Notes under the pieces: model-generated
What the model saw: the letters and a program-made list of their open reading frames with translations, nothing else
The model's database searches: none
What the model was told of the DNA's origin: nothing
Assembly: GCA_021819825.1 (NCBI GenBank)
Contig: JAKAEZ010000006.1
Location: forward strand, 33,404-97,403
Direction of reading: 5' to 3'
DNA from: Planctomycetota bacterium
Lineage (GTDB): Bacteria > Planctomycetota > Phycisphaerae > WQYP01
Length of the DNA stretch: 64,000 nt
In this document: positions 1 to 64,000 of the stretch, piece by piece
How positions within the stretch are numbered: position 1 is the first letter of the stretch
Layout of the letters: the number at the start of each line of letters is the position of its first letter
Translations under genes and position numbers: made by a program

Positions 1-53
1 GCCTCAGCGGTGAACTGATGGTCCAGCGGAAGCGGGATGCACGGCGTGAGTAA
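1..53 (+). CDS. 3' end of probable AbrB/MazE-type antitoxin (partial)
   Basis: Frame from position 3 reads LSGELMVQRKRDARRE* (TAA 51-53), like the C-termini of AbrB-family antitoxins. It overlaps the GTG start (46) of the downstream PIN toxin. Confidence 0.6.
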   Translation, partial: LSGELMVQRKRDARRE

Positions 54-456
54 GGTGAACATCATTGATGCCTCGGCGGCTTTAGCGTACATGCAGGGCG
101 AACAGGGCGCTGAAGTAATGGACGAAGCGCTGGATCAATGTCCGTCATGGATAACTGCGGTGAATTATTGCGAAATACTGGGCAAACTCATGGAAAAAGG
201 TGTGCCGCAGACGGAAGCCCGGATGGCGACGGAGGATTTGGGGCTGGAAATCATTGATTTCAACCAGGATCTCGCCTGCCGGGCCGCTGCCCTGCGCCAT
301 ACCACGAAAGCCATAGGCGCTTCGCTGGGTGACAGAGCATGCCTGGCTCTTGCCGAACAGACGGCGGAAACCAGCAAGGTTCCCGTCGTCTACACAGCCG
401 AGCGAGCCTGGAGCAAGCTGCAGTGGCGGTTCAAGATTATTCTGATCCGCCATTAA
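46..456 (+). CDS. vapC: PIN-domain VapC-family toxin
   Basis: IIDASAALA, VNYCEI, SLGDRACLALA and VYTAER are PIN motifs. About 136 aa, with a GTG start overlapping the upstream ORF. Confidence 0.85.
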   Translation: MSKVNIIDASAALAYMQGEQGAEVMDEALDQCPSWITAVNYCEILGKLMEKGVPQTEARMATEDLGLEIIDFNQDLACRAAALRHTTKAIGASLGDRACLALAEQTAETSKVPVVYTAERAWSKLQWRFKIILIRH

Positions 457-726
457 TCGGACTGGCTCCCGGGATCCAGCTAAAATCCTGCGGCGGCGAT
501 GATGTGAGGCGTTGGCGCTGTTAATGTTCGCTCCCGGATTCAGTTCTCATGGTTATATGGCCACCGCTGGAAATTCCGGACATATTTTATGGCGGCTTTC
601 CCCGCGGCGCGCAATTTTGAAAAAAAGTCCGCACCAGATGGGCAGCACCGCATTGACATACTATAACAGTCCGGGCAACTCGTTATAATACTGCTTGGAA
701 CATCGGGCCAGGAAAAGAGTTGTCCT

Positions 727-1590
727 ATGACTGTAACTTCTGTTGATGGCAAGTCGTCGGCGCAAATGCCAGCGCAGCGCCCGGCCGGTAAAATTACGCT
801 TGGCACGTTGAAAACCATGCGGCAGCAGCAGCAGCCGATTGCCATGCTGACGTGTTATGATTTTCCCACCGCCAAAATTTTAGCCACCTGCGGCGTGCCG
901 GTTCTGCTGGTGGGAGATTCTGCCGCTACGACTGTACTGGGTGAATCATCCACGATTCATGCAACCATGGATTTTATGATCCTGCTGACCCGCGCTGTGC
1001 GGCGCGGGGCACCGGATGTTTTTCTGATGGGAGATATGCCCTTTGGCAGCTATGCCACGGAGGATTCCGCAGTATGTAATGGAAAAAGATTTTTGACCGA
1101 TGCCACTGTGGATTGCGTGAAATTGGAATGCGATCTGCGGCATGAAAACATCGTGCGGGCGATGTCCATGGCGGGCATTCCGGTTTGTGCTCATTTGGGC
1201 CTTTTGCCGCAACGGGCGGTGCAGCAGGGGGGATATCGCTATCAGGGGCGCACAGAGCCGGAGGCCGATCGCCTGGTGCGGGAAGCCGTGGCCATGGTGC
1301 AGGCCGGTGCGGAACTGTTGCTGCTGGAAGCGGTTCCGGATCGCGTGAGTCGGCGGATTGTGGAAGCGGTGGGTTGCCCTGTTCTGGGGTGCGGAGCTGG
1401 GCCAAGCTGCCATGGCCATGTACTGGTATTGCATGATATGCTGGGCTACACGGAAAAAGTGCCGCGGTTTGTGGAACGCTTCGGCACGGTTCCGGCGGCG
1501 GTGGCGGAGGCGGCCAGTGCGTATGTACGGGCGGTGGAAACGCGGGCCTATCCACAGGTTCGCCATGAATATGGCGTAAAGGAGTCGTAA
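727..1590 (+). CDS. panB: 3-methyl-2-oxobutanoate hydroxymethyltransferase
   Basis: Motifs MLTCYD, LLVGDS, GDMPFGSY, VKLE, HLGLLPQ and GHVLVLHDMLG. Confidence 0.95.
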   Translation: MTVTSVDGKSSAQMPAQRPAGKITLGTLKTMRQQQQPIAMLTCYDFPTAKILATCGVPVLLVGDSAATTVLGESSTIHATMDFMILLTRAVRRGAPDVFLMGDMPFGSYATEDSAVCNGKRFLTDATVDCVKLECDLRHENIVRAMSMAGIPVCAHLGLLPQRAVQQGGYRYQGRTEPEADRLVREAVAMVQAGAELLLLEAVPDRVSRRIVEAVGCPVLGCGAGPSCHGHVLVLHDMLGYTEKVPRFVERFGTVPAAVAEAASAYVRAVETRAYPQVRHEYGVKES

Positions 1591-1593
1591 GTC

Positions 1594-2748
1594 ATCAGTT
1601 CGCCGGTATTTTTTCTTTCCGCAGCTGAGCACAGCGGCGATGCCTTGGGAGCCGCCTTAATAGAGGCATTGCGCGGAGAATTTCCCAAAGCGCGGTTTAT
1701 TGGTATCGGCGGACCAAAAATGGCCAAAGCCGGTTGTCGGCTGTTTGCCGACCCAACCAAAAATTCAGCGATGCTGGTGGGGGCGCTGGCCCAGGCGGGC
1801 TACTGGTTGGATCTGCTGAAGCGGTTGAAAAAAGAATTGGCGCTTGATAAGCCCGACGTGATTATCCCCATTGATTCCCCCACGGTGAACTTACGAATCG
1901 CCCGCCTAGGGAAAAAATTGGGCGTTCCGGTTTGCTATTACGTAGCCCCGCAACTTTGGGCCTGGGCACCCTGGCGCATTAAAGTGGTTCGTGCCACGGT
2001 GGATACGCTGTGTTGCGTATTGCCATTTGAGCAGCATTATTTTGGCCACCAGGGTGTGCATACCGTATATGTGGGGCATCCGTTATTTGATCAGGCGGCC
2101 AACCGGTCGGAATCTGATCCGGAATTGGTAAAGCCCCCGCTGCCCGCCGCTCCGCTGCGTCTGGCATTGCTGCCGGGGTCGCGAAAAGGGGAGATTGCCG
2201 CAAATTTACCGCCGATGCTGGAAACATTTCTTACCCTGCGTGGCAAGTTTCCGAGCATTGCGGCGGTGGCGGCGGCAGCCGATGCGGAGCGAGCCTGGCA
2301 AATCCGGAATTTTCTGCCGCGATACGGCGCTAAAATTGACGTTCGCACGGGCGTTACAGATGCCGTTATTCGCTGGGCGGATTTGGTTATTACCTGCAGT
2401 GGAACGGCGACTCTGCAAATTGCGCGGCATCATAAGCCCATGATTGTGCTGTATCATGTGGCATGGTGGAAGTGGAATCTGGTGGGGCGGTTTTTAATTC
2501 AAAGTAAATTCCTATGCCTGGTAAATATTCTGGCGGATCGCGAGATTGTTCCGGAATTTATGCCTTTTTACGGTCCGGTGCAGCCCGTCATTGATGCCGC
2601 CGGCGATTTATTGTCAAATCCCGACAAGCGCAAGGCTATGTCGCAGGAATTAGCAGCTCTCACCGCTCCCATGGCCGCTTATTCAGATCAAATGCCCGCG
2701 GCGCGGCGTGTGGCACTGGAAATCGCACGCCTTATGGCAATTCGATAA
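1594..2748 (+). CDS. lpxB: Lipid-A-disaccharide synthase
   Basis: Motifs IDSPTVN, YYVAPQLWAW, LPFE, YVGHPL, LLPGSR and SGTATL. The conserved N-terminal AxExSGD (FLSAAEHSGD) lies upstream of the ORF-track start at 1645, so the start is placed at the in-frame ATC 1594, 9 nt after AAGGAG. Confidence 0.9.
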   Translation: MSSPVFFLSAAEHSGDALGAALIEALRGEFPKARFIGIGGPKMAKAGCRLFADPTKNSAMLVGALAQAGYWLDLLKRLKKELALDKPDVIIPIDSPTVNLRIARLGKKLGVPVCYYVAPQLWAWAPWRIKVVRATVDTLCCVLPFEQHYFGHQGVHTVYVGHPLFDQAANRSESDPELVKPPLPAAPLRLALLPGSRKGEIAANLPPMLETFLTLRGKFPSIAAVAAAADAERAWQIRNFLPRYGAKIDVRTGVTDAVIRWADLVITCSGTATLQIARHHKPMIVLYHVAWWKWNLVGRFLIQSKFLCLVNILADREIVPEFMPFYGPVQPVIDAAGDLLSNPDKRKAMSQELAALTAPMAAYSDQMPAARRVALEIARLMAIR

Positions 2749-2803
2749 AATTTGCTATACTTATTGGTTTGAACGTCGGGATGAGGTGAGGAGAAGTGGA
2801 TTA

Positions 2804-5350
2804 ATGACACAAACAACTTTATCACCTCCTGTAGTAACGCCATCGCCAGTGGTTTATTTCACTCAGCCAACTGCGCGGTTATCGGTCCATGGAAAATTTC
2901 TGTGTTGTGGCGATGAGCCATTTCTTATAAAAGGCGTAACCTACGGGCCATTTCGTCCGGAGGCGGATGGGTGTGAATATCACACCCCTGAAAAAGTGGA
3001 CGCCGATTTTTCGATGATGGCCGAACACGGCATTAACTCTGTGCGAGTATATACGGTGCCTCCCCGGTGGCTATTGGATACAGCGCAACGGCACGGTCTG
3101 CACGTGTTTGTGGGATTGCCATGGGAGCAGCATATTGCGTTTCTGGATCACCCGCGAACGCGAAATTCAATCATAGATCGCGTGCGCAAGGGCGTGCAGC
3201 AGTGCGCGGGGCACCCGGCTTTACTGGCGTTCGCCATCGGCAATGAAATTCCGGCCCCTATTGTCCGCTGGTATGGATATCGCCGCATTGAGCGTTTTCT
3301 CAAACAACTCTACAGTGTGGCGAAGGAGGTCGATCCGGCGGCTCTGGTTACCTACGTCAACTATCCCACCACCGAATATTTGTATCTGCCCTTCCTGGAC
3401 TTCATGGCGATGAATGTGTACCTGGAAGATAAGCAGAAGCTGCGCAAATATATCAGCCGCCTGCACAATATCGCCGGTGACAAGCCCCTGCTGCTGGCGG
3501 AAATCGGGCTGGACAGTTTATCGAAAGGAGAATTGCAGCAGGCCGGCACGTTGGGCTGGCAGATTCGCACCGTATTTAAAAGCGGCTGCGCGGGGACTTT
3601 CCTGTTCGCCTGGACCGACGAATGGTACCGCGGCGGAAGCGAAATTACCGGTTGGGAGTTCGGACTTACCACACGCGATCGCCGCCCCAAACCCGCTTTG
3701 GTTGCCGCTCACGACGCCTTTTCAAAATTGCCCTTCCGGGTTGATGCGAAATGGCCGAAAGTTTCCATTGTCATTTGCAGTTATAACGGCTCGCGCACCA
3801 TTCGTTTTTGCCTGGATGGTGTTTCGCGCTTGCGCTACGCGGATTATGAAGTCATTGTCGTGGATGACGGCTCAACGGATGGCCTGGGGGAGATGGTGCG
3901 GGAATATCCCGTGAAATTAATTCAATCGCAAAATAAGGGCCTAAGCAATGCGCGCAATCTTGGCTTGCAAGCCGCTACCGGGGAAATCGTCGCGTATCTG
4001 GATGATGACGCGTGTCCCACGCCGTACTGGCTGCATTTTCTGGTGGAAACTTTCCGCACCGGGAAATATGTCGGCGTGGGCGGACCGAACATTGCACCGC
4101 CCGGCGATGCGGATATTGCTGATGCGGTAGCCCATTCCCCCGGCGGCCCGATTCATGTTTTGTTAAGCGATACGGAGGCCGAGCACATTCCCGGCTGCAA
4201 CATGGCGTTTTTGACGCAGTCCTTACGGGCGGTCGGTGGTTTTGACCCGCTATTCCGAATTGCCGGTGACGATGTGGATGCCTGTTGGCGGCTGCAGGCT
4301 CGCGGCTGGCACCTGGGCTTTAGTCCGGCGGCTGTGGTGTGGCATAAACGCAGAAATTCGCTGCGCGCCTACTGGCGGCAACAGTTGAATTACGGTAAAG
4401 CCGAAGCCATGCTGGAACGTAAATGGCCTGAAAAATATAATGCCTTCGGCCATATCGCGTGGCACGGGCGGATTTATGGCCGCGGATTGTGGCAGTTTCT
4501 AAACTGGGGACACCGCAGAATATATCATGGCTCCTGGGGCGGAGCCTTGTTTCAAAGCGTGTATCACGGCTCGCCGGGGGTTATGATGTCATTGGCTATG
4601 ACGCCCGAATGGTATCTGGGCGTGCTGATGTTAAGTGTGATGGTCATGGTGGGCTTTTATTGGCACCCTGTCGTACTGGGCATACTGCTTCTGGCGGCCT
4701 TGACCGCGACCGTGACCCAGGCGGTCATTGGTGCTTTCTACTGCCGCTTTGACGAGGTTCCCCGCACGCGAAAGGCCGTGTTAAAATTGCGGCTCCTGAC
4801 CATGTGGTGTTATCTCATTCAACCGGTGGCGCGCTTGCGTGGTAGACTTTCTCGAGGTTTATCACCTTGGCGGATGCGTATGCCAAGCGGGCTGGATATT
4901 CCTGTGCCGCGGGAATTTGTTCTCTGGAGCGAAGCGTGGCGCGGTACCGAAGATCGCCTGACTGATCTGGAATCCTTCCTTAAACAGGAAGGAATGTGTG
5001 TGCAGCGCGGGGGCGATTTTGACCGCTGGGATCTGACATGTCGCAGCGGTACATTTGGCTCCCTGCGCATCCGGCTGGTCATGGAAGAGCATGGAAATGG
5101 CCGGCAACTGGCCCGCTTGCGCACCTGGCCGACAGTTCCCCGCGTTATTTTGATGATGTTGGTTACTTTAATTGGTCTGGGGATTTTTGATCTTAGTGCG
5201 CGCAGTTGGCCCGGGGCTATTCCCATGTTGCTGGTGGCCGGGGCGTTGGCGCTGCGGGTGTCCATGGATGCGGGCGCGGCGTTGGCGGTCATCTTCAAAT
5301 ACATCCGCCAGAGTCGGCCCGGTGAATGCGAAGTCAGGAATGATCGATGA
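2804..5350 (+). CDS. Clan GH-A-like TIM-barrel glycoside hydrolase domain fused to a GT2 glycosyltransferase with C-terminal membrane helices
   Basis: N-terminal KGVTYGP, NSVRVY, IGNE and LLAEIG. GT2 motifs VSIVICSYN, VVDDGSTD, YLDDD, GDDVDACWRL and YWRQQ. Hydrophobic C-terminus. ATG 2804 follows GAGGAG. Confidence 0.85.
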   Translation: MTQTTLSPPVVTPSPVVYFTQPTARLSVHGKFLCCGDEPFLIKGVTYGPFRPEADGCEYHTPEKVDADFSMMAEHGINSVRVYTVPPRWLLDTAQRHGLHVFVGLPWEQHIAFLDHPRTRNSIIDRVRKGVQQCAGHPALLAFAIGNEIPAPIVRWYGYRRIERFLKQLYSVAKEVDPAALVTYVNYPTTEYLYLPFLDFMAMNVYLEDKQKLRKYISRLHNIAGDKPLLLAEIGLDSLSKGELQQAGTLGWQIRTVFKSGCAGTFLFAWTDEWYRGGSEITGWEFGLTTRDRRPKPALVAAHDAFSKLPFRVDAKWPKVSIVICSYNGSRTIRFCLDGVSRLRYADYEVIVVDDGSTDGLGEMVREYPVKLIQSQNKGLSNARNLGLQAATGEIVAYLDDDACPTPYWLHFLVETFRTGKYVGVGGPNIAPPGDADIADAVAHSPGGPIHVLLSDTEAEHIPGCNMAFLTQSLRAVGGFDPLFRIAGDDVDACWRLQARGWHLGFSPAAVVWHKRRNSLRAYWRQQLNYGKAEAMLERKWPEKYNAFGHIAWHGRIYGRGLWQFLNWGHRRIYHGSWGGALFQSVYHGSPGVMMSLAMTPEWYLGVLMLSVMVMVGFYWHPVVLGILLLAALTATVTQAVIGAFYCRFDEVPRTRKAVLKLRLLTMWCYLIQPVARLRGRLSRGLSPWRMRMPSGLDIPVPREFVLWSEAWRGTEDRLTDLESFLKQEGMCVQRGGDFDRWDLTCRSGTFGSLRIRLVMEEHGNGRQLARLRTWPTVPRVILMMLVTLIGLGIFDLSARSWPGAIPMLLVAGALALRVSMDAGAALAVIFKYIRQSRPGECEVRNDR

Positions 5351-7209
5351 ACGTGCCGGCCAAAACGGTTCGACCCGCCCGGCCCGGTGCCTTGCGCACG
5401 GCGGCACGGCTTTTGGCGTTGTGCATGGGCGGGGAAGTGCGAACAACAAGTATCGGTCTGTTGCTGATGCTCTCCGGATCATTAATCGGGCTTTTGCAGC
5501 CGTGGCCGCTGAAATACATTATGAATGTGGTGGCGACAAAATCCGCACCGCCGGGATTTCTGGTCGCCACGCAAAACTTTATCGCGCATTTAATTCCTAT
5601 CGGCAACAACAAGCTGGGGCTAATCGGATTGTTATGTCTGGCGTTGCTGCTTTTAAGTGTGGGCAGCGCTGCGATAACCGTCCTAAGCACCTGGCTTCTG
5701 GTTTCATCCGGCTTGCGCATGGTCTTTAAACTCCGCTGCCGCGTCTTTGAACATATGCAACGCCTGCCCTTGAGTTTCCACGATTCCACCACGGTCGGCG
5801 ACTCTTTATACCGCATTACCTGGGATACGTATGCTGTGCAGGCTCTGTTTAATGCGGGGTTGGTGCCGGGGATTTCATCGGTTGTCACACTCGTGGGCAT
5901 TGCGATCGTGATGGTCGGACAGGATTGGGAGATCGCGGTGGTGGCTCTGGTTATCGGCTGCGTGTTGCTGGTGCTGGTTCATGGGCTGGAAAAGCCCACA
6001 ACCGAGCTATCTACGCGTGTGCATGAATATGAGAGCCGCGTCAGTACGCGCGTGGAGCAAACCCTGGGCGGTATTCGCGCGGTGCAAGCCTTTGGCCGGG
6101 AGGCCTTGGAGTCAACGCGCTTTGCCAAGCAGGCCAATGAAAGCCTGAAGGCCAATTTACGCCTTACGGTCCTGCAAACCGCCAGTCAAAGCGGCGTGGC
6201 CGTTTTGTTCGCTTGCGGTACTGCCGCCATCATATGGATGACGGCTCGCCGGGTGCTGGCCGGGCAGTTGTCACCGGGCGATATTGTTCTGATGGTCGGT
6301 TACACCGCCCTGTTGTTTAAGCCGCTGGAAACACTTTCTTATACAGTATCGTCCATACAAGGATCAGTAGCCGGAGCGCATCGGGTTTTTGAAATTTTGG
6401 ATAAAAAACCCCTGATCAGTGATTCGCCCCATGCCACTGCGATCAAAACCCCGGTGCTGGGGAAAATCGAATTCGAGCATGTCACTTTTGGTTACCAACC
6501 CGACCAAAAGGTGCTCGGCGGCGTTGACCTGACCATTCCCGCCGGTACGTCTGTGGCGATGGTAGGGCCGTCCGGTGCGGGAAAAACTACGTTGGCGTCG
6601 CTGATTTTACGCTTTTATGATCCGGTTCACGGGCGGATATTGCTCGATGGCCGCGACTTACGCGACATTACGCTGGCGTCTTTGCGACGGCAGATTGCCA
6701 TTGTGCCGCAGGAACCGGTGCTTTTCGATGTCAGCATTCATGAAAATATCGCCTATTCCCGGCCGGAAGCCACCCTTGAGGATGTCCATGCCGCCGCCCG
6801 CGCTGCCGGAGCCTGGGATTTCATTCAGGCATTGCCCGCGGGTTTTGATACGGTTATCGGAGAGCGCGGCGTGATGCTCTCCGGCGGCCAACGGCAACGA
6901 TTGTCTCTGGCCCGCGCGTTTTTGAAAGATGCGCGAATTGTTGTGCTGGATGAACCCACCACCGGCCTGGATGCCCAAACCGAAGCAGATGTTTTATCTG
7001 CCCTGCGGCGGCTTATGGCGGGCCGCACGACCATTATCATCGCGCATCACCTGCATACCGTGCGGTATGTGGATCAGATTATCGTGCTGCAAGGCGGAGC
7101 GCTCATTCAAACCGGAACGCACGATCAACTGCTGCAACAGGATGGTCTGTACCGCCAGTTGTATAATTTGCAATATCAGCCTCAGATGCAGCCGGCGGAG
7201 GTTCCATGA
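5347..7209 (+). CDS. ABC exporter, fused permease and ATPase (MsbA/NdvA-like)
   Basis: N-terminal TM domain, Walker A GPSGAGKT, signature LSGGQRQR, Walker B VVLDE. ATGA overlap with the upstream gene. Confidence 0.92.
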   Translation: MNVPAKTVRPARPGALRTAARLLALCMGGEVRTTSIGLLLMLSGSLIGLLQPWPLKYIMNVVATKSAPPGFLVATQNFIAHLIPIGNNKLGLIGLLCLALLLLSVGSAAITVLSTWLLVSSGLRMVFKLRCRVFEHMQRLPLSFHDSTTVGDSLYRITWDTYAVQALFNAGLVPGISSVVTLVGIAIVMVGQDWEIAVVALVIGCVLLVLVHGLEKPTTELSTRVHEYESRVSTRVEQTLGGIRAVQAFGREALESTRFAKQANESLKANLRLTVLQTASQSGVAVLFACGTAAIIWMTARRVLAGQLSPGDIVLMVGYTALLFKPLETLSYTVSSIQGSVAGAHRVFEILDKKPLISDSPHATAIKTPVLGKIEFEHVTFGYQPDQKVLGGVDLTIPAGTSVAMVGPSGAGKTTLASLILRFYDPVHGRILLDGRDLRDITLASLRRQIAIVPQEPVLFDVSIHENIAYSRPEATLEDVHAAARAAGAWDFIQALPAGFDTVIGERGVMLSGGQRQRLSLARAFLKDARIVVLDEPTTGLDAQTEADVLSALRRLMAGRTTIIIAHHLHTVRYVDQIIVLQGGALIQTGTHDQLLQQDGLYRQLYNLQYQPQMQPAEVP

Positions 7210-7775
7210 GCACGCCATCGGCTGATTGTATGACCCCTTGGGACGGCGGAACATTGCCGACGGGAGTTCGCGTCGGCGCGAATACCTGTATCTTGGGTAA
7301 AGCTGCGTTTCGCAGATTTCGCGGGCAACTGCCCGATGCTCTGGTCATCGGGGATCAGGCGACTATGGACGGCGTCCAATTTTCCGTGGGGCCGGCGGCC
7401 CGGATTGCCATCGGCAGTTTCTGCTGTTTCACCGGCGCTGTGCTGATGTGTGAATTATCCATATCCATTGGCAGTTACGTACTTATTGGGTGGAATGCGG
7501 TGATCGCGGACAGTGATTTTCATCCCATTGCCCCGGCAGAAAGAATTCTGGACGCGGTAGCCTGCTCTCCGGCAGCCCATGGGCCGCGGCCGAAGGTGCT
7601 GACGGCGGCGGTAGTTATTGAGGACGATGTGTGGATCGGACCGAATGCCACCATTTTTAAGGGTGTGCATATCGGCCGGGGGGCGTGGATCGGGCCGGGC
7701 AGCGTGGTAACGCGGAATGTTGCTCCGGGCACACGGGTGGCCGGCAACCCGGCTCGCCCGGTGGAGGCATCCTAA
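7206..7775 (+). CDS. Hexapeptide-repeat (left-handed beta-helix) acyltransferase
   Basis: DSDFH and VVIEDDVWIGPNATIFKGVHIGRGAWIGPGSVV...AGNPAR. Confidence 0.88.
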   Translation: MSTPSADCMTPWDGGTLPTGVRVGANTCILGKAAFRRFRGQLPDALVIGDQATMDGVQFSVGPAARIAIGSFCCFTGAVLMCELSISIGSYVLIGWNAVIADSDFHPIAPAERILDAVACSPAAHGPRPKVLTAAVVIEDDVWIGPNATIFKGVHIGRGAWIGPGSVVTRNVAPGTRVAGNPARPVEAS

Positions 7776-8374
7776 TGAGCCGCACGATACCAGGCGACTG
7801 GCATAACGGATACATTCCGGACAATGCCGTAGTGGGCGACGGTGCCTATGTGGAAACGTCCTGGAGTTTTCAACGATGCCGCAGCACGCGCGATCAGGCG
7901 ATCATATTGGGAGAAAATAGCTCGGTATACATGGGCTGCATGTTTGACATGGGAATGGAAGCGCAGCTGACTGTCGGGGCGTACAGCCTGATAAATGGCC
8001 TGTGGCTGATTTGTGATCAGCGCGTGACTATCGGCACGCACTGTCTGGTGTCATGGAATGTGGTCATCATGGACAATTTCCGTGCCCCGGAGGATATTCC
8101 CTCGCGCCGGCGCATGTTGGAGGAATTTGCCGCCGGGCGCGACCGCCGACTGACGCCCGCCATAAAACCGCGGCCGGTCGTCATCGGCCATAACGTATGG
8201 ATTGGTTTTGATTGTTGCATATTGCCGGGCGTTCGCATCGGAGACGGCAGCATTATCGGCGCGCGATCGGTGGTGGACGGCGAGATACCTCCGTATTGTA
8301 TTGCCGCCGGCAACCCGGCACGAATCATTCGTTTCCTGTCGGAAAAGGAGGACCGCCTTGGCCGCCGAATCTAA
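7775..8374 (+). CDS. Second hexapeptide-repeat acyltransferase
   Basis: VVIGHNVWIGFDCCILPGVRIGDGSIIGARSVV...AGNPAR. TAATG overlap at 7773-7777. Confidence 0.88.
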   Translation: MSRTIPGDWHNGYIPDNAVVGDGAYVETSWSFQRCRSTRDQAIILGENSSVYMGCMFDMGMEAQLTVGAYSLINGLWLICDQRVTIGTHCLVSWNVVIMDNFRAPEDIPSRRRMLEEFAAGRDRRLTPAIKPRPVVIGHNVWIGFDCCILPGVRIGDGSIIGARSVVDGEIPPYCIAAGNPARIIRFLSEKEDRLGRRI

Positions 8375-9527
8375 ACCTAAAATAATTGTTTTTGGCATTC
8401 TGTTCTGGTATCCGCTGGCGGGCGTAACGTATCAATTTCTGCACTTTATGCTGGGCCTGCGGAAGCTGGGGTATGATCCCTATTACGTGGAAGATTCCGC
8501 GCGGTGGGTCTACAACCCTGACGTAGGTGATTGCACTGCAGACGCTTCAACAAACATTAACGCCGTGACTCCCATTCTAAGCCGGCACGGCTTGGCGGAC
8601 CGCTGGGCATTTCGCGGGAATTATGAAGGCGGCCAATGTTATGGCATGACCGACTCACAAATAACAGAACTCTATCGCACCGCGGATGTGATGATCAACG
8701 TGACCGGAGCGCAGGAACTGCGGGAAGAGCATCTGCGGTGTCCCGTACGCGTTTATCTGGAAACTGATCCGGTGGAATCGCAAATTCGCATTTCACAGGG
8801 AGATCCAAAAACGCTGGCCACGCTGGATCAGTACACGCACCACTTTACCTATGGTGAAAATCTGGGCTATCCGGATTGCAAACTTCCCGCAGGGCGTTAC
8901 CACTGGCGGCCTACGCGACAGCCGGTACTTCCGGATTTATGGGAGCCGCTGGCGGCGGTTCCCGGCGCACCGTTCAATACGATTGCGACGTGGAAAAACA
9001 AGGGAAAAGATATCGTATTTAACGGCGAAACTTACCACTGGTCAAAAGATCGTGAGTTCCTCAAATTTATTGATTTACCGAAGCGTTGCTCCGCGGCATT
9101 TGAACTGGCAACCGGCGCTGATGCCCCAACGCGAACTCTTCTGGAATCAAATCGCTGGCGCGTTGCCGATCCCGTGGCAGTTTCACGGGATATGCAGCGT
9201 TACCGCGACTATATCCGGCAATCTCGCGGGGAATTTACGGTGGCCAAAGATCAGAACATCCGTCTGAGAAGCGGTTGGTTCAGTGATCGTAGCGCCTGTT
9301 ATCTGGCGGCGGGGCGGCCGGTGATTAATCAGGAAACCGGTTTCAGTAACCATCTACCCACCGGACGCGGACTGTTTTCTTTTCAGACCATGGATGATAT
9401 CCTTATGGCCGTTGACGCAATTAATACCGATTATCCTGGTCATTGCCAGGCGGCGCGGGAAATTGCCCGGCAGTATTTTTCCGCGGAAAAAGTTTTGAAA
9501 AATGTCATGGATCAAATTGGATGCTGA
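8358..9527 (+). CDS. Uncharacterised GT-B-fold glycosyltransferase-like protein
   Basis: TTG start after AAGGAGG. C-terminal FSDRSACYLAAGRPVI...TGF resembles GT-B donor-binding segments. Lies within a glycan operon. Confidence 0.65.
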   Translation: MAAESKPKIIVFGILFWYPLAGVTYQFLHFMLGLRKLGYDPYYVEDSARWVYNPDVGDCTADASTNINAVTPILSRHGLADRWAFRGNYEGGQCYGMTDSQITELYRTADVMINVTGAQELREEHLRCPVRVYLETDPVESQIRISQGDPKTLATLDQYTHHFTYGENLGYPDCKLPAGRYHWRPTRQPVLPDLWEPLAAVPGAPFNTIATWKNKGKDIVFNGETYHWSKDREFLKFIDLPKRCSAAFELATGADAPTRTLLESNRWRVADPVAVSRDMQRYRDYIRQSRGEFTVAKDQNIRLRSGWFSDRSACYLAAGRPVINQETGFSNHLPTGRGLFSFQTMDDILMAVDAINTDYPGHCQAAREIARQYFSAEKVLKNVMDQIGC

Positions 9528-10273
9528 ATTCTACCGGCACGGTAAGGCCACAGGGAAAACAAAAGCGGTTAATTATTAATGCCGATGATTTCGGCTTAAG
9601 CACTGAAACCAACCGCGGCATTATTCAATGTCGTCAGCACGGAGTGTTAACCAGCGCCAGCCTCATGGTGCGAGCCCCCGCGGCGCGGCACGCCGCGCAA
9701 TATGCCTTGGACGATCCCGAACTAAGCCTGGGGTTGCATGTTGACCTGGGGGAATGGGTTTTGCGTGGTGATCAATGGGTGCAGACGCGATCGGTAGTGC
9801 CGCTGGATACGCCATCCGCCGTGCGCGATGAAATTTATGCGCAGTTGGACACATTCAGAGAATTAACACAGCGGAATCCCACGCATCTGGACTCGCATCA
9901 GCATACGCATCAGCGGCCATTCATAAAAGCCCTCATGCTGGAAATCGCCGCGCAGATGGGAATTGTGCTGCGCGGCACAGATAACCGTGTTCGTTTCTGG
10001 GGTGCTTTTTTCGGACAGGATGAATATTTGCGGCCAAGGGTGGAAAATATCTCCGTGGCTAATTTCATCACACTGTTAAACAACCTCCAACCCGGTGTTA
10101 CCGAATTGAGCTGCCACCCGGGCCTTGATGATCAATTAGATTCAGATTACCGCGCGGAACGCCTCCTGGAAGTTCAGACACTCTGTGATCCACGGGTCCG
10201 CCGAGTCATTGAAGACTTGGGAATCCAATTAACCTCATTTTTGTCCCTAGGTTCGACAGTTGCGGATGCTTAA
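9521..10273 (+). CDS. YdjC/ChbG/HpnK-family carbohydrate deacetylase
   Basis: Motifs LIINADDFG, TSASLM, LGLH, PTHLDSHQH and ELSCHPG. Confidence 0.9.
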   Translation: MLNSTGTVRPQGKQKRLIINADDFGLSTETNRGIIQCRQHGVLTSASLMVRAPAARHAAQYALDDPELSLGLHVDLGEWVLRGDQWVQTRSVVPLDTPSAVRDEIYAQLDTFRELTQRNPTHLDSHQHTHQRPFIKALMLEIAAQMGIVLRGTDNRVRFWGAFFGQDEYLRPRVENISVANFITLLNNLQPGVTELSCHPGLDDQLDSDYRAERLLEVQTLCDPRVRRVIEDLGIQLTSFLSLGSTVADA

Positions 10274-10779
10274 CAGCATGATGGGACGACGCACACGACG
10301 CCACGAACGCTGGAGTATTTTTTCACCGCTGAGGTAGGCGGGGTGATGAAGGACACGGAGGCGAACTGAGGCGGAGCGAGCTTACGCGACTTTAGGTGAC
10401 GGGGAACAGGAAAAGCATTTAGCAGTCCTTTCCACTGATCAAAGATCACGGGTCACTGATCGAATTGGCGTAGGCGGTGGGCGGTTCAGTTTCAGCGGCA
10501 AATGGCGTATCGATCGGTTAATTTGCGACTCGTGGATTTGCGGGTTTGCGGGTTGGGGCTTGGCGGGAACGGGGGAGTATGCAAACGAGTTTCACTTGGG
10601 TCAACACGTTTGGCAATCGGCGGTTGGTGGTATAATCTGCTTTCATGGTCAGGCTTGTTGTGCGCTTGGCAGGCCGAAAGGCCGTGAGCGGGTACGCGTT
10701 TTCCAACATGAGCCGGTCAACCATGGAGTGCTCTGTGAGGCCATCACACGTTACGCCAAATATTTTGGAGGTACGAACC

Positions 10780-11685
10780 ATGTTGCGGCCGAAACTGATA
10801 ATCTCTGGTTGCATTTTCGTGGCCCTGCTGCTTGCAGGCGGCGTTGCGATGGCATCAGCTCCACGCCATGGCAACCATAACAAGTTGACGGCACAAGACA
10901 TAATTATCAAAACGACACATGCCTACGCCGCACTTTCAAGCTACAGTGACAAGGGGACGGCCGTCGCAAAGATGCGAGGTATGAACGGTGGTGCGTCGTT
11001 CACGATGCGCACGACTTTCAGTATCCATTTACAACGCCCCCAGCTTTATCGCATACATTGGTCGCAACGGCTATTCGATGGCATGACCGGGGGCGGGGCC
11101 GTGTGGTCGGATGGAAAGGGAAGTTTTGTCGTGATGAATGTGGATGGCCATGAGGTGAAGAAAAAGTACTCTGATGGCCAGTTGGCGCTGGCTGCCGGTG
11201 CCGGTGTTTCCAACGGCGCTTCGTCAACCATTCCCGAAATTTTCTTCGGGCACAAAAAACTGGGCGATGTCCTCGATTCGACCAACGCCACGCTGCGCCA
11301 ACAAAAAGATCAAGCCCTGCACGGCGTTGATTGCTATGTCGTTTCATGGCACACACACCCTGCCGCCGGTCACGGAAAGCAGCCGGAATTGGCGTCCTCG
11401 GGAACCACTGTGACACTTTGGATTGACAAAAAGAATTTTCTCATTCGCCAGGTCAGAATGGTAATCCAAGCAGGGCATGGCGTACCGCACGTGAGTGATG
11501 CGGAGATCAAGAAGGACTTAGCTCAACTGCACGAGCCGGCCACGCCTGCTGCGGTTGCTACCCTCCGAAGGGAATTAAAAAAAGCATCAAAAATGCGGTT
11601 GAAAGGATCGATTACGTTTACTGAGACGCACGGCAAGATTGTGTTGGACAAAAACCTTCCGTCGGCGGATTTCAGCAATCATTAA
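10780..11685 (+). CDS. Secreted hypothetical protein, LolA-like/DUF2092-like beta fold
   Basis: GGAGG RBS then ATG. Signal peptide (MLRPKLIISGCIFVALLLAGGVAMA). LQRPQLYRIHW, WSDGK, DCYVV and TLWIDKKNFLIRQ are typical of LolA-like folds. Confidence 0.6.
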   Translation: MLRPKLIISGCIFVALLLAGGVAMASAPRHGNHNKLTAQDIIIKTTHAYAALSSYSDKGTAVAKMRGMNGGASFTMRTTFSIHLQRPQLYRIHWSQRLFDGMTGGGAVWSDGKGSFVVMNVDGHEVKKKYSDGQLALAAGAGVSNGASSTIPEIFFGHKKLGDVLDSTNATLRQQKDQALHGVDCYVVSWHTHPAAGHGKQPELASSGTTVTLWIDKKNFLIRQVRMVIQAGHGVPHVSDAEIKKDLAQLHEPATPAAVATLRRELKKASKMRLKGSITFTETHGKIVLDKNLPSADFSNH

Positions 11686-11902
11686 CGCCGTAGTTCAGCG
11701 ACCGCGACGCGCGATCCGTCTTGGGGAAGGGGGGCGTGACGGTTGCAGCATCGCAAAAGCGGCGGCTGCGGTCGCAGAGCAGTTGATCAGGAGAGAGTTG
11801 AGCAGTAGAGCATATTAACGCCGTGCTTCAACGAATAACGAGGGAGAGGGCCTGTGACCGATTCTGCAACGCGGCGGCGCTTCGATCATTGGGGGGTTAT
11901 GT
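11681..11902 (+). repeat. Two tandem degenerate attC-like elements
   Basis: ATTAACGCCGTAGTTCAGCGA (11681) and ATTAACGCCGTGCTTCAACGA (11814) are 18/21 identical. The first overlaps the stop codon and has inverted arms GCGACCGC (11698) / GCGGTCGC (11768). The second ends in GTTATGT (11896-11902). Confidence 0.35.
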
Positions 11903-12078
11903 TTCAGGATTTCACGGATCACGAATCAATATGGCGACGGGCGACAAACAATCCAGAATCCGAAATCGGAAAGGCCTTTACGCTATTTATCAGAATTGTT
12001 CAGTAGTTTCAGTCATGATCAGTAGGGGCTGCCGCGGCTGAGGTTTCAGGTTATAGGCGAGTTTTCGGGCTGCCGGTG

Positions 12079-12300
12079 CAAGTTGCTCAAGAAGCTCAAG
12101 ATGTTTTGGGCCTCCAGGGGGCATTCAGAAGTTAGGAGTTAGGAGAATAGGAGTTAGAAGACTTTGCGAATTTCAAGGTGCCCAAGATGCCCAAGTTCGG
12201 GGGCAAGTTGCCCAAGTTGGGCAAGTTGATGGAAGCGTTGATTTTAGCGGGTTTGCTTCAAGTTGCTCAAGAAGCTCAAGATGTTTTTGGCCCCCAGGGG
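12079..12300 (+). repeat. 42-bp direct repeat (12079-12120, 12259-12300) with 9-bp CAAGNTGCY subrepeats
   Basis: 40/42 identical and exactly 180 bp apart. A third cluster of CAAG(G/A/T)TGCC units lies at 12174-12228. Confidence 0.85.
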
Positions 12301-12870
12301 GGGCAGTATTTGGCATTGAGGAGTTAGGAGGCGTTTTACAGTATTGGTCGGTATTGGTCAGTATTGATCAGTAATTTGAGAATTGAGCGGAATGGGCGCG
12401 GGCTGTTGGCTACAACGAACAACGAAACGCTGCGCTTAACGAGCAGCGAGCAACGAAACACACGGGCACTCAACGAGAGACGAGCAACGGGTTTCCGTTC
12501 AGGATTCTTTTCCGCGATCACTGTGGCGGCATGTTATTTACTTGTCAAACCCCGGCGGACCGGAATGCGGCACTTATGCCGTGGAGAGGCTATAGGGGGT
12601 GAGACAGGCGCATAATGAAATAATGAATAATCAATGAGTAATGGCCAAGACGAGGGGGGCTATCCATCCCGGCGCGCACGGGATAAACTCCGGCGGAGGG
12701 GTAGCCGCTGCGGCGGCTGGAAGAGGAGAACAGTAGATAGTTGAGCTGTAGAGCACATAAGGCTGGCCTGGAGAGTTGCCGGTGCTTGCGACCAGCAGCG
12801 GTTGGGCAGGGGGCTGGCGGCGGGTCTGGTGTGGTTTGTCGGCATGGGTGATTGGGGTTAAACTTTTGCC

Positions 12871-15800
12871 ATGTCGTTGGATATCACATTTATCACGAAT
12901 GAAAGCGGCAAAACGCTACGCGATCGACTCGCGGCGTTGCTCGGTACCGACACGCGACAGTTTGACTGCCTGGTAGGCTATTTTTTCATCAGCGGATTTT
13001 ATAAGATTTATCCGAGTCTGGAAAAAGTAGAAAGGGTTCGCATCCTTGTCGGTCTGAACACCGACCACACCGTTTGGAAGCTTTCGCAAAATGCCAAAGC
13101 GCCCTCGGATGAGCCTCCCGCCTTCCATTTCCACTCCCACTCGGAGGTGCAGAAGGAAATTCCCCGCACCATGCTGCGAGAATTGGAACATGCCGCGTAC
13201 ACCGCCGAGGTCGAAACTGGCGTGGATAAGTTCGTACAATGGATCAAATCGGGAAAATTGGAAATCAGGGCGCATCCATCCCGGGATCTGCACGCGAAGG
13301 TCTACATCGTGACCTTTCGCGATGGGGATAGGGATATTGGCCGCGTGATTACCGGCTCAAGCAACCTGACCCAATCCGGCCTGCAGGACAATCTTGAATT
13401 CAACGTCGAGCTGAAAAACCGCTCCGATTACGATTTCGCCATCGACAAATTCAATGCACTCTGGACCGGTGCTGTGGAATTATCTGAACCCTGTAAACAG
13501 GCCATTTTGTCGCAGTCCCCGTACGCCCAGTTCACCCCTTATGAGCTTTATCTGAAGTTCCTTTACGAGTATTTCCGCAGTGAGCTGAACCGTCCGACGG
13601 AGCTTGACGACCTCTACGTCCCGGATGGGTTCAAAAAGCTCAAATATCAGGAAGAGGCCGTCCTGACGGCGAAAAGAATTCTTGAAGAATACGGCGGTGT
13701 GTTTCTTTCCGATGTCGTCGGGTTGGGAAAAACTTACATGGCCGCCATGCTTGCCCAGCAGCTTAAAGGCCCATCACTCGTGCTCGCTCCGCCTCATCTT
13801 ATTGATGCCAAGAATCCCGGTTCATGGCGCAATGTGTTCCGCCAGTTCAACGTTCCGCAACACACAGATTTCGAATCCATCGGAACGCTGGATTCCCTGC
13901 TCCAGCGTGATATGTCCAAATACAGGAACGTGTTTATTGATGAATCACATCGCTTCCGCAATGAGGATAATCAAACCTACGCCAATCTCGCGCAAATCTG
14001 CCGGGGAAAGCGCGTTATTTTGGTATCCGCCACCCCGCTTAACAACACTCCGGGTGACATTCTCAGCCAGATCAAGCTGTTTCAGAACGGCACCAACAGT
14101 ACCATCCCCAATGTCCGGAATCTCGTGGAATTCTTTGGCAAATTGCAACGGAACCTCCGCGGTCTTGACCGCCGCACCCACCGAGAGCAGTATCTCCGCA
14201 CCGTTCAGGCCAACGCCAAAACCACGCGGGAAAGCGTTCTTAAATATCTCATGATCCGCCGCACCCGTGGCGAGGTGGCAAGGTATTATGCCACCGACCT
14301 TGCGTTGCAGGGCGTGACATTTCCCGATGTTGTGGACCCCAAAGCTCTTTTTTACAAGTTCAATAAGGAAGAAAGCCGAATCCTGGATTCCACTATGCAG
14401 ATGCTGGGGCACGATTTCAAATATGCACGCTACAAGCAGCTCGCCTACTACCTGGGCGAGCGCGAAGGGGGGCAATCTCAGGCCCAGCAGAACCTTGCGA
14501 AGTTCATGAAAATACTCATGGTCAAGCGCCTGGAAAGCAGTTTCCATGCTTTTCGTCTCACGCTGGACCGTTTCATTCGCACCTACCAGCGTGTTATTGC
14601 GGAATTCCGCAAGGGGAATGTTTACATCAGCAAGAAATATACCAGCAAAATTTTTGACCTGCTGGATGATGACGAACAGGAATCCATACAACAATTACTT
14701 GATGAAGACAAGGCGGAAATGCTCGACGCGAAGGAGTTCCGTCCTGAATTTATCGTCGATCTGGAAAGCGATCTGGCCATCCTGAATTCCATCCGCAGTC
14801 TCTGGAACAACATCAAACGCGATCCCAAGTGGGAGGCCTTCCGCCAACTCCTGCTTGATGATAAGCAGCTTAAGCAATCCAAGGTGATCATATTCACTGA
14901 ATCAAGGGAAACCGCAGAGTATCTGGGCCGGCAGATCGCGGCCGGGGTGGAGAAAAGGGTCCTGGTTTCCAGCAGTGATTCCGATGAGGCCGTGTATCGG
15001 CAAGTCACGGACAATTTTGATGCCCGGGCACTGCACCGTAAGGATGACTTCCGTATTCTTGTGGCCACAGAGGTGCTTTCGGAGGGTGTTAACCTGCACC
15101 GTTCCAATGTCGTCATTAACTATGATATTCCGTGGAACCCCACGCGCCTGATTCAGCGTGTGGGCCGCGTGAATCGGGTGGGCACAACTTTCGACACCAT
15201 CCACACTTATAACTTTTTCCCGACGGATGAAGGCAATGATCTTATCAAACTCAAAGAGGCCGCCGAGGCCAAAATCAACGCCTTCATTGAAATGCTTGGT
15301 AATGATGCCCGCCTGCTGACGGATGGCGAAGAAATTAAATCACACGATCTCTTTGATCGGTTAAATTCGAAAGCCACGATCACCGGTGAGGATGAGCAGG
15401 AAGAAACCGAACTCAAATACCTTGCCGAGATACGGGAAATCCGGGATAAGAACCCCGATTTGTTCATCCGCATCAAGGCGTTGCCTAAAAAGGCCCGCTC
15501 CACCCGGGCGGTGCCGGCACCAATTGGCATCGCGCCAAAATTTGCGTTCCCCTCGTTGGTCACGTACTTTCGGCAGGGGCAATTGGACAAGTTCTTCATC
15601 GCCACGCCGTTGGGCATTTCTCAGGAGTTGGATTTCATGCGGACTGCGGCGCTTCTCAAGCCCGTTGACGCCAATGAGCCGCTGCTGAAAATTGCCGAGA
15701 ACTTTTATGACCTGTTGGATAAAAACCGGGCCGAGTTCTTGGCCGCCACCAGCGCCGAGGCCTCCGGGGCCACCGCGAGACCCGGCGGCGGCGTCAACGC

Positions 15801-16101
15801 CGCCTACATTCTCAAGCGGTTGGCCGCCCGGGAAGTCCGAGATTACCATGGTTACACTGAAGAGGATGAACTCCTTATGCAACAGGTGATCCAGTGCCTC
15901 GCGGACGGGGCGATTCCCAGGGCCATCGCGAAGAAAGTTGCGGGCGCAATGAAGAAACAGGCCGATCCCCTGAAGGTACTGGCTATCCTGCGGCGCGATA
16001 TTCCCCAAGCGCTGCTTTCGCCCATGCAGGCGGCGCAATCCCACGGAACGAACAGTCCGCGTGAAGTGATTCTCTCCTCCATGCTGTTGGAGGCACGATG
16101 A
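12871..16101 (+). CDS. PLD (HKD)-nuclease-domain SNF2/SF2 helicase, restriction-type
   Basis: PLD motif HAKVYI...GSSNLT...NLEFN. Helicase motifs DVVGLGKT, DESH, SATP, SEGVNL, YDIPWNP and QRVGRVNR. Confidence 0.9.
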   Translation: MSLDITFITNESGKTLRDRLAALLGTDTRQFDCLVGYFFISGFYKIYPSLEKVERVRILVGLNTDHTVWKLSQNAKAPSDEPPAFHFHSHSEVQKEIPRTMLRELEHAAYTAEVETGVDKFVQWIKSGKLEIRAHPSRDLHAKVYIVTFRDGDRDIGRVITGSSNLTQSGLQDNLEFNVELKNRSDYDFAIDKFNALWTGAVELSEPCKQAILSQSPYAQFTPYELYLKFLYEYFRSELNRPTELDDLYVPDGFKKLKYQEEAVLTAKRILEEYGGVFLSDVVGLGKTYMAAMLAQQLKGPSLVLAPPHLIDAKNPGSWRNVFRQFNVPQHTDFESIGTLDSLLQRDMSKYRNVFIDESHRFRNEDNQTYANLAQICRGKRVILVSATPLNNTPGDILSQIKLFQNGTNSTIPNVRNLVEFFGKLQRNLRGLDRRTHREQYLRTVQANAKTTRESVLKYLMIRRTRGEVARYYATDLALQGVTFPDVVDPKALFYKFNKEESRILDSTMQMLGHDFKYARYKQLAYYLGEREGGQSQAQQNLAKFMKILMVKRLESSFHAFRLTLDRFIRTYQRVIAEFRKGNVYISKKYTSKIFDLLDDDEQESIQQLLDEDKAEMLDAKEFRPEFIVDLESDLAILNSIRSLWNNIKRDPKWEAFRQLLLDDKQLKQSKVIIFTESRETAEYLGRQIAAGVEKRVLVSSSDSDEAVYRQVTDNFDARALHRKDDFRILVATEVLSEGVNLHRSNVVINYDIPWNPTRLIQRVGRVNRVGTTFDTIHTYNFFPTDEGNDLIKLKEAAEAKINAFIEMLGNDARLLTDGEEIKSHDLFDRLNSKATITGEDEQEETELKYLAEIREIRDKNPDLFIRIKALPKKARSTRAVPAPIGIAPKFAFPSLVTYFRQGQLDKFFIATPLGISQELDFMRTAALLKPVDANEPLLKIAENFYDLLDKNRAEFLAATSAEASGATARPGGGVNAAYILKRLAAREVRDYHGYTEEDELLMQQVIQCLADGAIPRAIAKKVAGAMKKQADPLKVLAILRRDIPQALLSPMQAAQSHGTNSPREVILSSMLLEAR

Positions 16102-16286
16102 ATCGGCATCAGGCCCGCAAACTCGGTACGGTCTTCACCTGGGAATTGGAGGCAAGGCGACTTCTTGGATTTTTCGGCAAGCAGTTGAGCATGATGGGAC
16201 AACCCAAGGAGTTCGTTCGCAACAGCCGATACGTCGAAGACATGTTGGCGCTGCCTGTAAAGGGCGTGGAAGGAGAGGCATCTTGA
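16098..16286 (+). pseudogene. Short ORF, probable truncated remnant of a methyltransferase 5' end
   Basis: ATGA-coupled to the helicase. It starts MNRHQARKL versus MNRDQARQL of the 17547 methyltransferase, then diverges. Confidence 0.5.
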
Positions 16287-17446
16287 TCAAGAAGCGCGGC
16301 CATTTAGCCAAATTACAACCCAGAATCGCCGACTATGATTCGATACTGACCGACGTTACCGGTCTCCTGGAATCCGCCCGGCGCGGTGCCGCACGGGCGG
16401 TTAATGCGACGATGACCACCGTTTATTGGCGCGTCGGAGAGCGAATCGTGGAATGGGAGCAAGGCGGGCGCAACCGTGCTGATTATGGTGTTGCACTTCT
16501 CAAGCGGCTGGCTGGCGACTTGAGAACCCGCTTTGGAACCGGATTTTCGGAGCGCAATCTCGAACAGATGCGACTGTTTTACCGCCAGTGGCCAATTTCG
16601 CAGACACCGTCTGCGAAATTGGCCACAATGTCCGCCCCGCCCCCCTCTGCGCCCATTACTCAAATTGTGCAATCACCGTCTGCACAATTCGCCTCGCCAC
16701 GGTTCCCGCTGGCCTGGTCTCATTATGTTCGGCTTCTTGCGGTGAAAAATGTCTTGGCAAGACAATTCTACGAAACCGAGGCCCTCCGTGGCGGATGGTC
16801 GATCCGGCAACTTGATCGGCAGATAGATTCCCTTTATTACGAACGCACGGTCTTGTCAAAAAATAAGGCCGCCATGCTTACCAAAGGCCAAAAGCCAGCC
16901 TCCGGCGACTCTGTTACGCCCGAAGAAGAAATCAAAGACCCCTTTATTCTCGAATTCCTTGACCTCAAAGATGAATATTCCGAAACCCAATTGGAGGAGG
17001 CACTGATCCGCCATTTGGAATCGTTCCTTCTGGAACTTGGCGATGACTTCGCCTTCCTTGGCCGGCAACGGCGATTACGGATTGGTGACCAATGGTTTCG
17101 TGTGGACCTGTTATTCTTCCACCGCAGGCTAAAATGTCTGATCGTAATCGATCTCAAGACGGGAAAATTTACCCACGCCGACGCCGGCCAAATGCACCTA
17201 TATCTCAATTACGCCGCAGACCATTGGACCAAGCCCGGTGAGAATCCGCCTGTAGGACTGATACTCTGCGCACAAAAAGATGCGGCCGTTGTCCACTATG
17301 CACTGGAGAATCTGCCCAACAAAGTTCTCGCGGCTGAATACAAGATGAAATTACCTGATGAAGCCACCCTCGCTGGTGAAATAGATCGCACGCGCCGGGC
17401 GCTGGAAGTCAGATCGGTGGGCGGACGCGGGGGCAGGAAGAAATGA
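16283..17446 (+). CDS. YhcG/DUF1016-family PD-(D/E)XK nuclease
   Basis: Motifs YWRVGERIVE, GFSERNLEQMRLFY, LAWSHY, IKDPFILEFL, LLELGDDFAF, DLLFFHRRL, IDLK, GQMHLYLNY and PVGLILC. Confidence 0.92.
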   Translation: MIKKRGHLAKLQPRIADYDSILTDVTGLLESARRGAARAVNATMTTVYWRVGERIVEWEQGGRNRADYGVALLKRLAGDLRTRFGTGFSERNLEQMRLFYRQWPISQTPSAKLATMSAPPPSAPITQIVQSPSAQFASPRFPLAWSHYVRLLAVKNVLARQFYETEALRGGWSIRQLDRQIDSLYYERTVLSKNKAAMLTKGQKPASGDSVTPEEEIKDPFILEFLDLKDEYSETQLEEALIRHLESFLLELGDDFAFLGRQRRLRIGDQWFRVDLLFFHRRLKCLIVIDLKTGKFTHADAGQMHLYLNYAADHWTKPGENPPVGLILCAQKDAAVVHYALENLPNKVLAAEYKMKLPDEATLAGEIDRTRRALEVRSVGGRGGRKK

Positions 17447-17546
17447 GTATACCACGAAATATTAGGCGCTACGTTGCGATCATCGCTGCGGCTCATACCG
17501 CAGGCCCGCGTGGGGCTATTCTTTCCCCCATGTTGTTGGAGGCACC

Positions 17547-20500
17547 ATGAATCGCGACCAGGCTAGGCAGCTTGTTAAGAACACATTCAAGCAGAAATTC
17601 GATAAGGGCCGATTCACCACTTTTATCGGAAACCTGCTCAACCATATCGATGTTTCCAACGCCACCTCCTGTAATTTCCGTCGTATAAAGGATGCGTATA
17701 AGCCGCATGTTGACCTCTCCCAGCGAATTGGTACTTACACCTCCCCAGATAATCAGCTTTTGGATGTTTTGGTAGTCCGGCTCACAAGCCAAGCAAAACT
17801 AATCCGCACTCGTGCTGCAATTCGGAATTTCGTGGCTGATTACCTCGCGGGGGAAGGTAAACATGCCGCCCTTGTCGCCTTTGTTTCCCCGTCTGAAAAC
17901 GCCTGGCGATTTTCCTATGTGAAAATGGAATATGCCACAGTTGAAAAGTCATCCGGCGATGTCGGCGTGGAGGCCCGCCTGACCCCCGCCCGGCGGTTTT
18001 CTTATCTGGTCGGCCCCGGTGAAAGCTGTCATACGGCCCAAACCCGGTTTCTTGATCTGCTGCAAAATACGCAGACCAATCCGCAGTTGGAGGACATTGA
18101 AGAAGCCTTCAGCGTGGAGGCCGTTACCAAGGAATTCTTTGCGGGGTACAAGGATCTCGCCCTTGAGGTTAAGGAGGAACTGGACAGGCTGGCCGCGGGC
18201 GATAACGCCATCAGGGACGAATTTGCCGCCTGTCAGATCAGCACCATCGGCTTTGCCAAAAAACTCATGGGCCAAATTGTATTTCTTTACTTTCTCCAGA
18301 AAAAGGGCTGGCTCGGCGTGGCCAAAGACGCCCCTTGGGGTACCGGCCCGCATAATTTCTTGCGCAAACTGGCCGATGGCGATTTTGGCCAACGCGCCAA
18401 CTTTTTCGATGATATGCTGGAGCCGCTATTTTATGGCACTCTGGCCAAGGATCGCGGCCATGAGGCCTTTTGCGAACGCTTTGATTGCCGCATCCCATTT
18501 CTCAATGGCGGCCTTTTTGAACCGCTCAATAATTACAATTGGCGCAAAACCGAAATCCTGCTGCCCAACCGTCTGTTCACCAATGACGTTGCGGTGGAGG
18601 AAGGAATTACCGGCACCGGCATTTTAGATGTTTTTGACCGTTACAACTTCACCGTCAATGAAGCCGAGCCGCTGGAAAAGGAAGTGGCCATTGATCCGGA
18701 AATGCTGGGCAAAGTGTTTGAGAACCTGCTGGAAGTCAAAGAGCGTAAATCCAAGGGATCGTTTTATACCCCGCGTGAAATTGTCCATTACATGTGCCAG
18801 GAAAGCCTGATTAACTATCTCGACACGGCGGTCAATGGTGAATGTGACACAGGCATTCCTGCCTGTACCCCATCAAAAACACCCAGCCAGGCACAAGAAA
18901 CACAGACAGGAATGTCTGTGCTACCGCAACCACAAACACAGACAGGAATGTCTGTGCCACGTTGTGACATTGAAACGTTCATCCACGAAGGGGACCGCAT
19001 TGCGGATTACGACGCCGTTAAGGCCAACCATGGCATTGAGTTGCCCGCCGCCATAAAAACCCACGCCCGGCTGTTGGATGACAAACTTGCCGCGATCACC
19101 GTGTGCGATCCGGCAATCGGATCAGGCGCGTTTCCGGTGGGCATGATGCAGGAAATCGTCCGCGCCCGCTCCGCACTGACACCCTATTGCAACGATGTGC
19201 ATGATCGCACCGCCTACCACTTCAAACGCCACGCGATACAAAACTGTCTGTACGGTGTGGATATTGATCCCGGTGCCGTGGAGATCGCCAAATTGCGACT
19301 CTGGCTTTCACTGGTGGTGGATGAAGAGGATGTGCGGCAGATCAAGCCGCTGCCGAACTTGGATTACAGGGTCGTGGTTGGGAACTCCTTGCTGGGCTTT
19401 CTATTCAGGTCCGTGCGCGTACAGAAAATCGAGGAACTCAAGGCCCGATTTTTTGGGGAGACTGACTACGACGCGAAAATGCGACTAAAGACGGAAATTG
19501 ATGGCCAGCTTTCACAGGCCTTCGCCAACTCGAAACGGAGCCTGGGCTACGAGGTAAACTTCGATTTTCAAACGGTATTCTCTGAGGTCTTCCGCGGGGG
19601 CGGTTTCGATGTCGTCATTGGCAACCCGCCCTATGTTAGCCATGAACACATCCGGGAAATGAAGACCGCGCTGCGGGAGGCCTCCGAGGTCTATAGCCCA
19701 TTTGCTGACATTTATTGTTATTTCATCGAGAAGGCCGTCAGAGTCTTGGCCAAAAAAGGAGTCCTAGCATTTATAACGTCCAACTCCTATATTAAGGCGG
19801 ACTACGGAGCAAAACTTCGCGAATATCTTGGCAAACATACAAATATCCTGCAATTGCTTAGCGTTGAGCGCTCGCAGATTTTCGATACGGCAATCGTCAA
19901 CGTTGCGATCCTACTCGCGACAAAGGCGCAGCCGGTCGAAGGTGCAACCGCTTACGTAATTAACTCAGCGTGGAACTCAGCGTCTTTTCGGAGATTCGTT
20001 CGGGCCGCCGGCTTCGAGGTACCAAGGTCCGTATTCAATTCATGTACCTGGGCGCTCGCGCACGCCAATGTGCAAGAACTCCGCGCGAGGGTCGAGGCGA
20101 ACGGAAAGGCTCTTATTTCGCTGGGGGCTAAGATTCGCTTGGGAATAGCCACCGGGCGTAACGACGCCTTCCTCCTTACCGCCGCAGCGAGGGACGCACT
20201 TTTGGACATGGACGGGAGAAATGGTGATGTCATTGTCCCGGTCGTTCGTGGTCGCGACATCGAACGATACGGGAAAATTGAGCCGGGGACGTACTTAATT
20301 GCTGCGCGGAATGGAGTCAATATCAAAAGGGACTATCCGACGTTATATCGCCATTTCGAATCCTTCGGCGCTAGCTTTCGGTCGCGCGGAGCGCAGGGGC
20401 AGGAGTGGTGGAACCTGCGGGCCTGCAGCTTCTACGACGATTTCGATTGCGAGAGAATTGTCTGGATCGAACTGAGCAATGAGGCTCGGTTTACCAGGTG

Positions 20501-20864
20501 CCCGGCGGGAGTGTGGTGCCTTAACAGTGCATACTTCATGTTGCCGCCGCTGGGGTTTTCTCTCAGCTACATTCTCGGAGTGCTGAATTCCCGGTTGATA
20601 AAGTTCTATTTCAATCTGATCGCACAGACAAGCGGCATGGGCGTTACTCGTTGGATAAACGTTTACGTTGAGAAATTCCCGATTCCCACCGCGCCGTCGG
20701 AGGAGCAGGGAGCAGTGGAGCGGCTGGTTGACCGCATTTTAGCGGCTAAGGAAGAAATGGTCTCTCCGGACACCAGCTCGCTGGAACGCGAGATCGACCA
20801 GCTTGTCTACCAACTTTACAACCTGACGCCGGAAGAAATTGCGATTGTTGAGGGGGCGGGGTAG
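17547..20864 (+). CDS. Eco57I/Type IIG-like N6-adenine DNA methyltransferase with C-terminal target-recognition domain
   Basis: Motifs FLNGGLF, DPEMLGKVFENLL, GSFYTPREIV, DPAIGSGAF (motif I), LYGVDID and VIGNPPY (motif IV). TaqI-C-like tail EIDQLVYQLYNLTPEEIAIVE. Confidence 0.92.
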   Translation: MNRDQARQLVKNTFKQKFDKGRFTTFIGNLLNHIDVSNATSCNFRRIKDAYKPHVDLSQRIGTYTSPDNQLLDVLVVRLTSQAKLIRTRAAIRNFVADYLAGEGKHAALVAFVSPSENAWRFSYVKMEYATVEKSSGDVGVEARLTPARRFSYLVGPGESCHTAQTRFLDLLQNTQTNPQLEDIEEAFSVEAVTKEFFAGYKDLALEVKEELDRLAAGDNAIRDEFAACQISTIGFAKKLMGQIVFLYFLQKKGWLGVAKDAPWGTGPHNFLRKLADGDFGQRANFFDDMLEPLFYGTLAKDRGHEAFCERFDCRIPFLNGGLFEPLNNYNWRKTEILLPNRLFTNDVAVEEGITGTGILDVFDRYNFTVNEAEPLEKEVAIDPEMLGKVFENLLEVKERKSKGSFYTPREIVHYMCQESLINYLDTAVNGECDTGIPACTPSKTPSQAQETQTGMSVLPQPQTQTGMSVPRCDIETFIHEGDRIADYDAVKANHGIELPAAIKTHARLLDDKLAAITVCDPAIGSGAFPVGMMQEIVRARSALTPYCNDVHDRTAYHFKRHAIQNCLYGVDIDPGAVEIAKLRLWLSLVVDEEDVRQIKPLPNLDYRVVVGNSLLGFLFRSVRVQKIEELKARFFGETDYDAKMRLKTEIDGQLSQAFANSKRSLGYEVNFDFQTVFSEVFRGGGFDVVIGNPPYVSHEHIREMKTALREASEVYSPFADIYCYFIEKAVRVLAKKGVLAFITSNSYIKADYGAKLREYLGKHTNILQLLSVERSQIFDTAIVNVAILLATKAQPVEGATAYVINSAWNSASFRRFVRAAGFEVPRSVFNSCTWALAHANVQELRARVEANGKALISLGAKIRLGIATGRNDAFLLTAAARDALLDMDGRNGDVIVPVVRGRDIERYGKIEPGTYLIAARNGVNIKRDYPTLYRHFESFGASFRSRGAQGQEWWNLRACSFYDDFDCERIVWIELSNEARFTRCPAGVWCLNSAYFMLPPLGFSLSYILGVLNSRLIKFYFNLIAQTSGMGVTRWINVYVEKFPIPTAPSEEQGAVERLVDRILAAKEEMVSPDTSSLEREIDQLVYQLYNLTPEEIAIVEGAG
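18844..18960. repeat. Cluster of three REP-like palindromes inserted in frame in the methyltransferase
   Basis: ACAGACAGGAATGTCTGTGCTAC (18902-18924), ACAGACAGGAATGTCTGTGCCAC (18938-18960) and an inverted copy GTGACACAGGCATTCCTGCCTGT (18844-18866). Each is an imperfect hairpin with a GTAG/GTGG-type foot. Confidence 0.8.
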
Positions 20865-21105
20865 GCGGGACCCTACGGGGAGTATTATAGGAACAAGGCC
20901 GAGTATCCCGGCGGCACGATCCGGCCGAGCGGTTAACGGCGGCCACGGGCAAATGTCGGCGGGAAGCCCGGTGAAAACTATATGATGCCAGGCCACTTTC
21001 GGTTACACTGAAAGACGGAAACAGGGTGCACGGTGGCGTACTGCCTCCCGCTGGCGGTTTTCGGTCACCGTACACCGCGGTGGAAAAGATGTAACGGGTT
21101 ATGTT

Positions 21106-22176
21106 ATGCAATGCGTATTAGAGCCAACCTCCAAACCAGCAGAGGACCGCAGGATTGGTGCCTTATGGATGCGGTCTATCAGGTTTGCGGGATTGGCGAG
21201 GGTACTTCATCTGTTCGGTGGACGCCACGCCGAATTCAAAGCTAAAGATCTTAATTATCGCATCATCGAAACGGGGGCGTACCAGACTGAGCGTCGCACT
21301 CAGCCGTCAACGACCACGCTTTACCATTGTCGGAACACACTCCTGCAGATCGGGGCACTAACCAAGGCGGATGGTCATTATCGCCTGGCACAGAGGCCCG
21401 AAATTGAAACGATTCTCTCGAACACCGAACCCAGCACGGAGAAGCTCAACTGGGAGGCTTGCAACGCATTTGCAGACTTGGTACTGCAGAATACGGATTG
21501 CCAGACCGCGTTTTTCTCCCTTTTCAGCCGACAAGGGTGGCTACGCAGTGCCGCCGATTTCCGAGAGGGTGCGATTCCCGTATCTTGGCGGTCCACGCAG
21601 GCTCAGGGTAGTCGTGACCGCTTAGGAGTAATCCTCGAATCGGAGGGAAGCGGTGAACACCGCTCCCTAGCGACCAAACGCGTGACTATTGGCGGTAACC
21701 GGAGCCAAGATATCTGCAGCATACTTTACGGCGTGCGGTACTGGGCGAGGGACGAACTTCGCCTGGTCGATGAGTATTTTAGCCTTGGCCGAGGCTCGGT
21801 CATGTTCCCCATCCGGGCGGAGAACACGGAGGCCGCTACGGTAGTGGTAATGGATAGGATAATCAAGTCCGTCGCAGAAGATAGGGCTTGGACAAGATTT
21901 TCGCTGCAGGATATGATCAGCCGCTACTGTGTTGGGGAGCGGTACGCACTCGCGGCATTGCATTTGGCAATAAAAAAACTTGTCGCATCCGCACCCGGCA
22001 AGGTAGTGCTGATTCCCTCGGCGGAGTCGTTTGCCGCGAATACGCTCTCGGCCACATTTCCGGGAACACGGGCACACGAGTTGGGAAGCTATTACAGGGA
22101 TGGCTCCGGTAGGTTGATCTCCCACATACGATTGCATGTTTCAATTGCAAGGATGAATTATGCCCAGTCCGCTTGA
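21106..22176 (+). CDS. Hypothetical protein, possibly with several winged-helix DNA-binding domains
   Basis: 356-aa ORF (alternative ATG at 21169) overlapping the next gene by 17 bp. Helix-plus-wing-like segments TTLYHCRNTLLQIGALTKADGHY and ILYGVRYWARDELRLVDE. The fold call is inference. Confidence 0.65.
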   Translation: MQCVLEPTSKPAEDRRIGALWMRSIRFAGLARVLHLFGGRHAEFKAKDLNYRIIETGAYQTERRTQPSTTTLYHCRNTLLQIGALTKADGHYRLAQRPEIETILSNTEPSTEKLNWEACNAFADLVLQNTDCQTAFFSLFSRQGWLRSAADFREGAIPVSWRSTQAQGSRDRLGVILESEGSGEHRSLATKRVTIGGNRSQDICSILYGVRYWARDELRLVDEYFSLGRGSVMFPIRAENTEAATVVVMDRIIKSVAEDRAWTRFSLQDMISRYCVGERYALAALHLAIKKLVASAPGKVVLIPSAESFAANTLSATFPGTRAHELGSYYRDGSGRLISHIRLHVSIARMNYAQSA

Positions 22177-23317
22177 GCGCCTTCAACTAAAGTTCAATCC
22201 CTTCGAGCCGTCCGGAAGCGGCGCTCCGGCTTCAGAGAAGGAGCCGTGGCTTCCGGAAAGGTGGAAGCAGAAGCTTAAGAAATATTTCGAGCAATTGGGT
22301 GTGGGGGAGGGGATCAGGCCCCTTGCCGTGGTTGGGGAGTACGGCAGCGGGAAAAGTTATCTGTTGCATTGGTTGGATCAACATGAGTTCCCGCGTCGGC
22401 GCGTGCAGAGCTATTACTTTAATGACCCCGGCGTGCAGTTCTACGACTTGGCAAACCAATTTTTGCGGCGCCTTGGACGAAAGCACTTTTCCAAACTGGT
22501 GTGGGAGCTTGCGCAGCCACATGTCATGCACAGGCAACTTACTCTCTTTACCGGGACCTACGAAGACTTTCTGGGATCGTTTAGACAAAAGGATAGGCCC
22601 AAGCTAGAGCAGCAGATCCAGGCGGCGCTCATTGCAGCCAAGGTAACAACGGATGAAGAGATAGCCAGTCGCCTTGCCCAGATTGTTATGGATACCCCTA
22701 ACAAGCCGTATTTTGAGTACCGCGATTTTGTTCCCGGCACGGCGCGATCGGTCGTCGCGGAGCATCAAGGGGCCAACTACTTCGGTGCATTGCTCCGAAC
22801 GTTGCGATTGGCCGCGGGCGTGGAGAAGGTAGCGTTCTTGATAGACGAGTTCGAGGAGATTTCTCTTCACCGTAATATCACCGCCGCTGCATCCCAAGAC
22901 TACCGCGTCACTCTGAAGAGGCTTATTGATCTGACAGATGCGGGCGAACTTTGGCTCGTGTTATCGCTGACGCACGATGGAGCAGAAAAGACCAAACAGC
23001 TCGACCAAGCATTATGGAGTCGAATGTTCGAGTTCACAGTCGACCCGCTCGAGGATGATGAGGCTTACGATTTGGTCAAGAACCGTTTGGCCGATGCACG
23101 TCCGGACGAGTTAAAGCCGAAGCACGATCTATTCCCCTTCGATCCAGGCTTCATGGCAGATCTTCGGCCGGTCACGAGATCCATTCCCCGATCCATCGTT
23201 AAGGTGTGTTCTGCCGCAATAAGCCAGGCCGCGAGCCGGAACAAAAAATCTATAAGTAACGTGGACGTGCTAGCCGTGGAGGAGAATCTCTTCCCGGTAA
23301 GTGGTGGAGAAAGATAA
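22160..23317 (+). CDS. AAA+ P-loop ATPase
   Basis: Walker A GEYGSGKS, Walker B FLIDEFE, sensor-1-like LVLSLT, Arg-finger-like ALWSR, sensor-2-like PRSIVKVC. Confidence 0.88.
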   Translation: MPSPLERLQLKFNPFEPSGSGAPASEKEPWLPERWKQKLKKYFEQLGVGEGIRPLAVVGEYGSGKSYLLHWLDQHEFPRRRVQSYYFNDPGVQFYDLANQFLRRLGRKHFSKLVWELAQPHVMHRQLTLFTGTYEDFLGSFRQKDRPKLEQQIQAALIAAKVTTDEEIASRLAQIVMDTPNKPYFEYRDFVPGTARSVVAEHQGANYFGALLRTLRLAAGVEKVAFLIDEFEEISLHRNITAAASQDYRVTLKRLIDLTDAGELWLVLSLTHDGAEKTKQLDQALWSRMFEFTVDPLEDDEAYDLVKNRLADARPDELKPKHDLFPFDPGFMADLRPVTRSIPRSIVKVCSAAISQAASRNKKSISNVDVLAVEENLFPVSGGER

Positions 23318-24144
23318 TGAAGCCGGATGAGACTGGAAGGACGCCCCCGCAACCGACCGCGCCATCACCGATCCTTTTTTTGGACACAAATGGAATCCAC
23401 TACGCGCGGCTTGCATTGTCGCTCGCGAGAACGCAACACCGAAAAATTCTGAAGATGGATAATGATGAGTTCAAGGCCGCGATCAAGCGGGCCAGGGTCT
23501 GGAAGGGATCGGAAAAACCCTACATGGACGGTTTTGCCATTGGTCACTATTTAGCAAAGCGCGTCGACGAGAGTGATGCCCGCGTTCAATACGCACCTGT
23601 CAGCGGGTTTGAGTTGCTATGCGGAGGCCTACGCGGCAGGGCCATCGTAAATGCTGCCAGAGGTAGGGTACCCAATCGGTGGTACAGCCGGTTGGACGAG
23701 GCCGAGTTGCTGCACTACCTCAACCCTGGCGACTTCGCTAAAAACGATTCCGACCGCATGGGCATATCCGATCTCTTTCAGGGCCAACTTGGCTTCACCG
23801 TCGGCGAGGCGGATGAGCGCGACATCGGGAGGGTCTTCGACTTGTCAAAATCCATATTAAAAGCCACGTTTCTCGAGATTGGCGACTGTTTGGTATACGC
23901 TAGTTCAATGCTCGCGCGAGCCGAGGCGGTAATTACCTGCGACTCGCACTTGGCAAACGTGATCCGCTCGGTGGAGAACCCGGGATCAAATCCAGAGCTT
24001 GCCAAGCAGTTTAACCGCGCGAGCAAGATCATCCGCGAATGCGTGGCAGCGATATTAGAGGTTCAGGCATCACAGGTGTCGCTACCAAAAGCGCTGAAGA
24101 TCAAGGATATGACGCAAAAAAAATCCCAAAGAGGTGCCGGGTGA
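23317..24144 (+). CDS. Large PIN-domain protein (putative nuclease)
   Basis: Four acidic PIN motifs in the expected order: LFLDTN, SGFEL, IGDCLVYAS, VITCD. TAATG overlap with the ATPase. Confidence 0.7.
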   Translation: MKPDETGRTPPQPTAPSPILFLDTNGIHYARLALSLARTQHRKILKMDNDEFKAAIKRARVWKGSEKPYMDGFAIGHYLAKRVDESDARVQYAPVSGFELLCGGLRGRAIVNAARGRVPNRWYSRLDEAELLHYLNPGDFAKNDSDRMGISDLFQGQLGFTVGEADERDIGRVFDLSKSILKATFLEIGDCLVYASSMLARAEAVITCDSHLANVIRSVENPGSNPELAKQFNRASKIIRECVAAILEVQASQVSLPKALKIKDMTQKKSQRGAG

Positions 24145-25415
24145 TCGAGAATCGGAAAGAATGGAGCGCATGGGTTACGCCGCGCGCACTGCGATCAGAA
24201 CCAATCCACCGCTGGTACACGTTCCCGCATAGTTTCACGCACCAATTGGTCGATGCCTTGGCAGAGGAGTGGGGGCTTGGGGGCCACGACCTTATTTTGG
24301 ACCCTTTTGTCGGGGCTGGAACGACCGTCCTCGCGGCGAAGCTCGGTGGTATTCCCGCCGTAGGGCACGATCTTTCTCCGCTTGCCGTGTTCGTGAGCCG
24401 TGTTAAATCAACCCATTACAGCCTACCGGAAGTGCAGAAGGCATGGAACGGGCTTCTGCCGCGGCTTGTGCCGGGCAACTGGGATATGCCGCAGGGAGCG
24501 TATCCCCAGCTAGTAATCCGCGCACTTCCGTCGAAATTGCTGGGTGCATTCGAAGGGATCAGCAGCGGGATCGGCAGGATGCGTTGCCCGGAGGCGACAA
24601 AAGATCTTTTTCGGCTGGCTCTCCTCGCGACCATACCTGATTTTAGCCAGGCCGTTGCAACCGGCGGCTGGCTTTCTTGGGTTGGGAAGCGGCGTACCAA
24701 GGCGGAACTCGTTCCGGCATTCAGGCTACGGATGCAGAAAATACTGGAGGACATCCGCGAGTCGCCAGCACCTTGCAATGGAAACTGGCCTGTTTCATGC
24801 GCTGACGCCCGGAAACTTCCGGAGGCTGACTCGACGGTCAGTGCGGTGATTACGTCACCCCCGTACCCAAACCGGCATGATTACACGCGCGTTTTCGGGG
24901 TCGAGTTGATGTATGGCTTTTTGGATTGGGAGCGAACTCGAGATCTCCGCCGCCAGAGTTTTCAATCCCACCCCGAATCGCGGCCGGACCGGCCAACTTC
25001 AACTGAGTACTTCCCGCCACCGCGCCTTATAAAACTTCTCCGCGAGCTGAAGGAAGCTGGCGTTGAGGAAAAAATTACGGGGATGATCAGCGGCTATTTT
25101 CTGGACATATTCTTATGTCTCCGCGAACTCCGACGGGTCTGCAAGCCGAACGCTCCGATAGCCCTAGTCCTGGGTAATGCCCGTTACGCCGGAGTTCCGG
25201 TGATCGTTGACGAGCTGACGGCAACAATTGGGGAGCAGGCGGGCTTACGTTGCGAACGCATCAGAGCAGTCCGATTTCGAGGAAACAGCGCCCAACAAAT
25301 GGGGGCCTATGGGAGATCGCCGTCCCGTGAGAGCGTCATCATTTTCCGGAACGGCAAAGATAGGGTCACAAATCGGGAAGGTAATCCGTCGTATCGCCGC
25401 TCGGGCCGGGAATGA
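24141..25415 (+). CDS. Amino-DNA methyltransferase, probably N4-cytosine, alpha-type motif order
   Basis: PIHRWYTFPHSF, then motif I LDPFVGAGTT preceding motif IV ITSPPY. GTGA overlap with the PIN gene stop, after GAGG. Confidence 0.88.
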   Translation: MIENRKEWSAWVTPRALRSEPIHRWYTFPHSFTHQLVDALAEEWGLGGHDLILDPFVGAGTTVLAAKLGGIPAVGHDLSPLAVFVSRVKSTHYSLPEVQKAWNGLLPRLVPGNWDMPQGAYPQLVIRALPSKLLGAFEGISSGIGRMRCPEATKDLFRLALLATIPDFSQAVATGGWLSWVGKRRTKAELVPAFRLRMQKILEDIRESPAPCNGNWPVSCADARKLPEADSTVSAVITSPPYPNRHDYTRVFGVELMYGFLDWERTRDLRRQSFQSHPESRPDRPTSTEYFPPPRLIKLLRELKEAGVEEKITGMISGYFLDIFLCLRELRRVCKPNAPIALVLGNARYAGVPVIVDELTATIGEQAGLRCERIRAVRFRGNSAQQMGAYGRSPSRESVIIFRNGKDRVTNREGNPSYRRSGRE

Positions 25416-25772
25416 ATGCGAATTACCACGCCTGTCAGTCAATTATTGCCCGAGAAATGTGACGGGGACGTAACTGGATTATAAAATTGGCGACGGCATT
25501 CACGGTTGCTGAATTGTGCGGCGGCTATCGCCGCGGAGCAGGCGAATTTGGAGCAGGGGAGCAGGGGAGCACTTATGGCGGGCGGCGCTGCGCTTAATGA
25601 ATAATGAATAATGGGACGCGGTGCGGGGCACTGCTTAATGGTTTTGGGTTGCGGATCGCGTTGGGTTAGGGGGGGGGGACGCGGGCACGATGCCCGCGGC
25701 TTAATGGGCGGCGGCGGGGTGGCGGATACCACGGGTACTTGCTTCCTGTTGCCTATTGCGCTAGGATGTGTC

Positions 25773-25793
25773 ATATACCCCATGGGGGTATAT
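25773..25793. promoter_or_regulatory. CsoR operator
   Basis: ATATACCCCATGGGGGTATAT is a pseudo-palindrome with C/G tracts flanked by ATA/TAT, the established CsoR/RcnR operator form, 20 bp upstream of csoR. Confidence 0.85.
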
Positions 25794-25812
25794 AAGACGG
25801 AGTAGCGCTTCT

Positions 25813-26214
25813 ATGCCTAAGAATGTGAAAAGCCGAAACTTAGAACCCAGGCCGGCCGAACAACATGGCCGTTCTCCTGGCCCGGCTGACCGGCCTCTAC
25901 CGAAATTGCGGCGGTTTGGCCCCGGAGGGAACGCTTTCGCGGTGGATGCGGATAAGAAGAGGGCCAACCTCCATCGCCTCAAAAGAATTGAAGGCCAAAT
26001 TCGCGGTGTGCATGAGATGGTGCAACAGGACCGGTACTGCGCGGATATTCTTATTCAGATTGCCGCCGCGCAAAAGTCTCTTTCGGGTGTCGCACGGCAA
26101 TTGCTGGCTAATCATCTCAAGCATTGTGTTGCGCATGAGATTCGGGCCGGCGGGGCGCAGGCTGATGCCGCCTGCGAGGAACTTGTGAAACTCATATCTC
26201 ATCTGGACCATTAA
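25813..26214 (+). CDS. csoR: Copper-sensing repressor, CsoR/RcnR family
   Basis: [11 protein letters not shown]...[11 protein letters not shown]...HLKHC carries the Cys-His-Cys ligands. Directly upstream of the Cu ATPase. Exact start uncertain. Confidence 0.9.
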
Positions 26215-26230
26215 GCGGAAGAAGGAAACT

Positions 26231-28921
26231 ATGAATACCGTGAATATAACAACTGATACATCATTGCAGGGCAGCCAGACGCTTGACCCAGTCTGTGGCA
26301 TGAAGATAACGCCCGAAAAGGCGGCAGCGCACCGTGAGCATGGCGGCCAGACCTATTATTTCTGTGGTAAAAGCTGCCTGGAGAAATTCCTGCTTCACCC
26401 GGAGCAATACGTGAAAGCAAGCGTTGTCGCTCAGACGGCGATTGATCCAGTCTGCGGCATGAATGTTGCGCGGGAAACTGCGCGGGGGAAATGGGAGCAT
26501 CGGGGTGTTACCTATTATTTCTGTTGCAAAGGGTGTTTAGAAAAATTCCAGAGCGATCCGGAAAAATATCTCAATAAGCAGCCATTAAAGCCAGGGGGTG
26601 GCGGCCTGGTGCAACTGGGAGTTTCCGCAAAAACGATGAGGACAACGCCCGCCGCCGCGTTGACCGCTGGTCCGGCAGCGCCGCTTGGGGCCGCAAATCA
26701 CCAATACATCTGTCCGATGGATCCGGAAATTCACAGTGATAAACCGGGAGCGTGCCCCAAGTGCGGCATGGCCCTGGAACTTGATTTGTCATCGCCGCCT
26801 GCCCGCAAGGCAATGCGTTATACCTGCCCGATGGATCCGGAAATTATCCGTACTGAACCGGGCGCGTGCCCCAAGTGCGGTATGGCCTTGGAGCCAATGG
26901 AAGTTCAATCGGCTGGCGAACCGGAGAATCCGGAATTAGTGGATATGTCCCGGCGTTTCCGCATTGGCCTGGCACTGGCGGTGCCGGTGTTTATATTATC
27001 CATGCTGGCAGATTTAAAAATTGCCCATCTCAACACGTCGGCGTGGGTAAACTGGGTCAACCTTCTCTTATCTACACCGGTGGTGTTCTGGTGCGGCATG
27101 CCCTTTTTTGTGCGGGCGTGGGCTTCGATTAAAACCTGGCATCTCAACATGTTTACGCTGATCGGGTTAGGCGTGGGCGTGGCGTATGTGTACAGCTTTG
27201 TTGCCACGCTGGTGCCGCAAATTTTTCCCCCGGCATTTCAGGTTCATCCCGGCCTGGTGGCGACATACTTTGAAGCTGCCGCCGTGATTGTCGTGCTGGT
27301 GTTGCTGGGGCAAATGCTGGAGTTGCGGGCACGCGGCAAAACCGGCGCGGCCATCCGGGAATTATTGGATTTATCGCCCAAAAGTGCCCGGCGTATTGCC
27401 GCCGACGGCAATCAACAGGATGTGCCGCTGGAACAGATTGCCGTGGGGGATAAACTCCAAGTGCGCCCCGGGGAAAGACTCCCCGTTGATGGAATCGTGC
27501 TGGAAGGTTCCAGTACCGTCGATGAATCCATGATTTCCGGGGAACCCATTCCTGTGCTCAAGGCGACGGGGGACAAAGTCATTGGGGGCACGGTGAATGG
27601 CACCGGCGGCCTGGTGATGGAGGCGCAAAAAGTCGGGGCCGATACGCTGTTAGCGCAAATTGTGGCGTTGGTTTCCCAGGCACAGCGCAGCCGTGCGCCG
27701 ATTCAACGTCTGGCTGATAAAGTTGCCGGAATTTTTGTGCCCGCGGTGGTAGGCTCGGCAATTCTGACGTTTATTTTATGGTCCCTATTTGGCCCCGCTC
27801 CGGCGATGGCCTATGCGCTGGTAAATGCGGTGGCGGTGGTGATGATCGCCTGCCCCTGCGCCCTGGGGTTGGCCACACCGATGTCCATCATGGTGGGTGT
27901 TGGCCGGGCGGCCCAATCGGGCGTGCTGATAAAAAACGCGGAAGTTCTTGAAGTCATGGAAAAAATTGACACCATCGCACTGGATAAAACCGGTACGTTG
28001 ACACAGGGCCATCCGAAGGTGGTAACACTTCAGCCGCAGCCGGGCGTTTCCGCTGATGATTTGCTTCAATTGGCCGCTTCGTTGGAGCGTGGCAGCGAGC
28101 ATCCGCTGGCGGCAGCCATTGTTTCCGCGGCCCAAACCCGGGGCATGCCGCTATTGCCGGTTGAGGAATTTCAATCCACCAGCGGACAGGGTGTCTGTGG
28201 CAAAATCAAGGGGCAGAATGTGGCCATCGGCAATGCGGCACTGATGCAGCAACTGCGGATTCCCATTGAATCCGTGTCACAACAAGAGGAAGTTCTGCGC
28301 AGCACCGGTCAAACAATTATGTATGTGGCGGCGGAGGGAAATTTTATGGGTCTCTTGGGTACGCAAGATCCGCTGCGTCCCGGTGCCGCGGAAATGGTTA
28401 AGCGTATAAAGTCTCTGGGCCTGTCTGTGGTTATGATCACCGGTGATAACGAGGCCACGGCCAAGGCCGTTGCCCGTCGCGTGGGTATTGACGCGGTCGA
28501 AGCGAATACTTTACCGCAGCAAAAAGCCGAGGCGGTGCGCCGCCTGCAAAGTCAGGGACGAAAAGTGGCTCTGGCGGGCGACGGCATTAATGACGCGCCC
28601 GCCCTGGCGCAGGCGGATGTGGGTATTGCCATGGGTACCGGTACGGATGTCGCAATCGCCAGTGCCGGTGTGACATTACTGCACGGAGATTTAGCCGGCA
28701 TACTCCAGGCGCGACACATAAGCATCGCGACGATGCGGAATATCCGGCAGAATCTTTTATGGGCATTTGGTTACAACATTCTGGGAATACCGGTTGCCGC
28801 GGGTATTTTGTATCCATTTTTCGGCATTCTTCTAAGCCCCATGATCGCCGCGGCAGCGATGAGCTTCAGTAGCGTATCGGTTATTGCCAATTCTCTGCGG
28901 CTGCGAAAACTGAAACTGTAG
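26231..28921 (+). CDS. copA: Cu(I)-exporting P1B-type ATPase with two YHS and two CPM-CPxCGM metal-binding domains
   Basis: DPVCGM...YYFC twice, CPMDPEI...CPKCGM twice, CPC, DKTGT, SEHPL, GDGIND, YN and MxxSS. Confidence 0.95.
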
Positions 28922-29112
28922 CCTGACGCGGCAGCGTCATGGTTTGATGCGGAGTGGGGCGGCGGGCGAAAACACAGTCCAGTTCGGCACGCAGTGTACG
29001 CATCGTGACGGGGGAAGCGCATGGTGTCACAGGAACGTAATCCGCAAAAAACTCAACGCTGCCGCATTGAGCTAATCACACGGCATGGTTGGGATGGGCA
29101 TCGCCGCGCCGA

Positions 29113-30519
29113 TTACGGTTCCTGCGCTAATGATTTATTGGTCGTATCTATACGAAACAGCCAGGTTGTCACACCGCCCAAAACCGACCCCGCGGCCAGG
29201 ACCAGCAGCAGTTTTGGCGTGCCAATCGCCTTGCCTAATACGGGGAGAAAAAACGTGCTCGCCACCGCTCCCAGACGGGAAAAAGCGGTGGCAAAGCCGT
29301 GGCCCGCAGCTCGCACGTCCGTGGGGAATACTTCCGCCGCCAGAACATACGTGGTGTTGCCGGGGCCAAAAGCGTTAAAAGCCTGTGAGAGCATCATTCC
29401 CAGAAACACCATGGCCAATGCCAGCGTGCTGTATTGCATCACCCATTGCGCGTGGCCATGTTTTATTACCTGGTGGGCGGGAACATTCATCGCGGTGACG
29501 CCCACGAGGACCAGCGCTACCGCACTGCCGACAAAGCCAATAATCTGCGGCCAGATGCGCCCGATGCGATCCACGGTGAGCGCCAATGGCACATATCCGA
29601 GCAAAAACGTGACCGAGAGCATCGCCGAACCAAGTATCTGCTGGTGTGCCGTCTTAAAGCCAAGATGGCCGAGAATCAGCGGTGTGTAAATGGTCAGGTA
29701 ATAACCCACAAGGTCCATGATAAACCATGGAATGCACACCAGCAGCGTGGCGCGAATATAGCGCTTTTGAAATAACACACGCCATGGCGTTCTGGGTGCC
29801 ACGGCCCGCTTTTGCTCCGCCGCCAAGATGACGTTGAGATCAGCCGGTGTGATCGTGGGATCAACACGCGCTAAAACCGCCGCCGCATTTTCCGCCTGCC
29901 CATGGCGCAGGTACCACCTTGGCGACTCGGGCAAATTACGCCGCAACCAGATGACAAACAACGCCGGCACTGCGCCAATCAGCAGCATAATCCGCCAGGC
30001 GATGGGGCCAAACGATAGCAGGCTGTATGCCACCAAACCGGCGGCAATAGCCCCACCTGTCCACAGGCCGAAGGTCCAGGTAATTACGCCGCCGCGTTTA
30101 TTTTTAGGCATGAACTCGGCCATGTATGTAGCGCTGATAGGATAATCCGCACCGATGCCCATACCCAGTACAAAGCGGAACGCTACCAGAGCCTCAATGT
30201 TCCAGGCCGCACTGCATAGGATCGCGGCAAAAAAAAAGGTGATCAAATCAATAAGGTAAATAGCCTTGCGCCCGTAGCGGTCCGCCACGTGCCCCCCGAT
30301 CAGGGCACCAAGAAATGCCCCGGCCAATGCGGATGTGCCAACCCAGCGGTATTGCGACGGCCCAAGATGCCATTGTCGCGCCAGCAGCACCAGCACCGCA
30401 CCGACAATAATTGTGTCATAGCCGTCGAGAAATATGCCCAGCCCTGCCGCCCAGGCCAGTCGCCGATGCAAGGGACTCATCGGGGCATCATCCATTTTTT
30501 CCAGCAGGCTATTCACCAA
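29113..30519 (-). CDS. MFS transporter (sugar porter/phosphate:H+ symporter-like)
   Basis: FLDGYD, ADRYGRK, GIGADYP, PESPRW and AEVFPTDVRA, with about 12 hydrophobic segments. Confidence 0.9.
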   Translation of the reverse strand: MVNSLLEKMDDAPMSPLHRRLAWAAGLGIFLDGYDTIIVGAVLVLLARQWHLGPSQYRWVGTSALAGAFLGALIGGHVADRYGRKAIYLIDLITFFFAAILCSAAWNIEALVAFRFVLGMGIGADYPISATYMAEFMPKNKRGGVITWTFGLWTGGAIAAGLVAYSLLSFGPIAWRIMLLIGAVPALFVIWLRRNLPESPRWYLRHGQAENAAAVLARVDPTITPADLNVILAAEQKRAVAPRTPWRVLFQKRYIRATLLVCIPWFIMDLVGYYLTIYTPLILGHLGFKTAHQQILGSAMLSVTFLLGYVPLALTVDRIGRIWPQIIGFVGSAVALVLVGVTAMNVPAHQVIKHGHAQWVMQYSTLALAMVFLGMMLSQAFNAFGPGNTTYVLAAEVFPTDVRAAGHGFATAFSRLGAVASTFFLPVLGKAIGTPKLLLVLAAGSVLGGVTTWLFRIDTTNKSLAQEP

Positions 30520-33366
30520 TTAATCTCCATGCGCCGGTCCGTCCCCGGCATCGCTTGCAATGTAATGAGTCAGAGGCTGATCCTGCGCTTTGGCCAAGCG
30601 TCGCAGGTACGCCATCACATGCCGGTACGATGCCTTGCCTTTTACCGCGATCCATTCCTGCCGCATCTGTTCGGGGCCGGGAACTTTCATCAGTTCTGTG
30701 GGCGTAAACATTGGACGGCTGATTTGGGCGGCCGCTGCGCCGTGTACTTTTAGCCAATGGGGCGAAAGCCAATGACCCGTTTTGCCGGCCTTACGCCGCA
30801 GTTGTTCGCCCTGCCACATTTTTCCGGGATTATAACCCACCGGTACGCGAATCGGTTGCACATCATACGGAGCAAAATTCGGATGGCGTGTCCAGATCCC
30901 GGAAAGCACCTGGGCGTTGGCGTCCCACTGGGACATAGGGGGTACACCCGTAATGGCTTCAATGGTGCGCATCAGATTAACTTGGGAATAGCGATGCGTG
31001 ATCAGCATTCCCGGCTTCATCCATGGGCTGACGATCACCGCGAAAGAACGGTGGGCGTCAATATGATCGGCTCCGGATTGCGCATCATCTTCGGTGATAA
31101 ATATGGCCATGTGCTTCCATTGCGGGGTGCGGGTTAATTCCGCCACAATTTGCCCGGTCGCCAGATCATTGTTAGCCACGTAATACTGTGGCGTGTAATA
31201 CCCGGGTGATCGGCCGGCGGTATGATCATCCGGAAGCCATATATACATGAAGTGCGGCAGATTGTTTTTATGGGCGGCTATGAATTCATGCACCACGTTC
31301 GCCCGATCCGTATCGAGAATAAAGCGATTCCACGCCGGGAAATTTTTGCCCAGATGTTTGGCCATTTCCGGGCTGATTTGTCCGGCCTGGCTGCGGGATA
31401 CAAATTCACCGAAATCCATAAATGAAACATGGTTGGTCAGCAGATCATTAAAAATAAACATGCCGCCGGGATAGGAAATCCACGGATTAGACCAATGCTT
31501 AAGCGAGCTTAAATTGATGTAATCGGAATAGGGATCATCTCCGCCGCTAAAGCCGGTGCCGCTCTGGTACGCCTGGCCCTCAAGATTTTGCGACCAGCCT
31601 GGATTGGGAACGATTCCCCGGTTGGAATAATACATGGGCCACGTCCGCTGCACATAATCCGAATCCTCCGCGGCGGTCGTCCATTGATGCCCCTGGGCGG
31701 TTACTTCGCCATCCATATAGAAATTTACGCACAATCCAAACCGGTCGGCCATGGCGTAAAGATTTGGCAATTCTGTGCGGTTGTAAAGGTCCAAGTGTGG
31801 ATCGGCCCAGCGGCCCGCGCGGTGGTAGGCACCAAATTCTTCATCAAAGGTCTTGTTTTCCCGAAGGATAAAGACTACATAGTGGATATGGTGGTTAATA
31901 AACCGGGTGGCGATTTTATTTTGCGCTGCCAACTTCGCGCGCTGCATCCGGGAAAAGCCATTATTGGCTAAAGCGGCGTGAGTCCATGCTGCAAGATGGG
32001 TGGGCAAATCAGTGAGGGCAATACGCTGGACCGTGCCGGGCATGGAATTGCCGATCCATTGATAATGCGGATTCGGTGCTGATCCCAGGCCTTTGGCGGA
32101 AACCACATACAATGCGTGCTGATAAATACATAAGTTGGTTGGATACCATCCGGTGGGAATTAAGCCCTCCAGCTTACCTGTGGCGGCATTAAATACCGCG
32201 ACATCATCGTTGCCCGCATTCCCAGCGAAGACTTTGCCGTCCGCCACCGCCAGCGCGTCGGGAAATGATCCCGGCGGGGCATCATGGTATGAGCGGTCGA
32301 TAGCCATGCCGATAATGGCCAAACGCGCGGCATTAATTTCGGTAAGAATATCCGCGTTGGCGCAGGCCACCCAGACGGTTGCGGAATTGCCCACCGCCGC
32401 CAGAGCGGTGGGATGTACTCCGGGCAGTTGATTATTTGGACCGGTTGGGCCGCCGATGCGGATAAAGCCCAGCGATTGCATGGTTTGGGCATTGAGCACC
32501 ATGACGCCGTTATCTCCCCAGTCGCTGACCACCAGCCGTCGGCCATGATCGCAGACAACCACTTGAAAAGGCATGGCTCCGGCATTGGCATAAACCGTGT
32601 GCCCGGTATGCAGGTTAATGCGGGCCACGCTGTTACTTAGCAATCCGATAGTGAATATATGTAGACCGCGCGTTCCCACCGCTACTGAGTCCGGATAAAA
32701 ATCCCAGGTGGAATGTTTTTGCGATCCGGTCGATGGAATAATTTCGCCTGATGTGCCGACGGCCTTTTCCCCGGTTGAATCAATATGTTCCCCTTGATAC
32801 GTATAGGGGTATTGTTTGCTTGAAAACATTTGAAATGCCAACGGATATTTGCGAAGCAATTTCAACGTGCCGCCGGCGGTCACCTGCAAGGCCAGCACGT
32901 TGTTGGAAACGCCGCCGGCGGCATAAACCATGCGATGCGGCCCGGCGGCCAGGCCTTGAAAAAGGCTTTGTCGCGAAACACCTGGGAGTTTTTCGCTGCG
33001 CCAGGATCGGCCCTTGAGAAATCCGATCTGGGACTGCATACCAAGACTTTCCGCATCCATGAGCGTTAACGTATGGCGAAACGCGTCTCCCGCCGCCTCC
33101 ACCACCACGTGGTTCCCCACACCCACAACCCCAATGGCAAAATTCGGCGTCATGGCCATTGTGCCAACCGGGCTGATAATTCGGTCCGTGGCGGTTTTAT
33201 GGATGACAGGCATAGTGCCTGCCGCAATCGCAAACATTCCGGTAACCATCAGCGGGAGCACCGCTGATGCCGTGGCGGCGCATGCGGCGGTAACTGCAGC
33301 CATCCGAGAAATATTTATATTTCCCAAAATCTCTGATTTATGTCTGATGTATAACCGCGTTTTCAT
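30520..33366 (-). CDS. Secreted beta-propeller (YncE/YVTN-like) protein fused to an alkaline-phosphatase-superfamily phosphoesterase
   Basis: N-terminal hydrophobic signal, propeller repeats (IPTGWYPT), and motifs FILRENKTFD, GHQW, LPDDHT and EDDAQSGADHIDAHR. Start uncertain. Confidence 0.85.
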   Translation of the reverse strand: MKTRLYIRHKSEILGNINISRMAAVTAACAATASAVLPLMVTGMFAIAAGTMPVIHKTATDRIISPVGTMAMTPNFAIGVVGVGNHVVVEAAGDAFRHTLTLMDAESLGMQSQIGFLKGRSWRSEKLPGVSRQSLFQGLAAGPHRMVYAAGGVSNNVLALQVTAGGTLKLLRKYPLAFQMFSSKQYPYTYQGEHIDSTGEKAVGTSGEIIPSTGSQKHSTWDFYPDSVAVGTRGLHIFTIGLLSNSVARINLHTGHTVYANAGAMPFQVVVCDHGRRLVVSDWGDNGVMVLNAQTMQSLGFIRIGGPTGPNNQLPGVHPTALAAVGNSATVWVACANADILTEINAARLAIIGMAIDRSYHDAPPGSFPDALAVADGKVFAGNAGNDDVAVFNAATGKLEGLIPTGWYPTNLCIYQHALYVVSAKGLGSAPNPHYQWIGNSMPGTVQRIALTDLPTHLAAWTHAALANNGFSRMQRAKLAAQNKIATRFINHHIHYVVFILRENKTFDEEFGAYHRAGRWADPHLDLYNRTELPNLYAMADRFGLCVNFYMDGEVTAQGHQWTTAAEDSDYVQRTWPMYYSNRGIVPNPGWSQNLEGQAYQSGTGFSGGDDPYSDYINLSSLKHWSNPWISYPGGMFIFNDLLTNHVSFMDFGEFVSRSQAGQISPEMAKHLGKNFPAWNRFILDTDRANVVHEFIAAHKNNLPHFMYIWLPDDHTAGRSPGYYTPQYYVANNDLATGQIVAELTRTPQWKHMAIFITEDDAQSGADHIDAHRSFAVIVSPWMKPGMLITHRYSQVNLMRTIEAITGVPPMSQWDANAQVLSGIWTRHPNFAPYDVQPIRVPVGYNPGKMWQGEQLRRKAGKTGHWLSPHWLKVHGAAAAQISRPMFTPTELMKVPGPEQMRQEWIAVKGKASYRHVMAYLRRLAKAQDQPLTHYIASDAGDGPAHGD

Positions 33367-33632
33367 TCCAACGTGCCTTTCAAAAGAGCTTTCCGTCCAA
33401 ACTGCTCCCGAATCGGTTCGGAAATAATAACACAAAACCAACCGCACGGGCGGCCCGGGCGTCCGCGAACGAGAAGGTCGCTATCGACCACGCACCCGCT
33501 GCCGGCGCTGATCTTAACTACGCTGATCCGATGGGCAATGGCACATCGGGCACAATTGGAAAGCCTGGTGATTTCACAAGAGATAAAAAATACGGTATCT
33601 TCCATACGAATATCACACAGGAGATGATTCTG

Positions 33633-34460
33633 ATGATCCTTCGCCATCAAATCCTGCTTCCACTGATATTTCTGGCTGTGGCATGGGTGCCCGCGGTGGC
33701 ACCTGCGGCGGTGATCTTGGTGGGCAATAAGCATTCGATCAGTGAATACACCGCTGCGGGACAGGTTATTAACCGTGCCCTTATATCGGGGTTGCATCTT
33801 ACGTTTGGCCTTGCGGTATCCGGACGGGATGTATTCGTTGCCAATGAAAACTCCGGAACGATCGGCAAATACAGCCTCTCCGGGCGTGTGATTAAGGCCG
33901 CGCTGATTTCGCACCTGGATGGCCCCGCCGGTATTGCCATCTCAGGAAACGAATTGTTTGTAGCCGACTACCGCGCGGATACTATTGGTGAGTACACCAC
34001 TTCGGGACGTGTGATCAACGCCGCGCTGATTACCGGATTGTACGGCCCTACGGGCATCGCGGTATCGGGCAATGATTTATATATCGTAAATTTCAACTCC
34101 GGTGCCGTCGGCGAATACACCACTGCGGGCCGCGTGGTCCATGCCGTACTAATTTCCCGACTGGCTGGTCCGGATGCCATCGCGGTGTCGGGGAAGGATT
34201 TGTTCGTTGTGGCCGGGGGCGCTGGAACGGTGGGCAAATACACCATCTGGGGTCAGGCGGTCAACGCCGCCCTGATTTCCGGGCTGCACAACCCCTTCGG
34301 CCTGGCCTTGTGGAGAAACAGGATTTTTGTCACCAATGAACGCACCCACGGCACCATCGGCGAATATACCGCAGCCGGGCGCGTGATCAATGCGGCATTG
34401 GCTACGGGACTCAATTATCCCGGCTTCGTCATTGTGTCCAATCAGCGGCGCGGGAGATGA
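33633..34460 (+). CDS. Secreted NHL-repeat six-bladed beta-propeller
   Basis: Signal peptide, then about six 41-aa repeats of form IGEYTxxGxVINAALISGLxxPxGIAVSGxxLFV. AGGAG RBS. Confidence 0.8.
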   Translation: MILRHQILLPLIFLAVAWVPAVAPAAVILVGNKHSISEYTAAGQVINRALISGLHLTFGLAVSGRDVFVANENSGTIGKYSLSGRVIKAALISHLDGPAGIAISGNELFVADYRADTIGEYTTSGRVINAALITGLYGPTGIAVSGNDLYIVNFNSGAVGEYTTAGRVVHAVLISRLAGPDAIAVSGKDLFVVAGGAGTVGKYTIWGQAVNAALISGLHNPFGLALWRNRIFVTNERTHGTIGEYTAAGRVINAALATGLNYPGFVIVSNQRRGR

Positions 34461-34504
34461 AAAAGGGAAATGTTGCTTTGCATAAGTCAGCTTGCGGTCA
34501 AGCT

Positions 34505-34614
34505 GTTATTGCATTTCCGCCGACTGCCGCCGGCGCAAAATGTGCGGGCCAAGCAACAGCATCGCGGTCAAAAGTGCGACAGTGAGGATCAGGCCGTTGC
34601 CTGGCTGGGGCGCA
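34505..34614 (+). repeat. Left copy of a 110-bp direct repeat (orphan copy of the GH44 gene 3' end)
   Basis: 109/110 identical to 46537-46646. Confidence 0.95.
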
Positions 34615-35007
34615 CCAGGCCCGTGGCCCTCGTGCCCATCAAATTTCCGCTGACCCGCCTCGCGGTAAATCATGATGCAAATGCGATCTGGTTGTCGGGC
34701 ATCGCGCGATTATGGTATAAATCGTCTGGCGAATGAGGTTGATAATTGTTTAGTGGAGGTGCCGGCAGGATACTATGCGTTGTATTGGAGCACTTCTCAA
34801 TGCGCGAATGGTGCTTGGACTATTTGTGGCACAGAGTGTTGGCGACTGGATCGCGCATCACGCCCATGCCATCGACACGGTGCCCACGTCGATTGAGACT
34901 GATGCCCGGGAGTTTCAACGCTTCATTGCCAAGCCCTTGTCCTGCGATAGGGAGTTCTGCCAACTCACAACATCTCGATCCCTTGCGTATGTGACGGCGG
35001 CACCTTA

Positions 35008-35676
35008 ATGAAGTCATCAACGGAATATATTTTCTGGCAGCTTGCTGATACCAGCTTTCCCACCGGTGGTTTCGCCCATTCCTCGGGCTTGGAATCCGGA
35101 TGGCGGCATGGTCTGGTGCAGCGCGAAAATATCCACGACTTTTGCCACGATCTGATTCGGCAAGTTTCCATGCAGACCGGGCCGTTTGTGGATGCAGCCA
35201 GCCAAAATCCTTCGCGAATCTGGTCATTGGACAGTTTGTATCATGTCATGTGTGCCAATCATGTCGCGCGCCGGGCCAGTATTCTTCAGGGCGGCGCGAT
35301 GCTGCTGGCAGCCCAGCGAGCATTTGGTCTGGAAGCACTCAAGAGTTTGCAGGAATCGCATTGCACAGGCGAATTTAATGGACATTTCGGCCCTGTATTT
35401 GGAGCGGTCTGCGGGCTGGTGCATATTGAGCCCTTGGCGGCCGTGCGATTGCTGTTGTTTGGTACCGTGCGACAGACGTTGTCGGCAGCAGTGAGACTGG
35501 GAATTATGGGTTCGCTGGAAAGTTTGCCGATGCTCCATGCGATGACGAATCTGATGGATCAGGCCGCCGAATCAGCATTGAATCGGCTGCCGGAACATGC
35601 TGCCATGGCCTGTCCGCTGGTAGATATTTGTCAGAGCAGTCACGACCGTCTCTATTCTCGATTGTTCCAAAGTTAG
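35008..35676 (+). CDS. ureF: Urease accessory protein UreF
   Basis: WQLADTSFPTGGFAHSSGLE, SAAVRLG and C-terminal HDRLYSRLFQS. Confidence 0.93.
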   Translation: MKSSTEYIFWQLADTSFPTGGFAHSSGLESGWRHGLVQRENIHDFCHDLIRQVSMQTGPFVDAASQNPSRIWSLDSLYHVMCANHVARRASILQGGAMLLAAQRAFGLEALKSLQESHCTGEFNGHFGPVFGAVCGLVHIEPLAAVRLLLFGTVRQTLSAAVRLGIMGSLESLPMLHAMTNLMDQAAESALNRLPEHAAMACPLVDICQSSHDRLYSRLFQS

Positions 35677-35697
35677 TTCATTGTAGGAGTCGCGTTT

Positions 35698-36423
35698 ATG
35701 CACAGAATAAATTCCGATGTGGGTCACACCCATGACAAAGCCGATCATCCGGGGTCCTTCCCACAACGGGCAAAGCCGTTGAATCGTGATTTCCAGCAGC
35801 GGGCATATACCGTTGGGATTGGCGGCCCGGTGGGCAGCGGAAAGACGGCTTTGGTGTTGGCGCTGTGCCGACATCTGCGGGAGACCATGAGTCTGGCAGT
35901 GGTAACTAACGACATATTTACCCGGGAAGATGGCGAATTTCTCACGAAGCACGCCGCTCTGCCGGCAGAGCGTATTGCCGCCGTAGAAACAGGAGGGTGT
36001 CCTCATTCCGCGATCCGCGAGGATATCTCCGCCAATTTACTGACGTTAGAGCGTTTGCATCGGCGTTTTTCTCCCGAACTTATGTTTGTTGAGTCCGGGG
36101 GAGACAATCTTGCCGCCGACTTCAGTCGAGAGCTTGCTGACTACACGGTATATGTCATTGATGTGGCCGGCGGCGATAAAATTCCACGAAAAGGGGGGCC
36201 GGGGATTACCCAATCCGATTTGCTGGTAATAAATAAGACCGATCTTGCTTCCGCCGTCGGAGCCGACCTGGCCATCATGCAACGTGACGCTCAACTCATG
36301 CGCCAAGATGGACCGTTTATTTTTGCCCAAGTTAAACATGATCAGGGCGTGGCTGAAATCGCCCGACACATCCTGCACGCGCTGCACCACGCTCTTGGGC
36401 AGCCGCACGATCATGTAGCATGA
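35698..36423 (+). CDS. ureG: Urease accessory GTPase UreG with His-containing termini
   Basis: Motifs [33 protein letters not shown] and INKTD. Confidence 0.96.
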
Positions 36424-36730
36424 CCCTGCTTGTCGGCTACGCCGGAAAGATAGGGGCGTTCCAGCCATCCCGGGGATAGTCTGTACTTGAATGGTCATCA
36501 TCAGATCGCTTGAGTACTTGCAATGCCGATGTGGCCACAGTCCGGCGGCATGCCGGCTGCAAAAGTTCAAGGTCGCATTGGCGCTTCGGCCAGGGCATTG
36601 GTTGTCCGCATAGCAAATGACCAGTCAGAACATCGCTTGCGCGCTAGGTAGGCAATCACCGGATGTGAAGACCTGCGTATATTACACTTAGTAATGAACT
36701 TCGTCGCAATGCGGCTTTTTTCCCAGTGTA

Positions 36731-36746
36731 TGGCATGTGGTTTGCA
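36731..36746 (+). promoter_or_regulatory. Sigma54 (-24/-12) promoter upstream of urtA
   Basis: TGGCATGTGGTTTGCA has exact GG-N10-GC spacing, about 145 bp before urtA. This fits nitrogen regulation. Confidence 0.75.
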
Positions 36747-36891
36747 TCTGTTTACGGTAGTGACTAATCCTGGGGTAACATAACCGGGTTAGATACTTTC
36801 CGGGTGTGGGCCGTTTTGGATCGTTTGATTCACGCGGTAAGCAAAGATGCCCGGAGGTAGATTTTTTGTCGTTCCTTTTTTAGGAGCTGTC

Positions 36892-38178
36892 ATGTCTGGG
36901 TGTCTTTCATCTTCGTTGCAATTTGTTCGGCGGTGCGGCAGGAAACTGTCGTCGGGTTTTTCCCTTACCGCACTTTTGTTAGCGGGCGTCGCCGGTGCGG
37001 GCGCGGCCCACGGAGCCGGGACGGTCAAGGTTGGCATACTGCATTCGCTTACTGGCACGATGGCTATTTCTGAAACATCTCTGCATGATGTTGAACTTAT
37101 GGCGATCCATGAAATCAACGCCAAAGGCGGTGTGCTGGGCAAGCAAATTGATCCGGTGGTTGTAAATCCTGCGTCCAATTGGGATTTATTTGCGCAAGAC
37201 GCCAACACCCTTATTGAAAAAGACAAAGTTAAAGTCATTTTCGGATGCTGGACATCCGTGAGTCGAAAGTCCGTGCTGCCGGTAGTTCAGGCAGACCATG
37301 GCCTGTTAATTTATCCGGTGCAGTACGAAGGTGAAGAATACAGCCCCAATATTTTCTATATGGGGGCCGTGCCCAATCAGCAGTTGATTCCTTCGGTAAA
37401 ATATCTTATGAGCAAATCCGGCGGCAAGCGGAAGCGATTTTTCCTGCTGGGAAGTGATTATGTATTTCCCCGGACCGCCAACGAGATCATTGAAGGCTAT
37501 TTATTAAGCCACGGCGTGCCGAAATCGCGGATTAAAGTAATGTACGTTCCGTTGGGTTACACGGATTTCCAGACGGTTGTGTCCAAAATTAAGGCTTTTG
37601 CTCAGGCTGGGCATGCCTGCGTGCTGTCAACTCTCAATGGCAGCAGCAATGTGCCGTTCTACACCGAATTCGCCAATCAGGGATTAACGGCCGAGTCCTG
37701 TCCGATCATGGCGTATTCCATTGCGGAAGATGAACTGAGATCGATGGATACCACCAAACTTGTAGGCCATTACGCATGTTGGAATTATTTTGAGTCACTG
37801 CGCAGCAAGTCCAACAAAAAATTTGTCCGGGACTTTAAAATGTGGTGTATGTCCAATCATTTACCCGGCGGCATGGCTCGGGTGACCGATGACCCAATTG
37901 AGTGCGCGTACACCGGCGTGTATCTCTGGGCGGCGGCATGTGAGAAAGCCAAATCATTTGCCCCGATGAAAGTGGCTAAAGCTATGATCGGGCTGAAGAT
38001 GATGACGCCCGGCGGAATGGTGAAAGTCGCAAAGAATCACAATCTTTACAAGCCCGTGTATGTCGGTAAGATTCTCGCCGATGGACAGTTCCGGATTGTC
38101 TGGAAGAGCAAAGGTTGGGTCAAACCGGTGGCCTTCAGTCCCTACATCAAGGTGGCGATGAAGAATAAAGCCAATTAA
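36892..38178 (+). CDS. urtA: Urea ABC transporter substrate-binding protein
   Basis: Motifs KVGILHSLTGTMAISE, FGCWTSVSRKSVLP, YPVQYEG, PNQQ and GSDYVFPRT. AGGAG RBS. Confidence 0.93.
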   Translation: MSGCLSSSLQFVRRCGRKLSSGFSLTALLLAGVAGAGAAHGAGTVKVGILHSLTGTMAISETSLHDVELMAIHEINAKGGVLGKQIDPVVVNPASNWDLFAQDANTLIEKDKVKVIFGCWTSVSRKSVLPVVQADHGLLIYPVQYEGEEYSPNIFYMGAVPNQQLIPSVKYLMSKSGGKRKRFFLLGSDYVFPRTANEIIEGYLLSHGVPKSRIKVMYVPLGYTDFQTVVSKIKAFAQAGHACVLSTLNGSSNVPFYTEFANQGLTAESCPIMAYSIAEDELRSMDTTKLVGHYACWNYFESLRSKSNKKFVRDFKMWCMSNHLPGGMARVTDDPIECAYTGVYLWAAACEKAKSFAPMKVAKAMIGLKMMTPGGMVKVAKNHNLYKPVYVGKILADGQFRIVWKSKGWVKPVAFSPYIKVAMKNKAN

Positions 38179-38303
38179 GCCTTCATCGGCGCGGGTTGCC
38201 GCGCCGGATCTCCTTCCAACGCCGAAGGGGCGGACAGGCTTGGAACTTGTCTCGCCCCTTGGCGATCTGGCCTGATGGGCTTAGTACATCGGAGGATGTT
38301 ACT

Positions 38304-39986
38304 GTGAAAATCGCATCGACACTCCTGATCGTATGTGTGGCGATGGTTATTGCCGTGCTGTGTAACAGGGGCCAGGCTTCGGCAATGCCCCAGGTGCCTG
38401 CCCGTGTGCCACTATCCCAGGTCTTGACCGACCTCGGTTCCGATTCCGACGCGCAAGTTTCAGCGGCGCTAAGGCAAATCGCAGCCAGCGGGAATTATCA
38501 CCTGATAACCGCGTTGCAGGCCTATCAGAATGGTCTGCTGGCAATGCATGGCGGACAACTGGTGATGTTCGGTTCTCCGATAATGGATCCGGTCAGGGGA
38601 AAGCTTTATCCCTTGCTTAATGCCCTCACGAACCGGCAAGTGATAGCTCACGGTAAGCCCGTCCTCGCAGATTCCATCCCTGATAACACGCTGGCGGTGC
38701 CAGACTCGGATTCCGATCAGCTTCAGCAGACAATTAACACTCTTTCAATGTATATTCCGGGGCAATCAGCCCGGCGACAGGCAATTGTTGCCTTGGGTAA
38801 CGCCGGAAGTCCGGCTTATCTTCCACCTCTGCAGCAACAATTGACGCAACACCATTCTTCGCGCATTCATCGACTATTGCAGGAAAGTATCGCCCGAATT
38901 CTCCTGCGGCACGGAACTCCGGCGCAAAAAATGCAGGCAGCCGTGTTGCTGGGGCAGATCCATTCCACGCGAGGGCTGGAACTGCTCAAACGCTCCTGGC
39001 GAACGCTCCGGAATGCTCCAACGTCCGCCATGGCCAGGGCCGTGAGAACCTCCATCGACCAGATCAAGGGATATACGAAACTGACCAACCTCCTATTTGA
39101 CTCCTTTGCGGGACTGTCCCTTGCTAGTATCTATGTGCTTATCGCCTTGGGGCTGGCGATTATTTTCGGCCTGATGGGTGTCATCAACATGGCGCAGGGT
39201 GAGTTCCTGACCCTTGGTGCTTTTACCACTTTTGCTGTAGGCGAAATATTCAAAACTTACCTGCCGCCGTCGGATTATAACTGGTACTTTGTCTGTGCGA
39301 TTCCGGCTGCGTTTCTGGTATCGGCACTGGCCGGGGCGATATGCGAATGGACCATCATCCGTCGCTTATATGGTCGTCCGCTGGAAACACTTCTGGCTAC
39401 TTTTGGATTGAGCTTGATTCTCATCGAATTGATTCGAGTGGTCTTTGGGAATAACAATGCCATGATCGCGCCATCGTGGCTTTCCGGCGGACTCTGGATA
39501 ATGCCGGGATTGGTTTTTCCAAAAAACCGCCTTTTTATCATCGTATTTTGCGCCGGATGTATTATCGCGGTCTATGCCCTGATCAGGAAAACCAAGCTGG
39601 GGCTTCTGCTGCGCGCCACGACGCAGGATCGTGAAATGGCGGCGGCTCTGGGTGTGCATACGCGCATGGTGGACATGCTGACGTTTTCCCTTGGTACCGG
39701 GTTGGCGGGACTGGCGGGATGCGCTGTGCCCCTGTTTTCAACCTTGGATCCTCGCATGGGACAATCCTACATTGTGGAGAGTTTTCTGGTGGTCGTAACG
39801 GGAGGCGTGGGCAATCTTGCCGGGGTTATTTGTGCGGGGGCCGGGCTGGGTTTCCTGGAAAAATTTATTGAGCCATGGGTGCAGCCGGTTTACGGCAAGG
39901 TGTTTGTTTTGATTATTGTTATTGCTTTTCTGCAATGGAAGCCGTCGGGGTTATTTGCAGCCAAGGGCCGGTCGATGGACCATTAG
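38304..39986 (+). CDS. urtB: Urea ABC transporter permease with N-terminal extracytoplasmic helical-repeat domain
   Basis: ALGLAIIFGLMGVINMAQGE, LYGRPLETLLAT and FLVVVTGGVGNL. GTG start after GGAGG. Confidence 0.92.
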   Translation: MKIASTLLIVCVAMVIAVLCNRGQASAMPQVPARVPLSQVLTDLGSDSDAQVSAALRQIAASGNYHLITALQAYQNGLLAMHGGQLVMFGSPIMDPVRGKLYPLLNALTNRQVIAHGKPVLADSIPDNTLAVPDSDSDQLQQTINTLSMYIPGQSARRQAIVALGNAGSPAYLPPLQQQLTQHHSSRIHRLLQESIARILLRHGTPAQKMQAAVLLGQIHSTRGLELLKRSWRTLRNAPTSAMARAVRTSIDQIKGYTKLTNLLFDSFAGLSLASIYVLIALGLAIIFGLMGVINMAQGEFLTLGAFTTFAVGEIFKTYLPPSDYNWYFVCAIPAAFLVSALAGAICEWTIIRRLYGRPLETLLATFGLSLILIELIRVVFGNNNAMIAPSWLSGGLWIMPGLVFPKNRLFIIVFCAGCIIAVYALIRKTKLGLLLRATTQDREMAAALGVHTRMVDMLTFSLGTGLAGLAGCAVPLFSTLDPRMGQSYIVESFLVVVTGGVGNLAGVICAGAGLGFLEKFIEPWVQPVYGKVFVLIIVIAFLQWKPSGLFAAKGRSMDH

Positions 39987-40045
39987 CCGACATGCATCCC
40001 GCGCTTTCCCTGCACTGAATCTCCGATAGGAAGAGACGGTAATTT

Positions 40046-41464
40046 GTGATCAGCCCCTCATCCGATAAAACTTCTCAGCCACCGGCAGCCGCCGATTCTG
40101 ACGGCCGGATTCCCGCGCTGCCACGACTGAATCCTCGGGTCAGGCAGTTGCGGATTAGCGCGATAATCGCGGTGGTGGCGTTATTTTATATATTGATACC
40201 GGTACTAAACAGTGTGGGCGCGGTTTCAGATTTAAGCGTCAATATTCTTGGCCGGTACCTGTGCTTCGCGATCGTTGCTTTGGGCATTGATTTAATCTGG
40301 GGATACGCGGGGTTACTGTCTCTGTGCCAGGCTTTTTTCTTCTGCCTCGGCGGTTATGCCATCGGCATGTTCTTGAGCCTGCCGGAAGGGGGCGGGCAGG
40401 TTCAGAAAGCCTACAACAACATTCCGCAATTTTTCTTCTTTAATAATCAATCAACGCTGCCGACATTCTGGAAGCCTTTTGCATCGCTTCCATTTGCTCT
40501 TGCCATGGGTATTTTGATTCCTGCGGTCGTTGCCGGTATTTTCGGATTCTTCATTTTCCGCAGCCGCGTGCGCGGCGTTTATTTTGCCATTATCACACAG
40601 GCGTTGGCCTGGGCGGCGTATCTGCTGTTTTGCCGAAATGAGTTGTTACTGGGGGGGACCGACGGTTTGAATAATTTTTATCCGCCGCTGCAGCACGATC
40701 ATCATTGGATACTGGGTCTGTATTTCCTCACGGCCGCGATTCTGGGATTGCTGTACCTGGCGCTTTTCAAGCTTACCAAAAGCCGTTTCGGCAGAATATT
40801 GGTGGCTATCCGCGATCGGGAAGTGCGTCTGCACTTTGCCGGCTATAAACCCTACGCGTTTAAGGTCTTCGCGTTTGTCATCGCAGCGGTGATCGCGGCT
40901 ATAGGAGGGATGCTATATGTGCCGCAAAATGGGATTATTACACCCGGCACGATGGCCGTGGAATCGTCTATACTTATGGTTGTGCTGGTGGCGGTCGGCG
41001 GGCGCGGGCGATTATGGGGCGCAATTATTGGCGCACTGGTCGTGCGCTACGCCTACAGCATTCTTAGCTCGGATATGCCGGCGATGTGGTCGTTTTTTGA
41101 GGGCGGCCTGTTTATTGCCGTGACGCTGCTATTTTCCAACGGGCTGGTGGGGCTATGGGATGAACTCGAAGAGAAAATGCGGATGCGCCATGGAGGCCTA
41201 CAACTGGCCCTCTCGGTAATCCCGCTGGCAAGCGTCCTGGGATTTGTCCTGTGTGAGGCGCTTGGCATCATGCCGAAGGCGCTGCAACAGACAATTGCCA
41301 CACCATGGAGTGTCATGCCCGATATTCCAATCAAATTTATTCTACTGGCGGGAATTCTCATTTCGGTCGCCCTCGCACGGTGGCTGGTAAGGTTCATCGG
41401 GCGTCCGCGTGGCAGCGTCGTTGTGCCGGTATCGCACACGGCGGTGGAGGAGGTGCACGCATGA
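40046..41464 (+). CDS. urtC: Urea ABC transporter permease
   Basis: GIDLIWGYAGLLSL, FRSRVRGVYFAIITQA, AIRDRE and VAVGGRG, plus extra C-terminal TM helices. Confidence 0.92.
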   Translation: MISPSSDKTSQPPAAADSDGRIPALPRLNPRVRQLRISAIIAVVALFYILIPVLNSVGAVSDLSVNILGRYLCFAIVALGIDLIWGYAGLLSLCQAFFFCLGGYAIGMFLSLPEGGGQVQKAYNNIPQFFFFNNQSTLPTFWKPFASLPFALAMGILIPAVVAGIFGFFIFRSRVRGVYFAIITQALAWAAYLLFCRNELLLGGTDGLNNFYPPLQHDHHWILGLYFLTAAILGLLYLALFKLTKSRFGRILVAIRDREVRLHFAGYKPYAFKVFAFVIAAVIAAIGGMLYVPQNGIITPGTMAVESSILMVVLVAVGGRGRLWGAIIGALVVRYAYSILSSDMPAMWSFFEGGLFIAVTLLFSNGLVGLWDELEEKMRMRHGGLQLALSVIPLASVLGFVLCEALGIMPKALQQTIATPWSVMPDIPIKFILLAGILISVALARWLVRFIGRPRGSVVVPVSHTAVEEVHA

Positions 41465-42243
41465 TACATGCCCCGACAGACTCCTCGGCTTCTGCTGCGG
41501 GAACGTCGACCGCCTACACGGTGTTCTTAGAGGATGTGACGGTCGATTTTGACGGCTTCCGGGCGTTGGACATTTATCGCTTCGGCGTGTTTCGCAATGA
41601 ATTGCGCGTAGTGATTGGTCCCAATGGGGCTGGGAAGACCACGTTGTGCGACGTTATCAGTGGTAAAACGCATCCCAGCGGAGGCCGAGTGTTTTTTAAA
41701 GGAATGGATATTACCCATCGTCGCGACACCGACATAGCAGCGCTGGGTGTGGGGCGAAAATTTCAGACGCCGACAATTTTTCCCAGTCTGACGGTCTATG
41801 AAAATATGGACTTGGCGTTACCGGGCAGGAGGAGGGTTTTTCAGAATATATTCAGACACGAATCCCCTGAAGCTAAGGAAAAAATATTCAATATTTTACG
41901 CCGTGTGCGGCTGCTGGATTTGGCGCATTGTCCGGCTGGTACTTTGAGTCACGGGCAGCGCCAGTGGCTGGAAATAAGTATGCTCATGGCTGCGGAACCA
42001 GAACTCCTGCTGGTAGATGAGCCCGCGGCCGGTCTTACCGACGCCCAGACAGACGTGACCGCAGAGTTGCTGCTGGAACTAAAGGGGCGTCACACCATTA
42101 TTGTCATCGAACACGATATGGAGTTTGTGCGCCGCCTTAATTCCCGTGTGACCGTTCTGAATGAAGGAAAGGTGCTCTCGGACGGCTCCATGGAACAGGT
42201 TCAGCGGGATCCAAAAGTTATTGAAGCGTATCTGGGGCGATAA
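41461..42243 (+). CDS. urtD: Urea ABC transporter ATP-binding protein
   Basis: Motifs GPNGAGKTT, GRKFQTP, LSHGQRQWLEI and EHDM. Confidence 0.93.
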   Translation: MIHAPTDSSASAAGTSTAYTVFLEDVTVDFDGFRALDIYRFGVFRNELRVVIGPNGAGKTTLCDVISGKTHPSGGRVFFKGMDITHRRDTDIAALGVGRKFQTPTIFPSLTVYENMDLALPGRRRVFQNIFRHESPEAKEKIFNILRRVRLLDLAHCPAGTLSHGQRQWLEISMLMAAEPELLLVDEPAAGLTDAQTDVTAELLLELKGRHTIIVIEHDMEFVRRLNSRVTVLNEGKVLSDGSMEQVQRDPKVIEAYLGR

Positions 42244-42269
42244 TTTAAAGGCATGGCGAGGACCTGACG

Positions 42270-42977
42270 TTGAGTGAAATATTGCTGTCAATCCGGAATC
42301 TGGCGTTTTCATACGGTGCCGTGCAGGCCCTGCGCGGCGTGGATATGGACGTTTCCCGGGGAAGTATCACCTGCCTGATGGGACGTAACGGCGTGGGAAA
42401 AACCACCCTGGTGGGAGCAATCATGGGGTTGTTGAAATCCGACTCCGGGGTAATAACGTTTGACGGGCAGAACGTCACTAAGTGGCCGGCGTTTAAGCGG
42501 GCCAGACATGGCATTGGGCTTGTTCCCCAAGGGCGGCGGATATTTCCCAAGCTTACGGTAAACGAAAATCTGATCGTCGGAATGCAGGCGGCAGGCGGCC
42601 GGACAAAAACAATTCCGGATTCGGTGGTGGAAATGTTTCCGATTATCAAAACCATGTCCGGACGATTGGGCGGCGACCTTTCCGGCGGTCAACAGCAGCA
42701 ACTGGCGATTGCCCGCGCCCTGGTGGGCAGGCCGAAGATCCTCCTCTTGGACGAACCCACCGAGGGTATCCAGCCCAATATTATTAAGCAGATCGGTCAG
42801 GTGCTGCGAAATTTGGTGAAAGAACACAACATGACGGTTCTGCTCGTGGAGCAATATGTCGATTTTGTCCGTGAATACGGGGATCACTTCTACATCATGA
42901 ATCGGGGGAGAATTGTCGCCAACGGAAATACGGAGCAGTTGCATGCCGGTGTGATCCAGGAGCATTTAAGTGTTTGA
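42270..42977 (+). CDS. urtE: Urea ABC transporter ATP-binding protein
   Basis: Motifs GRNGVGKTT, LSGGQQQQLAI and DEPTEGIQP. Confidence 0.93.
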   Translation: MSEILLSIRNLAFSYGAVQALRGVDMDVSRGSITCLMGRNGVGKTTLVGAIMGLLKSDSGVITFDGQNVTKWPAFKRARHGIGLVPQGRRIFPKLTVNENLIVGMQAAGGRTKTIPDSVVEMFPIIKTMSGRLGGDLSGGQQQQLAIARALVGRPKILLLDEPTEGIQPNIIKQIGQVLRNLVKEHNMTVLLVEQYVDFVREYGDHFYIMNRGRIVANGNTEQLHAGVIQEHLSV

Positions 42978-43082
42978 TCCACCCGAGAAAATGCGGATAC
43001 TCATTGAAGCTTCCGTCGGCTCGATCGGGATTGGGCCGTACACAACCGGCCGGGGCGCCATCGGATTTTCCGGAGCGTTCCT

Positions 43083-43985
43083 ATGAAATCCCCGACGATA
43101 TGCCGAGATCGATTCTCCGAAGTTTCAAATGACCGTTGCGCCCCAGGCGATACACCGGTTCGACCGCAGCGTGCCGCCGTTTTCGGCCATGCCGAATTCG
43201 CACTGCAGGGAGATAGCACACGCGTGGTATCCCTTGGCAGTCGCGCGCCCTTACAACTGCTTGCACCGCGCGCCGGCAGTGACGTGGGGTGGCTGGTAAT
43301 GGGAAGTCTTGGGGGCGGCCTGCTAGGCGGTGACCACATCAAGGTGGATTTGCATGTACAGCAAGGCGCAGGGGCGTATGTCACGACCCAGGCTTCTACC
43401 AAGATTTTTAAATCCGGAGGTTGCGGGGCTGTCCGCCAAAGTCTTGATGCGCTGATAGCCCCGGATGCCTCCATGCTATTGGCTCCTGATCCTGTGGTCT
43501 GCTTTGCCCAATCAGATTATCAGCAGGAACAGAAATTCTATCTGCACGCCGGCAGTTCATTGCTGGCAGTTGATTGGTTTACCAGTGGGCGGTGGCAATG
43601 CGGCGAACGCTGGAACTTTGCGCGCTATATAAGTCGTCAGAGTGTCTATGTTAACGGGGATCCTATTTTGCTTGACGCCTTGGAGTTGGATAATACGGTG
43701 TCCCATATTTCCCGAACGGTCGGATTCAATGTGGTGAACGCTTTGGCGACGGTGATATGCCTCGGGCCGAGATTTGCGGGTGCCGCCCTTGCCCTGCTGC
43801 AGCGGCTGCATAATACGCCGATACAAACAAAAGACTCCGTGATGTTTGGCATCAGTGAACTCGCTGATGGATTTCTTCTGCGGGTGGGGGGCGATTCAGC
43901 GGAAAACGTCGGCCGCTTTCTCCAGAAAGAGTTGGTCTCGGCTGCCGCCGCAATGGGCGTAGAACTCTGGCAGCGTAAATGGTAA
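43083..43985 (+). CDS. ureD: Urease accessory protein UreD/UreH
   Basis: GGGLLGGD, TTQASTKIF, PDPVVCFA and DWFTSGR...GERW. Confidence 0.9.
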   Translation: MKSPTICRDRFSEVSNDRCAPGDTPVRPQRAAVFGHAEFALQGDSTRVVSLGSRAPLQLLAPRAGSDVGWLVMGSLGGGLLGGDHIKVDLHVQQGAGAYVTTQASTKIFKSGGCGAVRQSLDALIAPDASMLLAPDPVVCFAQSDYQQEQKFYLHAGSSLLAVDWFTSGRWQCGERWNFARYISRQSVYVNGDPILLDALELDNTVSHISRTVGFNVVNALATVICLGPRFAGAALALLQRLHNTPIQTKDSVMFGISELADGFLLRVGGDSAENVGRFLQKELVSAAAAMGVELWQRKW

Positions 43986-43997
43986 AGGATTTGGAAC

Positions 43998-44756
43998 ATG
44001 CACCTGACACCGCGTGAACTGGACAAATTGGTCTTGCATCAGGCCGGGTACCTGGCACAGAAACGCCTGGCGCGCGGGCTGCGGCTGAATTTGCCGGAGT
44101 CCATTGCTCTCATCGCCGCCCAGTTGCTGGAATTGATCCGCGACGGTCAAAGCGTTGCCCAACTCATGGAAATAGGACGCAGCATGCTGGGCCGTCGCCA
44201 AGTTATGGAGGGTGTTGCTGAAATGATTGCCGAGGTGCAGGTTGAAGGAACTTTTCCGGATGGGACCAAGCTGGTTACTGTGCACCACCCGGTGGTCCGG
44301 GAAAATGGGGATCTTGCCCTGGCGCTTTACGGCAGTTTCTTGCCGGTGCCTGACGCTGCCTTATTTCAAACGCATCACACGCCTTGCATGCCGGGGCAGA
44401 TCTGTCCGAGCGATGGAGACATAACGCTTAATGCCCAGCGCCCAACGGCGACGGTCATGGTAGTTAATACAGGTGATCGCCCCATTCAGGTGGGCAGCCA
44501 CTATCACTTCATTGAAGTTAATAAAGCATTGAAGTTTTCACGCGGTGCGGCCTACGGCATGCGACTGGATATACCCGCGGGCACAGCCGTGCGGTTTGAG
44601 CCTGGCGAGGGAAAAACGGTACAGCTAGTTGCCATTGCAGGCGGTAAGGTTATTAGCGGCGGCAATAATTTGGCATCGGGTCCAGTGTCGGATCAGGGCC
44701 GCTTAGAGGCCTTGCGCCGCGTGGCACAGGAAGGATTTCAATGTACGGAGCATTAA
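43998..44756 (+). CDS. ureAB: Fused urease gamma/beta subunit
   Basis: Gamma part [11 protein letters not shown]...[17 protein letters not shown]. Beta part [15 protein letters not shown]...[15 protein letters not shown]. Confidence 0.95.
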
Positions 44757-44757
44757 C

Positions 44758-46473
44758 ATGAGCAACCAGATTTCACGCACGGCCTATGCGGGTATGTATG
44801 GTCCTACCACCGGCGATACCGTGCGCCTGGCCGATACCGAATTGATTCTTCGCGTTGAACGGGATCTCACACATTACGGGGATGAATGCAAATTCGGCGG
44901 AGGGAAAGTATTGCGCGAGGGAATGGGTCAGGCCGCAGGCGTTGATCCGGCCGCGGCATTGGATCTGCTGATCACCAACGCGCTGATTGTGGATTATACC
45001 GGTATCTATAAGGCGGATGTGGGAATAAAAAGCGGCCGCATCTCCGCAATTGGTAAGGCTGGCAATCCCAATGTTATGGCAGGTGTAACGCCGGGAATGA
45101 TTTTCGGCGTTACAACCGAAGTCATCGCCGGCGAAGGACTGATACTTACCGCCGGTGGCATAGACGCCCACATCCATTTCATTTGCCCGCAGTTGGCACA
45201 TGAGGCGATTGCCTCTGGCCTGACCACCATGATCGGCGGCGGCACAGGCCCCGCCACGGGGACATGCGCAACGACCTGCACGCCCGGAGCCTTTCATATC
45301 GAAGCAATGCTGGGCGCAACGGATGATCTGCCGTTAAACTTCGGCTTCACCGGAAAGGGGAATGCGGCGTCACCGGAGGGTCTGGGAGCGCAAATTGAAG
45401 CCGGCGCGATTGGCCTGAAACTTCATGAAGATTGGGGTACCACTCCCGCCGCCATTGATTGCTGCCTGACCGTAGCCGAAGATTATGACGTTCAGGTGAC
45501 TATTCACACCGATACGCTTAACGAATCGGGCTTTGTTGAAAGTTCCATCTCCGCGTTTCGAGGGCGTACGATACACACCTATCATTCCGAGGGTGCTGGC
45601 GGCGGCCATGCGCCGGATATTCTCCGGGTTTGCGGACAAAGTAACGTCTTGCCGAGTTCCACCAACCCCACGCGCCCGTTTACCGTCAACACCCTTGACG
45701 AACATCTTGATATGTTGATGGTATGCCATCACCTCGATTCTGATCTTCCGGAGGATGTCGCTTTTGCGGAAAGCCGTATCCGCGGCGAAACGATCGCCGC
45801 TGAAGATATCCTCCATGATCTTGGAGCCATCAGCATCATCAGTTCCGACTCTCAGGCCATGGGTCGGGTGGGGGAAGTCATTACCCGCACATGGCAAACA
45901 GCGGATAAAATGCGTCGACAACGCGGTTCGCTTCCGGAGGATGTCCCAGGTGACGATAATTTCCGCATCCGTCGCTATGTGGCCAAGTACACGATTAACC
46001 CGGCAATAGCCCATGGTGTGGGGCATCTGATTGGCTCAATTGAAATCGGCAAGCTTGCCGATCTTGTGCTCTGGAGGCCCGCGCTTTTTGGGGTCAAACC
46101 GGAGTTGGTAATTAAGGGCGGCTTTGTGGCCTGGGCCCAGATGGGAGACCCCAATGCCTCCATTCCTACTCCCCAGCCGGTAATTATGCGGCCCATGTTC
46201 GGGGCCTTCGGCAACGCACCGGCCAAAACCAGTCTGGCGTTTGTAAGTGCGGCCGCCGCCGCCAGCGGCGTAACTGAACATTATGGCCTGAAAAAAAACA
46301 TTGCAGCCGTAAAGGCGTGCCGCGATCTCACCAAGCGGGATATGAAACTTAACGATGTGCTGCCGGTTATTGAAGTCGATCCGGAAACCTATCGCGTGTC
46401 CGCCGATGGGGTCCACCTGACCTGCCGGCCCGCGGAAATATTGGGTCTGGCTCAACGCTATTTTTTGTTTTAA
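44758..46473 (+). CDS. ureC: Urease alpha (catalytic) subunit
   Basis: Motifs [42 protein letters not shown] and SDSQAMGR. Confidence 0.98.
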
Positions 46474-46536
46474 TTTTTTGGGATTCAGTGCCTGTACCGA
46501 GATGTCAGAGCATCAGGCGTCGCGGTGCGCAGCTCC

Positions 46537-46646
46537 GTTATTGCATTTCCGCCGACTGCCGCCGGCGCAAAATGTGCGGGCCAAGCAACAGCATCGCGGT
46601 CAAAAGTGCGACAGTGAGGATCAGGCCGTTGCCTGGCTTGGGCGCA
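46537..46646 (+). repeat. Right copy of the 110-bp direct repeat (in-gene 3' end of GH44)
   Basis: 109/110 identical to 34505-34614, offset 12,032 bp. Confidence 0.95.
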
Positions 46647-48259
46647 TCGACCAGATTCAAGGTGCTCACGCTGTACGCGGGCATGGTATAGGTGAAAAAA
46701 GCGGGATTGGTAATCGTTACATCGCCGGCAAACATGGGGCTGGCGGCGCTGCTGGTCAACTGATACACCTGTGCCTGGTCAAAGGTTTTGGTGTGATCCA
46801 AGTTAATGGTTACCGTGATGGCATTGGCGGTTTTATTAATGGCAATCACCACCATGTGCGACGGATCATTGGAATCCAGACTGGCATAAACTGAAGTATC
46901 CGCCACATCACTGGTACTGGCGGATATGGACGTATCGCCAAATGTCGCTCCCTTGCCATTATAGTTGCGGTACATGGCAAACGCGGCCTGCGTATACGGT
47001 TCGCTGGACGCCAAGGCCCATTGGTTGGCGGAATACACGCCGTACTTTCCGAATATCCCCAGCACATCCGCTTCCGCGATTGCACCGGAAATATCCGAAC
47101 CTCCGCCGTAGTTATATTCGCTGAAGGAAAGCTTCGTTCCGGAATAATTGGCGTTAATTTCGCTTTGAAGTGTCGGCAGCAGATCAATAGCTTTGCCGCC
47201 GAGGCTTTGGGTAATCCAGCTTGTTTCAACATACGTCGGGTCCCAAAGCGAGCGCGGTGCCTGCAATCGGGCTGCTACCACTGCGGGATCGGATGAGCTT
47301 TCGGTGGTAATTCGCGTGCCATCGCCCGTGGCTTCCGGGTACCAATGCAGATCCAGCACATCCAGCAGGCGAAGCTTGGCGGCGATGCCCGCCAAGTGCA
47401 TTTGCGCCAGATAGCACGAGAGAAAATTGCCGTAGGGTTTTCCGGTATAGGGATCAATGGCGGCATTATCAGCGGTGGAATCAGTTGCATTTTGTAACGT
47501 CTGATATCCCTCCCAGCCGTAGCTCACCGGACCATACACCAAGCTGGTGGGCGCAATGCTTTTAATCATGGTGGAATATTGAATCGTTTTTTGCAGCAAC
47601 TCCGCATACGTCACGGGCGTGGGATGTACTTCCGGATGGGTGCTGGACCACAAATCCGGTTCGTTGTCGAGGTCAAAATTAATCGGCGTGCTGCTGCCGG
47701 CGGTAAAGTCCTGTGGATAATTGGTTTTAACCCAGTTCACAAATTGGCTTTGGTATACCGGGTTGGTGGACATGCCGGTAACCGATGCCGGCGCGTTGGC
47801 ATATTCGGGGACAAAATAAGGTGAAGTGGCTGGATTGGCGGTAGGGCTGGCGTCGCCGGATTTGGCGGCAGAGACATAGCCTGCCATCGGGACGGTCAGG
47901 AGTAATCCCGCGCCATTGGCGGCAGCATTGTTAATCCCGGGAATCATGGCACCGCCGGGCGTTGATCCGCCGCCCAAAAATGTATCGTTGGAATATTTAT
48001 AATCACTTCCCGCATTGGAGTAATTGTTGGTCCAGTTGTAGGCGGTCCAGCGATTTCCGCCGAGGCGGTCATACGTCAGGTTGGAGCCGGAGGTAATGGG
48101 TTGATTAATGCCATAAATGTATCGGGAGATGGCGTGGACATTTTGCGAGGCGTCAATAGTAAAAGTAACCGCGTTCTGGACCTGAGCGGGGTGCACTGAA
48201 ATGGTTGCCGCCAAAAGCGCGCAAATGCTCAAAGCCTGCCGGTTCATCCGAATTGTCAT
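46538..48259 (-). CDS. Secreted glycoside hydrolase family 44-like endoglucanase with PEP-CTERM-like C-terminal anchor
   Basis: RLGGNRWTAYNWTNNYSNAGSD, LDNEPDLW...TH, LDLHWYPE, APRSLWD and FSEYNYGG. The tail is APKP, a TM helix and RRRQ. ATG 48259 follows GGAGAGG. Confidence 0.88.
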   Translation of the reverse strand: MTIRMNRQALSICALLAATISVHPAQVQNAVTFTIDASQNVHAISRYIYGINQPITSGSNLTYDRLGGNRWTAYNWTNNYSNAGSDYKYSNDTFLGGGSTPGGAMIPGINNAAANGAGLLLTVPMAGYVSAAKSGDASPTANPATSPYFVPEYANAPASVTGMSTNPVYQSQFVNWVKTNYPQDFTAGSSTPINFDLDNEPDLWSSTHPEVHPTPVTYAELLQKTIQYSTMIKSIAPTSLVYGPVSYGWEGYQTLQNATDSTADNAAIDPYTGKPYGNFLSCYLAQMHLAGIAAKLRLLDVLDLHWYPEATGDGTRITTESSSDPAVVAARLQAPRSLWDPTYVETSWITQSLGGKAIDLLPTLQSEINANYSGTKLSFSEYNYGGGSDISGAIAEADVLGIFGKYGVYSANQWALASSEPYTQAAFAMYRNYNGKGATFGDTSISASTSDVADTSVYASLDSNDPSHMVVIAINKTANAITVTINLDHTKTFDQAQVYQLTSSAASPMFAGDVTITNPAFFTYTMPAYSVSTLNLVDAPKPGNGLILTVALLTAMLLLGPHILRRRQSAEMQ

Positions 48260-48752
48260 GGAAAATTCCTCTCCACCGCCGATATTCATGGGGCTTATGT
48301 GTGTGACCGTGGCGTGATCATACATTGGCCCAATCAGCGGCGAGATAAGCAGTCAACCCGTGAGGGAACGCTTATCTGGTAAATGGAGTGTAACATGTTG
48401 ATGTGGGCGCATCAATAAAATATCTTCCATTTTTTTGCAACCAAAATCAGCCTGTGGCTGAGATTGCGGGGGCCTTCCAAGAATCAAAAGACTGCCAATT
48501 TGGCCCAATTTCCGCGCTAACACGGGATTTTTTCACTCCCACGAGGCAGCGCCCCCGGTGAGGAGCCATGGAGCCTGCTCCGGGCCGTCCGAGATTTTAC
48601 CTATTTTTCGCTTGACCCAATCGCCTTTAGCGGTGATAGTTTTAGTACAGCGCCGAAGCTGTCGTGGCCCGGGGTTCGATTATTGGATGGTCGATGGCGT
48701 CACGAGGCTGCGGCATGCCGGTCAGGATGTTTGGCTACGGAGGCTTTCACCT

Positions 48753-50165
48753 ATGGCAACAGTTCGCACACAGCGCAGCGCGCCACCTTACGCACTTATT
48801 GTTTTCATCGGTCTGTTTCTTGTGGTGACCGTGGTCGCCATTCTGCTTTACCTTAAATTAGGTAAGGCGGAACAAACGGCTTCCGCCGATCAACAGAATC
48901 TGGCACTGATCGCGTCAACCGAAGATCAGAATCTTCCGATCGTTGCGGATCTTAAAGCTAACGCCTCCGCCGGCAATACGGTGGTGCGGCAGTTGGTTTC
49001 GCAAATAAATCAGTTGGAAGTTGAGATCAGCGGCAACAGTGGGACACAGGTGTCGCAGCTCATTGGGCCGTCCGGTCCGGTGAATCGGGTGTTGACCAAG
49101 GCTGGTATGACTGGAAAATCCCTTGTCCTGGCTTTGTCACAAGTGGATTCGGCCCTGGTCAATGCGCGAAATGAAATTAAGCAGTATCGCCTGCACCTGG
49201 CCAATTATCAGCGTCGGTTTGCTTCCACACGATCATCTTTTAAGGATGATATTCATGCGATTAATGATAAGCTGACATCCGCGCAGAATCGGATCGATGC
49301 TTTAACGGCCAAGTTAAATGCCGCCAACACACAAGTTTCCACCGAGGCCGGCACGTTGCAACAGCAAATTACCGGTGAACAAACCAAGTACATTTCGGAA
49401 CTGCGCGGGCAGGTTATTCAGATTCAGCAGCTCAAACAGGAACTCCAGGCGCGAATCGCCGTGGTACAGGATTTGCGAAATCAAATCGCAGCCTATCGTG
49501 CTCCGAACACTGGTGCCAACGCCATTTTGAGTCAGGCCGACGGCAAAGTTATTCGCGTGTCGCCGATGACCCAGCATGTTTATATCAACTTGGGTACCTC
49601 TGAACATATTACCGTCGGCCTATCGTTTGCGGTGTATAATCCGAATCTGGGCGTCAACACGGGCCAGAACGGTGGCGGGGTGGGTTCCATATCCGTTATC
49701 CGCGCGGGGAAATTCGCGTCGGTCTGCCGCATTACCCACCTGCAACCCAATGCGCAGATTTTTGCCGGCGATCTGATTGCCAACCCGGTATTCCATAAAG
49801 ACCAGAACCGGAAGTTCCACTTTGTTATCTACGGCGATTTTGATGTCAACGGTAACGGCGTACCCACGGCCGCCGGTCGTCGGGAAATTGTGCGGCTCGT
49901 TGAATCCTGGGGCGGCGTGGTGCAGAAGCACCTTTCCACACAGACCGATTTTCTGGTGCTGGGATCACGGCCCGCCAATTCGGAGCTGAATTTCAGCGGT
50001 GTGGAAACGGCGCAGACGGCGGCCCTCAAGGCCGCCCGCGCAACGCAACAGCAACGCTATGAGCATCTGGAACAAAAGGCACAGAATCTTTCCGTGCCGA
50101 TTCTCAATGCCAATCGCTTCCTTGCGATGATCGGTTATTACGCCCATCCACTGGTGCGGCAGTAA
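48753..50165 (+). CDS. Membrane-anchored coiled-coil protein with C-terminal BRCT-like domain
   Basis: N-terminal TM helix, long heptad region, a beta-rich segment (ADGKVIRV...VYINLG), then IVRLVESWGGVVQKHLSTQTDFLVLG (BRCT-like). Confidence 0.7.
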   Translation: MATVRTQRSAPPYALIVFIGLFLVVTVVAILLYLKLGKAEQTASADQQNLALIASTEDQNLPIVADLKANASAGNTVVRQLVSQINQLEVEISGNSGTQVSQLIGPSGPVNRVLTKAGMTGKSLVLALSQVDSALVNARNEIKQYRLHLANYQRRFASTRSSFKDDIHAINDKLTSAQNRIDALTAKLNAANTQVSTEAGTLQQQITGEQTKYISELRGQVIQIQQLKQELQARIAVVQDLRNQIAAYRAPNTGANAILSQADGKVIRVSPMTQHVYINLGTSEHITVGLSFAVYNPNLGVNTGQNGGGVGSISVIRAGKFASVCRITHLQPNAQIFAGDLIANPVFHKDQNRKFHFVIYGDFDVNGNGVPTAAGRREIVRLVESWGGVVQKHLSTQTDFLVLGSRPANSELNFSGVETAQTAALKAARATQQQRYEHLEQKAQNLSVPILNANRFLAMIGYYAHPLVRQ

Positions 50166-50166
50166 T

Positions 50167-50976
50167 ATGACCGACAGGCTTTCAGCCGCGTTTGCCGCAC
50201 CAAGTCGCAATCGGCGGGCGCTATTGTGCCCCTTTGTGACCGCCGGTTATCCGAGCGTTGACCTGCTGGGACCTGTCTTGGAATCGCTGCAACGGGCCGG
50301 TGCTGGTTGTATTGAATTGGGAATTCCCTTTTCTGATCCCATTGCCGATGGGCCGACCATACAGGAAAGCTATCGCCTGGCGCTGCAAAATGGTGCTACA
50401 GTACCACGCATCATGCAGTCGGTGGAAAAAATTCGCGGCCTTGGTTTTTCGCTGCCCATCATGGCCATGGCCAGCTTCAGCATTATTTTCAAACATGGGG
50501 CTGATGCGTTTGCGTCAGCGTGTGCCAATGCGGGAATCGATGGGTTGATTTTGCCGGATGTACCCCTGGAGGAAGCACCGGCGCTGGTTGCTGTGTTAGA
50601 CAAACATCATCTCAAAAGCAGTCTTTTGATCGCTCCTACAACAGCTCCGGATCGACGGGCAAAAATTGCCGCCTTATGCACCGGGTTTATTTATTATCTG
50701 TCGGTAACCGGTATAACCGGAGAACGACAATCCCTGCCGGCTGATGTGCCGTTAAATCTTAAAGTGTTGCGTGCAATGACACCGCACCCCATTTGTGTAG
50801 GATTTGGAATTTCCCGTCCGGATCAGGTGGCGGAACTGGCCTCGCTGGCCGATGGCATCATTGTGGGGTCAGCCATTATCAAGACCATTACCCGCGAACT
50901 GGCTAAGCCGGCACCGGATGTTGCCGCCGCGGTTGGGACGTTCGCAGCGGAACTTGCCGCCGGATTAACGCAATAA
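50167..50976 (+). CDS. trpA: Tryptophan synthase alpha chain
   Basis: Motifs TAGYP, IELGIPFSDPIADGPTIQ, LIAPTT, GITGER, VGFGIS and ADGIIVGSA. Confidence 0.97.
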   Translation: MTDRLSAAFAAPSRNRRALLCPFVTAGYPSVDLLGPVLESLQRAGAGCIELGIPFSDPIADGPTIQESYRLALQNGATVPRIMQSVEKIRGLGFSLPIMAMASFSIIFKHGADAFASACANAGIDGLILPDVPLEEAPALVAVLDKHHLKSSLLIAPTTAPDRRAKIAALCTGFIYYLSVTGITGERQSLPADVPLNLKVLRAMTPHPICVGFGISRPDQVAELASLADGIIVGSAIIKTITRELAKPAPDVAAAVGTFAAELAAGLTQ

Positions 50977-51076
50977 CCAATTGTTCCACAAAGCCGTCGG
51001 CACTGCTGACAGTATCGCATTCGACTGCACCCAAGCCTGAAAATCATTTTAACGCTGTGCCGGCAAGCGCAAAAAA

Positions 51077-51442
51077 TCAAATCCCCGGTTTATAAACACA
51101 GCGAATAATAGATCGCAATCCACCCCGCGGCGTCCATTCACTGATCAGGGTCATTTGCCGGGGTTTTAGCCGTTGGACCAATTCATCTAAGATAACATTC
51201 GTGACATCTTCGTAAAAAATGCCTTCATTGCGAAAACTCTGAAGATACATTTTGTAGCTTTTCAATTCCACGCATAATTTGTCCGGAATGTACAGCAAAC
51301 GAAGGGTCCCGAAATCGGGCTGTCCGGTTTGGGGGCAAACGGACGTAAATTCCGGAGCAATGTGTTCAATTTCGTAATCTCTTGCAGGATGTGGATTATT
51401 GAATGTTTCCAGCAGGTGAATTCGTCGGGCCTGTTTTTTCAT
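51077..51442 (-). CDS. queF: PreQ0 reductase (type I QueF)
   Basis: [24 protein letters not shown] and PRGGL. ATG at 51442. Confidence 0.95.
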
Positions 51443-51516
51443 TATATATTCCTTTGCTTTTAACAATGTCTTAAAATTAGTCACCGCATAACGGTTAAGT
51501 TTTACACGGGCAACTT

Positions 51517-52215
51517 TTACGTTCCGCGGGTGTTTCCATACAGCAGAATATGCAAACGCATTCCAAAGCGAAAGCCCCGCTCGCGGCATATTTCCGCCAG
51601 CCAACTCCCACGCGTTTGCACCGCATCGGCGGTAACGCCTTCCGGCATGAGGATAACATCAGCGGGATTAATCGGCGCTGCTTGCGACACCCTTGATAAA
51701 ATCATATCCACCTCCTGCATATCCTCCGGCTTACAGATGACAAATTTCCATTGCCGCTCAACAATGAAATCAGATCGGGCAAACTGTGCCAGCACGTCCC
51801 AATTCAAACGCCGCCGCTCGTGCGTTGGCGACCAGGCGGAATGATCCGTCGGAGTAGAATTGGATAATTTTGGGCTGATGCTGGCAAGGTTCATGGGCAC
51901 ATCCTGCCACAACGTACCGGCTGTCTCGATGGTAATATGCCGGCCCATATTTTTTAAGCCGGTGACAAGTTCCGGCAATTGACTTTGCATCATCGGTTCG
52001 CCGCCGGTGATGACCACGTGCCTACCGGGCTGTCGGGCCGCTTGATCCAGAATTTGCGAAACCGTCATATTCTCCCCCGTGGGTTCCCATGAGCTGTACG
52101 GGGTGTCGCACCAGCGGCAGCGCAAATTGCACCCGCTGCTACGAATAAATAATGAGGGAACTCCAGTGAGTTTTCCTTCTCCCTGTATACTGTAAAACAT
52201 CTCCGCTATTTTCAT
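51517..52215 (-). CDS. queE: 7-carboxy-7-deazaguanine synthase (radical SAM)
   Basis: [27 protein letters not shown] and SISPKL. ATGA overlap with queC. Confidence 0.95.
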
Positions 52216-52937
52216 GGGCAATCGCCGCGGTTCGGTTCATACGGTGCCGGGTCGGTGATGCCCAACTGTTCAAACGCGGCCAGCCGCAGTTGGCAGGCAT
52301 CACAACGACCGCAGGCTGCACCGGTAAAGCCCGGATCGTAACAGGTCCAGGTGTGGCCGTAATTAACTCCCAGGGAGAGTCCAAGCTTGATAATATCCGC
52401 TTTGTGCAGGCTTATCAGCGGGGAATGAATATGAAACTTTCCTCGGCCTTCAATGCCCGCGCGCGTGGCCAGATTGGCCATGGTTTCAAATGCGGCAATA
52501 TAATCCGGGCGGCAATCCGGATATCCGGAGTAATCCACCGCATTGACCCCAATGAATATATCGAAACACTCCAGCACCTCCGCCCAGGCCAAAGCACAGG
52601 ACAGAAATACCGTATTGCGCGCCGGCACATAGGTCACCGGTATGTCGTGGGTCATCTCCGCGGCGGGGCGGTCTTTTGGCACGGCAATATCCGCCGTCAG
52701 TGCTGATCCGCCGAAGTGCCGCAGATTTAAGTCCAGCACCACGTGCCGCGCAACGCCTGCCTCTGTGGCCAACTGTGCAGCCGCATGAAGTTCCTGCCGA
52801 TGGCGCTGCCCGTAATCAAAACTCAGAGCATAGCATAGATAGCCGCGGTCTTTTGCGACGGCCAACACCGTGGCGGAATCCAGCCCGCCGCTTAACAGCA
52901 CGACCGCCTTTTTTGTTTTTATATCCGCATCCATCAT
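52212..52937 (-). CDS. queC: 7-cyano-7-deazaguanine synthase
   Basis: Motifs LSGGLDS, YGQRH, TYVPARN, YPDCR and CGRCDAC. Confidence 0.97.
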
Positions 52938-52953
52938 ACCCAGAGTTTACCGG

Positions 52954-53550
52954 TTAGTGCGATTTGTGCCAGTGGTACCGTTCCAGAAGCTTCCACAGGT
53001 CGGTAAGAGACTGTTTATTGACCGCAATCGCATTGTTCAGATATTGTCGCAAGCCCGGTCCCGCCTGATTCTTCCGGGCTTGCTTTTGGGCCGCCTTATC
53101 CATGGCAAGCTGCCAGGAATAATCCATGTACATCATGATCAGATAGCGTTTTTGAAAATCGGCGGAATTGCTGTGCAGCAACAGTGAGCCTTGGTCATCC
53201 GCGATAATTTTCTGGGCTTTGCCGAAAAGGCCCGGACGATAAAAGTAATGCAGCTTAACGCCATGCTTTGTTGCCCAGGCTTTGAGTTCTTTTAAAAGCT
53301 TTCCCTGACTGCTGGACATATAACTGTTAAACCGGCTTACCGATGTTGACAATCCCTTAAAATCCGCAAGAAAGGCCAGTTGGGTTTTATCTTTATGACC
53401 CTTAGCCAAGGACCGCAATATTTGCAGGACCGCCGGGTTAAGCGGCTGCCGCATCGCGGGCCGTGGCGGCGCAGAATTACTGCATCCGGGAAGGAAGAAA
53501 AATAATACGGGTGCCAACACCAGCACCGCAAAAATATTCATCAACCGCAT
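52954..53550 (-). CDS. Putative lipoprotein, helical (possibly DUF4142/ferritin-like)
   Basis: AAGGAG RBS, ATG 53550, and a signal peptide ending in lipobox LPGC. The fold assignment is weak. Confidence 0.6.
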   Translation of the reverse strand: MRLMNIFAVLVLAPVLFFFLPGCSNSAPPRPAMRQPLNPAVLQILRSLAKGHKDKTQLAFLADFKGLSTSVSRFNSYMSSSQGKLLKELKAWATKHGVKLHYFYRPGLFGKAQKIIADDQGSLLLHSNSADFQKRYLIMMYMDYSWQLAMDKAAQKQARKNQAGPGLRQYLNNAIAVNKQSLTDLWKLLERYHWHKSH

Positions 53551-53879
53551 AAGCCAACTCCTTACCAAGGTGCACCTTCCAAGTGTATACCAGAATTTCC
53601 TCCAAGGCCACGCGGCGGGCGGCGGCGTCAAGCCAAAGTAAAATGTCTGTTTTGAGGAACTTGAGCCATCGCGCAGCAAGGCGGCCTAATGCAACAAGCA
53701 TCGGCGATCACCATTGTTGCGGCATTACCAAGATCCGTAACCTCCTGAGGAACTTGATTCGGTTGACGTGCGACTGAACGGTCGAAGTCATTTCACGGTT
53801 TTGAATGTGCCGCATTAACAGATAATTAATATTTCGGCGCATCAGAGGGAACAAATCAAAATATTTCTAAACTATCCTC

Positions 53880-56876
53880 TTAATATCTCGGAGATGTGTG
53901 CGGTCGTGTATCCGGCATCGTATCGTCGGAGGTAGTGGCCTTTTGAGAGTTGGCGGAGAGCAATGGCTTTATGAGTTCTTCCGCAGGGACCGGTCGGCCA
54001 AAGAAATAGCCTTGGAAAAGTGGACAAGCACGCTCTTTCAGTGCCTCAAACTGCTCGAGTGTTTCAATACCTTCGGCGACCACCTGCAGTTGATGGTGGT
54101 GCGCGATTGCGAGAATGGCCTCGACAAGTGCGGCATCATTGGGATTCGTGGCTATGTCACAAATAAATGAGCGATCAATTTTTAATTCATTTAACGGAAG
54201 ATTTTTCAGATAACCCAGTGAGGAATAGCCTGTGCCAAAATCATCAATTGAAAAGCCGATACCCAGTTGATTGATCTCCTTCATTTTTTCCACCGCGTCT
54301 TTGGCATTACGCATCAGTACTGACTCGGTGATTTCGATGGTCAGACTTCTGGGGTCAATTTCGGAGGATTTTACAATTGCTATGATGCGTTGCACAAAAT
54401 CAGTCATCTGAAATTGCCGCAGACTGACGTTGACGGAAATGCGGAATCTGATGTCGGCACGCTGAAGCCGCCGCAATATGTGACAGGCCTCACGCAGCAT
54501 GAACTCTCCCATCGGCACGATCAGGCCGGTATCTTCCGCTGCGGGAATGAACTTGGCTGGAGCGATCAGACCCCCTTCCCTGGATTGCCAGCGAATTAAC
54601 GCCTCCGCTCCGATTATTGATCGGGTCTGATCTACCTGCGGCTGGAGAAATATCCGGAAATCACCATTGCTTAGGGCGATTCGCAGATCCTGTACCATCG
54701 CGACTCTTTCTTTGATCCGCTCCTGCATTGCAGGCTCAAAAAAGCAGATGGTGTTGCGACCCGCCTCCTTGGCACGGTACATGGCAATATCCGCCTGCGT
54801 AATGAGTTCCGGCGCGGTCGTATTCCCCTGTGGAAAAAGCGTCACACCCATACTGGCGGTAATCGCATATTCCGCATGACCAACTTTGATCGGCTCGGAT
54901 AACAGTTGGATAATCCGCTGTAAAATCAATTCCAGTTCATTGGCTGCCCTCTGGCGATCAGGCGAAAGATCCGGCAGAACAATGACGAATTCGTCGCCGC
55001 CAATGCGTCCCAGCGTATCGGTCTGGCGTAATATCGTACGCACCCGCTCGACCATCATAATCAGCAGCGAATCGCCGGCTTCGTGGCCTTGAATATCATT
55101 GACTTCTTTGAAATGATCCAGATCCAGAAATACCAGCGCTCCGTAATTGCCGCTCCGGTTTGCTGCGGCGATATCATGTTCAAGTTGCACCAATGTCAAT
55201 TGACGATTCGGTGCGCCGGTCAGGGAATCATAATAGGCCAGGTGCTCGAGTTTCTCCTCCGCTGCCAGACGTGCCGTAATATCATTCTGGATTCCCAGCC
55301 AATGCGTTATGTCGCCGTGCGTATTACGAACCGGTGAAATACTTACTTCGCACCAATATGCTGTGGCATCTTTTCGATAGTTTTTCAAAATGGTATGGGC
55401 GCTGCGCCCCTCACTGATGGCACGGCGAACGTCATCGCGGCCCATACGATCTCGCGTTACACCCTGCAGTAGCCGCGGATTCTTTCCCCGAACTTCATTT
55501 AATGTATAACCTGTAAGTTTTTCAAAGGCGGGATTTACGTAAACAATAGGAGTATCGGATGGTGTCGCATCTGTAATGATGATCCCATTGGCCGATGCCT
55601 CAATGGCCTGTTGAAAAAGCGATAGGTCTGCAAGAGCTTCTTTGCGTTCCGTGTCATCGCGAATAACGTCATAGATCACGGTGCGGCCGGCGAGATTTAG
55701 TGCCACCGAGTACGCATCGACGTCCCGGATATCGCCGTTTTTAAGGCGATGTTGAAAATGAAAATGCGCTTTGCTTCCGGACGTGACATGTTTGATCCGC
55801 TCTTCAATCACAGCGCGAGGAAGTGTGTTGATATCCCAGATATGCAGATTTTGAAGTTCCGGGCGGGAATAGCCGTAAAATGTTGCGGCGGCTTGATTGC
55901 AGTCCAAAATCTTTCCGCTTTCGGGATCCAGCAGCAAAATAACTTCACTGTTTTTCTCAAAAAGCGTTCGGAATTGTGCCTCGCTTTCAGTAAGCCTCTG
56001 GTGGGGTTCCCGAAAGCCGACCATAAAAGTATAGCGAAGAACCCAGGCGAATCCCATCAGGCGATAAAAGTGTGTCAATAATATCAATTGATTTCTGCCG
56101 CTGATTGATGCGAAAATCTGAATTAATTCTCCCGCTGTGAGAAGAATAATTGCCAGCATGTAATCAGTGGCATTGGGATTGGGTTTCCGGTGCGCGCCCG
56201 ACCAGGTGACCAAGATTGCTCCGCCGTATAGGCCTAACAGTGCAGTGGCCATGAGCGCCGCCGCCGCATGTTGCCATGGAAAAATAGCCGCGCTCCATGT
56301 CTGCAGAATGCTCGTGAAGTAAAGTGTCGCTAACGCAAGAGGTATCCCGGCGATCCACAGCGCGATATTGGAGCGGGGGACGCGCCACTGCAGTGCCCGT
56401 TCTGACCGGATCCCCATCATAAACAGTGCCGCCGCCAGCAGTATCTCCGCGGTGGAATCCAAATGTTCCCTTAGAAGATGATGAACATATGCCGACTCGA
56501 TCGGCCTGTATCCCTTTGATGCCAGTTCAATCGCCAATAATAGGCCGCCGGTAATAAACAGCAGTGCAAAAGTCAGTCGCAGGACAAAGTGCTCAATGCG
56601 TAGGGATTCCCAGCTTACAAGTGCATTCAGCAGGACAACTGTTACGATACCGGCCTGAACGATTGCATACAACTCCGCCATTGGCTTTGTGGTTATATGT
56701 GAGAAAACAAGCCAGAACAGAAATGGCGAAATAATAAGTAGGCCGGATCGCAGCAATCTGCAAACTCGACTGTGATGACATGTATTCCGATTGTTGGTTG
56801 CCGCAAGATCGGAATGGTCCTCCGCATGTTGATGTTCGAGCTGATCGGGTGGTTCAAGCATGAAGCTTTCCTTCAT
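53880..56876 (-). CDS. Membrane-sensor, PAS-PAS, GGDEF, EAL diguanylate cyclase/phosphodiesterase
   Basis: Multi-TM N-terminus, two PAS domains, DLDHFKEVND, GGDEF, EALIRW and DDFGTGYSSL. Confidence 0.93.
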   Translation of the reverse strand: MKESFMLEPPDQLEHQHAEDHSDLAATNNRNTCHHSRVCRLLRSGLLIISPFLFWLVFSHITTKPMAELYAIVQAGIVTVVLLNALVSWESLRIEHFVLRLTFALLFITGGLLLAIELASKGYRPIESAYVHHLLREHLDSTAEILLAAALFMMGIRSERALQWRVPRSNIALWIAGIPLALATLYFTSILQTWSAAIFPWQHAAAALMATALLGLYGGAILVTWSGAHRKPNPNATDYMLAIILLTAGELIQIFASISGRNQLILLTHFYRLMGFAWVLRYTFMVGFREPHQRLTESEAQFRTLFEKNSEVILLLDPESGKILDCNQAAATFYGYSRPELQNLHIWDINTLPRAVIEERIKHVTSGSKAHFHFQHRLKNGDIRDVDAYSVALNLAGRTVIYDVIRDDTERKEALADLSLFQQAIEASANGIIITDATPSDTPIVYVNPAFEKLTGYTLNEVRGKNPRLLQGVTRDRMGRDDVRRAISEGRSAHTILKNYRKDATAYWCEVSISPVRNTHGDITHWLGIQNDITARLAAEEKLEHLAYYDSLTGAPNRQLTLVQLEHDIAAANRSGNYGALVFLDLDHFKEVNDIQGHEAGDSLLIMMVERVRTILRQTDTLGRIGGDEFVIVLPDLSPDRQRAANELELILQRIIQLLSEPIKVGHAEYAITASMGVTLFPQGNTTAPELITQADIAMYRAKEAGRNTICFFEPAMQERIKERVAMVQDLRIALSNGDFRIFLQPQVDQTRSIIGAEALIRWQSREGGLIAPAKFIPAAEDTGLIVPMGEFMLREACHILRRLQRADIRFRISVNVSLRQFQMTDFVQRIIAIVKSSEIDPRSLTIEITESVLMRNAKDAVEKMKEINQLGIGFSIDDFGTGYSSLGYLKNLPLNELKIDRSFICDIATNPNDAALVEAILAIAHHHQLQVVAEGIETLEQFEALKERACPLFQGYFFGRPVPAEELIKPLLSANSQKATTSDDTMPDTRPHTSPRY

Positions 56877-57028
56877 AAGCGCAGAGACGCACCGATTTTC
56901 GATTGCTGTGCGCTCTATGCTGTCGATGAATCCTCGCGTGCCATCTTTTCACGGATAGACTCAAGCAGCTTGCCCATTATCGTAAATTATCGGTCTTTGA
57001 GCTGAAAAAAAATCAAGTAATTTTCTGA

Positions 57029-59791
57029 TTATTCTACCATGGACGTTTTTGCGGTGGCTGCTCTAGCGTAAACCCCCTTATTGGCCAGCCGCCAGGTCAG
57101 CAGGGGGCGGATCACAAAGATGGCTGATAGATAAATACAGGCAATTCCCAGCGCCATGATCACACCCAGGCTGGCGATGCCGCGGTCGCGGGAAAGACCC
57201 AGAAAGCCAAAACTGCTGCACGTTACAAAAGCGCACATCAGCAATGCCCGTTCACTGACATCCCAGAACCGCCAGATACGGCGCGGATTATGTTCCGCCT
57301 CGCGGTAACGATGCATCATAAATACGCCGTATTCGTGGCCCGCACCAATGAGAATCGGCATGGCAAAAAAGTTCGCAAAGTTCCATTTCAGCCCCAGCAC
57401 ACCCATGATCCCAACCAGCATCGGCAATCCCAGCGCTAATACTGAAACCGTCATAGCGGTGCGCCCAAGGGAGCCCAAATCCAGATACACCAGAAAAATG
57501 ACGACCAGAAATGCCAATACGGTTGTCTGCATAAAGGCCGCGCGAATGGATTTTGTGGAATGATAAAGTTGAATAGCAATGCCGGTTAAATCGACGTTGC
57601 CGGGTACCAAGCCGGGCGCTTGCGCTGTGCCCTGTACCGCCGCTACGAACTGCCGCAAGCGCGATTGATCCCATAGATCAAACCGGGGATAAATATACAA
57701 AGCATACTCACCAGTGGCCGCCCGAAAATGCCGGCTTATCTGTGGAGGCACGCGGGCCATGTCTAACTTACCGGGCGTGAGCATCGCCGCCGCGGATGCC
57801 AGAGATTGGCTGAAATTGGTCTGCCACCGTGAGAGCTGCTGCGCTGCAACATCCCGTTGCAACCCGGTTGCCGAATTCAATTTTACGGCAAACGCGCGCA
57901 GCGTTGCGACCGCTTCTGGAGCCGGTGCAGCGGCGGTTGGCGCGGTGCCATGAATGGGTTGGCTCCAAGAGTCGGCCAGTGCATCGGCGGCCTGGGCAAT
58001 GGCGGGTAGGTCTACGGGGGCTACCGCTGATGGATTATGCCAGTGAATATTTCGCAAGACTGCGTTATGCCCGGCGAGATATTTTTGTTTCGCTGCGGCA
58101 CTGAGAATACTGCTGGTGGATAATATCGGAGAATCGGCGTCCGCTGCCGCTTTATCGAGCGTGGCTTGAATGGGAGCCAGTTGCGACAAGGATTTCGACA
58201 GCACAACGGCGTACCAGGTGGGCATTTCTTTGACAAGTTTTACCGAGGTCAGGCCGCGGGCCTGCAAATCCAGCAGATTTGGATCAAACCGCAGTTGCAG
58301 CGCGTAGGGAATCAGCCCGATAAGAATAGCCAGCCACAGACCCAGTCCCAGAAAATTTTTCAAACCCGCACGCGGTGGGGGACGATTATCCGTGTAGCGT
58401 TGGGCGGGTTGAACTTTACCGAGTTTCGGGGGAAATAGGACCAGCAGGGCGGGCAAAACCGTATAACCCGCCAGCAGGCATAGCAATAGTCCGGCACCGG
58501 CGATTAACCCCAATTCCGCATCGCCTCTAAAGTGAGTGGTCAACGCCACGAGAAATGCGCCGGCCGCGCCGGCGCAGGATGTGGCTATCGGCGGCCCGGC
58601 GTATCGGAAAACCCGCGCCCAGATCGCTTGTTTCCTTTCATAACGCCGGGCTTCGCGGCGGTAGCGCAACATGATTTGAATAAGATAATCCATACCAATG
58701 CCGATCAGGGCAATGACAAATACTGTGGAAAGCAAATTCAATTCGCCAACGAAAATCGTGGCGAAGCCAAATGTCCAGGCAATCGCGATGGCCAGCGTTA
58801 TTCCCGCCGCAAATCCCATCCAGATGGAGCGTAGCATCAATATCAGGCCGATCAGTACGACGATCATCGCCAGTGTCTCGGCTTTGTCACTATCCGAGGT
58901 GGTAATCCGCATTTCGTCTGCGGCCAGTACGGGGCGACCGGTCATCCCAAACGTGAATTCCGAATGAAAGTCCCTGGTGGATTGGACCATGGCCGCATGG
59001 ATTTTCTCCAGCGGCAAGGATACCGCTGCCAGAGAATCAAACGTAAATTTAGGGAAGACTTTGATCAGCAGCAAATGTTCGGAGCCGTTGCCTGCTTGAA
59101 TGTAGTAATAGCCCGCCGCGGCCGGAGTAGTCGGGCGTTGGGATAACAGGGTTGGCAAATCCGGAGTCACGACGGGCTTGGCAATCGGCTGTCTTAGGGC
59201 CTGAAGCCAGGATTCGCTGAGCATTCGAACAAAGCCGGTAGTTTGCACGCTGGGTGTTTGTGCAGCCAGAAGCCGCAAAAATCGCTGTATGCGCGTATGG
59301 CCAAAGAACGACATCGGGATGTCAGGTTTTTCTCCCCAGACTGTAGCTAATTGTGCCAATGACTGGGCACCATTGGCTGCCGCCCGCAGGTCAGGCCAAG
59401 TTGCAAATAAGAGAGCTTGATTGCCAAGCTTTTTTAACGGCACGTGGCTGTCCACGGATATAACATACTTTGGCAACTTTCGAAGTGACGCGGTGACGGC
59501 ATTTGCTGCGGCAATCCATTGGCTGCTCGCGGGTGGATGGGCCGGATTTCGCGCTTTAATGACGATATAGGCCGCCTCATTTTCGGGAAATTGCTTAATA
59601 AATTGGAGATATTGGTGGAAGAACGCGACGTGCGAGGAAAAAAGCTTGTTTTGATCCGTGGAAATTCGCAGGCGGGTGCACGCCAGAAAAGCACTGATTG
59701 CCGCGAGCAACAATGCTATGCCCAGCACCGTGCGCGGGTACCGGGTGAGCCGCAACGTGTCCTTCAGAACTCTTCGATGTATTGGACCCAT
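57029..59791 (-). CDS. hpnN: MMPL/RND transporter, HpnN-like hopanoid transporter
   Basis: Two RND TM repeats with TGRPVLAADE, LNLLS...IGIGMDY, FDPNLLDLQ and NFANFFAMPILIG. Adjacent to an hpnO-like gene. Confidence 0.7.
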   Translation of the reverse strand: MGPIHRRVLKDTLRLTRYPRTVLGIALLLAAISAFLACTRLRISTDQNKLFSSHVAFFHQYLQFIKQFPENEAAYIVIKARNPAHPPASSQWIAAANAVTASLRKLPKYVISVDSHVPLKKLGNQALLFATWPDLRAAANGAQSLAQLATVWGEKPDIPMSFFGHTRIQRFLRLLAAQTPSVQTTGFVRMLSESWLQALRQPIAKPVVTPDLPTLLSQRPTTPAAAGYYYIQAGNGSEHLLLIKVFPKFTFDSLAAVSLPLEKIHAAMVQSTRDFHSEFTFGMTGRPVLAADEMRITTSDSDKAETLAMIVVLIGLILMLRSIWMGFAAGITLAIAIAWTFGFATIFVGELNLLSTVFVIALIGIGMDYLIQIMLRYRREARRYERKQAIWARVFRYAGPPIATSCAGAAGAFLVALTTHFRGDAELGLIAGAGLLLCLLAGYTVLPALLVLFPPKLGKVQPAQRYTDNRPPPRAGLKNFLGLGLWLAILIGLIPYALQLRFDPNLLDLQARGLTSVKLVKEMPTWYAVVLSKSLSQLAPIQATLDKAAADADSPILSTSSILSAAAKQKYLAGHNAVLRNIHWHNPSAVAPVDLPAIAQAADALADSWSQPIHGTAPTAAAPAPEAVATLRAFAVKLNSATGLQRDVAAQQLSRWQTNFSQSLASAAAMLTPGKLDMARVPPQISRHFRAATGEYALYIYPRFDLWDQSRLRQFVAAVQGTAQAPGLVPGNVDLTGIAIQLYHSTKSIRAAFMQTTVLAFLVVIFLVYLDLGSLGRTAMTVSVLALGLPMLVGIMGVLGLKWNFANFFAMPILIGAGHEYGVFMMHRYREAEHNPRRIWRFWDVSERALLMCAFVTCSSFGFLGLSRDRGIASLGVIMALGIACIYLSAIFVIRPLLTWRLANKGVYARAATAKTSMVE

Positions 59792-59857
59792 AAATAATAC
59801 GCAACGCGGCCCACTATCCGCCAGGTGTTACAGCAACAACCGCGGGAGTAACCTCTG

Positions 59858-61243
59858 CTAAGCCTTCACAACGTTTTTTGCCAACCCCAATACGGTATCC
59901 CACGCGGTACCGGGGAATTTTTGTGTATCGGCCAGGACTTCCTGCATGGCTCGCAGGAACCAGTCCATATCCTGTTTGGTGGCCACCAGCGGCGGCAGAA
60001 ATTTGATCACCTCGGTATGGTAACCCGCAACCTGCGTAAGTATATGGTGCTTTTTCAGCAGCGGAATAATAATCATCTGCCCAAAGACGCCGAAGTTAAG
60101 TTTATGAAGCATGTCCCATGCCAGACGGAGTTTCAAGGAATTCTCCGGACGGGCGAAATCAATGCCGAACATCAGCCCTTTGCCGCGGACTTCCGTCACA
60201 AATGGGCAGGTTTTTCCGATTTCCGCCAGGCGAGTCATGGTGTAGCGCCCCAATTCATCGGCATTTTCAACCAGTTTGTCTTCTTCAATAACCTGTATGC
60301 TCGCCAATGCCGCCGCCATGGCCAGATCATTTTGGCCGAAGGTGTTGGAATGCACGACACAGCGCTCCATGGAATTAAAAACCGCATCCATAATGCGGGG
60401 CCGCGTTATCACCGCACCTACGGGGACGAAACCGCCGGAAAGTCCTTTGGCCACGCAGATAATATCCGGTTCTACCTCGGGCCAATGCTGAAAGCAAAAC
60501 CATTTTCCCGTGCGGCCCATGCCGGATTGTACTTCGTCCACCACCAATAAAGTGCCGGCCTTGCGGCACAGGCGTTGGGCTTCAGCTAAATAGCCATCTG
60601 CGACAAGTTCACAACTTTTTCCCTGAATGGGTTCAAGAATAAAGGCCGCGGCATCCTGTTTGGCCAAGGCTTTTTCCAGTGAAACCAGATCGTTAAAGGG
60701 AACCGCCTCGGTATGCGGCAGCAGATCGCCGAAGCGCTCCCGGAAAAACTCGGCACCGTTGATGGCCAGTGATCCGGTGGTCAGCCCGTGAAACGCATGT
60801 TCACAGTATATGATTTTTTGCCGGCCCGTGGCACAACGGGAAAATTTTATCGCGGTCTCCACGGTTTCCGTGCCGCTGTTGCAGAAAAATACGCGGTCCA
60901 ATCCGTCTGGGGTATGCCGCACCAGAGCCTCCGCGGCTAAACCGCTTAAAATGCTGCAATCCATGCGCACCAGATTGGGGCTTTGCGCATCGAGTACTTG
61001 CCGCAGCACCTGGCGCACTTTGGGATGATTCCGCCCGAGCATAAATACGCCCCAGCCCGTCAGCAAATCCAGATATTTCGTGCCTGCACCATCCCATAAA
61101 TAACACCCCTCCCCGCGGGTATAATTGCGGTCAAAGCCAATGGTCTTGAGCATTTTTACGAAAGTCGGGTTGATATGATCCGTGTGCAGGTCATATTGCG
61201 TTCCACGATGCTGTTCCACCCAAGCGATAAAATCTTCATGCAT
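59858..61243 (-). CDS. hpnO: Class III PLP aminotransferase, HpnO-like
   Basis: YLDLLTGWGVF, NSGTE, FHGLTTGSL, DEVQSGMGRTG, AKGLSGG and VHSNTFG. C-terminal VIKFLPPL...W, next to hpnN. Confidence 0.72.
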   Translation of the reverse strand: MHEDFIAWVEQHRGTQYDLHTDHINPTFVKMLKTIGFDRNYTRGEGCYLWDGAGTKYLDLLTGWGVFMLGRNHPKVRQVLRQVLDAQSPNLVRMDCSILSGLAAEALVRHTPDGLDRVFFCNSGTETVETAIKFSRCATGRQKIIYCEHAFHGLTTGSLAINGAEFFRERFGDLLPHTEAVPFNDLVSLEKALAKQDAAAFILEPIQGKSCELVADGYLAEAQRLCRKAGTLLVVDEVQSGMGRTGKWFCFQHWPEVEPDIICVAKGLSGGFVPVGAVITRPRIMDAVFNSMERCVVHSNTFGQNDLAMAAALASIQVIEEDKLVENADELGRYTMTRLAEIGKTCPFVTEVRGKGLMFGIDFARPENSLKLRLAWDMLHKLNFGVFGQMIIIPLLKKHHILTQVAGYHTEVIKFLPPLVATKQDMDWFLRAMQEVLADTQKFPGTAWDTVLGLAKNVVKA

Positions 61244-61436
61244 TACCAATATCCTTCATGCCGTACAGGGAGTCTATCCCGGCCATTACCCGGACAAACT
61301 CCAAGCAGCGAATTATACGCCCCGCAGTGGAAAAATGAAAAATTGCGCAGCGATATCAGGTTTCTTGCGCTGAGGCTGTAAGCGTGCCTCACGGCCAACC
61401 CGGCGATTACTCAGACAGAGCACTAGGGTTAGATTC

Positions 61437-62933
61437 CTATTGGCTGGCGGCCCATAGTGTTAATGCGGCCCCGGTTGCGGCGGCGATCAAAATCCCCAGG
61501 CGCATTAACCAAATGCGGCGGGCGAATTGCTTTTGCCTATTCGGCGATTCGGCCAGTGCGGCCAGCAGGTCCACCCGGTTTTGCGTGCTCGGATGCATCC
61601 ATCCCGCGCGATCGCGCGGCCGATTGGCGATACCCACCAACATTGTCAGGCTTTCAGAAAAAATTCTTGCTCCGGCCTGATATGGCGTTTCCTGCGTGAT
61701 CATGGCAAGTTCATCCGTGCGCGGCGGATCAACGACGGTGTCCTCGGGAGGTAGGTATTCCGCCGCAGATGCCACCGGCACCTGCACGGTGGCTCCGACG
61801 CGATCGGCAATATGCCGGGCGGCAAACCAGTCCGCCTGGTGTTCGCATAATCGGCTTACCTGCGAAAAACCGAAGAGCAGCAGCAGTCCCACAATTGAAA
61901 AATTCAGCAGCATGGCGGCGTTATCGCTTAATGACCAGTAATTTCCCGCCCAGAGAGATATTCCCGTGCCCAATAGATCGGCGGCGGTAAAGGTCAGCAG
62001 GTACCACCAGATATGCCGATGGTATCCATGCCCTACTTCATGGGCAAAGACGGCTTCCACCTGTTGCGGTTCCAGACGTTCCAGAAGCAGGTCCGTAAGC
62101 AGAAAATACCGGCACCAGGGCAGCAATCCCAGGATCGCCGCGTTGGGAATGCGGTAATAGGTGTTCCATATTCGTATATCCATGAATCCAACTTTTTTAC
62201 GGCGGGATAAATCTTCCAGGCGTGTGCGCAGTGGTCCGGATGGAAGCCGGGTGGTGCGCCAATAACGCACGATGATCGCCGGCAAAACCAGAAATAGAAT
62301 CATCGCGGGCAGCAATGACGCGATTTCCGACCAATTCCCCAGATTCAGATGTTCCAATAGCGCGGTAAATGGAATCGTCAGCAGATCAAACCCCAACAGC
62401 ACCACCAGCAAGGACATGCCATGGCGGAATTGCATGTTGACGTATTGCATGCGGGATGGAAGGGCGTGCGTTGGTAGATCGTCATCCGGTTGGGAAAGTT
62501 CCCCGAGGTTGTGAATCCGCACTTCCAGCGGATATTCCAGATACCATATCATCAGCCATGTCACCACCGGAGCGATCAGCCAGATCACGGATGACAGCAT
62601 CGGAATATGGTGCGCATTCCAATGGTACTTAACCAGGTAGCCGAACCCGAATAACCACAAATCCGCAGCCAGCAACATGATGTTAAATGCGGTCAGACGG
62701 CGGAGCGTTTTTTGAATTGCGCCGGCGGCCTCAAAAGTTGAGGTACGGCCGTTACCCAGTTGCTGATCCAGGCTCGCAAAGCGCCGCCGGCCCCGAAGCA
62801 GCAATGCGCCGTGCGCCAGAATCACCAGCAGAACGATCATGAACGGGGAAAGATGAATTGGCGGGCGCTGGGGAGCAGCATTAAATGCGGCGACCATCAA
62901 GAGAAGAATAATAACCTGCAACGGAGCAATCAT
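61437..62933 (-). CDS. M48 (Ste24/HtpX-like) membrane zinc metalloprotease
   Basis: PNAA, HEVGH, EHQADWFAA and HPS motifs, with multiple TM segments. Confidence 0.9.
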   Translation of the reverse strand: MIAPLQVIILLLMVAAFNAAPQRPPIHLSPFMIVLLVILAHGALLLRGRRRFASLDQQLGNGRTSTFEAAGAIQKTLRRLTAFNIMLLAADLWLFGFGYLVKYHWNAHHIPMLSSVIWLIAPVVTWLMIWYLEYPLEVRIHNLGELSQPDDDLPTHALPSRMQYVNMQFRHGMSLLVVLLGFDLLTIPFTALLEHLNLGNWSEIASLLPAMILFLVLPAIIVRYWRTTRLPSGPLRTRLEDLSRRKKVGFMDIRIWNTYYRIPNAAILGLLPWCRYFLLTDLLLERLEPQQVEAVFAHEVGHGYHRHIWWYLLTFTAADLLGTGISLWAGNYWSLSDNAAMLLNFSIVGLLLLFGFSQVSRLCEHQADWFAARHIADRVGATVQVPVASAAEYLPPEDTVVDPPRTDELAMITQETPYQAGARIFSESLTMLVGIANRPRDRAGWMHPSTQNRVDLLAALAESPNRQKQFARRIWLMRLGILIAAATGAALTLWAASQ

Positions 62934-62975
62934 TATTTCATATTACCCGAATTCGATTGCCGAAGTAAAAACCGT

Positions 62976-64000
62976 TTAATAACTCATGCGGACGAACAAC
63001 CCCAGAATGGTCGCGTCACTGTGAGTCCCGGCGGGCTGTGAATATCGTGATCCCGCAAAAATGCTATTGATCACCGCTCCAACTTCATAATGGCCGCGGT
63101 CCGCGGGGATATGAAATATTCCGTTGAGCGGATAGGTCAGGATCGTGCCGACAAACGTGCCCAGATAGCCGTCACGATAGCTTCGCAGGTTGACATCCAG
63201 ACGCTTTTCATCATGGATAAATGATACGCTCAACGGCGAATAAATAGTCAGGCCACCGGTATGCGGAACCACGAAAATCGGATTCATTCCGATTTCAAAG
63301 TATTGCCCGGCCCCGCTGGTGTAGTAAGCTCCATCATAATCAAAGCCCACAAGCACAAACGGATGAAACGCGAATTGACCAAAATAACGATCATCATTGA
63401 AACTCAGGCGGATGTATGCCTCCTGGCTGTCGGCCTGCCCGTGGCTGATGATCGTGTTAGCCAGCGGATCACCGGACGGCACAAAATACTGGTTTATGGG
63501 GGTAATATAATTGGTGTACCCGGCATCAAAGCGAAAAATATCCATGATGTCGTATTGATAACCAATGGTAATATCGGCTTCTGTAAAATTGCTGGAGGGA
63601 ACATATCCGACGTTGCCGCCCGCCACAGGTCTGCCGGCAATTCCCCGGGATAGTGCATTGATGTATGGATTGCGAATATCGTAAGAATAATCTTCAAATG
63701 TCCGCAGGTAGACTGATCCCCATTTTTTTAAGCTTAAACTGATTTGTGTGACATTTTGCAGATTGGGGCGGTTGGGCGCTACGTCATGATAGCGAAACCA
63801 GTAATCATTGAAGTACCCGAACAGTGTAGTAATGCGCCACGCCTGCTTGTGCACGTGATAGGCCGCTAGAGATGGGATCATGGTGCCTGTTTCTTCCGCG
63901 TTGGCGGGATTGTCCGCACCGAAGCTGGGCGTCGGCAAGGGCATAATGCCGTTATCAACGCCTGCGGCCATAGCCGGTCCGGCGGCCAAACCAGCCGTGA
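62976..64000 (-). CDS. Putative outer-membrane beta-barrel protein (5' end outside the window)
   Basis: Alternating aromatic beta-strands, NDYWFR and EADITIGY, and C-terminal LFVRMSY ending in an aromatic residue. Confidence 0.6.
   Translation of the reverse strand, partial: TAGLAAGPAMAAGVDNGIMPLPTPSFGADNPANAEETGTMIPSLAAYHVHKQAWRITTLFGYFNDYWFRYHDVAPNRPNLQNVTQISLSLKKWGSVYLRTFEDYSYDIRNPYINALSRGIAGRPVAGGNVGYVPSSNFTEADITIGYQYDIMDIFRFDAGYTNYITPINQYFVPSGDPLANTIISHGQADSQEAYIRLSFNDDRYFGQFAFHPFVLVGFDYDGAYYTSGAGQYFEIGMNPIFVVPHTGGLTIYSPLSVSFIHDEKRLDVNLRSYRDGYLGTFVGTILTYPLNGIFHIPADRGHYEVGAVINSIFAGSRYSQPAGTHSDATILGLFVRMSY

Follow-up and report, generated by a model that had tools for sequence, protein, structure and literature searches.

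A strain-variable urea-uptake and urease operon between two copies of a GH44 gene end in an uncultured planctomycete

The planctomycete MAG G000 carries a 12,032-bp urea-uptake and urease operon that is strain-variable and lies between two copies of the 3′ end of a GH44 glycoside hydrolase gene. Its present structure was probably built by recent general recombination within the species and not by site-specific recombination; we give this reading a probability of roughly 0.58. The case is genuine though not unusual: a nutrient trait gained and lost through recombination, probably without a self-mobile element, in an event of a known kind. The MAG consists of 72 contigs with 2,492,035 bases (2.49 Mb) and is 67.6% complete. 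The window analyzed is a 64,000 nt stretch of one of these contigs, and all positions are those of the window. Genomes of relatives are designated G and metagenome runs X.

The repeat pair and the enclosed genes

A direct repeat of 110 nt is found at positions 34505–34614 and 46537–46646, with a start-to-start distance of 12,032. Repeat search and direct comparison both show 109 of 110 nt to be identical, in agreement with the first-pass annotation, and the sole mismatch is G at 34607 and T at 46639. A match of this kind within 64 kb cannot have arisen by chance. Each copy comprises 1 nt, the stop codon, 35 codons and 1 nt of the GH44 gene, so that the repeat is the GH44 stop and last 35 codons, as originally described; the stop codons are at 34506–34508 (left) and 46538–46540 (right), both on the minus strand. 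A search with the 110 nt sequence shows only these two copies in the whole MAG, and the sequence is not the dispersed repeat that had been considered. The pair is one of seven same-contig direct repeats in the MAG at ≥50 bp, ≥95% identity and 1.5–120 kb spacing. GH44 tails of orthologues from other species of the genus are just 68–81/110 identical to the repeat. The features of the region are as follows.

33531–34460, plus strand: NHL-repeat/Vgb-lyase-like beta-propeller gene (Pfam PF24684, PF01436)
34461–34504: native spacer between NHL and GH44, as at the empty site, kept beside the orphan copy (aligns with the G008 spacer; traversed by X2 and X3 contigs)
34505–34614, minus strand: left repeat copy, an orphan GH44 3′ end with stop and 35 codons (repeat search, direct comparison)
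34506–34673, minus strand: 55 aa mini-ORF (ORF list)
34615–34689: 75-bp spacer from the orphan tail to the conserved ure upstream region, containing the proposed joint between 34616 and 34617
34690–35007, plus strand: ure operon upstream region, conserved with G009 (blastn/alignment)
35008–35676, plus strand: ureF, urease accessory (PF01730)
35698–36423, plus strand: ureG, urease accessory (PF02492)
36847–38178, plus strand: urtA, urea-type ABC importer (PF13433)
38196–39986, plus strand: urtB, urea-type ABC importer (PF02653)
40046–41464, plus strand: urtC, urea-type ABC importer (PF02653)
41305–42243, plus strand: urtD, urea-type ABC importer (PF00005)
42270–42977, plus strand: urtE, urea-type ABC importer (PF00005)
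43083–43985, plus strand: ureD (PF01774)
43998–44756, plus strand: fused ureAB, gamma/beta (PF00547 and PF00699)
44758–46473, plus strand: ureC, alpha (PF00449 and PF01979; NF009671)
46474–46536: 63-bp spacer from the ureC stop to the GH44 stop (missing in G009, where the stop codons overlap)
46537–46646, minus strand: right repeat copy, the 3′ end used by GH44 (repeat search, direct comparison)
46538–48325, minus strand: GH44 glycoside hydrolase, 595 aa, PEP-CTERM-like tail (PF12891, E = 4.4e-47)

Pfam and NCBIfam assignments agree with the original gene list, i.e. exactly ureF-ureG-urtABCDE-ureD-ureAB-ureC between the repeats. This is a full urease and Urt set with structural subunits, UreD/F/G and a five-component Urt importer; ureE is not present within the block. 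UrtABCDE is predicted to import urea, and UreAB-UreC, matured by UreD/F/G, to hydrolyse it. A promoter-like site at positions 34692–34724 (TTGTCG-18-TGGTATAAA) was located by eye. The consensus promoter scan does not call it because the last −10 base is not T. No homologue of either spacer was found in the genus genomes compared. For 34615–34689 the comparison covered 10 genomes of the genus, and alignment with the matching part of G009 gives a likeness of only about 50%.

The minus-strand mini-ORF that begins with ATG at 34673 is present as first annotated; in it the orphan tail is preceded by 20 unrelated codons. It lacks a signal peptide and any Pfam or NCBIfam family match, and most likely arose as a side effect of the joint.

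The PEP-CTERM sorting motif consists of PEP followed by a hydrophobic helix and then by clustered basic residues at the very C-terminus. The G000 tails have PKP (right) or PQP (left), the hydrophobic helix LILTVALLTAMLLLG and RRR. Neither matches the PEP-CTERM profiles of Pfam/NCBIfam (TIGR02595, PF07589) at E ≤ 10. The G009 tail scores 8.1 bits against TIGR02595 (E = 5.3; the cut-off is 16), and the orthologous tails in G009 and G003 have a true PEP, reading DAPEPG. A motif scan of the MAG gives 48 stop-to-stop frames with a PEP-CTERM-like tail, many of which read VPEP. Exosortase (PF09721) was not found in G000, a 67.6%-complete MAG, and two copies are present in each of five out of five more complete genomes of the genus. 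The earlier designation of the tail as a PEP-CTERM-like anchor holds for its architecture but not for the curated profiles, and the tail may be called PEP-CTERM-like by architecture only. The GH44 protein is not an EpsB equivalog, its NF041873 score of 217 bits being far under the 1250-bit cut-off.

Empty sites, alleles and the operon in relatives

Contigs in two sediment metagenomes of another study join NHL, tail and GH44 and omit exactly 12,032 bases. The strains are 97.5–99.7% identical to G000 at the locus. The X2 contig (record 11, 1,525 nt, 1+3 mismatches) has the joint 34615 to 46648 and the X3 contig (record 18, 2,616 nt, 5+44 mismatches) has the joint 34607 to 46640; 12,032 nt are omitted in both. 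This precise empty site in near-identical strains bears out the proposal of the first-pass annotation, a discrete insertion/deletion unit with the repeat at its ends that leaves GH44 intact. Block depth in X2 and X3, at ≥90% likeness, is 0–4.4 with patchy cover, and that of the flanks is 3.3–11.5. The NHL gene is the left neighbor of GH44 in the empty-site form and is collinear with NHL-GH44 in G008 and with the X2 and X3 contigs.

The left repeat copy together with the next 2 nt, i.e. up to position 34616, is identical to the X2-type allele (112/112), including C at the position of 46647. T is found at this position in G009, G002, G003, X3 and in the right copy of G000 itself. Between the X2 allele and the right copy the bases at 46639 and 46647 are different. 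The comparison thus involves two SNPs, one of which is derived from joint coordinates rather than contig letters. By this comparison the repeat copies are different alleles, and the junction is young, as had been proposed, with the orphan copy bearing a within-species SNP of the empty-site allele. The joint may be dated within the species because 34615 C, just outside the left copy, matches the young SNP of the X2 allele.

ureC is found in 7 of 45 family genomes, and decaying copies occur, with fragments in G003 and a split gene in G011. The ure/urt gene order is the same in G022, G041 and G045, which include other genera, and ureFG is inverted in G014. Flanking repeats are absent from the five other operon loci examined. 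The sister species G009 also has the block at this GH44 end, but its junctions differ and both the repeat and the NHL gene are missing; ureC adjoins GH44 and the stop codons overlap. A relative of this type, with the urease block at this locus and no repeat, had been named beforehand as refuting the insertion proposal. NHL adjoins GH44 in G008 and also in G002, where it is a remnant, and G006 has NHL without GH44. The genes downstream of GH44 are mnmE-like/nifS in G003 and G005, NHL in G008 and G002, and ureC in G009. The GH44 3′ end appears from these arrangements to be a rearrangement hotspot with breakpoints that differ across the genus. Flanking genes place G002, G008 and G006 nearer to G000 than they place G009. 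The composite NHL-tail-ure-tail-GH44 is in none of the nine other genus genomes, and no instance of the proposed donor arrangement, ure-GH44 lacking NHL, was found within the species of G000.

GC content is flat, 0.50–0.57 both inside and outside the block. Identity to G009 at four-fold sites is 52–70% for the block, 51–57% for the left flank and 65–73% for the right flank. Because this divergence equals that of the flanks, the block DNA is judged to be no recent foreign arrival but a native, old operon of the bacterial family. Every open reading frame of the block was checked by Pfam and only ure/urt families were found; there is no integrase or transposase, as was noted at the outset, and no other recombinase, excisionase, transfer or replication gene in the 12 kb. 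PF00589 has seven matches in the MAG, all on contigs other than C39, the contig of the block, where the PF00589 profile search found no recombinase. Flanking direct repeats and a precise empty site are features of integrative elements that the block displays; a recombinase of its own and foreign composition or phylogeny are features that it does not. The earlier reading, an integrative element that targets a sorting signal, is not sustained: a recombinase is lacking in the block and, by the PF00589 search, on C39, there is no compositional break, and the operon is old and without flanking repeats in the other loci examined.

Origin of the present structure

In the proposed sequence of events, ure/urt operon DNA with an adjacent GH44 3′ end, in a G009-like arrangement, would have been joined to an NHL-GH44 “empty” chromosome. 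One end would have been joined by homologous recombination in GH44, and the other by an illegitimate joint within GH44 between 34616 and 34617. The severed GH44 end of the resident (stop and 35 codons) would then be stranded beside NHL as an orphan, and the incoming 3′ copy would now end the working GH44 gene. The two parental arrangements would share homology only as far as the gene end, which would put the left edge of the repeat at the stop codon. This edge lies 1 nt beyond the stop, which old, species-variable synteny breakpoints at the GH44 end would explain, and an att site is thus not required. Joints of homology-facilitated illegitimate recombination normally delete recipient DNA. One that leaves a 112 nt duplication is topologically possible, and we know of no documented example. 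The 110-bp repeats now make the block liable to precise loss via host direct-repeat recombination, as had been anticipated, possibly with excision as a circle.

It is rather unlikely that the block acts as an integrase-free cassette, in which host recombination at the 110-bp repeats would free a 12,032-bp circle with one tail copy, and this circle, or linear block DNA with the GH44 end, would re-enter “empty” strains at the GH44 tail. If so, a nitrogen-acquisition trait would cycle among near-identical strains with no mobility gene devoted to it, and the orphan tail would be a trace of its most recent entry.

A CIME-like, recombinase-less mobilisable island is unlikely. Here the block would be, or descend from, an integrative element with a duplicate of the GH44 3′ end in its attP, and integration and excision at the tail would be the work of a tyrosine or serine recombinase from another part of the genome. 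This accounts for repeats that are the target gene 3′ end, with the native end on the far side and copies that are different alleles, and for the precise empty site; at least seven tyrosine recombinases are present in the MAG, on other contigs. However the 12 kb has no recombinase, excisionase, transfer or replication gene, the sequence does not occur a third time in the MAG, homologues of the spacers are lacking in the genus genomes compared and the five other operon loci have no flanking repeats. Composition is native and divergence from G009 is the same as that of the flanks. In addition, the breakpoints of G009 and G003 differ at or near the GH44 end and there is no fixed core.

Also unlikely is an old composite NHL-tail-ure-tail-GH44, ancestral to G000, G002 and G008, in which gene conversion keeps the tails alike and separate deletions between the repeats produced each of the empty sites (G008, G002, X2, X3). 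The gene pool has contained the block since the G009 split, and because G002, G008 and G006 are nearer to G000 than G009 is, several losses are needed under any reading. Repeat recombination always yields the identical empty site, and ureC decay is found elsewhere (G003 fragments, G011 split). However 34615 C matches the young X2 SNP, and conversion between copies cannot reach beyond the repeat. The composite is also absent from 9/9 other genus genomes, and deletion from the present G000 would most likely give T at 46639, where X2 and X3 have G.

The metagenome runs were examined as k=31 contigs, in which a circle junction and the integrated form share identical 31-mers. Contigs of X1, the probable source run, end exactly at the repeat ends, as required of a k=31 graph. 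Depths in X1 are 30.4 for the NHL flank, 30.8–30.9 for the block and 30.6 for GH44, and because these are equal X1 represents one genome and not a mixture of two strains. The collapsed repeat unitig has a depth of 47.1, where about 61 is expected for two copies. A 304 nt X7 contig (34445–34748, 0 mismatches) spans the entire left copy. An assembly artefact or free episome, i.e. a 12-kb segment (DNA of another strain or a circle) mis-threaded through the collapsed 110-bp repeat, is very improbable: in the X1 graph a single node with two entries and two exits stands for the repeat, so that the integrated form gives the same graph as an empty chromosome plus circle, the node depth is 1.54x rather than 2x and the MAG is incomplete, but depth is equal (30.4/30.8/30.6) across NHL flank, block and GH44, the X7 contig spans the left junction, the right junction is supported by the independent assembly of G009 with ureC abutting the GH44 end, and the single mismatch is linked to different repeat exits.

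Related systems and significance

Integrative elements such as prophages in icd or tRNA genes carry a copy of the target-gene 3′ end, encode an integrase and are compositionally or phylogenetically foreign. The urease block is like these elements in that the repeats equal the 3′ end of a gene, the gene is intact and the native end is on the far side; unlike them, it has no integrase and is not foreign. The same structure would result if a recombinase acted in trans, with the native 3′ end displaced to the far end and the gene completed by a copy that the element brought in.

The H47 genomic island of Escherichia coli is described as a 13-kb, cargo-only segment with long direct repeats and no recombinase gene, for which PCR demonstrated circular excision and re-integration, both RecA-independent; the repeats are imperfect and att-like (Azpiroz and Lavina 2017, PMC5426353). 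The urease block shares with it a small, recombinase-free cargo, long flanking direct repeats and a precise deletion product, and H47 loss, as presented in that account, is repeat recombination by host functions. Here, however, a duplicated gene end forms the repeat, the cargo is a housekeeping-type operon long present in the lineage and the case is known from sequence alone.

Homology-facilitated illegitimate recombination in natural transformation (de Vries and Wackernagel 2002; Prudhomme et al. 2002; Meier and Wackernagel 2003, as cited in PMC2884548) has, as summarized there, a homologous anchor and one illegitimate joint that import a foreign segment. Such a process accounts for an insertion that lacks mobility genes and has one arbitrary breakpoint. 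In the case of G000 the donor would be conspecific, and the joint inside the anchor gene would duplicate 112 nt instead of deleting recipient DNA. The species-level variable segments of Touzain et al. 2010 (PMC2884548) are likewise indel polymorphisms that end in direct repeats, via repeat recombination; in that description repeats are mostly <30 bp and segments small, whereas here they are 110 bp and 12 kb. The Thiomonas “urea island” of acid mine drainage (PMC4585258) is similar, as reported, in having strain-variable ure and urt genes, incomplete or absent in close relatives, and in its mine-drainage habitat. It differs in being part of a larger island, which contains transposases, is compositionally biased and has a miscRNA flank, and in having urea amidolyase genes too.

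In this uncultured planctomycete the locus is a clean, base-precise case of urea use that varies among strains almost identical to one another. It shows that an att-like repeat can come from ordinary recombination of two alternative gene arrangements, and flanking repeats alone are insufficient for naming an integrative element in annotation. The repeat also provides simple PCR targets with which gain and loss could be tracked in communities of mine drainage and sediment. In this lineage urease capacity varies at strain level and is unstable (7/45 family genomes, with decaying copies), and inference of urea use by a species from MAGs can thus mislead.

The repeat and the genes that it encloses

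The features of the region are as follows:

33531–34460, plus strand, NHL (beta-propeller) gene
34505–34614, left (orphan) copy of the repeat
34506–34673, minus strand, open reading frame of 55 aa
34615–34689, spacer of 75 bp
34775–35008, open reading frame of 77 aa
38196–39986, plus strand, urtB
46474–46536, spacer of 63 bp
46537–46646, right (working) copy of the repeat
46538–48325, minus strand, GH44 gene

The direct repeat described in the first-pass annotation is real: the repeat search gives 110 nt with 99% identity and a spacing of 12,032 nt. The 55 aa open reading frame noted there is also present. Base-by-base comparison shows a single mismatch within the repeat, G at 34607 and T at 46639. 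Outside the repeat, positions 34615 and 46647 differ, 34616 and 46648 agree and the next three compared positions all differ. The gene at 46538–48325 encodes a GH44 glycoside hydrolase of 595 aa (PF12891, E = 4e-47). On the minus strand the repeat covers the final 35 codons and the stop codon of this gene, with one additional base at each end.

Only two copies of the repeat are found in the whole MAG, G000 (72 contigs, 2,492,035 bases, 67.6% completeness). A dispersed repeat family is ruled out by this count; the other PEP-CTERM-like tails of the MAG have just the motif in common with it. Self-BLAST of the MAG shows only seven same-contig direct repeats of at least 50 bp and at least 95% identity that are spaced 1.5–120 kb apart. 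On contig C31 a 320-bp direct repeat (99.4%) has copies 50 kb apart, at C31:311–630 and 50367–50686, and the right copy overlaps a tyrosine-recombinase match at C31:50008–50499. This pair is a candidate true integrative element of the MAG.

The genes between the copies are ureF, ureG, urtA–E, ureD, a fused ureAB and ureC, which agrees with the earlier assignment; there is no other family match between the copies, and ureE is absent within the block. UrtABCDE is predicted to import urea, and UreAB–UreC, matured by UreD, UreF and UreG, should hydrolyse it. UrtB has 596 aa and displays a permease domain only at residues 305–579, with weak HEAT-repeat matches near residues 192–224. G009, a genome of the same genus, shares its long N-terminal extension (alignment from residue 11), and other genera share most of it (from residues 35–92). 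An Rfam scan of positions 33000–48600 gives 5_ureB_sRNA as the sole match, at 44911–45201 on the minus strand and antisense within ureC (94 bits, gathering score 40). This match probably reflects the conserved urease alpha coding sequence rather than a planctomycete sRNA gene.

The tail encoded by the repeat had been labeled PEP-CTERM-like. It reads DAPKPGNG in the right copy and GAPQPGNG in the left copy, each followed by a hydrophobic helix and then RRR, and in the orthologues of G009 and G003 (same genus) the tail has DAPEPG. The architecture fits the label, but family membership is unproven, as the Pfam and NCBIfam profiles do not recognise the tail as PEP-CTERM. A motif scan of the MAG shows 48 stop-to-stop frames of at least 40 aa that end in a tail of the same build, many with VPEP. 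Exosortase is not found in G000, which is 67.6% complete, and is present twice per genome in all five more complete genomes of the genus. At the PEP glutamate (34607/46639), G009 and G003 have E, the orphan copy and the strains from two sediment metagenomes (X2 and X3) have Q, and the functional gene of G000 has K. This species may have a sorting signal that is impaired or recognised differently.

Occupied and empty sites in metagenomes

The metagenomes, all in the form of Logan contigs (k = 31), include X1, the probable source run, which is labeled mine drainage metagenome; X7, a run of the same study; and X2 and X3, which are from another study. The X1 contigs begin and end exactly 30 nt inside the repeat ends and the 102 shared bases (46537–46638) are collapsed into a single unitig. 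In this run the NHL side has a depth of 30.4, the block 30.8–30.9 and GH44 30.6. These near-equal depths show one genome that has NHL, block and GH44, with neither loss nor amplification apparent. The depth of the repeat unitig is 47.1 (1.54×), versus approximately 61 (2×) expected for two copies at about 30.6. In X7, a 304-nt contig matches positions 34445–34748 with no mismatches and spans the entire left copy.

The first-pass annotation had suggested comparing related genomes for an empty site, and a precise one is found. Record 11 of X2 (1,525 nt, 1 and 3 mismatches per side) joins 34615 to 46648, and record 18 of X3 (2,616 nt, 5 and 44 mismatches per side) joins 34607 to 46640; each joint omits 12,032 bases. 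A contig at k = 31 crosses the repeat only where the ure-side branches are absent, thus these contigs are true NHL-tail-GH44 chromosomes of the same species. At 90% likeness or more, block depth in X2 and X3 is 0–4.4 and patchy, and the flanks are at 3.3–11.5. Absence of the block is read from the two joining contigs only, and uncovered parts in X2, X3 and X7 are not counted by themselves. A metagenome scan with UrtA gives 18 loci at only 55–64% identity, none from the genus of G000, and is uninformative on junction variants.

The omitted segment is 34616–46647 in X2 (ends CA..AT) and 34608–46639 in X3 (GG..TT). Read from the joint coordinates, both tails have G at the 34607/46639 site. Beyond it X3 continues as the right-hand sequence, and X2 has C at the position where the right side of G000 has T (46647), this C likewise being deduced from the coordinates. 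In G000 the two bases after the left copy, 34615 and 34616, are both C. The position of 46647 is T in G009, G002 and G003, all of the same genus, thus the C appears to be a young change within the species. The orphan copy is identical to the X2-type allele at 112 of 112 positions and the working copy differs at 2 of 112, with the X2 base again taken from the joint coordinates. With a divergence of about 0.1%–0.5% per site, and one third of bases that would match, it is improbable that a private X2 SNP would by chance fall on the first base beyond the repeat and match the left copy. We conclude that the joint between 34616 and 34617 probably formed recently in an X2-like allele, and that the copy at the end of the working gene would derive from another allele. 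The different alleles in the two copies thus point to recombination between strains and not to duplication in place or ancient concerted evolution.

At positions 48145–48591 (the GH44 5′ end and upstream sequence) contigs of X1 (depth 35.2) and X2 have 618 other letters instead. This is either a second variable segment at the other end of GH44 or a related organism.

The GH44 3′ end and urease loci in relatives

GH44 was searched in 41 genomes (G000 and 40 relatives). Matches are present in eight, of which seven belong to the genus: G000 itself and six of the nine others. The near GH44 loci belong to Planctomycetota and Tepidisphaeraceae/Phycisphaerales MAGs.

Table. Arrangements near the GH44 3′ end in other genomes of the genus
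G009: trpA-orf535-GH44-[ureC...ureF]-phosphoesterase-MFS; block at the same GH44 end, without NHL and without a second tail
G008: NHL directly, then GH44 tail; collinear with G000 33557–34595; internal GH44 deletion of about 690 bp
G002: phosphoesterase, NHL remnant of 34 aa, GH44; in-frame TAA in GH44
G003, G005: mnmE-like GTPase gene and nifS downstream of GH44; G003 retains just a 76-aa tail ORF
G006: NHL at 96% identity; other DNA downstream, no GH44

In view of these varied neighbors, the GH44 3′ end is a synteny breakpoint that arose in several independent ways, where homology of the arrangements regularly stops at or near the stop codon. Decay of GH44 itself (loci L017, L015 and L018) is seen in the deletion in G008, the stop codon in G002 and the tail remnant in G003. 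The four-fold-site identity of GH44 with G002 and G008 is 61%–68%, much below that of neighboring genes (78%–97%), a pattern suggesting that this surface enzyme has old alleles that were exchanged.

The right junction of G009 is unlike that of G000: the ureC and GH44 stop codons overlap and the tail ends in RRQSY and the stop. On the left side, homology with G000 begins at 34690. Between the homologous region and the phosphoesterase start there are 214 bp of unrelated sequence, which contain a perfect palindrome of about 46 nt (AAAAGGTACCTGACACC...GGTGTCAGGTACCTTTT, about 12800–12900 of the G009 locus, L014). The palindrome has the phosphoesterase start on one side and the ure promoter region on the other; at this place G000 has NHL and the orphan tail.

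Both spacers show only chance-level matches to all 10 genomes of the genus (E 0.15–0.9). The 75-bp spacer has a weak resemblance, about 50%, to the G009 upstream stretch; this is discounted, being no better than neutral DNA at such divergence would give. Promoter and terminator scans of both junctions show nothing on the relevant strands. The 77 aa open reading frame has no family match and its alignment gaps with G009 are not multiples of three; 34775–35008 is treated as leader or regulatory DNA. A conserved upstream element was not found beyond the genus, where G022, G041 and G014 (other genera of the family) do not align.

GC content is flat across the region. Four-fold-site identity between G000 and G009 is 51%–57% for MFS and phosphoesterase, 52%–70% for the ten block genes and 65%–73% for GH44, orf535 and trpA. 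These values put the divergence of the block at the same age as that of its flanks.

ureC is present in 7 of 45 family genomes and 6 of 17 genera (E ≤ 1e-30). The same ure/urt gene order is found in G022, G041 and G045, and ureFG is inverted in G014; all four loci lie among other neighbors. Flanking direct repeats of at least 24 nt at the block ends are absent from the five other loci, with the G045 locus ending in urtA and its left end not covered. Thus the repeat does not belong to a ure "element" as such. The ureC of G011 (G011:C2:23113–24824) is split near residue 370. G003 has only ureC fragments (residues 374–418 and 509–571), on another contig (L023, G003:C235, 3172–3471), fused into an 89 aa open reading frame whose neighbors on the two sides are a large glycosidase-like and a prepilin-like gene. 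Urease is undergoing loss in several lineages of the family.

Origin of the arrangement

The simplest history fitting all the data is an entry of ure-GH44 DNA into an NHL-GH44 chromosome. In this gene pool the GH44 end would long have existed in two alternative forms, one ure-GH44, seen in G009, the other NHL-GH44, seen in G008, G002, X2 and X3. One end of the incoming DNA would have recombined by homology in GH44, and the other would have formed an illegitimate joint inside GH44, 112 nt from the gene end. The resident gene end would remain beside NHL as the orphan. The same logic is that of homology-facilitated illegitimate recombination, as outlined in PMC2884548, however with duplication here instead of deletion. 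Repeat-mediated, transformation-driven rearrangements are documented in PMC3784515.

The same structure would result from a recombinase supplied in trans, but this is an unlikely cause. No recombinase is nearby: recombinase families have no match among the block genes, and the seven PF00589 matches in the MAG are on contigs C2, C7, C23, C31 and C71 and none is on C39, the contig of the window. There is no third copy of the repeat, other ure loci are without repeats and the breakpoints in the genus have no shared core. The first-pass annotation had proposed an integrative element inserted at a sorting signal; an indel that is real and recent, bounded by the repeat and matched by a precise empty site, is supported, but an element that targets the sorting signal is not. 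An old composite, NHL-tail-ure-tail-GH44, with its tails kept alike by gene conversion, is also unlikely in view of the SNP just outside the repeat, and none of the other nine genomes in the genus has this arrangement. Mis-assembly or a free circle is very unlikely given the equal depths in X1, the contig of X7 that spans the left junction and the independent ureC-GH44 adjacency in G009.

Once formed, the 110-bp direct repeats would permit precise loss of the block through host recombination. Among described systems the nearest analogue is the 13-kb, recombinase-less island H47 of E. coli, which excises between long direct repeats via host functions (PMC5426353). Strain-variable urea islands are known in mine-drainage Thiomonas (PMC4585258); the matches listed for Phycisphaerae literature on urease or acid mine drainage include no such locus. 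The locus adds a new case, well documented to the single base, to a kind of event already known.
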